Shown: positions 1-64,000 of the stretch, piece by piece
Layout of the letters: every line of letters starts with the position of its first letter
How positions within the stretch are numbered: the stretch's first letter is position 1
Origin: Tubulanus polymorphus
Lineage: Eukaryota; Animalia; Nemertea
Assembly (NCBI RefSeq): GCF_964204645.1
Contig: NC_134027.1
Span: 10,820,485 to 10,884,484 of the forward strand
Length of the DNA stretch: 64,000 nucleotides
Reading direction: 5' to 3'
Made by a program: the position numbers and the translations under genes
The notes under the pieces: model-generated
What the model was told of the DNA's origin: nothing
The model's input: only the letters and a program-made list of their open reading frames with translations
Database searches by the model: none

Positions 1-3000
1 AGTGGTAATTTCCAATAGAATTCAGCGCGCGACACTACTTATGACACATTTCTTATACGCACTCGCTTGCTTGCATATTGCAGTCGAAACTTCACTTCAT
101 ATTCAACAAATTGTTCATCGTGATTGATACTCTCCCGATACTTCCACGGTCCTGTCAACCGGTGAAAGGTACATGTATCCTATGTCTCGGAATGGCTGAA
201 TGCTGCGTATCCGTAGCTAAAGGTTCTGCCCCCTACCGATGGGGAATGCAAACGTAGATCCAGGGCGAGCTTGGGTCCTTGGTGCATTTTCAATGTATGA
301 GATATATTTGAAATATGAAATGATCAAAAACAAACAGTATCCAGGAATGCCCATAATGTAAGAAAAAGCGATCAATTTTTCAAAATTTCCTACATTGCTT
401 TGCGCCTTTGATGCTCGCAGTTAGGTTACGTTCAGGCTGAAGGACCAGTAGAGCACCATCCCTTTTAAGGATCAACTGTGTTGATCATTATAGAATGGTT
501 CTGAGAGTCTTTCTTATTGCACTCGGTGGCACAAATTGTAACCAATGGATATACACAACTGATATTTTGGCATCACTCGGAAATCCCTCTAGAAGGGCTT
601 TCCCAGTGACATCATTATCAAGAACTGTTTTACCATGTTGTCGTGACTCAAAGGGGAAACCCATTACCATTTATATCATCGAAGTTGAATACGCTTACTA
701 CACAGTCTACGATGATTTCATCTTTATCAGCTGTTTATACGTCATTGCAAATCCAAGAACAAATCCATTTTGCGGGGTACATTCGCACCCAACACAGCCA
801 CTGGGTCCGGAATTTGGGTTATTTGACGGTTCTTGAAAAGCAATTTTCATTTTCCGAAAAGGGAACTAGATGCGCTCCTGCTGTCTTGTAAGCCATAAGT
901 GGCATTCCATACTATGAAATGTTTGGAACAATATAGACAGAAACGAGTATTATCACTTGCAAAACATCTGTACTTAATTACTGGTCCTTTCCACTTTTGA
1001 ACCGACTAATTTAAACTGACCAAAAGGACCGATGCTGTTGTTGTGATTTAAACATTAGCTCTTAATTGTATGTGTAATTGGTGATTGGATATTTGGCTCT
1101 AAGCTGTGAAACTTATGATTCGCGCGATGAAGTCTCCAGGTTCACAGACCTCTTGTAGCGTATCAGTGTTTTGGTAGTAGCTCGTACTCCTCATCGTTAA
1201 TTGATCCGGTCACTGATATTCGATAATCGGTATCTTATTCGCCGTTACTACTGGAACCACTTCGCAGAGTCTGTTTTACAGTCGCCGGGAAGTGGAAAGT
1301 CAATTGGGTGATCTGACAGTCAAGGGGACAGTGACACGCTGGGAAACGTAGTCATTTTACTCTTAAGAGTTCGGAAGCAATTACCGCCGCAATTACTTGA
1401 CCTGTTACAGCATCGCGAGCAAGTGTAGGTTTTCATCTTTGATTGCGGGTCGTATCTACGTCTGTCGTCGAAACGATTTCCGTGAATTTTCATTCATTGC
1501 CACCTGAGCTGTTAAGATAAACCCGTCGCCCCTTATCTCCGGCTTAAAATCCTTGAGAGTTAATTTAGACGGCGATGAACTGGCGAAATTAGCTGTTTTA
1601 TAACGTGCGCTAAGATAAGAGCTCAGGTCAGTGAAATGAGGGATTTTATAGGTCCGGCGATAGCTGCCGAGTCATTTTATGGTCGAGTAGTTCGCGCGGC
1701 GAATGACTGCGACAGCCATAAGCTCTTTTTAACGTGTCGTATAGACATACAAAATGGAATAATTGATCCGGCTTCGTTCGTAGGGGAAACCGATGAAGGT
1801 GTGTTGTCGGTCAGCAGGAGATCCAAGTCCGGCTGACTTGTGATCCGCGCGCAATACGTGGCAACCGCGGCGATAACCTGATACACTGTCTGTAAAGGGA
1901 TGGTCAAAAGAAAATAAGACAGACGAAAAGAAGTCGATCAGAGAGGGGAATTGAACTTCACAAAAATCTTTTAAGGTTACAGGACGAAAATGATCAAATT
2001 GAAGGAATTGATAGCAGAATTGAGAACCATTTTCATTTATCCATGTCGATCAATAAGCGAAGATCATTTTAAGATTTGATGACGATTCAGAAATCGATAA
2101 GGACTAGAATTATTTCAGCCCATTTCTATAGTGTATTTTGCAACCATAATGAATTGCAAACTTTCAGCTAATGCCATGTCTGATTGCAGACAGATTCAAA
2201 GTCATTGGATCCCATGTGTTCATCTGGGGGCATTGAATTATGGTATTGCCAGATTCACCATTTCCCAAGTGAGCATGATGATGTCCCTAGACCCTTTATT
2301 TTGCTCAAATTACTTTCCCTTCATCCCGCCAAACTGGGCATCGGCTTGGCGATCTGGAAAAAGTGGGAAAGAGCGCATATCGGGATCAAAATGAAGAAAA
2401 TTCAAGTTCGTTTTGTTTGCTCGGTGTCTGCTGTACACGCTGACTGTTCAGGGACTGCTCTCTTTAAGACAAGATATCATCTGAAGTGGAAGACACAAGT
2501 ATTCACAGACCAAGACACAATTGATGCCAGCCACTTTGTGATATGTGTATTGACTGGTCTAGCCGTGTGGTATATCTATGCCTTGGCGATACAAGATGCG
2601 AAGTGAAACAAAAAAATTGTCGTGTAGTCTTTCTTTATTACGGGGGGGGGGGGGGAGGTGGTGTCCTGTTTTGTGGACCAGTTTTAACTTGACCAACAGT
2701 TGAAGCAAATTCCGGTGTATATAAAACATAAAACTGGCCCCTGGCAGTTACTTCATCTGCCTGATTAGAAGGATGGACGAAATAGAAGTGACTTTTCATA
2801 AAAAGTATTCTACGGGTTCTGCATATTTTCTTACCGAATGATTCATTCTAGTTGCGTTCTAGTTGTCTTATAGGAATATCTAACAATAAGAGGTCGACTG
2901 GTATTTTCACTGTAAATTATGTATATGCTTTGTGAATTGGTGGTGTACGTTTAAAAGACTCGTTTAACACAACGTCTATACTTATCTCATGAGAAAGATG

Positions 3001-3583
3001 CGACTGTACGGTATCGAAAACCCAGGTAGTATCGTCGCAAATTGTATAACTTTTTATTTTCTGACCATAGACTCGAGCATTTACTCCATGGTCTTGTAAA
3101 CCTACACTACCAATTCACAGTTTATACATAATTTACTGATACGATACAAAACCATGGACTCGAGAATGTAGTCCTGTACTATTCATTGTCGGTATGTTGA
3201 CCTTTTTCTAAGCATTTTTGACGAGCAACATTCTTTTTGGAATCGTACCCCGCGGACAGAAAGGAGATTCTCAAATTCATTCTTTATGCAGATATACGTT
3301 GAACGAATGATTTGAGTTGATATCTGTGGATTTTTGTCAGAATCTCTCAGACTTAACGATAAGCGGTGGAAATCAAACTGCATTTGCAGGTTTTATCAAC
3401 AGAGAATATCTGTCACGAAGAATCATTTGACAGGTCATCAGTCCTCGGTAGTATCAACTTTGCAGAGGAATTGCCAAATCGTTAACCCTAGCTTTCTATA
3501 GTATATAAGACCTCGCTTATCCAGATCAGTCAAATCCAGATTCCTGTATAATCCGGATATCATCTACAGGACACCTTTACATC

Positions 3584-3876
3584 AGCCGCAATCACACAAG
3601 CATTTTTGCCCCGTGTCAAATTTGGCCCAGAATACCGGGGTTGGCGCTGTGCCTGTTTCGCCGAAAGCAACAATGTTGTTCCAGGCCTGAGCCAAATTTT
3701 AACATGGGTTAAGTTATTGTGTCTAAATGGCTTCAGGTGCCGGAAGTGACTCCCTTCACTTTGTTTAAGCATTATTTAGTATCGAGTGAGTGGTTTACAT
3801 GTGATCGCACTCTTTGATTTTATTAGGCATGGGTCAAACTTGATCCGGGACAAATGATCTCCGTGCGATCGCGGCT
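3584..3876. mobile_element. MITE family A (TIR ~AGCCGCGATCACAC...GTGTGATCGCGGCT)
   Basis: Terminal inverted repeats and internal GGCCCA/TGGGCC-rich repeats. Related copies or fragments at ~7545-7720, 8449-8779, 10640-10925, ~14590-14890, 16181-16418, 18899-19203 and 31228-31351. Confidence 0.8.
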
Positions 3877-5292
3877 ATAAATGTACCCGTACATAAATTG
3901 CAATGCTTATTCCAGATTTTTCATAAACCTGATGTGGATTATTAATTCTGTATTTCTCGTCCTGTTCAGGATTTATTTTCAAGAGTCAACTCTATCTCGT
4001 ATCGGATCGGGTCACGGGGAAAAACTTCTCTCGTGGCGCTAGTCGAACTCGATATCGTAGCGGCGGCGAAAATAAAAAACATGAAACGTGATCACCGGCC
4101 ATTGGAGACTTCGGTAATCACCTCCCACATAAAACGTGGTTCTCTAATGAAATCTGTCCACTTATATAACGTAACATCTCGGGTGCCGATTCAAAGCTAT
4201 ATCCGTGGCGAATAAATGACATTACCGAAATCCGCTGGTCTCACGTTTTTGCGACGTCGCTTCGGGCGACGGCATTCAATCCAGTCCCAATCAATTTAGG
4301 TCCACGTAAACCTTGGAACCTGACTTCGCGGAAGTGTTCATCGCAGTGGAAGTCGGCGCATGATCCGCGCGGTTCTCCTTTATACAGCGTTCTCGTCCTC
4401 GAGAAGATTGTCTTCACCTGTCGCGTTCTCACTTACATCGCTTTCCGTCTCTTGTCTGATGATTTTTCTTAAATATTGATATGACGAGAATGATTGCGAT
4501 GACCGATTTTTGTTTCGAGTCTAACGTCTCAAGGTGTTGGAATGGTTCTTCCACATTTTCCGTGGTTGTATATTTCTGTAAAAGCTTATCTTATCGCACA
4601 CGGCAAGAAAACTGTCGACCAAAAAACGGATCTCTGGTTTCGATGTTCGATGCCAAAAACGGATCTCGTGTTTCGATGTTCGATGTTTAGTTCAGCCTCA
4701 TAACAATTCAGTTCGTAACACAGCCAACCATATGCAAACGAAGTAGATTTGAAAAGTAACGTTTATGAAAATGGCAGTGATTTCCATCATTTATGTGATC
4801 CACTCATTGTTACTCAAAGGCGGATCTAGGATTCTTTGAAAGTGGTGGACCTGAAAATTGGAACGGGCACTTAATTTGAAAAGGGCTGATTTGGCAATAC
4901 GAGGGCTGTAAGCGCTACCTGTCAAACATATAATGGAATTTTAGGAACTAATGCACCGCAGTGTAGATGCACTATAGCGATATACCTGTCATTCAACACA
5001 TTAGGGAGGAATCTTTCAAACATTTCAAATTATCTCCAGCACATTTGGGTATTAATTAGTTGCACTGAAAGTGTTTTAAGAGAAATAATCTTCCCTAGTT
5101 TACGGATGTGGTAGGCGGATGAAAAAAGTCTTTGAAGAAAATGAAATGATTTTAATCGCAAGCATCATCTGGCGCGACAGCTGTCGATGCGTATATATCT
5201 CGTAATATGTTCGATTTTCTTTTCGAGCGGCTCTTTTCCGGCTCTGTTGTTCAACGTTAGATTGTTCTCTAAACTTCATTACTAGATTAAAA

Positions 5293-5578
5293 CCCTTTCA
5301 GTGCGTCTACACCCCGGTGCGGTGTATAAATCAGCGATGGACTTAGCTAGTGCACGGCATTGCAGTGTATCCATGTAATTGTTAATTAATTTTTATATCT
5401 ATTGAAAGATGGCATCATCTGTCAAAGGTAGTAAAATATTGGCAACTGATGATACACCGCGCCGTGGTGTAGACGCACTAGTGGTATACCCGGTGTATGA
5501 CACAACGGGGGTAAATTTTCTTTAATTTTCAAATATTTCCAGCACTTTCGGGGTATCAATTAGCCAGCACTTAAGGGT
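5293..5578. mobile_element. MITE family B (piggyBac-like, CCCTTTCAGTGC ends), diverged copy
   Basis: Similar along its length to the intact copy at 11633-11909. Partial copies at ~4950-5070 and ~7281-7540 (the latter inverted). Confidence 0.65.
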
Positions 5579-8448
5579 TTGATTATTCCATAAGTAGTTA
5601 CTAAAATGATTATGCGCACACAGCGAATTTTCGTTTTTTCGACAGATGATCGATTGAAAGCCGACGGATTAAGCTGCGACAAGTGCTCGGTCGGTGTCCG
5701 CGCCGGTTTTCTGGCGATTGTACCGTCCGATATATTTGCTTTTGTCACAGATCCGATGTTACACTCGCGTTGTCGGTTCACAATATCGGGACCTCTGTAA
5801 ATATTAGTTGAGTGGACGACACTAATATTAGCTCGAAGATAATATGGTGGCAATCGTTCGTCCTCCCGCCTCGCCTGTATAATCAACAGCTGCGATGCTG
5901 ATTTATCCCGTCGATCGAGATCGATAGAATGTGGAATTCTCGTATTTGCCTCAATCAGGCACGGTCCTCATTATAAAGGAAAACAGTGATTAGTATCTAG
6001 CATTCAAATCTATTTCATCATCATCATCATCATCATCATTTGCTGGCTACATCTCCAAATGTACACATAGTTCTAAGTGCAATACATCTTTGGCCAAGAG
6101 TCTAAATATTAGGAGCCACTAAACCAAAATGAACGGTGCCTTTATTTCGCATCTACAGTTACATCAACCTATTAGCTGAAGATGACTATCAGAATGCAGT
6201 TGAAATGTTGAATGAATTTATAGCTGAAAGGAAACTTTTCGGACTTCATCTTTCATCCTATAAGTGTAGGATTCTCTATATATGAGCCCTCGAGTTGCCC
6301 TGCCTATTACTCCTCAAGCCGCCTGTATCCGCCCTGCCTATTACTACTCATTCTCATCCTCCTCGACTGTTTTTTTCGTCTGCTACACAAAAACAGTTAC
6401 AGTGGGATTCAAACCCATTAGTTTAGGATAAACGAGACATCGTAGATGTCTTAATACCCTTACAGTATAATCAGCATCTTCCTATTTGAAATTCTCGAGT
6501 ATTTCAGAGAATGAACAAGACAGATCCGAGCGCTCGCTTATATGCAAGTATCGAGGGCCCACCGATTTCGGTGGCCCACCTCATCAAATCTTATATCGTA
6601 CGAAAGCCGCGGCGATTTACAACGAAATAACACAAACTTGTATAATACATGAAAATCGACCGGAAAAGAGCTATTCGGTATCGTCATAAATGTGGATTAT
6701 CCCTTGACTTTTCTGAGAAGTAACGGACACTAGGGAAATTCCTGAGCGTTAATGGGTTAACATAAGATGAAATTGATCGATAGGTTTGTACGTATCAAGA
6801 TGCACACAATGATCGCACTGTTTGTTATGATCAATGGAAGTATATAATTCAGTCATTTGTAATAAATGTATTTGTAATAATTGCTATTGCTACTGCTAGG
6901 GCGGTCTACTATTCCATTTGGAATGATTGGTCGAGAGGTCTGTGCGCACGCTCGCTCGAGTCCTAATTTCTCTGAATAGTTGCCTCTTTTATTGCGGCGG
7001 ATTTTTTTCGCGCAGATTTACGAGATTCGGGCGTATTTCTCCGCGGGGAATCGACGACGTCGCGTTATTTTCAGCCGTTGTTCTCGGTTTTTACCTCGTC
7101 GGCGACGATGTATATGTTAGTAGTATCACTGTTCTTTTTGACGCCGGATTTCATGAAAACAGCGTCAAATCATTATCAAAGCGATAGAATACGTTTCGGT
7201 AATCTACATGATAGTCCTATATGTTGCGGTAATCCACATGTTAGTCCGAGGTTTCTGCGCTGAAGGATTTTCATCAATACTTAACCCTTTCAGTGCCAAC
7301 TAATTGATACCCCTAAGTGCTGGAGTAGATTTGTAAATTTTATTCCATCCCAGTGCATTAAATAATAGGCATACCGCTATAACCTGTTTACATCACTATG
7401 CGATGTATTGTTAGTTAATGTAATATTTAAGTGTTTGGGAGCTGCTACCATCTGAGATAAAAACTAATTAATGACATCAATACACTGTTATGCGATGTAC
7501 TAGCAAAGTCATCACTGATTTACATATACACCGCACTGCGTACTCTCTAATTAGGCACGGGCCAAATTTTATCCGGGGCCAATTCGGCCCAGGCCAAATC
7601 GTGTCCGTGTGATCGCGGCTGATAACTACATTTTATTCGCCGACCTTTTCAACAATTCGTGCTTGGCGTGTTCCGGGCCTAATTTGGCCCAGGCCAAAAA
7701 CACTTGCGTGATCCCTGCTATCAATACATTTTCTAAGAACAAGCCTTGCGCTACATTAACTTTTTCAGTCTGATTACTCCAAGATTCATGGAAATGAAGT
7801 CGTGTGGTAAATGCTGCTGCCGCTGCTAAACATCTCATCGTCGGCGTTTTATAAGTTTCGTGTTCATTTACATAAACCTGACTCAAGAGCGACGTCGACT
7901 TCATATCGTTCACTGTTATTTTTTTCAGAATTTGAAAAACCTCACGTCATTCAATCGATAAAAGTCCGTTCACTCTTCTACGCGCGCGAGGAAGAGTTAC
8001 GCGACCTATTTTCCGTGACAAATTCGATTTTTATTTGACGCTATTGACACAGAGATGGTAGGAGATTGTTTTTCCGGCGAGGGTCTAAGAAATGCGAAGT
8101 ATGAAATAGGTTAATGAAGGGATTATCTAACCGATACGTATCTGGGCGGCGGAATATCGCTTGTTGTTAGTCGCTAATTCCTTCTGCTTAACTTGTTGTG
8201 CAGAGATTTAGGGTTAGTTTACCATACTAATACGGCAGATCAATTTAAGCACGGGAACTCACTGGAATAGATACCGGCGGCGGCGGCTCTCGTCTCTATC
8301 TCGACGCATTGTTTCATCGGTCTTGTTTCATATTCGGCGCGTACGTTACGAACTGAAATTTTTTGAAGATGCGGACGTTGCCAGTTGCTAGAGATATATA
8401 ATTACGAATAGAAATAGATCGAAGCGCTGGCTAAAATGAAACGTAAAC

Positions 8449-8779
8449 GGCGCGATCACGCGGAGACGATTTGGAGCGGGCCAAATTTGGCCAAATAACA
8501 GAGCGCGTTCACGCATGAACCACTCACTCGATAGTAAACAATGTTTAAACAAAGTGAAGTGAGTCATTTCCAGATCCGGTTGCAATTCAAACGGCAAAGA
8601 TTTGACCTCTGCTAAAATTCGGTTCGGGATCTTGTAAGACATTATTCACGGGCCTATATGCCACCCGTGTGAACAGATTCGGCTCGGGACCTGGTCCAAC
8701 GTTTTCACTTTTGGCCCAGGCTAAACAGGCACAGGCCCATTCGGCACCCGCGTGAACAAATGCTTGTGTGATCGTCACT
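8449..8779. mobile_element. MITE family A copy
   Basis: GCGCGATCACGCGG start and GTGTGATCGTCAC end; shares the internal ACCACTCACTCGATA...AAGTGAGTCATTTCC core. Confidence 0.7.
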
Positions 8780-10639
8780 ATAGTTACTGATCATAACAAT
8801 CATACTCAAATGTTTTTTATTGTAAAATTGTAAAGAATTCAATAAAGTTCTGTTGCATTATATTGTATTGACAACAATCCTACACAACTGCATATGCGCA
8901 CTGGGGCTATATTTTTGGAGGTGTTGCGCACCTGGATATTCTCTGCTTCTTATATCTCTGCTTCAGGAGGTATATCCCTACTTCAGGAAGACGGCATTTC
9001 AACGGCTAACAATGAGTTATATACATTATGCTCTCGAATCCAAAAGACATCTTCGAGAAACCTCTAGACGATGAGCATTGGTAGAGTTTTCGATAGATAA
9101 TTAATTGATTTATGTTCATGAAACGTAGAATTATTTGAAAGCGCACTCTACCGAACCTGACAAGAATCCTTGCTCATTGAGCGCTGTACAGACCTGACTA
9201 TGGATACTATTTCAGAGTAGTTTCTATTCTCCTTAAGACCTCAACTACTCACGAGTGCTCCAAACTTTCCAACTAGATCTAGTTCTTTTTCAATTGAATT
9301 AATATTTGCAATGTCACATTACTCTCAATTTTTATTACTCTCAATTTTGGTGAAAACTACAACTAAAGATTTCAGGCATTCAAGACTGTTAACAAGCTCA
9401 ATTACCTGATTTTCAATCACCTTTAATCTGGTTTTTTAGGCTCTCAAAAAAAACCATCAAAACCTGTAGAAGATGAGCGTTTGGTGGTAGGGGATCTTCT
9501 GAGACGAAATGTAAAATCAATTGAAAGCGGATATTACCGAACCTGGCGGAATCCTCACTCGCCACACACGTACTGTAAACAAGCCCAATTACATTTCTGA
9601 TTATCGAAACGGCATTTTCAGACGTGTGATCGAGAAACTGTCTCGAGGATGCAAAGTCATGAGTCTGATTAAGGACATTCTCGAGTGTGTGTGCGTGTGT
9701 GTGTGTGTGTACGTATGCGAGAAACCCGCACACGGATTCTCTATGTAAGAACCGACGACGACGTCTCGCGTCCGAGACGAGAGAACAGCGTCGTCTGCCG
9801 CCGCCGCCGTCCGACATTTATTCCGCGGAATGATTTTCTGATTAGTTGCGCGATGATATATGCGTTTCGTCTAGTCTGTGATATTTTGCAGATTTGCGGC
9901 CGTGAAAGAATGTCCTAGCATACATTCTATACAGTTACACGGCGATCGTGCGCCAGTATCGCTCTCGACCACTATATATTATGACGTTTCCATTAGTTAG
10001 ATCCGGCCGATGGTATATTTATTTGTTGAGCCGTTTTTTTTTCTTGCCCCTCTTACTCCTTACCATTCTCTTCGATAAATGCCTTGTCGTCAACGTCATT
10101 GCGCTACGGCTATTTGACCGATCTTGTCCGTAACCCGAGTTAGGTTTCTCCAATAAATAATGAAGCTATCCGTTGCAAGGTTATTCTATTAGTCAGTATT
10201 CGCATTAATGTCATTCATGATTGGATACTAGTCGTTCGATGTGTTTTCTTCGCCCTCGGCAATACTCATCCCATGATGGGTGTTTATTGTTGTACGGTTT
10301 TAACCGATGGCCATTGCGGCCGGCCGTTTCGTTTAAACCATCGGGGGAACATTTTTCAAATTGTCAGCGATAAATAAAACCGGCGATGGTGAATATCCAC
10401 ACCATGCAGAACATCTACACTCTTCTGTTAAATCGGCTCACGCTGTTGGTTTTTGATCTTAAATAGGACCGATTGCGGCTATTTTACTACTAACCTAGTT
10501 TTTATGCGTGATGTAAATTGTTTCGAAAAAAGTAATCGTCATGTTTCTTAGTAAAGATTCAAAAATCCTTTAATGTATTATGAATGGATGTTAGATTGAT
10601 GAGCTAGTCCAAGTGCCTCTCCAACCTGATTTCATGTAC

Positions 10640-10925
10640 TGCCACGATCACACAGACAATTTGACCCAGGCTGAACTGGCACGGATCACGCCCGAGCCAA
10701 ATTTGGCCCATGTCTAATTAGATGGCACGGCGCATACATGCACAAACCACTCACTCGATACAAAACAATGCTTAAACAAAACGAAGTGAGTCATTTCCGG
10801 AGCCAGTTGCAATTCACATGCAATCATTTACCCCATGCTAAAATTTGGCTCGGGCCTGGTCCGACGTTTTTGGTTTCGCACCCGTTTGTTGTTCCGGGCC
10901 TAATTTGGTTCATGCGATCGCGGCT
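10640..10925. mobile_element. MITE family A copy
   Basis: GCCACGATCACAC...TGCGATCGCGGCT termini and the shared internal core. Confidence 0.75.
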
Positions 10926-11632
10926 TCTGAATCGACATTCATTGTCCGACCTTCTCCAACGCTTTTGTTTCGACTGATTCTGTTAGAGAGACCATACTGA
11001 GCTGCGAGTTGGTACCTCGCAGCAGTGCACTTTGATGGTTTATAATCTGATTACCGATAGAATCATACTCAACTATCTACAGTCATACACTGATTGCTTC
11101 TGATTGTGTCTGTTGTAGTGTAAATAGTAGCATTATAGAGTTAATTGGTTTGCCGCGCATCGCTGATTAATTGTAGGTTCCGATCACGAACACTTCGGTA
11201 ATCTCCGGATTATTCCTAGTGTGTGTATATATAGGTTCAAGTACAGCATGATAAAAACGCCGATGAACAGATAGGTGTTTAGTGAACAAAACCCAAGCGA
11301 CTGATCTCGAAGACGTGACGGCGAAGCCTAAACAGTTGCAGACACTGGCGTTTCAAAGTTGAATTAATCAAAACATGAAAATTCTTTGATCGATGATTCC
11401 CGCGGCCCGGCTACTGCACGGGATACTAAATCAGGAAGGCTCGCGACGGCGAGGCGAGATGTAAAAAGATGAAATCATACCGTAGGCCATAAACGATGAA
11501 GACGCAAGAATCGATTGATTGAAAAATTGGCGCTCCCTGTCTTCAAAGATTATCGATGACTTTGTCTACTTTTGCCAAGACGAATTTCCAATTTGAAATC
11601 GTCCTAGGTCTTGACCTCAATCTCATTTTTAA

Positions 11633-11909
11633 CCCTTTCGGTGCGTCTACACCCCAGTGCGGTGTGTACATCCTTGACGTATTTTGCTAGTACACCGCAT
11701 TGTTGTGTGATGTTATTCGTAATTGAATTTTTATCTCAATTGAAAGATGATAGCACCTGTCAAACAGTGAAAAATAAGTAACTAATGATACACCGCACTG
11801 CAGTGTAGACACACTTAAGAGATATGCCCGCTTGTTTGGGGTGGAATATTTTTGAATTTTCAAATTGTCTCCAGTACTTTCGGGTATTAATTAGTCAGCA
11901 CTGAAAGGG
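11633..11909. mobile_element. piggyBac-type MITE with TTAA target-site duplication
   Basis: TTAA(11629-11632) CCCTTTCGGTGC ... GCACTGAAAGGG TTAA(11910-11913). A TTAA TSD with CCC/GGG ends is typical of piggyBac-derived elements. Confidence 0.85.
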
Positions 11910-13127
11910 TTAATGCTATGCAATTTTTGACGGGCACGGTTTCTTTGAAAAGTCTCTACAAAAGAAGCGCAGCGCTTCATCGGCCGCCGATTTGCCGTGA
12001 GTTTTCGTGAATTTCGAGCGTGTCGTGTTCGGGTTTTAAGCCGGTAATTATCGTAAAACGGGACATGTAATCACGAAGGGCTCAATACGGTATTCTCGCC
12101 GAGGAGGTGAATTCCGCGTGTTTGATGATATCTCGTTGCCCACTGCGACGAGATTCTCGACGGCTCTTCAACGGAAAGCCCGGCGTCGAATTTCATGCCG
12201 ATCGGAAGAAACAAGACGACGGCGTACGAGTTCATTATTAATTAATCGCTAATTTAAAAAGTTTAGCGTGATCTCTAGAAACGACAGACGAAGCGAGATC
12301 CGGAAAAAGATGGGACTTATCGACGAAAACTGATACATGTCTAGAAATTTTCATAATAATCATGATAATGATAATAATTTATTTGTTTACAAAGCCTTAT
12401 ACTATAAGGTAATCATAGCGCTTTAGAATAGTAATACATGAAATCGTAAAATCATTAAGATAGCATTGGAATACAAGAACATGAAGACAAGTTGTAAACG
12501 ATGGTAAAAGCCTTCCTTAAAAGATACGTTTTGAGGTTTCATTCGTTTAAAAACGTTGTCGACAGGTTCCCGAATACTGGACGATAAAACATTCCATAGC
12601 ACTGGGGTAGTGAACTTAACGGATACGTGAGGTTTATGAATAATTCCTAAACGCTTTTATTTTTTGTTTTTGACAGCATCGATTTCGATCGGGGCATATT
12701 TGAATTGATGCGCGTCTTAAAACACTCAGATTTAATGGATGTAGCAGAATTCTCCGATGATCCCGTTAAACCGCGCGAACGAGAAAAATCCGCCGTTGAA
12801 ATGTTTTTTGAAGCGTCGCAGCATCTTTTTAATCGGCGACACTTTGTAAATCTTTGAATAGATTTACATCCGAGAAGGGGAGGGAGGAACTGAATGCCGG
12901 ATACGCGGCACCTTTTACGAGTGCATCGCCCGAGTTATTGCGTATGTACTTCAGATTTTTTGTAGAGTGTTTGTTTAGAATCTGAAATCGTCAGTTTGCC
13001 GGAATGATGGTCGATTGTGAGATGCATATGCTTAGCGAGCGTTTTTTTTTTTAAGACTATAAAAAAGTATACAATATTTATAATCAACAGAAATTATAAA
13101 CTTGTCTTGATAAAATATAACTTTAAG

Positions 13128-13128
<1 letters not shown>

Positions 13129-13194
<66 letters not shown>
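13129..13194. repeat. (TA)n microsatellite
   Basis: Uninterrupted TA run. Confidence 0.98.
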
Positions 13195-13197
<3 letters not shown>

Positions 13198-13285
13198 TCA
13201 CTATTCACAACGTATTAATCTTTGGAGGGATCTATATACAACTAAGCCTCGTTTTATGAATATTGCAAAGTCGATTATAAGATTT

Positions 13286-13567
13286 GATAGAATATCAAGA
13301 TCGCCAAAAGAGTTCAAATTCAACGTGTTTTCACGGATTTCATTCCAGTAGATTGCGATTGAAATAAGATGCAATTCATCACCTAAAACATTAAAATCTC
13401 TAATAAGGCATGGGCCAAATTTGACTGATAGAATATCAAGATCACCAAAAGAGTTCAAATTCAACGTGTTTTCACAGATTTCATTCCAGTAGATTGCGAT
13501 TGAAATAAGATGCAATTCATCACCTAAAACATTAAAATCTCTAATAAGGCATGGGCCAAATTTGACT
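13286..13567. repeat. 141-bp tandem duplication (2 copies)
   Basis: GATAGAATATCAAGATC...GGGCCAAATTTGACT starts at 13286 and again at 13427, with few substitutions. Confidence 0.92.
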
Positions 13568-13988
13568 CGTCTCTGTGCAATCGCGGCTGTTGTCTAACTT
13601 CGAATTAGTGAATCGAGAAGTAAGGTTGATGGTAAATGAAAGAGTTGGGGGAAAAGAACAAGACCGATGACTGATGACTTAAATTGCTTATCTGCCTGAC
13701 TTAGACGTACGGAGAGATCAGATGATTTCTGCCGTCAGATTAGAAGCGAATATTTACCGGCAGTCAACAGCGAAGATTGATAATGGCTGGGGGTACCGTG
13801 TTCGAGCAAATTATTTCCGTTGTTGAGTTGTGATTGTTCATTAAAGAAATCGAAAAAAACGGGACGGCGCGTTCACCGCTTGCCCGAGAGAGTTTTTCAC
13901 ACGGAAATAGGTAAACATCGGCACTTCGGAAGTGTGTTAGAGATTTTTGCCACGCCGGCCTACCCAGCTACTTACTTCGTCTCCCCAG

Positions 13989-14282
13989 TTTTTTTTTTAA
14001 TCTTAAAATAGGGAATTTCCCTGTTATTTATTTGGCTGGTAAATTTCGTTTGATTTTTTGATTGAGTGTCCCATACAGACCCACCACACCTGCTGGGAGC
14101 GAAACAGGGGGTTTGATTTTGAAATCGGAAATCGAAGTACAAATATATTTGTGTGATCGGCGGTCGAGTTAACAGAATATTTTTTTCTTTAAATCGAAGT
14201 ACACAATTGGAAATTCGGTTCCGGTTCATTCAAACAATCTTCCATGCAGTCTGAACCGGCAAGCGATTGATTGGGGTGAATT
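13989..14282. repeat. dispersed repeat, inverted copy at ~42030-42322
   Basis: CCACACCTGCTGGGAGCGAAACAGGGGGTTTGATTTTGAAATC here matches the reverse complement at ~42175-42220, with flanking similarity. Confidence 0.8.
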
Positions 14283-16180
14283 TTCTTGGCTTCCTAATTT
14301 AATACATGGAGATTTTGGAAAAAGCAATATTACAAGGTTGAAGATCATTTTGTCCATTTTTTTATTTTTTTGGTCTCACCAGTTTTTAGCAGACTATTCT
14401 AGAGGATGGAATTTTCAGTTTTGTGGTAAATTCTGATGTACTCTGAATGAACTGGAGATGATTTTCAATCTAATTATCCAGTCATTTTGTCACAATTAGA
14501 TAAAAAAATATCACTGGTTTAACTTATTGAAATATGTAAGTTCAGTTTATTCTGAAGTAAAACGTATGTTAAGCTAAAATTTAACTCGGTTGCAACTGCA
14601 CTGCAATTAAATTTGGGCCTTGCCAGATAAGGCTGGTGTAAAATGGAACCGTACCCGCTTGACACGGACCAAGTATGATCCGACCAAAATGTCAGACCTA
14701 GGCGCGTGCCAAATTTTGGCACAGGTGAAATCATTCTGTGTGAATGCAAACTGGATCTGGTAGTGACTCGCCTTACTACGGCTTCGTTTTGATAACATGA
14801 GTAATTTATCTTATTAAGCATGAACCAAATATGAATCGGGCCTGGTTGTGGCCGGCTTCCAAAATGGTCTCTCCATCTGAACACAGCTTTGGTTACAAAC
14901 TCATAAATGCACGATTTCTTTCGTAAAATGACAAGAGATCGTTGAATAAGAAGTATCTCCACGCTGCGCTCTGAGGCTTTCAACGAATTTTTAGTTTTAC
15001 CCATTCTATGCGTACTCTAATTAATGAACACTAGTTCATTACGAGAAGTTAAGAAACGGGCATAGAGATTTTTACCATACTACGTGACATGGTTAACATG
15101 GTCTAGATCCACCCCCGAAAGATACATATGCATATCTTTTCAAATACAAATTAATCTTTAGGGTTGCCGGGTGGTGGCCCTAAAGAGATCATTCATTTAT
15201 TAACTACGCTAGAAATTTGACTTTTTCAACCACCCCATCCACCGATGTAAATCGAAAATCGCGCATCTCTTCATATATATAAAGTGTTACATTATAGTTA
15301 TTATTATCATTTATTTCGTCATCAACATTTTATTTTACATGATTCTTTACATAGTATTATTCATTAAAAAAACAAGCATCGGTGACAGGGACTTGGACAG
15401 AGCTATAAAGGCTGTACATCTACATGGGATGTCCAGGCACCTATGATAATGAAATGCAAAAGCAGGGAGAGATTCCAGTACAAGAGATGGTTTTAGTTAT
15501 GAACTATATATCTAACCAAAAATTAGAGCACATAACCCTCCCCTCCCCTAATTCGTACTTAATGAATGAATGACCCCAAAATGCGATGTAGTACAGCTAG
15601 AACTCAGTAGTGGAGCAAAAAGGTTTCCGTTCTTCGTCTCTCGTCAATTCCGTTCTGGCAAACGCAATTTCAGCGTGTCGGTGCTGCCTCGTCCTCCTAT
15701 CTACATCCATCACGTTACTTTAGCTGATGATCGAATCATTCTCATAACAAATTCAATCAACAGTGAAATGGTTCGCTTTTGAGACCTATCAACTCGTATT
15801 CGTTTCAGTTAACCGCTAGGCTCCTGTGATTCGAGAACGAGGAATCTATTTCCCGGCCCGGTGTCTCTGTAGCCCTGTTATTGTCGCGCAGTGGAACCTC
15901 ATTATCAGTAATTACAAACCTAGATACTCGCCCCCGGAATACGACAGTTTTACTCATTTAATACCGGGTATAACGAACTATCGGTTATAACGAATAACAT
16001 ATTTTCTCGTCCCCTGAAGTTCGTCGTTACGAGGTACCGCTGTACTATGCTTCATTACGGTGAGAGAGTCCTTGACATACCTCGATATGCGCGAGCATTC
16101 TTCATGTGAACTGATAGATCATTCACCCGCATGAAAAAAAGAAACCCACGAGTGATGGTTGTTGGATTCAGATACCGCAA

Positions 16181-16418
16181 AGCCGCGATCGCGCGAGCAC
16201 AAATTTGGCACGTTTTAGGCCAATTTAGGCTCAGAACAACTGTTGGTATGGGTGTTAAATGTACCCGTACCCCACTTCGCTTTGTTTAAGCATTGTCTAG
16301 TATCGAGTGAGTGGTTTGTGTGTGAGCGCGCTCTCTAATTAGGCACGGGCCAAATTTAACTCTGCCCTAATCCCTGCCAATTCGGGCCAGGCCAAATCGT
16401 CTCTGTGTAATCGTGGCT
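16181..16418. mobile_element. MITE family A copy (internally deleted)
   Basis: AGCCGCGATCGCGC...GTGTAATCGTGGCT termini. Confidence 0.75.
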
Positions 16419-18898
16419 TATTGGCCAGCTGCAATCTAGTTATCACGCTAGATGGCATAACGAGCTCTCAGTTTTACTTTGTCTAAATAAGTTCATGTTC
16501 AATGAACTTTAAACTGTATTTTTAGGCTCCGTCATCACAGCACCAACTGAATATACATCAAATTCATTTTTTCTACTCAAAGATTGGTATAGTTATTATA
16601 GTATAGCTTTTTTATTAATGATTGAGTTATTCAAAGATATTAGATATTAAAGATATATAGAAAAATATTTCATATACAAAGATATACAGAAGTCCATTTC
16701 AACTTCAGAAGAAAATTTGGATGCAGAAGACCGAGTAACTATGAGCGAACATGGCGGATCCTCGCCTGCCATTGGTGGAAACCTCGATCGCCGCCGAAGC
16801 GTTGGCAGCTCGGAATTCTGTAATGACACTGCGCGACAGAAAGACGAAGCTCGCGTTTCTAACGGCCCGCAAAACGGCTAACGACTTCCGGCCCTGGTGG
16901 ATAAATATTCGATTAAGAAGGCTTTGAAAATCCCCGATAATCACATGGCGCTACCCGCCATCAGTTTCACAAATGAAATGATTCGTCTGTCAAATCTGTT
17001 ATATTTGATTGATGTATTAAATTAATCTGTGTGTAAACCTTGCACAGCTGTTGCACTCTTGATAATAGTATCTTGATCGTACCCCTGTACATAGTTTTTC
17101 TCGGGTGAACGGCGGAATCGCTTGGCCTGTAAATTTTATGAGAAATTTATGTTTTGGTTGGATAAATATCGATGGCGATCTGGTAGTTAGCGACGACAAT
17201 ATAATGGAGTCAGTCAGGAGTCGGGCCTTATCCATTCACCTGTTCGAAAGGCGGTGATGATAAAATGCCATATGTTTAGCGTAGAACAAAACCGCAACAT
17301 TTCGACTGTTGACTAACATTCATTCCACTTGAAAATTTTTTTGGAAATACAATCGTGCTTTTATTTTTAGATAACAAATACTTAGATACATGAAGTACAT
17401 TGCATGGTTCCCACAGAACAGGGAAATTGGGAAAAACTTGGGAATTTTGAAATAATAACTCCCGGTTTGGAAATATTTGGGAATTTGAAAAAATTTCCTC
17501 AAATCAGGGAAATACTTGGGAAATTCATTACATTTCACATATTGCATTTGCCGAGGGCAACTTTCTTCAGCTATATCCCTTGAAAATTACCTTTATCAAC
17601 CAGTCACCGCTAAAATGCTGACTGTTGAATGACGATATGTGTTCATTTCCATTTGGGAAAATTGAATACTCACCCATGAAATACTTGGGAAAGACTTGGG
17701 AATTTAAATTCATATAACTGTAGGAACAATGTACATTATTAGCAATACCCTGTCAATACAATCTTATTTAAGTCAGGCAAGATATAGTAATATTGTAAAA
17801 TATAGGAATACCAAAGAGTGGAACAAATTTGAATTTTGGCATGTTAATTGTTGATGGCTGTTGGTCAACAGCCGAGAAACGTTGTGGTTTCGTTTAGATA
17901 AATTCTAGTTCTATTTGGGGGACACTTCTTGATTCAATTGCCCAATGGTATTTCGGAAACGACACATTTTAGAAGGCTACGCATCTGTTTGAAAAGTTGC
18001 CTACTTCAATATATATAGCTCAATCGCTTATCAAACGTTATTTACATCTAAGATAATCAATTTTGTTGCATTAAGACGTAATTTTGCTTCTCAATCACCG
18101 CGTTCAAGGGTTGGAAAGACGAAAATGTTCGCCGCCTCGAGCTATGAATTAATACCAATAATCCAAATTTCTCAAGAGTTTCTCATTGCGACTTGTTCGC
18201 CTGTGGACGGAGTTTCTAGCGCTGCAGTCAGGCGTGTTAATTTAGAGGTGAATACAAAACCAGCTAGACTGTATTCGAGATAATTCCGGACTCGCGGTCG
18301 CATTCGCGGGAATCTGTTCTCGGAAAATACGAAGAGAAACTACATTAGTTTGGACGAAGATACGATGTTAGTTTGGGCGATCTTCTCCGTAACATACAAC
18401 AGTAAATACATGAGAAATGAAAGGGAAAAAATCTGGGAGTTAGTTGACCCTTGGCCATCTGGACTACTACTTGGCACTGCGTCTTGTTAGTAACTAGACA
18501 ATCCTTATAACTAGACATTAGGGAATGAATGCGAGATATGACACATCCGAATGTTGATGATGTGGAATAATTTTCTAGTGAGGTAACACAGCCACAGGGT
18601 GCAATAAGGAAGGCCCCCGTTATTTATTAAGTGCAACCGTCTGTAATGATTGCTACATTAGATCATTATGAGTAGTCGGTTCTCTCCGGAGTTGAACTCT
18701 CGAAGGTAACAGCCGTCAGGCTAGCTGATTCTCCTCGCGCTGTCACGACGACAACGGAGTCAACCTCGCCGGATCGAATATATCAAACGGAATACGAATG
18801 AACTCGTTGACGTTTTAGGAATACGATCGCCGCTTACCGTTTCGAGAATTCCGAAAGACGCCGCAGTGTTAAACTGACCGTATTTCTTAGAGTCTTTA

Positions 18899-19203
18899 AG
18901 CCGTGATTACGCGGAGAAGATTTTGCCCGGGCCAAATGGGTACGGAACAGGCTCGAGCCAAATTTGGCCCGTGCCTCATTAGAGAGCCTGTTCACACGCA
19001 AACCACTCATTCGATACTTTACAAATAAAGCGAAGTGGATCATTTCCAGTACCAGTTGCAATTCAAACGCAATCATCTGTCTCGTGCTGAACTTTGGCTC
19101 GGGCCTGGTCCGACGTTTTTGGTCAGGCCAAACAAGCTCGGGCCCATTTGGCACCCATGCGAACAGTTGTTCCCGGGCCAAGAATGCTTGTGCGATCACG
19201 GCT
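18899..19203. mobile_element. MITE family A copy
   Basis: AGCCGTGATTACGC...GTGCGATCACGGCT termini and the shared core. Confidence 0.8.
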
Positions 19204-20104
19204 TTACTAAGAGCTGACTGGTTCTTCGATTTACTTAGATAAGATCAATACGCCCAAGTACCGCCTAATTTGATTTACTTAGAGAATCAATTTTCCTCTT
19301 TCTTTGCTTCACTTTTATCTCATTGATTACAGCTTTTTCGGTCATATATTTTAACCTTTCCCTTGATATGAAAAGTCACTTAATTCGAGTGTCCCCCCCC
19401 CCCCCCCCCCCGATTTTCAAAAACGTTCGTTTATTTCGATTCGGTTGTTTTGAAGCAGTGGAACTGGTGAAAATATGTTCTGGTTACAATTGGCAATAAA
19501 CAGGGATTACCGGCACACCAGATATCCCACCAGATGGCACCACTAAAAAATGTCAGAAACTACTTCATTTTCGATTAACTTCGATCTAGATTGTAAGCCT
19601 TCCACGTATTATACAAAGTCTCGTGTCTTAATGTATAGGAGTAATACTTGACATTCAGGATTCATATATGTATTTGTAATCAATCAGTTCAAAAAATCAG
19701 TAAAGTAAGAAATTGTTGTACCTGGGGAAAGATAATTATAGAAATTATAAGCTTGAATTATAATTTTCCACGCATTTCTCGGATAAAGCAGCCATTTCAA
19801 AGGCCTCTCGTGGGATCCCACCCTTGGTTTTGATATATTTTTGAAGAAAACATCCTAAAAGATGCCGCAATTTTAAAAAAAATGAGTGTCAAGTTTGCAA
19901 ACTATGTCTTGGCGAAAAGGGCACTCCCTAAATCCGCCCGTGTGTACCTGGCAGCCACAGTGTTGACAGTACCCCATTATTTCATTTCAAATGAATATGT
20001 TGCTTTCCGGATATAGATAATGGCACGATCGAACTCTTAGGAGTACTGGAAAAAGGTTGTGCATTATTTTCTCATCAGCGATTTGAACATTCTCTGATTT
20101 GCAG

Positions 20105-23100
20105 GACGATGAATATGACACGGACAGCGAAACCGATAGCGAAATTTCCATGGAAGATGAAGAATCAGTACATTCATCGGATGAGGAACAGGAAGAAATG
20201 GAAGAGGTAAGAGATATGGAGAAGCGATAGAACGCGCAATATTACCATAATTGAATATGATTAGATTTATCTGTTCTTTAAAGAAAAAGGTGTGTTTTAA
20301 AAATATTTCATTAGCATAATGGATTTCCGCAGATCTGACTACTACCAACTACACTTCGAGAGCAGCTGCTACTCTTCTTAAGGATTCATTTGTAGTTTTT
20401 TAGCTCAACTATTATTATGTCGAATTTCTCCCATTTTCATTTAAAACTATTGACAAGTAGTCAGTTCTGAAAATGTACGTATGCGTGTTGTTGCTGTAAT
20501 GTTTCGTTGCATTAAGTTCAATGGATGTTGTGTTGATTTGGTTTTAACATTCATCGGCGGTCTTATTTACTTGTTACTTACTTAGATAAGTGAAACCATG
20601 TTTTCATAATGAAGCAGTTGCCTCCTAATGGACAGTACTTATCTCTGCTTCGGTAAAACAATCGATATGGCCGCAACCTTGGAACGTCCATTACGAAAAA
20701 AATAAATTCAAAGGATCAGAAAATTTGCTTTTCTACCAGTAGGAACTTTATTTGTTACATCAAATAGATTGTTACCAGTTACCAAATCTGCTGATAATGT
20801 AGTGTTCAATTTAAAGCCATGTTCCCAGCTTCCAGTCCCAGGATTGGAGATCCACAGGTTAACTATCAAAATATGACACACAGTTATGTTATTAGTGAGC
20901 TAAGCTTTCATCCTTACCGGAGTAGGGTAATTAATTATTCCTTTCTTTAGGTACTGTATTAGGCAGGAATATCAAAGGAAATACATATGAGAAAATCTGA
21001 AAGTTCGCATCTGTGGCTTTTACAGGAGTTGGCATCTGCCTATGTAGTCTTAGAATCATGCCCTTGTTTGTGGTCATTAGCCCATCAATTATCTTCATAT
21101 TTCCGGTTTACCGAAATGAAATACTCCTCAGTCGCTCAGTGATTATTCATTAGATGACTCGATGAACTCTTCTTATGTTTGTTGTCCGTGTTCGGGGTTA
21201 AAACTTGTCCATGGACGACATCTCCGTACTGACCGGTAATTGACCCCCTTCGCTCGATCTCGAACTAAACTACATCAGCGGCCTATTATTGAATAATCCG
21301 ACCGGATCTTTTAAACATCAGCGTTGACGAAAACGGATAACCGAGTTTTCTTGTTACAGGTTGCAGTCGGCGATGGTAACAAGGATGAACAGTACGATGC
21401 AAACGTTGATATGGAAGCTGAATTCAATATGTACGTATTGTACGATGACTTGTGTGAAATTTAAGCCAAAGACTCATCGCGACTTTCCATGTGGCCGCCA
21501 GTGAATATCACGGGAAGACCTGTAGACCTACGTACAGTAGTACATAACCTTGTGACACCAGTTGCAATAAGTTACACATGTCCTACTCTCTCCGACCATC
21601 TCTCCCAATCCCAACCGACATAAACTGCTCTTTGACAATGACTAGTTGTACATTGTCACTTCTGACCTAAGCACCCATGTGCGACCAGTTGTAACCGATT
21701 AGGTCGCAAGCATTTGCTAGTCGACCTACACCTGCCTTAAGGGGGTTATTCGTATTAGAAAAAAGAACTACATCTTCTAGAAGTACTTGTACTTATCTCA
21801 AAGCATAGCGCACACAGCAAGAAGTAAACATGAAATAGCGACGTTATTCTCGGTTGCACCAAAATCTAGAGGCACTATTTAGCTCAATGCTGTTTGCCAA
21901 AACAAAGATGTTGGTTTCATAAAACAATAATCATCATTTCTATTGCTGTTTGTGATGTTTTCTGATTTACCAAGCGCAAGAAGTGAACACCCAGTTCTAA
22001 GACCGGCCAACGTATTTCCTAAACGCATACCATCATGGAAGCACGTTTCTTGTGGCAACAATTTATAATTTAGGAGTACTTGTATAGGGTATTTATAAGG
22101 TCCTAACGCTGCCACAATGTTATTCAAGGTTAGAAAAATATAAAGCTGCCAGAATGGATCAGATGTTCCCGGATGAGGTCGATACACCACAAACGGTTCA
22201 AGCGAAAGAACGATTTGCTCGGTAAGCACTTATCATCGCAGAAAAAAAATGATGAATTTTATGCCTCGTAAAACTCGCATTTTCATAATTTCACGTTTTC
22301 ATATTTTCTTTCAGTTATCGAGGTTTGAAAAGTTTCCGCACTTCTCCGTGGGATCCGAAAGAGAATTTGCCGACAGAATATGCTCGCATTTTCCAGTTCG
22401 AGCATTTCGTGCGCACGAAACGCAGAATCCTCGCCGAACAAAGAGAAGAAGGAGCTCTGGTATGAGATATCATATGGATTATAACCTCTTAATTGTTAGC
22501 GCTTCTTATAGATTAAGTCCAATTACTTAAGCTCTGAAATCGCAAATCAAATCAAGGCTCAATTTATACAGTTCTAGAGAGTATCATCTCAGGATACTAG
22601 ATCCTCCATTGTTAGTATTCCGCGTCAAAGTTCAGTATCTCAGTTCGCCTTTGATTCGAGTTTCTTATCAAGGGAACGCAGGAATGAATTGAATTAAGCA
22701 TCTTCAAATGGGGGAAATTTCTTGTTAACTGTCAGAAGTCTCATTTCGACTTTGAGTATCGCAACAAAAACCCAAAATTCCTTGAGGTACCGGGATACTG
22801 CCTAAAATTGAACCGCTGAATATTTAACGAAATATGTCTCAATTTGCAGCCTGGATGGTATGTAACCATACACGTGAAGGATGTGCCGAAGTCAATGTTC
22901 GGTAAGTTCCTTACTGCCATCTATCTGACTTCAGTTTCATTACTGGCAGAAGACAATGCATCAGTTAGTTGATGAATCTTGTTAGCATATATCAACAAGG
23001 GTACCCACACCACTACTGTGGCAATCAAGGATTCCACGCATGGCAGGCAATGATCCACCAGGTTCGCTAGATAGTTGGTCTTTCGCATCCAATTTCTTCT

Positions 23101-25820
23101 ACATTTCGATTAAAACCGAGTCAACTTTTTTGTGAATCAATTATCAAGTGAATCAATTATCAATGAACTATACTATAAGCATATTTGATTAGAAATTATT
23201 TATTCATTTATTATTTGAGAATTTATTGTATATTTGGTATGTCCAGTGATAATTGATGGATTCGGGAGCCTAAAAATTTGGTTCAAAGTTCATTGAAAAT
23301 GAACTAATTTTGATAACAGAAGACCTACTGCTTGTGGCGCCATCTGGTGGTATAGTTGGTAATGTGGGTTCCCCATTGAAATCAATAATGATCAGCTTAG
23401 TAACCCTAGACCCAGACTTTCCTGTGATCACAGCGATCAGAATATTATTTCATATACGTGGATTACAGATTCTTTGAAACCGAACGATCCCCTGATCGTT
23501 TTCGGATTGCTGCCACACGAGCAGAAGATGTCCGTCGTGCATTTATTGCTGCAACGCCACCCCGACAACAATGAGCCGATCAAATCGAAGGACAGAATGA
23601 TCTTCCACGTCGGTTATCGTAGATTTGCCGCGTGTCCTATCTACTCGGAGCACAGTAACTCGAACAAACACAAGGTGAATTAGCGTTTATACCGCAAGAA
23701 ACTTCCGCTCAAAATTCATCTTCCCTCCCAGCAGAGATTCGAACCTGACGACATCGGGACTGTCAAGGCCAACTTCGGTTATCGGAGTTGGTCGACAGTA
23801 TAGTCGAACTAAGTGAAACCGAATGTTAATTAGTCGGAACTATATTCTGGAAATAGTTCGGATATTAAGCGCATTGGGTTATTAGTTCTGACCACTAGTC
23901 GACTAGAGACGAAAACCGAATTTGGCCCATGGTACGAAACCCCTGGCCAAAAAGCCCCGGTGGGTATGTAGTTGTGCAGCTTGCCAGTACCAATCAAATA
24001 GCCGATTGTATAATCACTTATATACAAATTAGCAATTAGCCTGAGCTAAAATGAAATATTCCTGATTGGCTGATAACAAAATCACAGCAATGCTGGGCAA
24101 CTAATGCTCACTTGGTCTTTTCGGACAGGCTTTTCTTGTACTTATGTAGTCTTGGTGCCATCAAGTTTGAATCTTTGCTAAGGAGGATGCTCCAAATTCA
24201 GGGGCGGAGTTATACCAATGCCACTAAAAAATTGCAACCTATGTTTGAAATTGGTATATGCTACAGTCACAATTGACCTCTGAATCTGCCGGATTACTTA
24301 CCGGTATTTCTCAAATTGAATCTCCGTATCGAATAATTCAACAGTGTAATATGATTCTTGTCTTCTTAGTTTGAACGTTTTCTGAAATCTGACACAACTT
24401 ACGTAGCCACAGTTTATGCACCGATAATATTCCCGCCGGCATCCGTGTTAATGTTTAAAGAAAGATACGACGGTAAGCATCCAGTAAGCTGATCCAAAAC
24501 CAGCTCATAAAGGATGCGCATGAAAGTAAAAAATATGTTTTAATCTAGAAACTTCAAACAGGTCTGCGATTTTTATCTTCAAAATGTATGTAGAATCTCA
24601 ATTTTAGAACTATACCTTAAAAACTGCTGTGAGAGATTTATTTTCCCACTGATCAGAGAGAATCATCACCCAGGACACTGTTGCCAATGGGATCAGCCCA
24701 TGAACCTAGGATTTGATAGAACCAGTGCCTGATGGCTTACACCTACCGGTATCAGTCTCAGGGAGTAATTCATAATTGCAGTATTTTTCTTATCTGTATT
24801 TTAGGGTCTCATACATTGATAGCCACTGGGTCAGTGATGTCTGTAAATCCTGATCGTATTATCACTAAACGTGTTGTGCTCAGTGGTCATCCATTTAAGA
24901 TCAACCGCAAAATGGCCGTTGTACGTTACATGTTCTTCAACAGAGGTATGTCCAGACAATTCGTCATTTAAAAAGGATATTGTTGCTTATTTGCAAGACA
25001 GCATATTATGCGGGTATATGCTGCTTGGAACCACCAGACATTCAATATTTTAGCATAGTCTTGAACACTTTCTGAAAGAAAAATTATATGGTTGTCCTCG
25101 TACAGTATAGTTCCATCTTCAATTGAAAAAGGTTTAAGTGATGTTCTTAACACAGTTGAAAGCTGGTTGATCAGAAATTGGAAGAATGGTGATAAGATTC
25201 GAATGTCTGAGGGAGTGGGTCCGCGCAAGAGATTCATATATCTGCATTTTAGAACTGGAGAGCTACATTCAGTTTATCTTCTAATTAAAAAAACCGCGGT
25301 AATTGGTGATTAAACCTGGATTTTTCCTTCATTTTTCTAGATGACATCAGCTGGTTTAAACCAGTTGAACTGCATACTAAATATGGTCGCAGAGGACATA
25401 TCAAAGAACCACTAGGTATGTAATTTCGGGAAACTAATTAAATCTAAGAATTCAGCTTCTCACAGTGATGACCTACTCTATATCTCGGAAACCACTATAG
25501 TTTTGAATTATTGATATTTATCATTTCAATCCTAGCGAGTAAAGCTTTGTTTAACGTATGATGTTACTTAACATGTCTTCTGTGAAGATTTTGTTTCACT
25601 TTCGTTCTTATTTCTTTTAGGTACGCACGGCCATATGAAATGTGTTTTCGACGCGCAGTTGAAATCTCAGGATACAGTTCTGATGAATCTGTATAAACGC
25701 ATGTATCCGAAATGGACTTACGACCCGTACATTGTGGCTCCACCTGCCAGTACTGGCACCGGTAGATCCGAAGAAGAAGAACTGATGCATGAAGAAGCCA
25801 TGAAAGAACTGTTCGACTAA
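20105..25820 (+). CDS. TSR1: Pre-rRNA-processing protein TSR1, 3' part (10 exons; 5' exons not found in window)
   Basis: GT-AG exons at 20105-20206, 21360-21430, 22129-22221, 22315-22459, 22850-22901, 23469-23674, 24370-24472, 24805-24945, 25341-25415 and 25621-25820 splice in frame. They encode [80 protein letters not shown] and LYKRMYPKW, all hallmark TSR1 segments. AATAAA lies at ~25917. Confidence 0.96.
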
Positions 25821-25979
25821 TTCAATGAAATAGATTTGCAAATACATTCAAAAAGGTCATGTTCGTTTGGCTGAGGAAGTCAACTAACTCTTCCGTTGAT
25901 TCTATCATCTCAATCAAATAAAGTAAACCTCGCCTTACTTGCACTTTTGACTCACTTGGACAAAAAATGACATTATTTT

Positions 25980-26699
25980 TCTGGCTTCCTAACGTATTTT
26001 CCTATCACTTACTCAGACTTCGCTTACATCGGACCAATTTTGCCAAGCTTGTCTGATGTGAGGTTTACTGTAGATACCATCAAAATGGCTTAGCCCAGAA
26101 AATAGGTCTTATATAGAATTTTGTATGTGCAATGTATATTTGAAATCGCTATGTGTGTATCTCGTAATGACATGGATGTACATGTTCTATGTATTGTATA
26201 TATACAGTAGACTCTGCTCGCCTCAGATTCTTGCAGGACCAATGAATTTTTTCCGAGGAGAGCGAATTCCCGGGGCTGATGCGGCGACGCATCTGGCTTC
26301 CTAACGTATTTTCCTATCACTAACTCAGACTTCGCTTACATCAGACCAATTTTGCCAAGCTTGTCTGATGCGAGGTTTACTGTAGATACCATCAAAATGG
26401 CTTAGCCCAGAAAATAGGTCTTATATAGAAATCTGCTAACAGTTTTCTCAGCTTTGGACGATGCCATTATTGAATCGAATTGGCCGAGTCACAAACCTGT
26501 TCACTGGGTGATGACTGAGATTCCCGAGTTTCCAATTGAATGACGGAGCCAGTTGAGCAGCAGACCGAACAAATTTCTCCGTCTCCCAAATGAACATGGC
26601 TGATTTTTTATGTGCAATGTATATTTGAAATCGCTATATGTGTATCTCGTAATGACATGGATGTACATGTTCTATGTATTGTATATATACAGTAGACTC
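25980..26699. repeat. local tandem duplication with internal deletion (A-B...A-C-B)
   Basis: Block A at ~25980-26118 and ~26292-26430; block B at ~26119-26214 and ~26604-26699. Block C (~26431-26603) is present only in the second copy. Confidence 0.88.
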
Positions 26700-28094
26700 A
26701 GAGCATAAATTGCATAGTACAGTAAACCCCCGATATACCCCCGGGGTTGACTGTATAAAGAATTTCAAAATTTTCAACCAGGGAATGCGATAATCTAAGG
26801 CAGTCTGTTATAATTCATGATCCATTAACGTTTAGATTACCGTAGCGCGTAGTGTATTCGGTTCCGATCTATTTTTAGAAAAATAAAACCATAAGGCAGC
26901 AGTTCTGAATTTTGACATGAATTACCTTGAATGTAAGGGTCATTAGGCCCTCATTCCCTTTCTAGATATGAGCTAGTTTATCATCCTATAAAAAATGATT
27001 TTCTTATAGCGTTTGTAAATGTTGTCGTAAGATACTTCAATCTGTTGTCTCGTTCATGATTTTAAAAGATTTCGAAGTAATGGGTGATGATTTTTTTAAG
27101 TAGCATATCGATGCCTTATACAATGTATTAGTATTCTGAATATTTTTTAAACTGATTATGTTTAATTGAATTACATGCAGTGAAGTGTAGCTTGAAATAG
27201 AAAAAAAATGAAAGTTTAATTTTCTAATCGTGTTTTATCGGTGTAAAAACGTTGTGAAATTCTAGAAATGACCTTTGTGTTCTTATACTTACACTTATAT
27301 ACCCTAATTTTCGGTGGCCGTGTAACCAATGAAATATATCTTTTCGTAGTGAAAAAAATATCTACTCCGTGTTTTTCATCTATGTTTTTATAGCTGTGGA
27401 GTACTCGGTACATGTATTGTTCGTCGTTGGTTGACTCGCGATTAAGTGATTGTGACTTCTTGCAAAAGATGGGCTGCAAATGATCACAGTGACCAAGAGT
27501 CTAGAAAACCAGGGGCGGATACAGAGCTTTTATATTGAGCACCCGATGAAAATGGCAATGATTATCAAGAAGGGGCATTATCCACGAGTAGCGAGCCCAG
27601 AAGGCGGGAGCCATAAGAGGAGGCCCTTCCCTAAAAATGAACCCCTGCACAGATGCATATTCCAAGGATTTGAGCTTCTTTCAACGGAGAAGAATATGTT
27701 AGGAGCCTTTGTACGTCCTCAGATGGTACCGAATTTTTGACAGGAAAGATTTTCGGGGTCAAACTGAAAATCTAGTGGGTAGCACATGCCCCAGTGCTAC
27801 CTTCTGGATCCGCGCCTGAAAACGGAGGGTAATTATTCTCAGGTGTTATAGCTCCGACAGAAATGATTAGTAAATATTCCATGGTATCAAAGACTGAGCA
27901 GCTGAGTACAGACCTGTACGTTTTATTCTGCAGATTGAGAACAGAATTTGTGTTACAGTATTTCATATACAGTGAGAATACGCTTAATTCGGATCGTTTG
28001 AGCCATCCCGGTTTACGGTAAATCCGGATTAAAAGTCATTTCTAGTACATCAATAATAATTTTAATAATAATAATAATTTCTATAATAATGAAC

Positions 28095-28650
28095 AATGAA
28101 CAAATGGGCCGCAATTGAAACAACCAATGATGCCATTTTGAAGGGTCTTGAACGTCGATCTAGACTAAATGTTGAAAACGGCAGATGTTCTGCTTAACCC
28201 ATTAGCACTCAGGCCCCAGTTTCACAAAAAGGTTTAACTCTTAAATCGATTTAATTTCTTTATTTATTCAGTTTATCTTAAATCGATTTAGGCCTTAATC
28301 CCTTCTGTGAAACTGGGCCCAGGGCCCAGTTTCACATAAAGGATTAAGGCCTAAATCGATTTAAGATAAACTGAATTAATGAAGAAATTAAATCGATTTA
28401 AGTGATAAACCTTTCTGTGAAACTGGGCCCAGGACTAAATTTCACTATGTAGTGTCAAATACTCCTCAGAAAATTCAAGGGAATATCCAAGTTCATCACG
28501 ATACCGAATACCTCATTTGCTGTTTATTTCCACGCATTACAAGTCCGTGTCATTTTGTATTAAATAGTCAAGGCTTCTGCTTAAAGTTACATACGTACAA
28601 TTATTTTACTAACAGCATTACTATTTTGCCAACAATCTAAATCCTAACCC
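28095..28650 (-). mobile_element. diverged LTR relic related to the LTR at 51417-52176, interrupted by an insertion
   Basis: GATGCCATTTTGAAGGGTCTTGAACGTCGATCTAGACTAAATGT...GCAGATGTTCTGC (28129-28193) and TAAAGTTACAT...AACAGCATTACTATTTTGCCAA (28582-28632) match contiguous LTR sequence at ~52043-52160. Confidence 0.8.
28212..28430. mobile_element. two ~109-bp MITEs in inverted orientation forming a ~220-bp palindrome
   Basis: Each unit has GGCCCAGTTTCACA...TGTGAAACTGGGCC TIRs. Unit 2 (28322-28430) is nearly the reverse complement of unit 1 (28212-28320). Confidence 0.88.
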
Positions 28651-29419
28651 CTGATACCGATCCCAGTTTCTTTTCCAAGCGCCTGGAGGAGGACCAGTAT
28701 TCTTCACCATGACATCGCTACAGATGACACAGAGACGATTACAAAAAGAGAAGCCTCAAGACAATTTAGAGGCAGTGATCATAGACATTGCAAAAAAGCA
28801 GAAACCAACGGCAAGTTTCCAACGAGCTGCAGCTTCAACAAATCAAATTGAGAACTCACCCTTACCCACAAGTTTGCTTTGAAAATCAAACTATCCAGAC
28901 GTCAACAGCCTCTGTTCTGCTATTCTTACACATGGCCAAGGCAAGTCTATTTTCTAAACTAACTCCCCACTCCCCCTCCCCCCCTAACCAAAACCTAAGA
29001 CTCATTCATTCCTGATATTACTAAGCCGCTCCCTCACCCTCCTCCAACCTGACCCTATTTGGTGTATTCCGTCCACGCCAATTTCTTTTTGCTCCATACT
29101 GACCTAACCTTCCCATATAAGTCATTATTAGCTTCCAATAATAGTCACTCCGTCACTACGCTACCCATGGACCCTTCTTTTTGGAGTTCATATACGCTAC
29201 CTTATCCCAACCTCTTAATATTCCATTCCCTCTTTAGTATTTTTTTTACAATAGTTACCCAAAATCTATTAATAGTAACTAATAGCTCTTATTTCTTCCC
29301 CAAAAACTTCCACCTTGTAACCTGAGCCACTTCTTAGTTTGCGCGCAGTGTACGCTTCAGTTGTTATCGACAAAATACTATTGTGGTTCCTTGCGAAGAC
29401 TATGCAACCCGGAGTCCAA

Positions 29420-29575
29420 TCCATATAGGATGCAGGCAGCGTGAAGTGCTTGCAAATCTAGCCCAAGACATTGAAGATGCTTTCCAACAAAAGATGTTAG
29501 TCCTGCGGCCGTATTATTCGACTTATCAAAAGCCTTTGATAGAAGATGGAAATAAAGTCTACTACTCAGACTTAC
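29420..29575 (+). pseudogene. degenerate non-LTR (LINE) reverse transcriptase fragment
   Basis: LANLAQDIEDAFQQK, then after a frameshift AAVLFDLSKAFDRRW*SLLLRL, matching the LINE RT motif 'avflDlskAFDtvw'. Confidence 0.7.
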
Positions 29576-29902
29576 GGAGGCACGGGGGCGGATACAGGGT
29601 TCGGGATATAGGGTTTGAATTTAACTTAAAATCATTAACTTTTAAGAATGACAACGACGACTTTCGAATAACCCAGCGCCTGTGAAATTCCGTCCTTTGA
29701 TTGAGAAATTACCGAAAACGTAAGTAGGAAAATACAACGAAAGGCTATACTGATCGAATTTGTAATATTCACTTCCAAAATTTGTGATGAATTTTACTCC
29801 TTTTAGCTTGATAACGGAAAAGTTTTTCATTCGTCACCCGTCACATTCGTCACATTGAAATTGTAAATATTCACTTCCAGAATTTTTGTCATATTTTACC
29901 TC

Positions 29903-30928
29903 TTAGCTTCTACAACTAAAAAGTTTTCGAGTTTCTTGGCGGAAAGTTGTACTTAAAATGAAGTAAAAGACGCCATTGAAAGTCGAATTTATTGCATTTG
30001 AATATTCATTCGTCAAATATAGAATGCCCCATACCTTCGACCAACGGAATGGGTCCAATTTTTTGTTTAAATTCATCAGGTATGGAAATCGCTCCACGGT
30101 ATTGATAACCATTTGTGGAATGCTACTGCAGATGAAAATAATGGCAGCTGCCACGATCATTATCGTGCTCTGGATGTCAATTGACTTTTTACCAGAAGCT
30201 GTTCCCACTTCATCTGCCTGTTTACTGGAATACGTTATTAATCTATACAAAAGAACTGACGTGCATATCCCAATTCCAATTGATGGTAAATATAAATGCG
30301 TCATATCGACAACGAAGCGCAAGTTTTTGCCCTTGTACGTATTTCGCTGTTTTCGGAGGGTTAAGCCTTTGTAACAAGGATCAGTGGTTGGTACATGTTT
30401 GAACACCAAAGTGGCATAGAAAATGTGAAATATTGTAAAAACTATGAAAGTTACTATTGCAAATATTGAGCATTGCTTAATTTTCCAGTATTTTCGCGTC
30501 CATAAAGGGGCGTAAATGTGTACGAAACGATCAAATGACACCATCAGAGTGAGAAGATTGCGCCACCTCCAAAACAACTGTAAACAGTTATTACTGAGAA
30601 CGTACATCGCGAATGCGCCATCGTCAAAATAGGTTTTGAGAACAATCTCGGGTTCGTAATAGATGAACTTGACCAGGATAACGCCGTCATGGTACATGAA
30701 CGTGGCAATACAAACTCCGATATCGGATATCGACAGGATGAACAAAGTGTAAAACGCTGACGAGTTGTTTCGTTTGTACAATCGCTGCAAGACTATTGCA
30801 CAAGTTAGATTCAGAGCCAATCCTACCACTCCGATCGGACCGATCATGTACATGTAATGGAACTGCTTCGTGTAGAAGTGCGGGCTCCGGTGACATACTT
30901 GGCTGAAGTTCGCATCTGTGGAAGACAT
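29903..30928 (-). CDS. intronless class A (rhodopsin-like) GPCR, orphan, peptide-receptor-like
   Basis: 341-aa ORF with seven hydrophobic segments, TM1 GLALN, TM2 LSISD, TM3 SFDRFVHIYAP and TM7 NSTFNGVFY followed by helix 8 (STTFRQE). Confidence 0.9.
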   Translation of the reverse strand: MSSTDANFSQVCHRSPHFYTKQFHYMYMIGPIGVVGLALNLTCAIVLQRLYKRNNSSAFYTLFILSISDIGVCIATFMYHDGVILVKFIYYEPEIVLKTYFDDGAFAMYVLSNNCLQLFWRWRNLLTLMVSFDRFVHIYAPLWTRKYWKIKQCSIFAIVTFIVFTIFHIFYATLVFKHVPTTDPCYKGLTLRKQRNTYKGKNLRFVVDMTHLYLPSIGIGICTSVLLYRLITYSSKQADEVGTASGKKSIDIQSTIMIVAAAIIFICSSIPQMVINTVERFPYLMNLNKKLDPFRWSKVWGILYLTNEYSNAINSTFNGVFYFILSTTFRQETRKLFSCRS

Positions 30929-31227
30929 TGTGTCGATGTCTTGCTCTCAACTACCAATCTACTGAAAGAAGGGGGCGAACTTTCACCCTATACCCCACGA
31001 TAACAACCGTTGGAAACTATCGACTAATAGATTATTTAGTGCTCGTGTCTTTTTGCCTTGAAGGCATTTTCCCTCAAGCAATCATCTTGCAAATTGCATA
31101 TCTCCGACATTGTACACGGACGCCAAGCGAGAGAAAATTACCATACTTAACGCTACTCATGAAACAGTTACGTATAATATTCAGAGTAAAAATCGAAATC
31201 TTACTCATTGGTTCTGACTATCATTAT

Positions 31228-31351
31228 AGCCGTGATCGCACGGAGACGATTGCCCCGTCCTAAAATCCTTGTCCGACGTTTTTGGTCGAGCCAAACAAAC
31301 ACGGGTCCACTTGGCACCCATCGGGCCGAAAATGCTCGTATGATCGCGGCT
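31228..31351. mobile_element. MITE family A short copy upstream of the GPCR
   Basis: AGCCGTGATCGCACG...CGTATGATCGCGGCT termini. Confidence 0.75.
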
Positions 31352-32059
31352 TATCAGATACACATGAATCGTACAGCGATGTAGATTAATGTGGATACAA
31401 CCACTACCAGGACTGGGTGAATATTTCTGATTGCTCACCGGTCACATTCGTTTGGTATCGGGGTAAAGCAATATAACATTTTCCATATCAAGCATATGCA
31501 AGTTACCTCTCGATTTCTATCAATCTCAAGGAACAGTGAATGGTCATCTGAAATACTTAATGACTGATTGAGTATTAATGAAAACCCTACGGAAGAATCC
31601 GGTTTTAAAACTGATGATATCATTCATTTCTTCCAACCATAAAACCTTACCCTCCGCCAGGCCCTTTTTTAAATACCTGTCTCAAAATAAGAATAAATGA
31701 TTGGTCACCAGAACAAATTATCCTTCCCTTTTTTAATATCTAATTCTCCGTTCATATTTTAGTTATTCTAAGGCTTATTAGTCTTGAAAAATTGATACCT
31801 TGTTTCTCATGTACGTATGTACCTTGTACATTACTTTTTTTACAACATGATCTAGTTAACTATAACAGACCCGGCACCGGTCATTCATTGACACTGACTT
31901 GGCACTGTGGTTTCAAACAAATGGGTAAATGGCACCAGTAAGTGGAAGAAACAACCATCAGCTCCTATGGCTTATCCGGGGGGTCACTTCCGACTATAGT
32001 ACCACATGAAAGGACGATTTTGCAGAAAGAAATGGAGGCGCTAGTATATCTATGGATGG

Positions 32060-33788
32060 AATGTAGGTAGAAATCCCCCCGGTAAATATCCCCCCGGTAT
32101 AAATTCCACACGGTAACCCCCCCCCCCCCCCAGGTAATAATCCCCCCGGTAAAAATCCCCCATTTTCAGTTTTCTATCAAATTTAAGTAAAAACCTAAAT
32201 GAAAACCGATAATACTTTTTACAATAATACTTAGATAATACATAGATAGGTACACAGATATTTGCTATTACTTTTAAACTAGATTTCTACATAGAAATTT
32301 TCAGAAATACGATATCATTTTCATGCAGAATAATGTCATTTTTATGCACGTAGCCTGGTCAAAGTCATCGATTATCCAAGCCGAATATTGTGAAAAACAT
32401 CACGGAAAATCTGAAATTTTTTGACGCCTTATAAAACGTTACCATCATGAAACCTAAACAATGCTAACCATTCAGCGTCATTTTACAAACGACAGCCGTA
32501 AATCGATGTGCAAAACGTCACAGGTTTATGTGTACACAAACAAGCTATCTGGCAAAATATTATTGACATAGATGTAGAATGGCTTCCTGTGATTATATAA
32601 TGACCTATATTTGAACGTCGAAATGTTATATTGCATTGAATATCATTAGAAGACGTATTGTAATAGTAAAGGATGTATGATTATATCAGAAGCGGCAGGC
32701 ATAAATAGAAATGATAAGTAAATCGGATTATTCGGTTAAATGGCGGATGTATACACGATGCGGAAGTCTGATATAAAAGTCAGACCCTGACGTGGGCATG
32801 CCGGTGGAATGACGAAGCTATCTACGATGTGTGTAGGGCTGGCGTAAATTTCATCAGCGGCTACAAGCGGTTAATATGAAAATGTGTAAACATATAATTT
32901 CAATATTCAATCGTTTGTGAAAATATGTTTGATATTAGGAGTATGCAAGTTTCGTGAGATTAGCAATTTATAATAGCATAGCTGTCATATACGGCTCCGT
33001 GTCCTCTGATGGCATGTGTATTAGGTGACAATTCAATTCAATTCTTTATTGATCCTTATTACATTGAAATTCCGGGATAAAATTCCCAAATTCAATAAAT
33101 ACAAATTTTAAAATAAATCAATACAACATACATGACACACGGGTAATTCATACAGAACAACATAAGCATGTTATTTTAAATGACAATGTCTACTTCAACC
33201 CACCCAGACTCAAGACTCTAGGAAATCGAGTGACAGCCAAACGCGTGGCCCGGGCCCGCGGACCGGGCCGGCTGGCTAGGCCACACGATATGCTCGAAGT
33301 CATAATGAAGCAGACATCAGAAGAGCTCTTTCTTCATCCATGGAGGCAATGAAGTTGCAGACCAGCTTAGAGGCATAAGTAAATGAAGTCGGTCGCAAGT
33401 TCGCGATCAATTATTGAGAATTTTCAATAAAAAAATTTAAACCACTACTAGAGTCGAAGACCTGTATCATCTACCCAATCGCCAAATCTCATCATTCCCC
33501 AAATTTCTTAAAACTTCGATTTCAAATTTGCAATTCCACATTAGCTTAGCCCAGAAATTCTACATTTTTTTCCCAGGCGTCAAATAATTTTCTAAAATTA
33601 ATTTTCTTGTTGAAAGCTAATAGGCCTTTAAGTTATTCAACATAAGAATATTGAAGTATTTTGTTGATAATTGCTGTGAAATCAAATTTGGGGGGATTTT
33701 TACCAGGGGGGATTTTTACCTATGGGGGATTTTTATCGGGGGGATATTTACCGGGGGAATTTTGCCGGGGGGATTTTTACCTGTTACC
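32060..33788. mobile_element. ~1.7-kb foldback/Mutator-like DNA element with modular terminal inverted repeats
   Basis: Left end has tandem GGTAAAAATCCCCCC-type units (32065-32165); right end has the inverse GGGGGGATTTTTACC units (33690-33785). No intact internal ORF. Confidence 0.75.
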
Positions 33789-34751
33789 CTAAGGAAGCGG
33801 GTGGAAAACAATTCGTGGTGGATTAAAAAGTACCCAGATATCTCGATCGTAGTACGTACGTACAATAATACCTTTACTACGATCTTAATCCGCTCCTGCG
33901 CCTTTTTACCACGCAAAGGCATAGATCCGTCCGCATTCTTTTAATTTCTACCCTAATTTCGTCCTTAGAAATTTACCATCACGCAGCCTTAATGTATATA
34001 TACTACCACGAATAGATACTGGGGAAATTTTCAGTTCTCGGTATATTACAGCGCTGTGCATTGCTACACAATATACGAATTGATCATTGTCATACTGGTT
34101 TTATCCAGTTGCTGTCTAGGTTTACGACCCCTGAGAGTAAGAATTGACCTTTCAAAAAGGTATGTCACCTTGTGTTGCTTTGTTATAGATTTTGTCTACC
34201 ATGTCAAAGCTGTCAACTATTCCTGATTTGCAGTATACATTTTGTTACATTTCTTGTCCCGAGAAACACATATTTGATCTTTTTAAGTATAATGAAATAT
34301 GAAAAATATTACTGAGGATTTGCCTTTGATTACTGATTGATTTGAATATTTTCTATCATATCTCAATGAATGTTACTGAGAAAATTAGACTTGTTACTGA
34401 TATCACTTATCAGAGGTTGGCAGCTTGGTATGCCAGGTGCAATAACATTGTCAATACAATACATATACCTGAAATAGAATTAATGAATCTGACTCCAATC
34501 TATGAAATTTAAAGTCTCTTTCCTTCATTCTACTTGAGTCAAAGAAGACGCTTTGGCAAATAAGCTTAGATTGATATATAACAATGCTATTGTTTTGATA
34601 AGGTTATTTCTGCCGATTGTTTCGTGTTCTTCTTGATCAAAAACAGAATAAAATGCCTAGGGCAAAATAATACAGGATGCTATTTATCTATACTTTGAAA
34701 GTGAAGTAATAAAGTTAAAAACATGTATTTTATAATATTTTTAGGTGAGAT

Positions 34752-35495
34752 ATGGATGACTACCTTCGTTTCCTCCAAGCACGGCTTAATCGAGCCGACA
34801 AAGAATCGGATGAGCTAGCCGAGACAAACCCTCTGAGAAGTAGGACAAATTTTCCTGCCTTTCGAGAACTGTGTGGCGAAGATGAAATAGATACAACATT
34901 TTATAAAGAAGATATCCCAGGCTCGGGCCATTACGTTCGTGGTCGACATTGGTGTTTTATGGGTGAAATAGTGAATGATACTTGCTCACAATTACCCGGC
35001 TTTTTCAACCGAAACAGGATTTTTGTTCGAGATGTCAGCGGAGATGAAGAATTCAATATCAGTTTTTATCACGATCCCTTTCAGAGCATGTTCTTCGATT
35101 TTACAGCTTTAAAGAATGGTCACACGATATGTATCAGGTACGCGGAACGTCATCAGTTTATGGACGGCTCCGTTGGAGTCCGGGTCGAACATCTTAAAAA
35201 CGTCCTTGCTATAAGAACCGACCTGAAAAATCTCTTCGAAATCTCCGAAATCAACCCATTGAAAAAACAGCATAACTGTTGGCAATGTTCGAAAAGCGAG
35301 TCAAATTTGGAGAAGAAGCTTTTCAAGTGTTCCCGGTGCAAGTATGCTAAATACTGCGATAAAAGCTGTCAGACGAAAGATTGGCCGAATCACAAGAAGC
35401 ATTGTAAATTTATTGCCGACTTTATTAAGCTCACCGACTTGAAGTTCGATCAATACGAGGACAGCATTCCGTTTATTAACACGTGGCCATTTTAA
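34752..35495 (+). CDS. MYND zinc-finger protein, paralogue 1
   Basis: 247-aa single-exon ORF with C-terminal CWQC...CSRC...YCDKSCQTKDWPNHKKHC (MYND pattern). A splice acceptor (TTTTAG) just upstream suggests a 5' UTR intron. Confidence 0.9.
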   Translation: MDDYLRFLQARLNRADKESDELAETNPLRSRTNFPAFRELCGEDEIDTTFYKEDIPGSGHYVRGRHWCFMGEIVNDTCSQLPGFFNRNRIFVRDVSGDEEFNISFYHDPFQSMFFDFTALKNGHTICIRYAERHQFMDGSVGVRVEHLKNVLAIRTDLKNLFEISEINPLKKQHNCWQCSKSESNLEKKLFKCSRCKYAKYCDKSCQTKDWPNHKKHCKFIADFIKLTDLKFDQYEDSIPFINTWPF

Positions 35496-36141
35496 ATTGG
35501 AGCTTATTCTTATTAATCATTAAGTGGAACTGAAGTATTTCTTTTTACGTATAATGTTGATATTATTGATATACATACTCGATGTTCACATACGACGTGT
35601 GTTATCTAAGACACGAATATAGATTTAAAACAATAATTTTCATGTAGTTAAACTCGTCATCAAAGTCGTAATTACTAAAACTTAAATTATCATACTATAT
35701 AATCTAATATCAATTTACATACATACGTGCATACACGTACATTCGACAAGATAAAGCATTTGAAATGGCATTCGGTCAAAGTATAAGAGCCGTCAAATTA
35801 GTCTGAAATACTTGCATTAGATCGTTACGTATATCCAGTATCAAAAGTGTTAGATTTTCTTACTAGGGGCGAAATTATTTTCTATATCCGATGAATCGAT
35901 GTTTCGAGTTCGTTATAACTAACGAAATTCCATTGTAGTCGTTTAAATTTGTCTGAAACATATTAAGTGCAATGTACTTGTTGTCATCAGACGACCGCGT
36001 GTATTTGTTTACTTCTTATCTCGGAACCGATAAAAACTTGATGTTACCTGCGCAGATACAGTGGGAGGTCACTGTAATGGCTGTGGCACCAGCGTATATG
36101 GTTTCCCCAAGTAGGCCTAAGGTACGTGGTAAGCGGGCAAC

Positions 36142-36209
36142 CTAGTCTGAATACCAGTCGTTGTTACCGGTTCCGTTGTTTGCGGAACGACGGCTAGGTA
36201 CTAGACTAG
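36142..36209. mobile_element. 68-bp hairpin micro-element with 8-bp flanking direct repeat
   Basis: CGGGCAAC | CTAGTC...GACTAG | CGGGCAAC, with a self-complementary interior. Confidence 0.7.
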
Positions 36210-36393
36210 CGGGCAACCAAGCTTTGTTCTACAATTTTCCAAACATTATAAACCGTGTATTATCTACTTATTACCAAAGAACCCCTATAAATTAATCGTG
36301 TTATGTGATGTGCAATTTGTGTTCGCAAATTATTGCGTAATCAACTTATAAAATTGTGAAACGGCGTACTAGATTCCCCGCAGATTTCTAAAG

Positions 36394-36610
36394 TATGGAA
36401 GCCCTGAGACGGCATCTTACATTCACCTCCTTGCTTGCCGCAGAACCACTTAACGTGCCACCATTCACCTAGCCATTTAGTCATCTCGACTTGAGACTCT
36501 GAGATCTTTCATGCGACAGCGTGTCTTAAAGTTTGATATTTCGGTATTGCAGACTTTTTGCCATTTAAACAAATTGGGAACTCTTAAGATATCGTCTCAG
36601 GGCTTCCATA
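36394..36610. mobile_element. MITE
   Basis: Inverted termini TATGGAAGCCCTGAGACGGCATCTTA ... TAAGATATCGTCTCAGGGCTTCCATA. Confidence 0.75.
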
Positions 36611-37701
36611 ATACTACGAGTAAATCGATGTGAATTCCCCTAGTACGGTACGCGGTAACAGCAGCCTGGGATTCTATGTATACTTACTCCACTTCTACGT
36701 AGTAATCGTCTATAAAAGCTAACATTCACAACGGTTATTGAATAGGTTCGTATTAGGTATTCTTTACTATGTTTATGTTCTTTTTTCGTAATACAGGGGT
36801 TCTTTGAATATACAGTAAACATTGCGTAAGGCGGATCGGCGAAAGTCTGATTACCGCTTATATCGGATGAATATTGATGGTTCCAATTTATTTACAAGAC
36901 GAAGAACCAGATATCTTAGCAAAAAAGGTGCATCATTCTTCAGGATTTCATCTTATTGCCTTGAAACTACATCTTAATGCATGCAGTAAATTTCAGAAAG
37001 CAATTTGCATCAGGAGTCATTTATTGCTTGAAAATTGCACGAAAATACTAAGCAGCAAACTATAGGTATAGGTCAAGGTCTGAATATTGTAGTGCTAAAT
37101 TCCCGGATTTAAAACGATCTGATACTACGCCCCGGTGTTTTAGCTTCTGCGGCCATACATTGGGAGAGGTTTCGTTCCCAAGACTCAATATTCAGCCACC
37201 CTCTGATATGTGACATCATATAAATTTTATTTGAATATTTTTTCATATCGTGAAAAATATTTTTTTGAAAATATAAATAGTTACCCTGCCGCGCCTGCCT
37301 GTACCCTACGAAATTTTGGAGGTAGACCATAAACAAATGTTTATCTTTGGTCTTATTTGACTACAAAATAATACTGTAAGAAAGATAAAATACAATATAA
37401 ACTTCTAGAACTTTGAAGTCACGAATTAATAAGATTTTTCAAGCAATGCGCTTACTCCAAACAACCTCTAGCTTTCAAGGTAAACCACACTTTGCCCATG
37501 GGCAATTTATTTAAGATTGGATTTTATTTTTCCGTTTGCAGAAATTAATTCTCAAACTTGTAGTTTTCTGGAAAAGGCTGGAAATTCGACTTTTTGTGAG
37601 TCGGGGGACTTTTCTTGGTCCTAAAAGATCCGACTCAATGTAGATCCGTTTTGTTTGTTTGTTTTTTTCAGTAGACATACGGCTAAGCTTGTGAACAATC
37701 A

Positions 37702-38436
37702 ATGATGTTTGGTGGGTTTCGCTTTCGTCCTCAGGCTACTGAACAAGAGGAAGCCGAGGAGGTAAAATCATTTTTTGAAAAAGATCCTTTGAGAAGTAGA
37801 TATTTCCCTGCGTTTGCTGATCTTTGCAACGAGGATGATATAGATTTGTTCTTTTTTCGCGAGTCAAGTCCTGCGTGCTATGCAATTCGCCGTCATTGGT
37901 GCTATATCGGAGAAATAGTGAATGATGAAATATCCCACATTCCGGGGCCCATGTTTCGTAATCAAGTACAAGTGCGCGATATCAATGGAGACGTAGTAAA
38001 GGTTTTCTTCCACCCCGACCCGCCAACTCAGATGATCTACTTTAACGTCAAGGATTTGAGGAATGGCCACACTCTTTGCGTTCGATACGCGCAGCGACAC
38101 TATTTCATGGATATGACCGTCGGTTTGCGTTTGGAAAACATTCAGTTCGTCCACGTCGTCAAAACGGGACTGCAAAATCTGCTGGAAATATCTGCCATCA
38201 ATCCTTTGAAGAAGACGAAAACCTGTTGGCATTGTTCAGAAAAAGAGGACGCTACGACTCCGCTCTACAAATGTGCAAAGTGCAGACGTGCAAAGTATTG
38301 CAACAAGGATTGCCAAAAGGAAGACTGGAAGATTCACAAGAAACATTGTAAATTTATTGACGATTTCATCAAGCTAACAGATATGGACTTTGAAAATTAT
38401 GAAACTTCGATTCCTTTTAAAAATCTGGGCTTTTAA
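37702..38436 (+). CDS. MYND zinc-finger protein, paralogue 2
   Basis: 244-aa ORF colinear with 34752-35495 (PLRSR.FPAF..LC.ED.ID, RHWC..GEIVND, NGHT.C.RYA.RH.FMD, EIS.INPLKK) and ending in a MYND finger. Confidence 0.9.
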   Translation: MMFGGFRFRPQATEQEEAEEVKSFFEKDPLRSRYFPAFADLCNEDDIDLFFFRESSPACYAIRRHWCYIGEIVNDEISHIPGPMFRNQVQVRDINGDVVKVFFHPDPPTQMIYFNVKDLRNGHTLCVRYAQRHYFMDMTVGLRLENIQFVHVVKTGLQNLLEISAINPLKKTKTCWHCSEKEDATTPLYKCAKCRRAKYCNKDCQKEDWKIHKKHCKFIDDFIKLTDMDFENYETSIPFKNLGF

Positions 38437-39328
38437 TTGTTTCGTCAATTGCATACATTTACCTACGTATGATACGTCATGTGTAATTCGTTAATCAAAT
38501 AATGATCACTATTCGATGTAATCTGCAGTACGTGAACTCATTCTTATTTCTGGGCGTTCTGTATCGTTCTACGTGTCTCGATATAATCATGGACTCTTCG
38601 TTTTTTAGAGTCCATGATATGATGAAGAAATCGACCATACAGATATTACGTAACATAGATACGTGTATATATGAGGACATCAATCTGCTACCCCTTACCT
38701 AATGCTCGCTTTACGCGGGTTCAGGTCCTCATTCCGGGCATACCACTAGCTTAAAAACACAATACAAATTGATAAAAAGTATGTGCCCTACACCTGGTGA
38801 AAAGGTTTAAGCTTTAAACGGTGTAAGTCTCAAATGTTGCCGGCATAGAAAACATGAATTGACTCAATTTTAATTAAACCGCATAATTTTCTTGAAACTT
38901 GAGCCGCAATGTAGGCTGCAACCTGTATGACGTTGGACTAAAATATATACACTGTTCAATAATTCTGGGATGGAGCTATGATATTCATAGGGCTGGGTTC
39001 CAGGGAAGTAAAAAGGGACCATATATGAAATGTAACTGTAATGACGATCCAAGCAACGACCGTGAGGGGGGTACTCGACAATATAAATGTTTTGAAATTC
39101 TGGGAAGAATTTGGTGAGATTTCATCATTTGCATGAGAAATACCAGTTGTTTGTTATTATATTCGCCTTAAATGAAAAAAATGCACTTAAGGATTTCTTT
39201 TTGGGGACCTTCAAATTTAGGTGGGGCGAACCCCCTTAACTCCCTCTAAATCCACCCTTGTGATATACGATACGCTAGAGCACAAAGTGCGTGCTGTGCA
39301 ATAATTAAAGGTTTTCATTCACAGAATT

Positions 39329-41038
39329 CTAATCCCCGTGAACGGTACTCAGTGAATGGATGATGCATCTTTTGCGCGCAAATCGTCGCAGGCATCTCAA
39401 CTTCCAAAACCACCTCGTGAACCTCTCTTCGATCAGAATAGCGACGTCCAATCGGCGTAGATTCTGAACGAAATTTCTCATTTCGCATGTATTCGCGGTA
39501 GCTTCTACTGACATAGCGGCAATCAAGTAGTTAATGAGTAAAAGTGAAGCCATGTAAAAATATATGACGTAGGCGACTCCGATGTGCAAAGGCGGGTCAC
39601 TCGTGAAATTCAGGCTACCGTTCTCGAGAAAAAACATTTTCAAAATTCCTGTTGCAACATCGCTGAAGTCGACCGTTGTTTGAGATTGGGAGAAGAAATG
39701 ATAAAACACAACCTTGATGAATAGGCTTATGACCATGAACTGAAGCAGAACTTCGATCATCTTTCTCAAAACGATAACGAACGGCCCGATGTACGGAAAT
39801 AACTCGATCATGTACATAAAACTGACGATAGCCATTGGTAAATACAAACTCTTGAAAAGCAAAAGCACTTGAAAAAGGCTTTTGTTTGTCAACGTTGATC
39901 TAAACATGTAGATGACAATAACGGCAATTAAACAATTCATTACAAGTTGTATATAGCGATAAAAAGGCGTATAAGACAAAAAACGACCTTGTGCTCGCCG
40001 GTGCCTGGTCATCAGGCGGTACTCCTTGTTTGTGACCCGAAAAACTACTTCAATCAGATCGAAGGCGATGAAAATGTACGACATAAACATGAACGTCGCC
40101 AATACGTATGTAACACTCATTCTGCCGCTCGTATTGAAATTGGTGCAAAGTGATTGCTCGAATGTGTCGTTCACTGCACTCTCACCGTCGCAGGTCGGCT
40201 GCCGACTGGAAGAAACCATGAGGAACGTAGACGGATCGATAACCGCTACACAGACGAGATACGCTACACGTATCAGAAACCAAATCGATAAAAAGGGCAG
40301 ATTTTTCAGAAATTTGTGACGCACCCAGTTTTTAATGACCGGGCTACGATGCATTCCGTATTTATCTTTACCATCTACATAATCAGCTCCGATGTAACGC
40401 ATGAATCTTAGAGGACTGCGAATTTCTCTTTTCCAATTATTGTTACTTTCGTATTCGGTGAAATCGTACGTTGAGACTCGTTGCAGCCCGTGATCTTTCT
40501 GTGCAATCAAATGCAAACCCGGTGTATTTAAATACGCCATCGTAAGTCCGTACGTAGCGTGATGCATGGCCAATTCTAACGGTCGAAACGCATTCGCATC
40601 TTCGTCCAGCATTAACTGTCTTCTGTCTTCGATTTTAAGGTTTTCGAATATCATTTCAAAAATTTCGATGCACGTGTCTTCCGTGCCGGGAGCCGCTGCT
40701 GAATTTTCGACTAAAACGTGCAAAACATTACGTTCGAGTTTACCTTTCAATTTTACGTCGACGCCATCGGCAATCAGTTGGCGAATGCAAGATTTAGAAC
40801 CGAAAATTACGGCAATAAATAACGCCCTCGAAAAGTCTAGATCGTTCGAAAGTTCGGTTTTCTCGTAGACGAAAGAACCGTTCACGAGATCGATAAACTC
40901 GTCGGAACTGGTTTTCGTTTTGAGCGCCATGTATTCGCCGATGTTGTCGTCCCGTAGAATTTCATACCAAGACGAATATTCTGGCATCGGCAGCAAAACC
41001 GTGTTATCGATTCTACTACGTTTCTTCGCTGATTTCAT
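39329..41038 (-). CDS. divergent TRPV-like ankyrin-repeat ion channel (single coding exon)
   Basis: Ankyrin-like segments (RALFIAVIFG, RNVLHVLV, FRPLELA), TRPV-like linker YDFTEYE, about six hydrophobic helices, S6-like LLLINYLIAAMS and post-TRP ILIEER. First ATG is at 41038, just after a splice acceptor at ~41058-41070; upstream coding exons cannot be excluded. Confidence 0.8.
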   Translation of the reverse strand: MKSAKKRSRIDNTVLLPMPEYSSWYEILRDDNIGEYMALKTKTSSDEFIDLVNGSFVYEKTELSNDLDFSRALFIAVIFGSKSCIRQLIADGVDVKLKGKLERNVLHVLVENSAAAPGTEDTCIEIFEMIFENLKIEDRRQLMLDEDANAFRPLELAMHHATYGLTMAYLNTPGLHLIAQKDHGLQRVSTYDFTEYESNNNWKREIRSPLRFMRYIGADYVDGKDKYGMHRSPVIKNWVRHKFLKNLPFLSIWFLIRVAYLVCVAVIDPSTFLMVSSSRQPTCDGESAVNDTFEQSLCTNFNTSGRMSVTYVLATFMFMSYIFIAFDLIEVVFRVTNKEYRLMTRHRRAQGRFLSYTPFYRYIQLVMNCLIAVIVIYMFRSTLTNKSLFQVLLLFKSLYLPMAIVSFMYMIELFPYIGPFVIVLRKMIEVLLQFMVISLFIKVVFYHFFSQSQTTVDFSDVATGILKMFFLENGSLNFTSDPPLHIGVAYVIYFYMASLLLINYLIAAMSVEATANTCEMRNFVQNLRRLDVAILIEERFTRWFWKLRCLRRFARKRCIIHSLSTVHGD

Positions 41039-44000
41039 ATTTTTCGGAGTGTCAATCTGAAAAAAAAGAACGGTCGCTTGATTCTTCGGACACAACCTGC
41101 ATAATGGTAATCAATTTTAAAATTTTAAACTGACTCGTTTAAAAACTGTGTATCCTATAGGGCATTTTTAATTACGTATATGGAGTATGGATTTTTCTAG
41201 GAAAACGATGGGGGAACGAAGGGAAAAAATGAAAATCAGAAATTTGATAGCCGTTTGAAAAGGAAGGGAATTGAAAAAGAAATAAGAATTTTGCGACGTG
41301 TATTTCCCACAAAACCTCAGAAGGACTGCAGATAACAATTAAATGAAATTGCGATGAATTCAATTCCAACGATGCCAAACAAACGAAACAGCTAACTTTT
41401 CTGCAAATCACGAGATCGAATTTCAAGATGAACATAACTTTCTGCAGGTTACTAGATTGAAAATCAAGACGGACACAACGAAAACATTGTAACATTGTGA
41501 TGAAAACACGGATACTGATAGACCTAACTTAAAAAACCCTTCATTTTCCACTGATTCTCAAATCGGTATCCGGTCAACTCGGTGAAAAAAATAGAGGGTT
41601 TGAGATCTTCTCCGAAATCGAGTCAAGTCTGACGTGTGGTCATCTGAATCCCGTTACATAGATTTGAGTTAGAGTAAACTCTGAATTGAAATCAGTTCAT
41701 TCTCCAAAATCCAAATCCCAACCTCAAATCGCGGACCCAGTGGTGAAAAATTCGCGCCGCGTAGGGAGATTAGAGCCCGCGGATCATATTGGGTATCATA
41801 ATAATAGCACCACTACTGGAAATTATAGGGTATTCGAAAATACACTCAAATCCGTCTTAAAACGGAGCCCCGGAGGTGACGCATTTAAAAAAAGATTTTT
41901 TTTTTGTCGTGGGGACGAAAAAAATCTTTTCGTGGCCACGAAAAGTTTATTTCTCATCATGTCACTTCCTTGCTCCGGAAGTAATTTTCAAAATATCGAT
42001 GTATTAAATTAGGCAGCCAACACAATTATCAATTAACCCCAATCGGTCCAGGCTGTTTGGGAGATTGTTTGAATTAACCGGAACCACAACTTCTAATCGT
42101 GTATTCCGCTTCTGTGAATTCGGAATGCTATAAATTCGACCGCCGCTCACGTCAGCTATATCTGTAATTCGATTTCTGATTTCAAAATCAAACCCCCTGT
42201 TTCGCTCCCGGCAGGTGTGGTTGCTTTGTAAGGGGCACCATCAAATCAAAACAAATCAAATGAAATCTACCAATCAAATAAATAACATGGCGAGTCCCTA
42301 TCATTAAGATTTAAAAAAAAAACAGTAGCGTTGAGAGAATAAACGAAAACACACATGAATCAAATGTATCAGCTGAACAATTTTTGGGGGAAAAAACGGG
42401 CCTGAATTGAACAATATCAACTTACTAATGCTTCCAATTTGATATGGTCGTTCTCAATGATCCATTCTGCGCTACGTGATGTCTGCCGGTTCGGTGAATG
42501 AGGATAGATACTCAGATGGTCTGATGAAATTTCATTTTCTGCTGGGTGTATCATCGTGTCAATATTTGAACGTGCTTATCTGCGGTTATATCACGGACTA
42601 AACGTAGCCCGCGATTAGGTTTTAATACTTTCAGATTTCATCAATGATTAATTTCTCATTAAAGCGAAATGCCTCACGTTAAAGCGTTCAGGATGAATTA
42701 ACACCATAATTAGCGTGAAAGCCTAAAACTAAACAAACAAGAATAATAATATTTTTTAAATTCCTGATATTTAAGTTCATGTATCGTTCAATGAAAATAA
42801 GAAACTGATGCAGGGGCAGATCCAAGTTGAGGGTGTCCCTTTAAAATTTCAAGTTGCCCTGGAATTTTATGAGAAAATGAAAAGTAAAATGATTCTTAGA
42901 AAAGTTTAAATTCATAAGCTTGTTCTTTGTGTTGTGCTGTTGCGTTGCGTTGTATTTGCGGTTATAACCCGTCTTTCGAGGGGCTTTTTTGGTTAAATGA
43001 TATCAAGTGCCCTATTTTGGTGTGTGACCCTCCCTATAAGCCTAACCCATCCCTATACACTTCAAGCTGGAACGGCAAAATTCCAGGAAGCGTGTCGTTG
43101 TTATTCTGGATTTAATTGATGCAGAACTGATGAAATAAGTATCTAGAATTGATATCGCCGCATTCGGATAACTTCAGTGATAATCAAAACCCGAAATTTA
43201 CAAACCGCGCAAAACCGGTATGAACGGAATTGTTCATGGGGAATAAATTCATTTCGATCAATCATCGTAAATATATCTACATCATCATTTGATGAGTTCC
43301 TATTGTGCGTGAAATGGTGTCCCGCTGAGGTGTATTAATCTCGTAATGAATTGTAAAAATCCACAAGGGAGACCGTAAAACGTGTACGCCATGCGACGGT
43401 TTTGTGCGAATCCCAAATAAGCTTCGTCCGTTTACTGGAACAGTTCATCAAATTTCGTAGAATTGTGTTCTGTTTATTGCGGGTGCGAACTACGTGTAAA
43501 TGTGGATGAAGGTCGAGTTCTACAGTTCTCGATTAAAGATTTTGACAAACGTTTGAAATTTGAAACCATGTTTTCCTCTCGAAGCAGGGGCGAATTCCCT
43601 GATTTGATTTCTGCGTAAATACACGGGGTTCGGTGCCACATTTATTGGTGAATCCTTCGTATACAGAGTTACAAGGAAGCGTCCGGGGGACACTATTTAC
43701 GAAAAATGAAAATTGTTGTTCTACAGCTCGACGAAAAATCATTTACGATTAATAAAAAGTTTTGCCGATTTCATATCGAGTTATTAACTCAATATGAATT
43801 CAGAAATGTTTTTTTCACTTTTTCATAAATGATGTCCCCAAGACGGCAGTAGGTCTCGACGGAAAATCGCGCAAATTTTCTCATCATATCACAATCGAAA
43901 GGTTCGCCGAAGAAACTCGCCTAGTCTGCCCGAAGCTTTCAATGCCACCCCTTTTACATGTCGTTGATATTGAACATGCGAATACGTTACTCGCACGCCA

Positions 44001-44096
44001 CAGTTGGAGTGATGTGTCACATATTCACCGCTGTTGATTTTGTCAGATAGAAGTCAATCATTACACATAGAAAAAAGCCTTCTTTATTGTACATAT

Positions 44097-47000
44097 TCAT
44101 ATCACATCCTCACTGATTTCAAATTGTTCAAGTTCACTCGGATTTTTCACCCAATTCATTTGGCACATCTGTTGTACATCAGCCCACTTGTTCCTGTAGT
44201 CCGAGACCACTTGCTTTAAATCGTAATAAGTTTTCAATCCGCAATATCTGTAACGAAAAAGCAGCAAAAATTGAATATTATAATACATGTAGTCTCAATT
44301 CAGTTGGAAAATTCAAAATACAGTAAAACATCACTTTAAATCCGGATCACTTGGGAGCAATGCAAATAAATCTGGTTTATGAGATGTGTGGTCTAGATTT
44401 TACATACAATGATGTTCCGGGATGGATCCAGGCTGGAAAAAAGGGATTAACCTCATACAAAAAGAGCACTTCATAGTCATGGATTGCGTCTTGACGAGTG
44501 GTGAAAATTGGTAGGAGGGTTCTCTCATATAAAAAATGTTGGTTCATTTCTATGCAATTTTAGTGCATATTACTACTTTGAGCAGTTCTGTGGACTTTTG
44601 TCATACATCAATTGTTGGGCCGAATTTTCACCTGCCATTTTTAAAAGGGGAGTTACACTGAAAGGGGGTTTTGAACACCCCAAAACCCGCCCTCTGGGCC
44701 TGCCCCTTATGTTTAAGTGGTAATCCAGATCAAGCTGATGTGGATCTAGGTTTTGACTGTATCAATGGGTTCATTGCTGCATTCACCTGTCCAACTCATT
44801 TTGATCATCACCCAAAAAATGTTTCAGCAAAATTCTGAATGTCTTGAATATCTCGTATTTGCATATACTACATCTGAAATGGAAAATGACACCTCAAATA
44901 ATTCTTTTGTTAGTTGGGGTGGTCCAGCTTTGGCATATTGATACCAGCATTAGACCATCCTCCACTGTTCAACTGTCGTAGTCGACCGGGCACATGACAA
45001 TAAGATATACCTAGAAGATGGTTTGTTGATGTTTTTAGCAGTAACACCTAACTTTTTGCCATTGACAGCAACTTCCAACGGTTTTTCGTCAACGTCACAC
45101 CAAATAATAGCTAAAATCACAAAGAGAATGAGTGTTGATGGATTGAGAATACGATCGATAATCAACTAATCATTTGAGTTGAGTAAAACTTGCGCAAGAC
45201 CGGTGTAGAATTCAAATGAAAGTCACAAGTTACATCAGGGCCGTTTAATTAAACAAAGCTAACTTGGAAAATGTAAGAAGTTATTTTATCTCCATGTCTT
45301 CATTACAACATTGACAACAAAACAAGTTCATAATGAAATTATATTGAATTATAAATGATATTGAATGATATTATCAATGATATTTAAATCATATTATGTG
45401 GTACCGGTATATGACAAATTTAGAGTTTTAGCTTGAATGATTGTTTTCAAACTCAACAGTCAAATCAAACAGATTCACTGGAACGCTTAAATTGTTGCAA
45501 CATACAGACTGCAGAGGTTGTTGAAACGCAATAAAGAAGGTAACTTAGTTAAGTCATTCGTGCGTCAATTGAGCTTCTTACAACTGATAATTTGGTTTCA
45601 AAAATTCAAGGAATTGTCGCTGACTTAAACAAGTTTTACCGTATATGGCTTACAACAATTAGAAGGCACCAAATTGTTTCCCGATGATTCGGTACAATTA
45701 CGTCCATCGTGGAATTCTAGTGATGACTGATAAACAGAAGGAAGGTTGAGATGAACACCATTTGTCAGGAATCTGCCACCTATTGCTCGAATAAGAGCTT
45801 CTTTATCGAATGGGCACCTGTAAAACCAGAAACAATCACTTTAGTGAGTATGATGGCAAAGAGACCACTAGTGTGAGAAAACCAAAACATGGCTTCCCGC
45901 CAACATTTTGACCCCAATCAACCGAAAATGCTGTAACTTAAATTTTACAGTCAAAGTCGCTTTAAAGTCATTACGTTCATTACTTACTCAAATGACAACT
46001 TGCACAATGGAAATTGAAAGGGAAATACTGAATCTTAAAAATGATTAACATCATCTAATGAAATCAGCAATTCATTGATGTACCTACATGCCTATCACCA
46101 TTGACGTAAAGAATATAGGCGAGGCGAGAAATTGAGTAAGAAGCGCCCCCTGGACACCGACTATATTCCACCTCGCTAATTTATCGCTACACGACATCGA
46201 AGTCGTGCGTTCTCCGCGGCCTGGCTTCGTCCTCAATAATCCAGTTTTATGATAATCTATCCCGTTACCGAAATCATCGTAATGAATACCGGGTACACAT
46301 TTTGCTCCGGTACGATGTATATCGTCACTCGACGGTCCTATGGCCTGCTCTGTACGGGTTTTTTTCGAGCTAGTCACAACCGCACTGTCAATATTGCTAT
46401 CTGAATGTTTCCGTTTCGATAACCCGTTATCGGAACTAGTCGTTCGAACGTGGCGAACACCGCTGTCTACACTCGCATCTTTCGTTTCAGCAGTTATGAT
46501 TCCAATTTCATGCATTCGCGATTTCAGAAATATGGACCCGTCGCCACCTGTAAAAACGAAATGTCGATATCATCTATACTTACTTTACTCTAACTTTATT
46601 TAACAAACTCAAGGTCACAATGTTGACAATCAGGATCGGTGTAAATATACAAGCGATATTTACATCTCAAATAAACATTTACAGACCAGACCTAGCAACG
46701 TATTGATAACCACATAAGGGACAAAAAAGTAAGTTTTCAGGGAGCAAAAAATGAAGAGTTAGACCAATCTTTAGAGGGACAGTTGAAAATTACTTCACGG
46801 ACAGCAATAGATTTTCTATAGCATCAAAAACTACTAACAGGGAGAGTGGGACTGTCTGACAATCAGGGACAGTAGGCAACTCTGATAGATGGACACCTTT
46901 CAGTGAAACTGAACCCAGGGTGTTCAATGGTATACATTAATTTTTCTGCGCACGCAACTCATTTTCTATTTATTAGTGATTTTCCTGAGAGATTTTCGGA

Positions 47001-48534
47001 AAGTTTTATTTGAAAAAAAATATCAAATTTTCTGATGTTCATTTTATTTCTCACAGACAATATCTTCGGTAATTTTCTGTGCCACTATGAAATAAAGCTC
47101 AACAGCTTTACAATGTTACACTTACAAGGAGTATGACTAGAGAAGAAATGGAAGCGGATTCCTGACTTCAGCTGATAAAGTTTTCTATCAGGCTCCAATG
47201 CGAATATGCTTTCTCCACCGGATATAGATTTTCTCAGTTCTGCGTACAAATATCTGAAATCAGAAAAAAAGTTGCGAATAGTTTATCGATATAGTGCAAC
47301 CATTTTGTCCGGGACCTAGTCCGCAATTGTGAGTTAAGATTCGACCCTAGAGTCAACTGATTGAAAATGAATCTAGACAAATTTGCTTAGTTACCTAATC
47401 AATGATGGTAAGCTTATATAATCGGATTGTCTTAAAATGTGAAAATAGCCAGGCAAAGACATCTTCAGGGCTTCAGGGTTCTACATCTTGCCAACAGTTT
47501 CAAACTAGATCCAAAATATTCTTCAATAAAATCAAGTCATATGAAACTTTTATACGCACCGAATAAATGCCTTTCTAGCAATCACTTCAGCGTGGCTATC
47601 ATTGATGACATCGCCTAAAAAAGATTAAAAGTTATTTCTTAATAGGAAAGGCAGTGGATATTTCACCGTATACGGCTGAGTATTTACCGTACATCATCGC
47701 TGATTTACGCCACACATGCGCACAGAGGTGCGCGACTTACAAAATTCAAGGAAAGTGTGGAGAACAGAGTTAGAGAAAATAGAGCAGAGAGAGCAAGACT
47801 CGAACTCGGGCCAGTAAATTACTAGCCCAGCGTCATACCTCTAGACCACCGAGCTCACTGAAAAGCAACCGAATGTTTGAACTATCTATAGTACCTCACC
47901 TTACCCTAATCCAATCCCTAGGGGTAAAACAGAACCCTCTAGACCCTCTTCTCACCCTCTCGACACAAACCCTATCGAAACCCTAAACCCAATATTATGA
48001 TTTTATTGTTACTTTTATTAGTTCATGTAAAAATGTACGGTAAAATAGCGGAAGTAAATACTTTGCCGTGTACGGTTAAATATCCACTTCGTATAGGAAA
48101 TAAGACCTACTTAAGCATGTTGAGTCAAAGCGAATCTGGTTTGAATTTTCAAGGCAATCATGAACTAACCTTTGCCACTTAATTTAGATGGACTTATACA
48201 TTTAGTGCCGGTACCGAGTGCTAAAACTCTATAATCATTCTTCCCATCTAAAAAAAGTCAAGAAGAGATTGACAGTCAATAAAATAAAAGCTGAAAAGTA
48301 CCGGTAGTCATAATAAAATTTTGTCTTTGCATTACAGGACCCATTCAGAGTCTTACCAATCATTGAATTTTCGAGCACAATTGCAGCCATCACAGTCCAT
48401 TCGACACCTTTCTGAGGTTTCCCTTTCTTTGGTAGTGAGGCATACTTCCTCAAACATATTCCAGCAATGAGATCGGCAAATGAGACACCATCAACCATTT
48501 CTGTTGCCGAAACAATGGTACGAAGTACCTTCAT
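44097..48534 (-). CDS. ADAT1: tRNA-specific adenosine deaminase 1 (A37 of tRNA-Ala), 9 exons
   Basis: Exons 48534-48357, 48247-48170, 47614-47560, 47253-47126, 46547-46088, 45817-45654, 45110-45011, 44873-44787 and 44247-44097 splice in frame. Motifs: [54 protein letters not shown]. No dsRBD, so ADAT1 rather than ADAR. The start could be the second ATG (48498). Confidence 0.93.
47653..48088. mobile_element. intronic TIR element carrying a tRNA-like segment
   Basis: Inverted termini AGTGGATATTTCACCGTATACGGC / GCCGTGTACGGTTAAATATCCACT. Minus strand 47856-47791 has Pol III A-box-like (TGGTCTAGAGG) and B-box-like (GTTCGAGTC) motifs. Confidence 0.6.
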
Positions 48535-49785
48535 TTACAGCGCTTAAAGTCGTGATCGATGATGGTATTTCAATTGCTTTTATTTACCATAATCGTAAAA
48601 AATGCAGAAAAAAAGTTGAAAAATGTAAGAATAATGAATAAATGCATGAATTGAATTGAATGTGGAGACTCCTGTTGATTTGTTAAGCAACGTCTACTAT
48701 TTTTTTTCATTTGGTCTGGGGTTCGAATCCCTCATAAAGTCCCGCGCGCATTTCACCATCTCTAAGTTAACCATACGGATCCCCGGGGTGAAACATTGGA
48801 AATTGAGTATATTTTCGTGGGAACGAAATAATTTTTTCGTTCGAACCAAATGTTTTTCGTACGAAGGAAATAGCTTTTCTGCTAAGCCCTGGCCATGATG
48901 GTCCCCACCAGATGGAGGTGGTTATAAAACAGTGCCGGTGACAAGTGGTGGAGGTCGATCACGGATATTTGGTTAACACCCCCAATGAAGTATCTCCATT
49001 GAAAATCACCTGACCATAGCCCTTTACGAAGGAGTAAAATTCTGTTCTCTGGAGGCTGGGGTAGTTTGAGGAACGGGGTTATTATTTGGTCATTTTGAAA
49101 AGGGGGTTCTGTCATGGGAAGGCGGGCTTGTATAAAGGCACTTGCCTGGGGCATATGACTGTCTCGAGCGTTGCTTGTCGACAAGCAATGCGACGCCTAT
49201 CGACTCCTACCGACGCAACTGAGAGCAACCGCGATCGCAGCCCAGCTTATGTCGACTGCGCTCCGATTCGCAGCAACTGAGGCCGACTAGCGGGATACGA
49301 GATCCTGCCAGTTGTTTACCTGCTTATGTCGGTTATGATTACTGGCAACCGCAACAGCTCAAATGATCACGTGATATGCATTTTGAAATAAATTTGAATT
49401 ATTTTGAACTATTGCGGAATATATATATTTCTATTAGAAAAGCTATTTCTTTAAGATCGTTATCTTTCTGATTCGGTTTTGAATGTGCAAGCGACATCTT
49501 ATAAAGATGGCCGCTCACACCATAATTCTACCAATTTCGTTTCTAAATCTTCGGTCCAGTCATCTGCGGTGCTGAAGGTTTGGTTTACGTTTTGAACTAC
49601 TTGAATTTGAAAGTTTATGACTAATTACATTAACTAGCGGTCATAATTTGTACTATGTATATGCGGTCTCTTATTGGCTGGAACCCCTGCGCTCAGTTCC
49701 GTCGCGTTGCAGATGAGCTTATGTCGGTTGCGATCGAAAGCAGCTGTCCGTCTACCGTAGGCCGGAGTACAACATGGGCAACTTA

Positions 49786-50194
49786 AGCCCGGCGCACACC
49801 TTTGCGATTGATCGTATGATCGCTTCATCGCATGGTTTTATCGCATCATCGTTAAGGTATGCGGTGGCATCCGGAGCCGATTTCATCGCATCATCGCTTC
49901 ATCGCAACAAATCAAACTTGTTTGATATTTTTGCATGCAATTTTTCCGTGTGATTAAAATCGTAAAGGTGTGCGGGCTACGCTATCGATGTTCCGAACGA
50001 AATTTTTTAGTAGCTAATCAGAATTAAGGATGAAGCAATCGTGATGTTCTAAATGGCGGCCCATTCACGTGATTGAATCCAACTCGAAGCCCTCATAAAA
50101 AATCGCAAATGTATGCGGGGATGATGCGATTTTCATCGTGTCATCGCATGCGATGATACGATGACACGATGATCGCAAAGGTGTGCGCCGGGCT
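49786..50194. mobile_element. PIF/Harbinger-type MITE with TTA TSD
   Basis: TTA | AGCCCGGCGCACACCTTTGCGAT ... ATCGCAAAGGTGTGCGCCGGGCT | TTA: perfect 23-bp TIR with internal CATCG repeats. Confidence 0.85.
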
Positions 50195-50946
50195 TTAGGA
50201 TTTTGATTAGAGCTAATAATAAGTACCGGTAATCCAAACCTTTGCCCACATAATTTAGTTAAAAAGCAACACTTTTCACCATGTTTCCATGTCACGATAT
50301 TTTTCCCCACCAAAAAAGAAGAAAACTGTCACTACATCACCTCCACTACAGTAGAACTGCCCGCATTGAAAAATCTGGTTTGTTTTCACGATCGGGGCTA
50401 ATCAAAAAGCCCATCCGATTTAAGCTTTACCACTTAGGCAGCTACACTAAGTAATGGTACCAAGTTTGTACAAGACCCGCAGTCGGTCAAGTTTCACTGA
50501 AGTCTAACAGATTATCAATGTTTCAAGTCCGAAGTAAAATTCTACTGATTACTGTCACAAACAACACACATAGTGTTTCATCGATGGTCGAGAGTCTGGC
50601 TTCCTGCGTATCAAGAATAAGTCGCATGAATTTCCGAGGCCAAATCATATATATTCCAGGCCATACGCAATTAACACATATATATTGCAAAAGTTAATCG
50701 AAATGACTAAGCACGTCTGCGAACAGTTCCGAATAGGAATCTTAATGTAAATTATACATAATGATGAACTTTATTACTGAAATCTATAATCGATTTAACC
50801 ATAGAACATGTGCCTTCGTATTGTTTTCCTTTCCGGTGGCCTTATTTACACATTTCACGTCTAAATATCAAACGAACGTGCGCCTTAAATGGGAGCGCAA
50901 GTCAATAGAATATAGCACGGCGTGAATTCGGGAAATTCACTCAAAA

Positions 50947-51253
50947 ATGAATACATTAACCAGTCTCGTCGTATTTTTTTACTCTTTATGGATAATAATT
51001 TCCGTAAACTGCCGAGGTGAAAATGGTATCAAATTCGCGAAAGCAAACGTTAGCGCCGAATTCGCGTTGACTTCTTTTAAAACGATAAACGTTCGAGGAC
51101 AAATGTTTTGCGCGTTGTATTGCGACAGAGAAGAGAATTGTACTGGAGAATTGTACTATACAAAAGGAGTATGTAGTTTGTTCGATGATCTGAACATTCA
51201 TACAGCGGGATCCATTGATAACAATATAAGTGTGTACATCAAACAAATATCAG
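50947..51253 (+). CDS. first coding exon of a secreted PAN/apple-like domain protein
   Basis: Hydrophobic signal peptide (MNTLTSLVVFFYSLWIIISVNC), then CALYCDREENCTGELY...GVCSLF (PAN-type C-x3-C-x5-C...C). Donor CAG|GTAGGT at 51253. Downstream exons not visible. Confidence 0.7.
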
Positions 51254-51416
51254 GTAGGTCTACGTTTCGTACATTTTTCTTACCAATGTTAAGAAATAAC
51301 GGTCAGAAATTCTTTCCGATGAGTTTTCTTTCGGCGTGCCATTGTGATCTTATGATAGACCTATGCCCTATTTTGGGGTGCACCCCTCCCTGAATCAGAC
51401 CCTATATCCACCCTTG

Positions 51417-52176
51417 TGAAACGATCTTAAATGTTCGTTCGATCTTAGTGGTCGTCGCTTTCGCTACGATAACTCTGAGTGAAACGGTTTAGTATATATT
51501 TCTTACCTATCGGTATCTCTTGCTACCGATAACCTATTTGTAGACGATTTCCCTAGCTCCTAGAATCCGGGATATAAAAAGTATACTTAACTTAACTCAG
51601 TAGTTTGCCTTTATCTGGTATACTATGATATATGTTTATTCCATTATCCGATATATAATTTCTTCTATGGTGTGGCTACAATCCTATAGTCGACCCGTCT
51701 GATCCAGATCCAATCCCTCGGCTAATCTCCCGTACGATTCCGATCTGATCTCTCGGTTCTCCTCTCTCTACTACTCTACTAGTTCCCGTTCTCCTCTCTT
51801 ACTTGGTCTCGTTCTCCCCGAATCTACTCAACTAACCCTTTTTATCCCCAGAATATCACCCCAAGTCTCAATCCCCTTCCATTGGTTAATTACTAAATAA
51901 ACTCCCCAACATTCTATACAATTATATAACTAAAATACTCTACAAGTAGCGAGATCGCCACTCAAGATCATGGTCTAACCAATGTTTATATAATAATAAG
52001 CCTAATGGATACTAACTAAGAATTGGAACAATGAAGCCTAAAGATGCCAGTTTGAAGGGTCTTGAATGTCGATCTACACTAAATGTCATAAACACAGCAG
52101 ATGTTCTGCCCTAAAGTTACATGAAAATATTTTATAAACAGCATTACTATTTAGCCAAAATAGCTACATCGTAACA
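51417..52176 (-). repeat. terminal (3') LTR, 760 bp
   Basis: Minus strand reads TGTTACGAT...ATCGTTTCA (TG..CA ends, imperfect inverted repeat). CCAAT (51885-51881), GATAAAAA TATA-like box (51846-51839) and AATAAA (51640-51635) occur in U3-R-U5 order. Confidence 0.9.
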
Positions 52177-53464
52177 CTCGCCTGGGCTTAATTAAGTGCC
52201 TGTCCTCAGGTACTTCACAAAGGAAACCATCATGTCTCGCAACAAAAATAAAGAAATCACACGCACAAAATATTCAATTCAATTCAAATCCTTGAGGGAT
52301 GGAAATCGAAAAAAAAACATTACGGACATGACAATTGCTTTGGACTATACACACGATTCCGCTAATCCTCGATACAATTAACTATATACAGTGCTTCTCT
52401 GTTGAAGGCAAAACCAAAAATCTAGAACCTAGTCTTAAATCTGACATCCAAAATCAGTCAATAATTTGAACGCACTTCAACAGATACCGCCTAAACCTAA
52501 AACCGGGGCATTATTCCGCCCTCCCTTTTTCTTATCAGAAGAGGGTAAACTCCTGCTTTTCTGTGCTGGAGTGTAGTCTCCAGAGGAAACCAATACATTT
52601 ATCCGTCAGCAATTCCAATAGAACTGGACGTTCCAACTCCCTACTCGACACGTGGATCATCCTGGTTCATCCCATCGTGGACTTCGATGTGGGAACTGGT
52701 ACATCTCATTCCTTGGTAATCAGCGTTGGTTGGTCATCAGCTCCTGGTATTTTGGTCAGCAGTCGCGCGCGCATGTCAAGTAGAGCCTACCATGCATCCC
52801 AAACTGGATATAGACTTTGTCCAGGAAGGGGACGGATTGGAATAAATGTATAGGTGACCATTCTAGCCCTAACCTAAGAGGATCAGCTTTTCTAAAATTA
52901 ATCAATCTTCTGTTGCGTCTATTGTAACAGTGTCCCTGAAAGCAAAAGAACAAAAGCCAATTCTCTGTGCATGGAAGTTCGACCGATACCATTACTGAAT
53001 GAATGATTTAATGAGTTTTAATCTGTACAATCGTTCCTCCAAAAATTTTCCTACAACGCCTGGGCTTTTATGGTTAACTATATCCTAAGCAATCGACTAT
53101 TTACAATGACCGCCCATCTTACAACACAAAAATCCACTCTTGGCTCTATCCTATACCTCATACCTCAATAAATTTCTACCTGAACTCTATTTTTAATATT
53201 TATCTCGACTATTTACATCTGACTCCCCCGCCTGGGCTTTTTTAAATTAGACATGCCCACATGTCTAGACATAGACTATTTTCCCTAGCCCCGGGTCCGA
53301 GTTCAACACGTGGTACCGGTACGTATGACTGGGGTGCCCATAATGTTCCTTTACGCACAGGGTCACTGCCATCACACCCTCCGCTTATCACAACTTGATT
53401 TCTGTTAAATACACTACCCACTTGCTTTTCACGACTATTTACAACGATATCCCTACTGATCTAA

Positions 53465-54739
53465 TTAACTTTTAATACGGCTCCTGTGGTACGTATGACT
53501 GGGGTGCCCATAATGCTTCTTGAGCACAGGGTCACTGCAATCACACATCCTACTAACCACAACTTTGTCACGCAACGGTGGAGGTTTCCCTCGAAGGTGA
53601 CCCTTATCTCTTTTAACTCCAACCCGGTTCCGATATCTGCATTCTACTGGCCCGATATGTTTTACCCCAGGTTTAAACACACTTGTATATTGGTGCGAAT
53701 GCTCCACAGAACTAATACGAGGGACAAGGGCAACGTCATTACACTGCTCAACTCCAGTGAGACCTAATCCCTCCTGGGCACCAGCTGAACTTTCGACCAA
53801 AGCGGTATCCGGATCATATACTCCCAGATCACGAATATCATTCAACACAATTTTATTCCTAGCAGATAAATCTAGGGGCTCATCTGTCAAGCCAATGCAA
53901 GTTATACAATTATCAATATTGTTACAATCACTTTCAACTTCATGAACACGCAGATCTAACGGATTATCACTAATGGAACTAATCGATCCGTCATTAAGAT
54001 CCTTTTTACAACCGATATCAGATTTACGAACTGACAAATCTAAAGGTACATCAAGCATTTCTTGACCAGAATGCATACATAGTACATGGACAACCTTTTT
54101 CGACCTACTGATTGATAAATCTAACGGCTCATTAATTTTAACAGTTTCCTTCGTAATCTCTGTATTTTTACTCATTTTCCCTGACCTATCTACATACAAA
54201 TGTCCAATCAAACTCGAATGATCTACCTTCCTAAATTTCTCTTGATCTATCACATCATTCCCGACTATTTCATACGATTTTCTATCAGCCTCTCCCGTCA
54301 ACGACTCAGTAATGCTGACGTCATCCGTCTGAGTGCTGATACTCTCAGTACTGTGTCCCCTAGACTTAAGTACAACCCCTGACGTATGGTCATCCAACCC
54401 AAGCTTCCATCCTACAGAGTCCTGAAGTACTGAAGTTCCTACCCCCACTGATTGGGGATCCTCAGCCTTCCCTGGATTCTCCAAATGTGCGTCCCTTTGG
54501 ACCGCACACGATTTATGGACAGCTTGCTGGCCTACCACCTGATCAGTTCTGGGCCCTTTCAGTACTGACGCCTGGTTCTGGACACCGGAGGAATCTTTCC
54601 CGGGCATCGGAATCTTTCCTCTCCTGAGCTCAACACAATTATTAAAACTAGCATGATTATTATGGTTATTAGATAAATACTTCCTTTTAATAGGCTGCTC
54701 AGGCCTTCGCCCGTCAGACTGAGCAGTTACTGAAAACCC
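53465..54739 (-). CDS. ORF2, -1 frame extension of Gag; mostly disordered-looking protein with 4 PLDL(S/R) motifs
   Basis: Open frame to 54781 overlaps the gag 3' end in the -1 frame and has no ATG at its 5' end. No protease, RT, RNase H or integrase motif recognised. Confidence 0.8.
   Translation of the reverse strand, partial: GFSVTAQSDGRRPEQPIKRKYLSNNHNNHASFNNCVELRRGKIPMPGKDSSGVQNQASVLKGPRTDQVVGQQAVHKSCAVQRDAHLENPGKAEDPQSVGVGTSVLQDSVGWKLGLDDHTSGVVLKSRGHSTESISTQTDDVSITESLTGEADRKSYEIVGNDVIDQEKFRKVDHSSLIGHLYVDRSGKMSKNTEITKETVKINEPLDLSISRSKKVVHVLCMHSGQEMLDVPLDLSVRKSDIGCKKDLNDGSISSISDNPLDLRVHEVESDCNNIDNCITCIGLTDEPLDLSARNKIVLNDIRDLGVYDPDTALVESSAGAQEGLGLTGVEQCNDVALVPRISSVEHSHQYTSVFKPGVKHIGPVECRYRNRVGVKRDKGHLRGKPPPLRDKVVVSRMCDCSDPVLKKHYGHPSHTYHRSRIKS
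54695..54739 (-). promoter_or_regulatory. -1 programmed ribosomal frameshift signal
   Basis: Gag frame reads TCG GGT TTT CAG TAA, giving a G_GGU_UUU heptamer (54739-54733), a 6-nt spacer CAGTAA, then CTGCTCAG-16 nt-CTGAGCAG (perfect 8-bp stem). Confidence 0.8.
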
Positions 54740-56325
54740 GACTCGGTCCCGGAAGGAACTGAAACTACATTTTGTGTACAATCACGGTAACCATGACCGA
54801 TCTGTTGACACCGATAGCAACGCAAAGTTTTTTGAGGACGGGACCTCATCTCAGGATGGCTATTTGTCCACTGAGACGCCACAGCAGCAATCGGAGGTCT
54901 TTGGCTTCTCGTGCTGTAAGATGGCACCTCAGGAACAGCCATATCCCTTACGCGAGCCTGAACTTTTGCCTGAATGAAAGTTCTAGGTCGTACGGTCATC
55001 AAGTGAGCCTTTAGCTCCGACCGCAGACCCTTAACAAAATATTCGATGTGTGATTCTTCTGAACCACCGACAATCTCGAAATATTTTTCCATCACGGAGA
55101 TATACGCCTCTAACGATTCACCAGGCATTTGCCTGCGTTTTTCCATTTTAGCTTTTTCCGTATATCTCCAACTTTCATCATTAAATTCGGCCATCAAAAC
55201 ATCTTTCGCAATTAAATAATTCGACTGATCCTCTAACGATAACTTTCTAAATATGGCTAATGCCCGACCTTCTAAATAAAACGATAAGGTTGTCGCGTAA
55301 TCACTGTCAGTGTACCTAGCGTAACGTTCGACCTGATATAGGAACTCTCCGAGACGTTCGCGCTGAGTTCCTGAAAATTTCATCGGCTTCGGGATATCTT
55401 TCATGCGATGAACGCGATCCTGGATCTCTCGCATATCCCGAACCGTAACTGGTCGATTTTCAAAACGATCGCAGTCAACCGTAGCCGGCACGCGTTCGTT
55501 ATACCGCTCAGATATAACCGATCTGGGCCGAACCGGTCCTGCTACATGTGAATGACCAACATTCTGAGGGGGTTGACCGACCAAAGACGCCTGTTGACTA
55601 GGTGGCGGCACCTGCGCACCCATGACCTGTCGTGATCCAGAGGACCACGGAACGTGCGCATTACCCATATGTGTTGGCTGATTTTGTGGCGAGTATCTTT
55701 GATCGTAGCCATAATCTGCGGTCGGCAGTACTGGGGCACTGTTTAAATGTGCCAACTGATTTACCGGCGGGTAATGATTCGGTTGATTATAACCCTGATC
55801 AACCGGCCCTAATTGAGCCATGGCCTTAGCCAATGTGGCTTGATCAAGAGGCCGATCATCCTCGTGATATCCACTCGGACCTTCACTCATCCTCTGGTGA
55901 ACCTCTCCCCCTTGTAACTGGGCAGAAGGTCCCCTCTGCGCTGAACGTACAGCTCGCGAGCGAGTGCGCGTACCAGACACCGAATTTCTAGCCCCGGAGG
56001 GAACAGTGTCTGATCCGCCACCCTGCCTGTCCCGCACGTACGTCACTGCCTGACACAGGACATCCAAATTATGCATTTGCCACATTTCCTGAGGAACATT
56101 AATCGAACCATCAGCCCTGACTGAAACACCCTGTGGCAAAGATCCCCTCGAATTCCTGCCAGATCCTACCCTTGAAGAACCTTGCCTTGCCCCCTGATGG
56201 ATCGGCATAAGCGGAATATTACGCGGCCGAAACTCGTACATATAATCCGAACAGCTAGATAAAGAACTAACTGAATCACTATCAGATTCATAATCGACCA
56301 AAGCATTAAATGATGTATAAGCCAT
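54727..56325 (-). CDS. gag: Gag (Ty3/Gypsy-like capsid plus CCHC zinc knuckle) with long N-terminal extension
   Basis: PMKFSG...FLYQVERY...YLEGRALAIF, RQMPGESLEAYI, FVKGLRSELK capsid motifs and CYRCQQIGHGYRDC knuckle. First ATG at 56325. Confidence 0.92.
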   Translation of the reverse strand: MAYTSFNALVDYESDSDSVSSLSSCSDYMYEFRPRNIPLMPIHQGARQGSSRVGSGRNSRGSLPQGVSVRADGSINVPQEMWQMHNLDVLCQAVTYVRDRQGGGSDTVPSGARNSVSGTRTRSRAVRSAQRGPSAQLQGGEVHQRMSEGPSGYHEDDRPLDQATLAKAMAQLGPVDQGYNQPNHYPPVNQLAHLNSAPVLPTADYGYDQRYSPQNQPTHMGNAHVPWSSGSRQVMGAQVPPPSQQASLVGQPPQNVGHSHVAGPVRPRSVISERYNERVPATVDCDRFENRPVTVRDMREIQDRVHRMKDIPKPMKFSGTQRERLGEFLYQVERYARYTDSDYATTLSFYLEGRALAIFRKLSLEDQSNYLIAKDVLMAEFNDESWRYTEKAKMEKRRQMPGESLEAYISVMEKYFEIVGGSEESHIEYFVKGLRSELKAHLMTVRPRTFIQAKVQARVRDMAVPEVPSYSTRSQRPPIAAVASQWTNSHPEMRSRPQKTLRCYRCQQIGHGYRDCTQNVVSVPSGTESGFQ

Positions 56326-56494
56326 TTCTATCAATAAATAAAATCTCTAACTCAAGTTAACAATAAAAATATACGACAAATTCCCTGTATATACCTAGCA
56401 CAAGAATATATAGACTATAAATCTAAACCGAATTCTAACGAAAAGAGCACCGTAGGTTCGAACCGTTTAGAATTCAGCTAAAAAGAGAATTTAA

Positions 56495-56509
56495 CACGTT
56501 GGGGCGCCA
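56495..56509 (-). promoter_or_regulatory. primer binding site, tRNA-Lys(CUU)-like
   Basis: TGGCGCCCCAACGTG begins 1 nt after the LTR end. The known Lys1,2 PBS starts TGGCGCCCAACGTG; this copy has one extra C. Confidence 0.8.
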
Positions 56510-56510
56510 G

Positions 56511-57269
56511 TGAAACGATCTTCAGTGTCGTTCGATCTTAGTGGTCGTCGCTTTCGCTACGATAACTCTGAGTGAAACGGTTTAGTATATATTTCTTACC
56601 TATCGGTATCTCTTGCTACCGATAACCTATTTGTAGACGATTTCCCTAGCTCCTAGAATCCGGGATATAAAAAGTATACTTAACTTAACTCAGCAGTTTG
56701 CCTTTATCTGGTATACTATGATATATGTTTATTCCATTATCCGATATATAATTTCTTCTATGGTGTGGCTACAATCCTATAGTCGACCCGTCTGATCCAG
56801 ATCCAACCCCTCGGCTAATCTCCCGTACGATTCCGATCTGATCTCTCGGTTCTCCTCTCTCTACTACTCTACTAGTTCCCGTTCTCCTCTCTTACTTGGT
56901 CTCGTTCTCCCCGAATCTACTCAACTAACCCTTTTTATCCCCAGAATATCACCCCAAGTCTCAATCCCCTTCCATTGGTTAATTACTAAATAAACTCCCC
57001 AACATTCTATACAATTATATAACTAAAATACTCTACAAGTAGCGAGATCGCCACTCAAGATCATGGTCTAACCAATGTTTATATAATAATAAGCCTAATG
57101 GATACTAACTAAGAATTGGAACAATGAAGCCTAAAGATGCCAGTTTGAAGGGTCTTGAATGTCGATCTACACTAAATGTCATAAACACAGCAGATGTTCT
57201 GCCCTAAAGTTACATGAAAATATTTTATAAACAGCATTACTATTTAGCCAAAATAGCTACATCGTAACA
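56511..57269 (-). repeat. shared internal LTR 2
   Basis: Near-identical to 51417-52176, with a few substitutions and a 1-nt indel. Confidence 0.92.
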
Positions 57270-58557
57270 CTCGCCTGGGCTTAATTAAGTGCCTGTCCTC
57301 AGGTACTTCACAAAGGAAACCATCATGTCTCGCAACAAAAATAAAGAAATCACACGCACAAAATATTCAATTCAATTCAAATCCTTGAGGGATGGAAATC
57401 GAAAAAAAAACATTACGGACATGACAATTGCTTTGGACTATACACACGATTCCGCTAATCCTCGATACAATTAACTATATACAGTGCTTCTCTGTTGAAG
57501 GCAAAACCAAAAATCTAGAACCTAGTCTTAAATCTGACATCCAAAATCAGTCAATAATTTGAACGCACTTCAACAGATACCGCCTAAACCTAAAACCGGG
57601 GCATTACTCCGCCCTCCTTTTTTCTTATCAGAAGAGGGTAAACTCCTGCTTTTCTGTGCTGGAGTGTAGTCTCCAGAGGAAACCAATACATTTATCCGTC
57701 AGCAATTCCAATAGAACTGGACGTTCCAACTCCCTACTCGACACGTGGATCATCCTGGTTCATCCCATCGTGGACTTCGATGTGGGAACTGGTACATCTC
57801 ATTCCTTGGTAATCAGCGTTGGTTGGTCATCAGCTCCTGGTATTTTGGTCAGCAGTCGCGCGCGCATGTCAAGTAGAGCCTACCATGCATCCCAAACTGG
57901 ATATAGACTTTGTCCAGGAAGGGGACGGATTGGAATAAATGTATAGGTGACCATTCTAGCCCTAACCTAAGAGGATCAGCTTTTCTAAAATTAATCAATC
58001 TTCTGTTGCGTCTATTGTAACAGTGTCCCTGAAAGCAAAAGAACAAAAGCCAATTCTCTGTGCATGGAAGTTCGACCGATACCATTACTGAATGAATGAT
58101 TTAATGAGTTTTAATCTGTACAATCGTTCCTCCAAAAATTTTCCTACAACGCCTGGGCTTTTATGGTTAACTATATCCTAAGCAATCGACTATTTACAAT
58201 GACCGCCCATCTTACAACACAAAAATCCACTCTTGGCTCTATCCTATACCTCATACCTCAATAAATTTCTACCTGAACTCTATTTTTAATATTTATCTCG
58301 ACTATTTACATCTGACTCCCCCGCCTGGGCTTTTTTAAATTAGACATGCCCACATGTCTAGACATAGACTATTTTCCCTAGCCCCGGGTCCGAGTTCAAC
58401 ACGTGGTACCGGTACGTATGACTGGGGTGCCCATAATGTTCCTTTACGCACAGGGTCACTGCCATCACACCCTCCGCTTATCACAACTTGATTTCTGTTA
58501 AATACACTACCCACTTGCTTTTCACGACTATTTACAACGATATCCCTACTGATCTAA

Positions 58558-59832
58558 TTAACTTTTAATACGGCTCCTGTGGTACGTATGACTGGGGTGC
58601 CCATAATGCTTCTTGAGCACAGGGTCACTGCAATCACACATCCTACTAACCACAACTTTGTCACGCAACGGTGGAGGTTTCCCTCGAAGGTGACCCTTAT
58701 CTCTTTTAACTCCAACCCGGTTCCGATATCTGCATTCTACTGGCCCGATATGTTTTACCCCAGGTTTAAACACACTTGTATATTGGTGCGAATGCTCCAC
58801 AGAACTAATACGAGGGACAAGGGCAACGTCATTACACTGCTCAACTCCAGTGAGACCTAATCCCTCCTGGGCACCAGCTGAACTTTCGACCAAAGCGGTA
58901 TCCGGATCATATACTCCCAGATCACGAATATCATTCAACACAATTTTATTCCTAGCAGATAAATCTAGGGGCTCATCTGTCAAGCCAATGCAAGTTATAC
59001 AATTATCAATATTGTTACAATCACTTTCAACTTCATGAACACGCAGATCTAACGGATTATCACTAATGGAACTAATCGATCCGTCATTAAGATCCTTTTT
59101 ACAACCGATATCAGATTTACGAACTGACAAATCTAAAGGTACATCAAGCATTTCTTGACCAGAATGCATACATAGTACATGGACAACCTTTTTCGACCTA
59201 CTGATTGATAAATCTAACGGCTCATTAATTTTAACAGTTTCCTTCGTAATCTCTGTATTTTTACTCATTTTCCCTGACCTATCTACATACAAATGTCCAA
59301 TCAAACTCGAATGATCTACCTTCCTAAATTTCTCTTGATCTATCACATCATTCCCGACTATTTCATACGATTTTCTATCAGCCTCTCCCGTCAACGACTC
59401 AGTAATGCTGACGTCATCCGTCTGAGTGCTGATACTCTCAGTACTGTGTCCCCTAGACTTAAGTACAACCCCTGACGTATGGTCATCCAACCCAAGCTTC
59501 CATCCTACAGAGTCCTGAAGTACTGAAGTTCCTACCCCCACTGATTGGGGATCCTCAGCCTTCCCTGGATTCTCCAAATGTGCGTCCCTTTGGACCGCAC
59601 ACGATTTATGGACAGCTTGCTGGCCTACCACCTGATCAGTTCTGGGCCCTTTCAGTACTGACGCCTGGTTCTGGACACCGGAGGAATCTTTCCCGGGCAT
59701 CGGAATCTTTCCTCTCCTGAGCTCAACACAATTATTAAAACTAGCATGATTATTATGGTTATTAGATAAATACTTCCTTTTAATAGGCTGCTCAGGCCTT
59801 CGCCCGTCAGACTGAGCAGTTACTGAAAACCC
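58558..59832 (-). CDS. ORF2 (PLDLS-repeat protein), copy 2
   Basis: Same translation as copy 1; slippery site at 59832-59826. Confidence 0.8.
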   Translation of the reverse strand, partial: GFSVTAQSDGRRPEQPIKRKYLSNNHNNHASFNNCVELRRGKIPMPGKDSSGVQNQASVLKGPRTDQVVGQQAVHKSCAVQRDAHLENPGKAEDPQSVGVGTSVLQDSVGWKLGLDDHTSGVVLKSRGHSTESISTQTDDVSITESLTGEADRKSYEIVGNDVIDQEKFRKVDHSSLIGHLYVDRSGKMSKNTEITKETVKINEPLDLSISRSKKVVHVLCMHSGQEMLDVPLDLSVRKSDIGCKKDLNDGSISSISDNPLDLRVHEVESDCNNIDNCITCIGLTDEPLDLSARNKIVLNDIRDLGVYDPDTALVESSAGAQEGLGLTGVEQCNDVALVPRISSVEHSHQYTSVFKPGVKHIGPVECRYRNRVGVKRDKGHLRGKPPPLRDKVVVSRMCDCSDPVLKKHYGHPSHTYHRSRIKS

Positions 59833-61418
59833 GACTCGGTCCCGGAAGGAACTGAAACTACATTTTGTGTACAATCACGGTAACCATGACCGATCTGTTG
59901 ACACCGATAGCAACGCAAAGTTTTTTGAGGACGGGACCTCATCTCAGGATGGCTATTTGTCCACTGAGACGCCACAGCAGCAATCGGAGGTCTTTGGCTT
60001 CTCGTGCTGTAAGATGGCACCTCAGGAACAGCCATATCCCTTACGCGAGCCTGAACTTTTGCCTGAATGAAAGTTCTAGGTCGTACGGTCATCAAGTGAG
60101 CCTTTAGCTCCGACCGCAGACCCTTAACAAAATATTCGATGTGTGATTCTTCTGAACCACCGACAATCTCGAAATATTTTTCCATCACGGAGATATACGC
60201 CTCTAACGATTCACCAGGCATTTGCCTGCGTTTTTCCATTTTAGCTTTTTCCGTATATCTCCAACTTTCATCATTAAATTCGGCCATCAAAACATCTTTC
60301 GCAATTAAATAATTCGACTGATCCTCTAACGATAACTTTCTAAATATGGCTAATGCCCGACCTTCTAAATAAAACGATAAGGTTGTCGCGTAATCACTGT
60401 CAGTGTACCTAGCGTAACGTTCGACCTGATATAGGAACTCTCCGAGACGTTCGCGCTGAGTTCCTGAAAACTTCATCGGCTTCGGGATATCTTTCATGCG
60501 ATGAACGCGATCCTGGATCTCTCGCATATCCCGAACCGTAACTGGTCGATTTTCAAAACGATCGCAGTCAACCGTAGCCGGCACGCGTTCGTTATACCGC
60601 TCAGATATAACCGATCTGGGCCGAACCGGTCCTGCTACATGTGAATGACCAACATTCTGAGGGGGTTGACCGACCAAAGACGCCTGTTGACTAGGTGGCG
60701 GCACCTGCGCACCCATGACCTGTCGTGATCCAGAGGACCACGGAACGTGCGCATTACCCATATGTGTTGGCTGATTTTGTGGCGAGTATCTTTGATCGTA
60801 GCCATAATCTGCGGTCGGCAGTACTGGGGCACTGTTTAAATGTGCCAACTGATTTACCGGCGGGTAATGATTCGGTTGATTATAACCCTGATCAACCGGC
60901 CCTAATTGAGCCATGGCCTTAGCCAATGTGGCTTGATCAAGAGGCCGATCATCCTCGTGATATCCACTCGGACCTTCACTCATCCTCTGGTGAACCTCTC
61001 CCCCTTGTAACTGGGCAGAAGGTCCCCTCTGCGCTGAACGTACAGCTCGCGAGCGAGTGCGCGTACCAGACACCGAATTTCTAGCCCCGGAGGGAACAGT
61101 GTCTGATCCGCCACCCTGCCTGTCCCGCACGTACGTCACTGCCTGACACAGGACATCCAAATTATGCATTTGCCACATTTCCTGAGGAACATTAATCGAA
61201 CCATCAGCCCTGACTGAAACACCCTGTGGCAAAGATCCCCTCGAATTCCTGCCAGATCCTACCCTTGAAGAACCTTGCCTTGCCCCCTGATGGATCGGCA
61301 TAAGCGGAATATTACGCGGCCGAAACTCGTACATATAATCCGAACAGCTAGATAAAGAACTAACTGAATCACTATCAGATTCATAATCGACCAAAGCATT
61401 AAATGATGTATAAGCCAT
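59820..61418 (-). CDS. gag: Gag, copy 2
   Basis: Same translation as copy 1. Confidence 0.92.
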   Translation of the reverse strand: MAYTSFNALVDYESDSDSVSSLSSCSDYMYEFRPRNIPLMPIHQGARQGSSRVGSGRNSRGSLPQGVSVRADGSINVPQEMWQMHNLDVLCQAVTYVRDRQGGGSDTVPSGARNSVSGTRTRSRAVRSAQRGPSAQLQGGEVHQRMSEGPSGYHEDDRPLDQATLAKAMAQLGPVDQGYNQPNHYPPVNQLAHLNSAPVLPTADYGYDQRYSPQNQPTHMGNAHVPWSSGSRQVMGAQVPPPSQQASLVGQPPQNVGHSHVAGPVRPRSVISERYNERVPATVDCDRFENRPVTVRDMREIQDRVHRMKDIPKPMKFSGTQRERLGEFLYQVERYARYTDSDYATTLSFYLEGRALAIFRKLSLEDQSNYLIAKDVLMAEFNDESWRYTEKAKMEKRRQMPGESLEAYISVMEKYFEIVGGSEESHIEYFVKGLRSELKAHLMTVRPRTFIQAKVQARVRDMAVPEVPSYSTRSQRPPIAAVASQWTNSHPEMRSRPQKTLRCYRCQQIGHGYRDCTQNVVSVPSGTESGFQ

Positions 61419-61587
61419 TTCTATCAATAAATAAAATCTCTAACTCAAGTTAACAATAAAAATATACGACAAATTCCCTGTATATACCTAGCACAAGAAT
61501 ATATAGACTATAAATCTAAACCGAATTCTAACGAAAAGAGCACCGTAGGTTCGAACCGTTTAGAATTCAGCTAAAAAGAGAATTTAA

Positions 61588-61602
61588 CACGTTGGGGCGC
61601 CA
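61588..61602 (-). promoter_or_regulatory. primer binding site, copy 2
   Basis: TGGCGCCCCAACGTG adjacent to LTR 3. Confidence 0.8.
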
Positions 61603-61603
61603 G

Positions 61604-62362
61604 TGAAACGATCTTCAGTGTCGTTCGATCTTAGTGGTCGTCGCTTTCGCTACGATAACTCTGAGTGAAACGGTTTAGTATATATTTCTTACCTATCGGT
61701 ATCTCTTGCTACCGATAACCTATTTGTAGACGATTTCCCTAGCTCCTAGAATCCGGGATATAAAAAGTATACTTAACTTAACTCAGCAGTTTGCCTTTAT
61801 CTGGTATACTATGATATATGTTTATTCCATTATCCGATATATAATTTCTTCTATGGTGTGGCTACAATCCTATAGTCGACCCGTCTGATCCAGATCCAAC
61901 CCCTCGGCTAATCTCCCGTACGATTCCGATCTGATCTCTCGGTTCTCCTCTCTCTACTACTCTACTAGTTCCCGTTCTCCTCTCTTACTTGGTCTCGTTC
62001 TCCCCGAATCTACTCAACTAACCCTTTTTATCCCCAGAATATCACCCCAAGTCTCAATCCCCTTCCATTGGTTAATTACTAAATAAACTCCCCAACATTC
62101 TATACAATTATATAACTAAAATACTCTACAAGTAGCGAGATCGCCACTCAAGATCATGGTCTAACCAATGTTTATATAATAATAAGCCTAATGGATACTA
62201 ACTAAGAATTGGAACAATGAAGCCTAAAGATGCCAGTTTGAAGGGTCTTGAATGTCGATCTACACTAAATGTCATAAACACAGCAGATGTTCTGCCCTAA
62301 AGTTACATGAAAATATTTTATAAACAGCATTACTATTTAGCCAAAATAGCTACATCGTAACA
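61604..62362 (-). repeat. shared internal LTR 3
   Basis: Matches LTR 2. Confidence 0.92.
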
Positions 62363-63650
62363 CTCGCCTGGGCTTAATTAAGTGCCTGTCCTCAGGTACT
62401 TCACAAAGGAAACCATCATGTCTCGCAACAAAAATAAAGAAATCACACGCACAAAATATTCAATTCAATTCAAATCCTTGAGGGATGGAAATCGAAAAAA
62501 AAACATTACGGACATGACAATTGCTTTGGACTATACACACGATTCCGCTAATCCTCGATACAATTAACTATATACAGTGCTTCTCTGTTGAAGGCAAAAC
62601 CAAAAATCTAGAACCTAGTCTTAAATCTGACATCCAAAATCAGTCAATAATTTGAACGCACTTCAACAGATACCGCCTAAACCTAAAACCGGGGCATTAC
62701 TCCGCCCTCCTTTTTTCTTATCAGAAGAGGGTAAACTCCTGCTTTTCTGTGCTGGAGTGTAGTCTCCAGAGGAAACCAATACATTTATCCGTCAGCAATT
62801 CCAATAGAACTGGACGTTCCAACTCCCTACTCGACACGTGGATCATCCTGGTTCATCCCATCGTGGACTTCGATGTGGGAACTGGTACATCTCATTCCTT
62901 GGTAATCAGCGTTGGTTGGTCATCAGCTCCTGGTATTTTGGTCAGCAGTCGCGCGCGCATGTCAAGTAGAGCCTACCATGCATCCCAAACTGGATATAGA
63001 CTTTGTCCAGGAAGGGGACGGATTGGAATAAATGTATAGGTGACCATTCTAGCCCTAACCTAAGAGGATCAGCTTTTCTAAAATTAATCAATCTTCTGTT
63101 GCGTCTATTGTAACAGTGTCCCTGAAAGCAAAAGAACAAAAGCCAATTCTCTGTGCATGGAAGTTCGACCGATACCATTACTGAATGAATGATTTAATGA
63201 GTTTTAATCTGTACAATCGTTCCTCCAAAAATTTTCCTACAACGCCTGGGCTTTTATGGTTAACTATATCCTAAGCAATCGACTATTTACAATGACCGCC
63301 CATCTTACAACACAAAAATCCACTCTTGGCTCTATCCTATACCTCATACCTCAATAAATTTCTACCTGAACTCTATTTTTAATATTTATCTCGACTATTT
63401 ACATCTGACTCCCCCGCCTGGGCTTTTTTAAATTAGACATGCCCACATGTCTAGACATAGACTATTTTCCCTAGCCCCGGGTCCGAGTTCAACACGTGGT
63501 ACCGGTACGTATGACTGGGGTGCCCATAATGTTCCTTTACGCACAGGGTCACTGCCATCACACCCTCCGCTTATCACAACTTGATTTCTGTTAAATACAC
63601 TACCCACTTGCTTTTCACGACTATTTACAACGATATCCCTACTGATCTAA

Positions 63651-64000
63651 TTAACTTTTAATACGGCTCCTGTGGTACGTATGACTGGGGTGCCCATAAT
63701 GCTTCTTGAGCACAGGGTCACTGCAATCACACATCCTACTAACCACAACTTTGTCACGCAACGGTGGAGGTTTCCCTCGAAGGTGACCCTTATCTCTTTT
63801 AACTCCAACCCGGTTCCGATATCTGCATTCTACTGGCCCGATATGTTTTACCCCAGGTTTAAACACACTTGTATATTGGTGCGAATGCTCCACAGAACTA
63901 ATACGAGGGACAAGGGCAACGTCATTACACTGCTCAACTCCAGTGAGACCTAATCCCTCCTGGGCACCAGCTGAACTTTCGACCAAAGCGGTATCCGGAT
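63651..64000 (-). CDS. ORF2 copy 3, 3' end only (cut by window edge)
   Basis: Same C-terminal translation as copies 1 and 2. Confidence 0.8.
   Translation of the reverse strand, partial: PDTALVESSAGAQEGLGLTGVEQCNDVALVPRISSVEHSHQYTSVFKPGVKHIGPVECRYRNRVGVKRDKGHLRGKPPPLRDKVVVSRMCDCSDPVLKKHYGHPSHTYHRSRIKS

Follow-up and report, generated by a model that had tools for sequence, protein, structure and literature searches.

A pol-less Ty3/gypsy-type element in Tubulanus polymorphus with a predicted frameshift-linked ORF carrying four CtBP-type motifs

Main finding

In the analysed stretch of 64,000 nucleotides (the window), we identified an LTR element of the Ty3/gypsy type in which the frame behind gag, ORF2, holds no pol domain and carries four PLDL(S/R) motifs of the class that docks to the corepressor CtBP. 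The gag end has the geometry of a -1 frameshift signal, and in comparison with a second subfamily the ORF2 frame, the hairpin behind the slip site and at least motifs 1 and 3 are kept against a drifting background. Our leading, though still tentative, explanation is an element that depends on a helper and yields, as a minor product, a Gag-ORF2 fusion whose four motifs would bind and cross-link or sequester CtBP. The earlier note had likewise proposed a non-autonomous element with a Gag-ORF2 fusion acting on CtBP; the absence of pol, the slip signal and the selection on frame and motifs speak for this, while the fusion and its binding to CtBP are what we infer.

Structure of the element

By its LTRs, primer-binding site and a gag with Ty3-type capsid, the element is a Ty3/gypsy-type LTR element (Table 1). 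All parts named in the earlier note were found, on the minus strand; its wording "intact LTRs, PBS and gag" holds for their presence, but "intact" is too strong, since the polypurine-tract position is weak with only 9 purines in 15 nt. The LTRs of 759-760 bp have TG...CA ends with 755 of 759 aligned bases identical, and a TGG-starting primer-binding site, putatively tRNA-Lys-like, lies 1 nt inside LTR2 and likewise LTR3. The element forms one unit of a tandem array with a unit length of 5,093 bp, in which adjacent units have LTRs in common (LTR-internal-LTR-internal-LTR-internal) and which extends past the window end at 64000. The internal regions of units 1 and 2 differ at 3 bases. The array most likely arose by LTR-LTR recombination rather than transposition. 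Neither the array nor the canonical slip heptamer with its hairpin had been described in the earlier note.

Table 1. Positions of the element's features in the window.
Feature	Position	Strand	Remarks
LTR1	51417..52176	-	760 bp; terminal (3') LTR of the array; TG...CA; inverted ends match 7/9
3' non-coding region	52177..53464	-	1.3 kb; weak polypurine-tract position adjoins LTR
ORF2 open frame	53465-54781	-	438 open codons; -1 frame relative to gag; 55-nt overlap with gag
ORF2 past slip site	53465..54739	-	424 codons; first ATG at codon 59
Motif 4, PLDLS	53864..53878	-	motif scan
Motif 3, PLDLR	53948..53962	-	within stretch identical in both subfamilies
Motif 2, PLDLS	54032..54046	-	motif scan
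Motif 1, PLDLS	54113..54127	-	within stretch identical in both subfamilies
Predicted frameshift-stimulating hairpin	54695..54726	-	perfect 8-bp stem; starts 6 nt after heptamer
Slippery heptamer G_GGU_UUU	54733..54739	-	gag frame; one codon upstream of gag stop
gag	54727..56325	-	ATG 56325, stop 54727; 532 aa
Primer-binding site TGGCGCCCCAACGTG	56495..56509	-	1 nt inside LTR2
LTR2	56511..57269	-	759 bp; common to units 1 and 2
Second internal region	57270..61603	-	ORF2 58558-59874, gag 59820-61418, PBS
LTR3	61604..62362	-	identical to LTR2
Third internal region, 3' part	62363..64000	-	interrupted by window end

Gag consists of a long, low-complexity N-terminal part, a Ty3/gypsy-type capsid (about 55284-55021) and a single, weak CCHC knuckle (about 54822-54772). 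It matches Retrotrans_gag (PF03732) at 26.7 bits (cut-off 24.1) and reaches 0.95 to Ty3 capsid and retrotransposon gag in the Atlas search; the single-sequence fold of the capsid part is all helical, though poor (pLDDT 37.9). The 3' non-coding region displays short dispersed repeats and a single copy of a repeat spaced at 170 nt. Rfam revealed no match between 51300 and 56700, and Pfam none in eight minus-strand frames other than ORF2 and three plus-strand frames, except for one weak GPCR hit.

ORF2 and the absence of pol

At the local composition, 420 open codons would occur by chance at about 3e-13, and the roughly 420 codons reported earlier for the -1 frame behind gag agree with our count past the slip site. 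ORF2 yielded no Pfam family, either as a whole or for each of its two ends, the middle being scanned only within the whole; among nine weak PDB matches none was a retroelement chain, the two ends likewise giving none, and phmmer against 1.84 billion proteins returned no match. A pattern scan found no [YF]xDD, D[TS]G[AS], HHCC or GP[YF]. The claim of no recognisable pol thus stands by Pfam, PDB, phmmer, Atlas and motif patterns, as far as these searches reached no trace of a decayed pol was seen, and the pol with PR-RT-RH-IN of an autonomous Ty3/gypsy element was not found. By eye, the C-terminus had resembled an integrase GPY/F tail and the start a protease, and both were dropped as neither gave a Pfam or PDB match alone; PDB matches to transferrin-binding protein A (E 0.006-0.011) were judged to be chance. 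The single-sequence fold of ORF2, made from no alignment, is poor (pLDDT 31.6) and compatible with, though no proof of, disorder, so that we regard ORF2 as putatively disordered.

Frameshift signal at the gag end

Two in-frame heptamers occur among the 533 codons of gag, one of them G_GGU_UUU, while the other has a 4-bp stem and opens just 28 codons. G_GGU_UUU is counted among the most shifty heptamers in PMC5009743. Of 5000 shuffles, 10 gave an 8-bp stem in such geometry, as did 43 of the 4254 element positions; by free energy the hairpin region is unremarkable (z -1.09, 0.64 and -0.41), and no pseudoknot was found in the slip-site region. The gag end is predicted to carry a -1 frameshift signal. 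Of the link from gag to ORF2 by -1 frameshifting, as proposed earlier, the heptamer, 6-nt spacer and 8-bp stem are present, and the fusion itself is a prediction.

The PLDL(S/R) motif array

As claimed earlier, ORF2 contains four PLDL(S/R) motifs, three PLDLS and one PLDLR, where 0.002 would be expected from its composition. Searching the window in six frames for P.DL[SRTK] gave 12 matches, eight of which are the ORF2 motifs in two array units, two a single off-frame match present in both units, and two elsewhere in the window. The motifs are spaced 27-28 residues apart with linkers of 22, 23 and 23 residues. P-L-D-L is identical in all four motif units with third-position identity at 17 of 30, a sign of synonymous divergence, and flanking residues are shared at only 12 of 144 (8%). 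The five Atlas matches listed for ORF2, which at scores of 0.78-0.84 serve only as leads, comprise two to E1A and one each to NRIP1, an LCoR-like protein and Znf238; all but Znf238 are known CtBP binders. By analogy with the known motif class, the ORF2 motifs likely bind host CtBP.

A second subfamily in reads

All three read samples contained a second subfamily, diverged by about 10% or more from the window's form over ORF2 and present at about flank depth in each. The comparison rests on 40 listed differences of 96, and among these the ORF2 indels comprised one of -3, one of +3 and a cluster summing to -9, the latter from one contig and possibly enclosing a stop; a third form showed a -1/+1 pair. 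Such net in-frame indels would occur by chance in about 1 of 80 cases, if four events have a chance of 1 in 3 each. None of the 37 changed codons listed was a stop, and 10 of them were synonymous and 27 not, against a neutral expectation of 28% synonymous; since the synonymous share matches that expectation, ORF2 is not conserved as a protein outside the motifs. Motifs 1 and 3 carried none of about 32 listed differences in 311 nt (p 0.03, post hoc), which held likewise when 10 nt of motif 4 were included (p 0.009, post hoc), and no listed difference (40/96) fell in motif 2, the heptamer or the remaining 5 nt of motif 4. The hairpin stretch 54694-54723 is common to both subfamilies, divergence is highest from the hairpin to the ATG, where a stretch of 183 nt has 20 substitutions and 11 gap letters among the differences listed, and at the gag end two of four listed codons were non-synonymous. 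These data support selection on the ORF2 frame and motifs against a drifting background, and the loss of frame or motifs in relatives, named earlier as a refutation, was not seen among the listed differences, the second subfamily being net in frame with motifs 1 and 3 unchanged.

Interpretation and alternatives

We propose that the pol enzymes are likely supplied in trans by a helper element and that ribosomes would slip by -1 at G_GGU_UUU, yielding minor amounts of a Gag-ORF2 fusion about 953 residues long. Judging from the known motif, host CtBP is the likely partner of its four evenly spaced PLDL(S/R) motifs. Bound CtBP would most likely be cross-linked and sequestered, being inactivated as by the tandem motifs of RAI2, which would lift repression from the element or its helper. 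A more specific version, which we regard as possible and hold with less confidence, sees pol exchanged for a dedicated anti-silencing device, a four-motif cross-linker dosed by the former gag-pol frameshift and multiply displayed on the capsid lattice, which would polymerise and inactivate CtBP and so aid both element and helper. It counts against a fusion-based CtBP sponge that a capsid fusion is mostly cytoplasmic, whereas CtBP represses in the nucleus.

An unlikely alternative, though the likeliest of those considered, is that Gag-ORF2 binds CtBP as a tether, steering particles or the integration complex of the helper to CtBP-bound chromatin, or recruiting CtBP to the LTR of the element itself to limit expression. 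The evidence for selection on frame and motifs fits this equally well, the pol slot encodes the part travelling with the particle, and short integrase motifs are known to target insertion, as for Ty5 with Sir4. Drosophila piRNA factors also recruit CtBP to loci through such motifs, according to PMC12992792. However, ORF2 gave no Pfam match to a DNA-binding or chromatin domain, and a tether needs one motif, whereas four at RAI2-like spacing suit the cross-linking that we favour.

Rather improbable is also that ORF2 is a passenger, namely a captured host exon or rearranged remnant that is open because it is young, with motifs shaped in a host gene. The neutral change of the spacer codons agrees with this, and as protein libraries miss even gag, they would also overlook a host source; yet indels between the subfamilies are net in frame, neither the hairpin nor motifs 1 and 3 have changed next to DNA that differs by 10% or more, and no pol trace in ORF2 was found. 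We consider it quite doubtful that ORF2 is a separate protein of about 380 residues, made from the codon-59 ATG on a spliced or internally started RNA, with the slip signal as a relic of an ancestral gag-pol. All four motifs follow that ATG, divergence peaks in the DNA separating it from the hairpin, and a free protein would enter the nucleus more easily, but the length change upstream of the ATG is net in frame (-9) and the hairpin unchanged, which matters only if there is read-through from gag. It is similarly improbable that the second subfamily is a single domesticated, PNMA3-like host locus and the window's array its escaped or duplicated derivative, for although it occurs in all three samples at about flank depth and PNMA3 shares the layout of gag, -1 frameshift and non-pol tail (PMC5009743), the LTRs, PBS and 3' region are retained rather than lost, LTR depth is about 10x flank, the window's form is missing from one sample (run X5) rather than fixed at a single locus, and the gag end shows the two non-synonymous codons of four listed.

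Comparison with known systems

Parasite proteins with PxDLS motifs that bind CtBP are known from adenovirus (E1A), EBV (EBNA3A/3C) and Marek's disease virus (Meq). These are stand-alone nuclear proteins of DNA viruses, whereas ORF2 is a predicted frameshift extension of a capsid. In acutely transforming, helper-dependent retroviruses with gag-onc fusions, a regulatory protein replaces pol behind gag; those fusions are in-frame and to a recognisable host gene, while ORF2 would be joined to gag by a frameshift, and the searches turned up no host source for it. The VANC proteins of Arabidopsis VANDAL transposons are anti-silencing proteins that bind the DNA of their own element and, to our knowledge, have no CtBP motif. 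They resemble the role predicted for ORF2 in being transposon-encoded accessory proteins countering host silencing, but VANDAL elements are plant DNA transposons and the present one is an animal LTR element.

TR-GAG elements, non-autonomous LTR retrotransposons of plants with gag only, likewise combine LTRs and gag without pol and are moved in trans by an autonomous relative (PMC8704663); they have a single ORF, unlike the present element of an animal host with its second ORF of 424 codons behind a -1 slip signal. PNMA3 and PNMA5 (Ma3, Ma5) share a Ty3/gypsy gag, a -1 frameshift and a tail without pol domain or known relative, but PMC5009743 and PMC11011659 describe immobile mammalian host genes with poorly conserved tails of no known function, whereas our element keeps LTRs and PBS and a CtBP motif recurs in its tail. 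Human RAI2 (PMC11187106) is disordered and carries PxDLS-class motifs in tandem, spaced at about 26-28 residues (linker 21), which polymerise and inactivate CtBP. This host protein has two such motifs, both ALDLS, whereas ORF2 has four and no sequence relationship to it; CtBP polymerisation has been measured for RAI2 and is a prediction for ORF2.

According to the report on Drosophila cited above (PMC12992792), CtBP suppresses transposon promoters and was repeatedly rewired into the piRNA machinery through short motifs. Host silencing factors evolve in an arms-race-like manner, yet most of the well-documented transposon counter-measures come from plants (VANC). With a CtBP-motif array in place of its enzymes, the element offers a compact candidate for an animal anti-silencing protein that can be tested directly. 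A CtBP-motif ORF2 may be a reason for a helper to tolerate a non-autonomous element and, if the more specific version of our explanation is true, it would be a first transposon-encoded antagonist of an animal corepressor active in transposon control. The layout of gag, slip site and PxDLS array, which provides a search pattern for other genomes, was not described in the mostly open-access literature covered (Repbase reports apart), in line with the earlier suggestion that it is new for an LTR element.

Copies and relatives

Relatives in other species were not found across protein, metagenome and viral contig searches: gag homologue searches in three length ranges passed 0/723, 0/307 and 0/74 candidates, and scans of metagenome and viral contigs confirmed 0/85 and 0/5 stretches. 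These empty searches reflect thin lineage coverage, not uniqueness. Run X7 showed no depth on the element, and run X5 revealed no gag read excess at 85% likeness, thus no pointer to a close helper. In run X5, LTR read depth was about 10x that of the flank and internal depth equalled the flank, so that the family is low in copy number; none of its 67 reads reached at least 99% over ORF2, and the window's subfamily, lacking reads there, is therefore not fixed. Broken copies exist as well: a run X2 contig is short of a net 5 nt in gag, and a run X1 contig skips 52929-53481, removing the ORF2 stop.

Architecture of the element

Every part named in the earlier note was found, all on the minus strand. 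The element is one unit of a tandem array, an arrangement that the earlier note had missed. The array repeats every 5,093 bp and comprises three LTRs and no fewer than two and a half units before the window end truncates it. Successive units show five differing positions beyond 51434. LTR-LTR recombination is a known source of tandems with shared LTRs (PMC5932611, excerpt); the array length may include assembly over-expansion, leaving the unit anatomy unaffected. The LTRs (759-760 bp) have TG...CA ends. The PBS is set 1 nt inwards of the LTR; the polypurine tract is weak (9/15 nt purine). At its outer end (51417-51434) the terminal LTR differs from the inner LTRs by 2 substitutions plus 1 additional base over 18 nt; at 51431, reads of two public sequencing runs under the same species label (X5 and X1) have the inner form only, and those of a third (X2) both forms.

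Features of the element and its neighbourhood (window positions)
Feature	Position	Strand	Detail
gag	ATG 56325 to stop 54727	-	532 aa
ORF2	54781-53465	-	438 open codons; 55-nt overlap with gag end, -1 frame
Motif 1, PLDLS	starts 54127	-	ORF2
Motif 2, PLDLS	starts 54046	-	ORF2
Motif 3, PLDLR	starts 53962	-	ORF2
Motif 4, PLDLS	starts 53878	-	ORF2
Slippery heptamer G_GGU_UUU	one codon 5' of gag stop	-	gag frame
Control heptamer U_UUA_AAC	55747-55741	-	in-frame within gag
~80-nt repeat, two copies	53318-53396; 53488-53565		170 nt apart
Likely first PAN/apple-domain exon	50926-51252	+	host gene
High-copy host repeats	47650-48100; 49000-50200; 51362-51413		read depth 10 to 150 times flank
Adenosine deaminase exon	46084-46569	-
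Ankyrin + membrane frame	39329-41110	-	593 codons; TRP-like by eye
MYND-finger paralogues	34749-35495; 37687-38436	+	two, tandem, single-exon
Rhodopsin-type GPCR	29903-30946	-	single-exon

The C-terminal 224 residues of Gag matched Retrotrans_gag (PF03732) above cut-off and a CCHC knuckle weakly, and fell into Ty3 capsid clusters in Atlas (score 0.95). The Gag N-terminus (56325-56290, minus strand) reads ALVDYESDSDS, reminiscent of an LVxY-plus-acidic motif with which certain nuclear proteins begin or end; a literature search on this start found nothing relevant.

The ~420 open codons reported earlier in the -1 frame are real, the chance of such a run being ~3e-13 at local composition, and the claim that they encode no pol held. 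Pfam gave no family for ORF2, whole or with its first 113 or last 111 residues alone; the PDB search returned no retroelement among nine weak matches and none for the two ends, and pol catalytic patterns were absent. ORF2 had no match among 1.84 billion proteins, a blank of little weight because Gag likewise found no relative in large sequence libraries. In the 3' half, a scan of further short frames (11 of 86 listed, in addition to ORF2 and parts of gag) yielded one weak unrelated Pfam match. The five Atlas matches listed for ORF2 include no pol: they are Znf238, E1A (twice), NRIP1 and an LCoR-like protein, with scores of 0.78-0.84, under the tool's evidence line, and are probably driven by the motif itself.

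The CtBP-motif array and its proposed role

All four PLDL(S/R) motifs, predicted CtBP docking sites, were confirmed (0.002 expected from ORF2 composition), with linkers of 22, 23 and 23 residues. P-L-D-L is invariant across the four units despite third codon positions agreeing in only 17/30 comparisons and flanking residues in 12/144: conservation of the motif is at the protein level.

CtBP is known to bind PLDLS; in Drosophila it reportedly suppresses transposon promoters, and rapidly evolving motifs recruit it to piRNA loci (PMC12992792, excerpt). Human RAI2, with two ALDLS motifs and a 21-residue linker, stacks CtBP tetramers into filaments and relieves repression (PMC11187106, excerpt). 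On these grounds we tentatively favour, at a little under an even chance, a CtBP sponge: ribosomes would slip -1 at the gag end, and the tandem motifs of the resulting minor Gag-ORF2 fusion would cross-link and inactivate CtBP. This sponge reading is weakest on where in the cell the fusion would reside. A tether, for insertion or for self-repression, would draw on the same motifs and seems rather unlikely.

Conservation in a diverged subfamily

The element occurred in four of ten listed public runs under the species label, all of one study; a fifth run was included on the basis of its label. Mapping of the five runs (four samples) gave depth on the element in three samples. The window's form (A) was present in two of these samples and a second, diverged subfamily (B) in all three. 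A is therefore not fixed: across ORF2, none of 67 X5 reads reached at least 99%.

B diverges from A by ~10% in the motif region. The earlier note had asked whether diverged relatives keep the -1 frame open, and the indels listed for B suggest that it does: -3, +3 and an eight-row cluster of net -9 (174 nt over 183, in one contig). Counting also a third form's -1/+1 pair, all four listed events are net in frame (~1 in 80 at a one-in-three chance each); the +3 and the -3 each alter one motif spacing by a single residue. No stop occurs among the 41 substitutions listed, which affect 37 codons, come from two read comparisons taken together and may include a few from the third form; this is a weak result with ~1 expected.

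Retention of the motifs was borne out in part. A and B contigs end jointly where at least 30 identical bases are shared; such ends place motifs 3 and 1 in A/B-identical stretches (53942-53973 and 54111-54141), and 10 nt of motif 4 were unchanged in reads. For motif 2, the rest of motif 4 and the heptamer there is no difference among the rows listed, these being 40 of 96 in one read comparison, with 658 beyond those listed in the other. For ~32 differences in 311 nt to miss both motif 1 and motif 3, p is 0.03, and 0.009 with the 10 nt of motif 4 added (both post hoc). The synonymous share of changed codons (10/37) equals the neutral share (28%), so ORF2 outside the motifs is not conserved as protein. 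An open frame with fixed motifs in free spacers is the pattern of short motifs in a disordered tail; that ORF2 is a passenger or captured exon, set beside both the neutral spacers and the fixed motifs, is doubtful. Broken copies were also seen, with a net 5-nt loss in gag (X2) and a deletion across the ORF2 stop (X1). In reads and contigs of several runs, pieces of ORF2 from 54320-54549 (54347-54549; 54320-54460) continue into unrelated DNA; they are either stray fragments or evidence of a more distant third form.

The predicted frameshift signal

Gag contains two in-frame heptamers, of which G_GGU_UUU is counted among the most shift-prone (PMC5009743, excerpt). A -1 slip there leads into 424 ORF2 codons and a predicted fusion of ~953 residues. 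A perfect 8-bp stem begins 6 bases 3' of it, equalled in 10/5000 shuffles and at 43/4254 element positions; the control heptamer lacks a strong stem (4 bp), and a -1 slip there would open only 28 codons. On the opposing side, total folding energy around the slip site is unexceptional (three spans, z -1.09, 0.64 and -0.41), and no pseudoknot turned up. An A/B-shared stretch (54694-54723, from contig ends) covers most of the hairpin, beside the most diverged DNA. We consider the evidence of selection on the motif array and the frameshift signal fair; stand-alone production of ORF2, starting at the codon-59 ATG, is improbable.

Comparison with known systems

Viral PxDLS proteins and gag-onc retroviruses exist, and Arabidopsis VANC is reportedly a transposon-encoded anti-silencing protein. 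Plant TR-GAG elements are gag-only LTR elements (PMC8704663, excerpt), whereas the present one carries ORF2 behind a predicted -1 frameshift signal. Mammalian PNMA3 and PNMA5 combine gag, a -1 frameshift and a non-pol tail, the layout predicted here, but are immobile genes with poorly conserved tails (PMC5009743, PMC11011659); a domesticated PNMA3-like locus is credited with little probability. The combination of LTR, gag, frameshift and CtBP-motif tail was not found in a literature search covering mainly non-subscription journals. The element is real, a non-autonomous LTR variant new in its combination and seen in one species so far.

Copy number and surroundings

Depth in X5 is 3-14 internally against 5-10 in five unique flank bins, and 76-97 over the LTR. 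This amounts to a single internal copy or a handful, and to some ten LTR equivalents that are either solo or part of other elements. Gag is covered no more deeply than ORF2, and a helper with a gag of at least 85% likeness is thus not seen; that pol is missing and A patchily present suggests that the element borrows Pol.

The GPCR, the ankyrin/membrane frame and the adenosine deaminase exon form an invertebrate animal neighbourhood. The array's left end adjoins the high-copy repeat at 51362-51413. The PAN/apple exon, for a secreted protein (PAN_1 E 0.015, below cut-off), ends at a CAG|GTAGGT donor; the array begins ~165 nt further on and probably sits antisense in the first intron of this gene. 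One copy of the ~80-nt repeat, with palindromes and a PBS-like GGGGTGCCC core, codes for the ORF2 C-terminus, the other being non-coding; it had no Rfam match and is a possible packaging or dimerisation signal. In the 3' non-coding part (52177-53470), the dispersed short repeats CGCCTGGGC (three copies, one adjoining the LTR) and GACTATTT (four copies) occur. An X1 contig of depth 75 matched 52174-52457 without difference, a hint that this stretch is common to the subfamilies.
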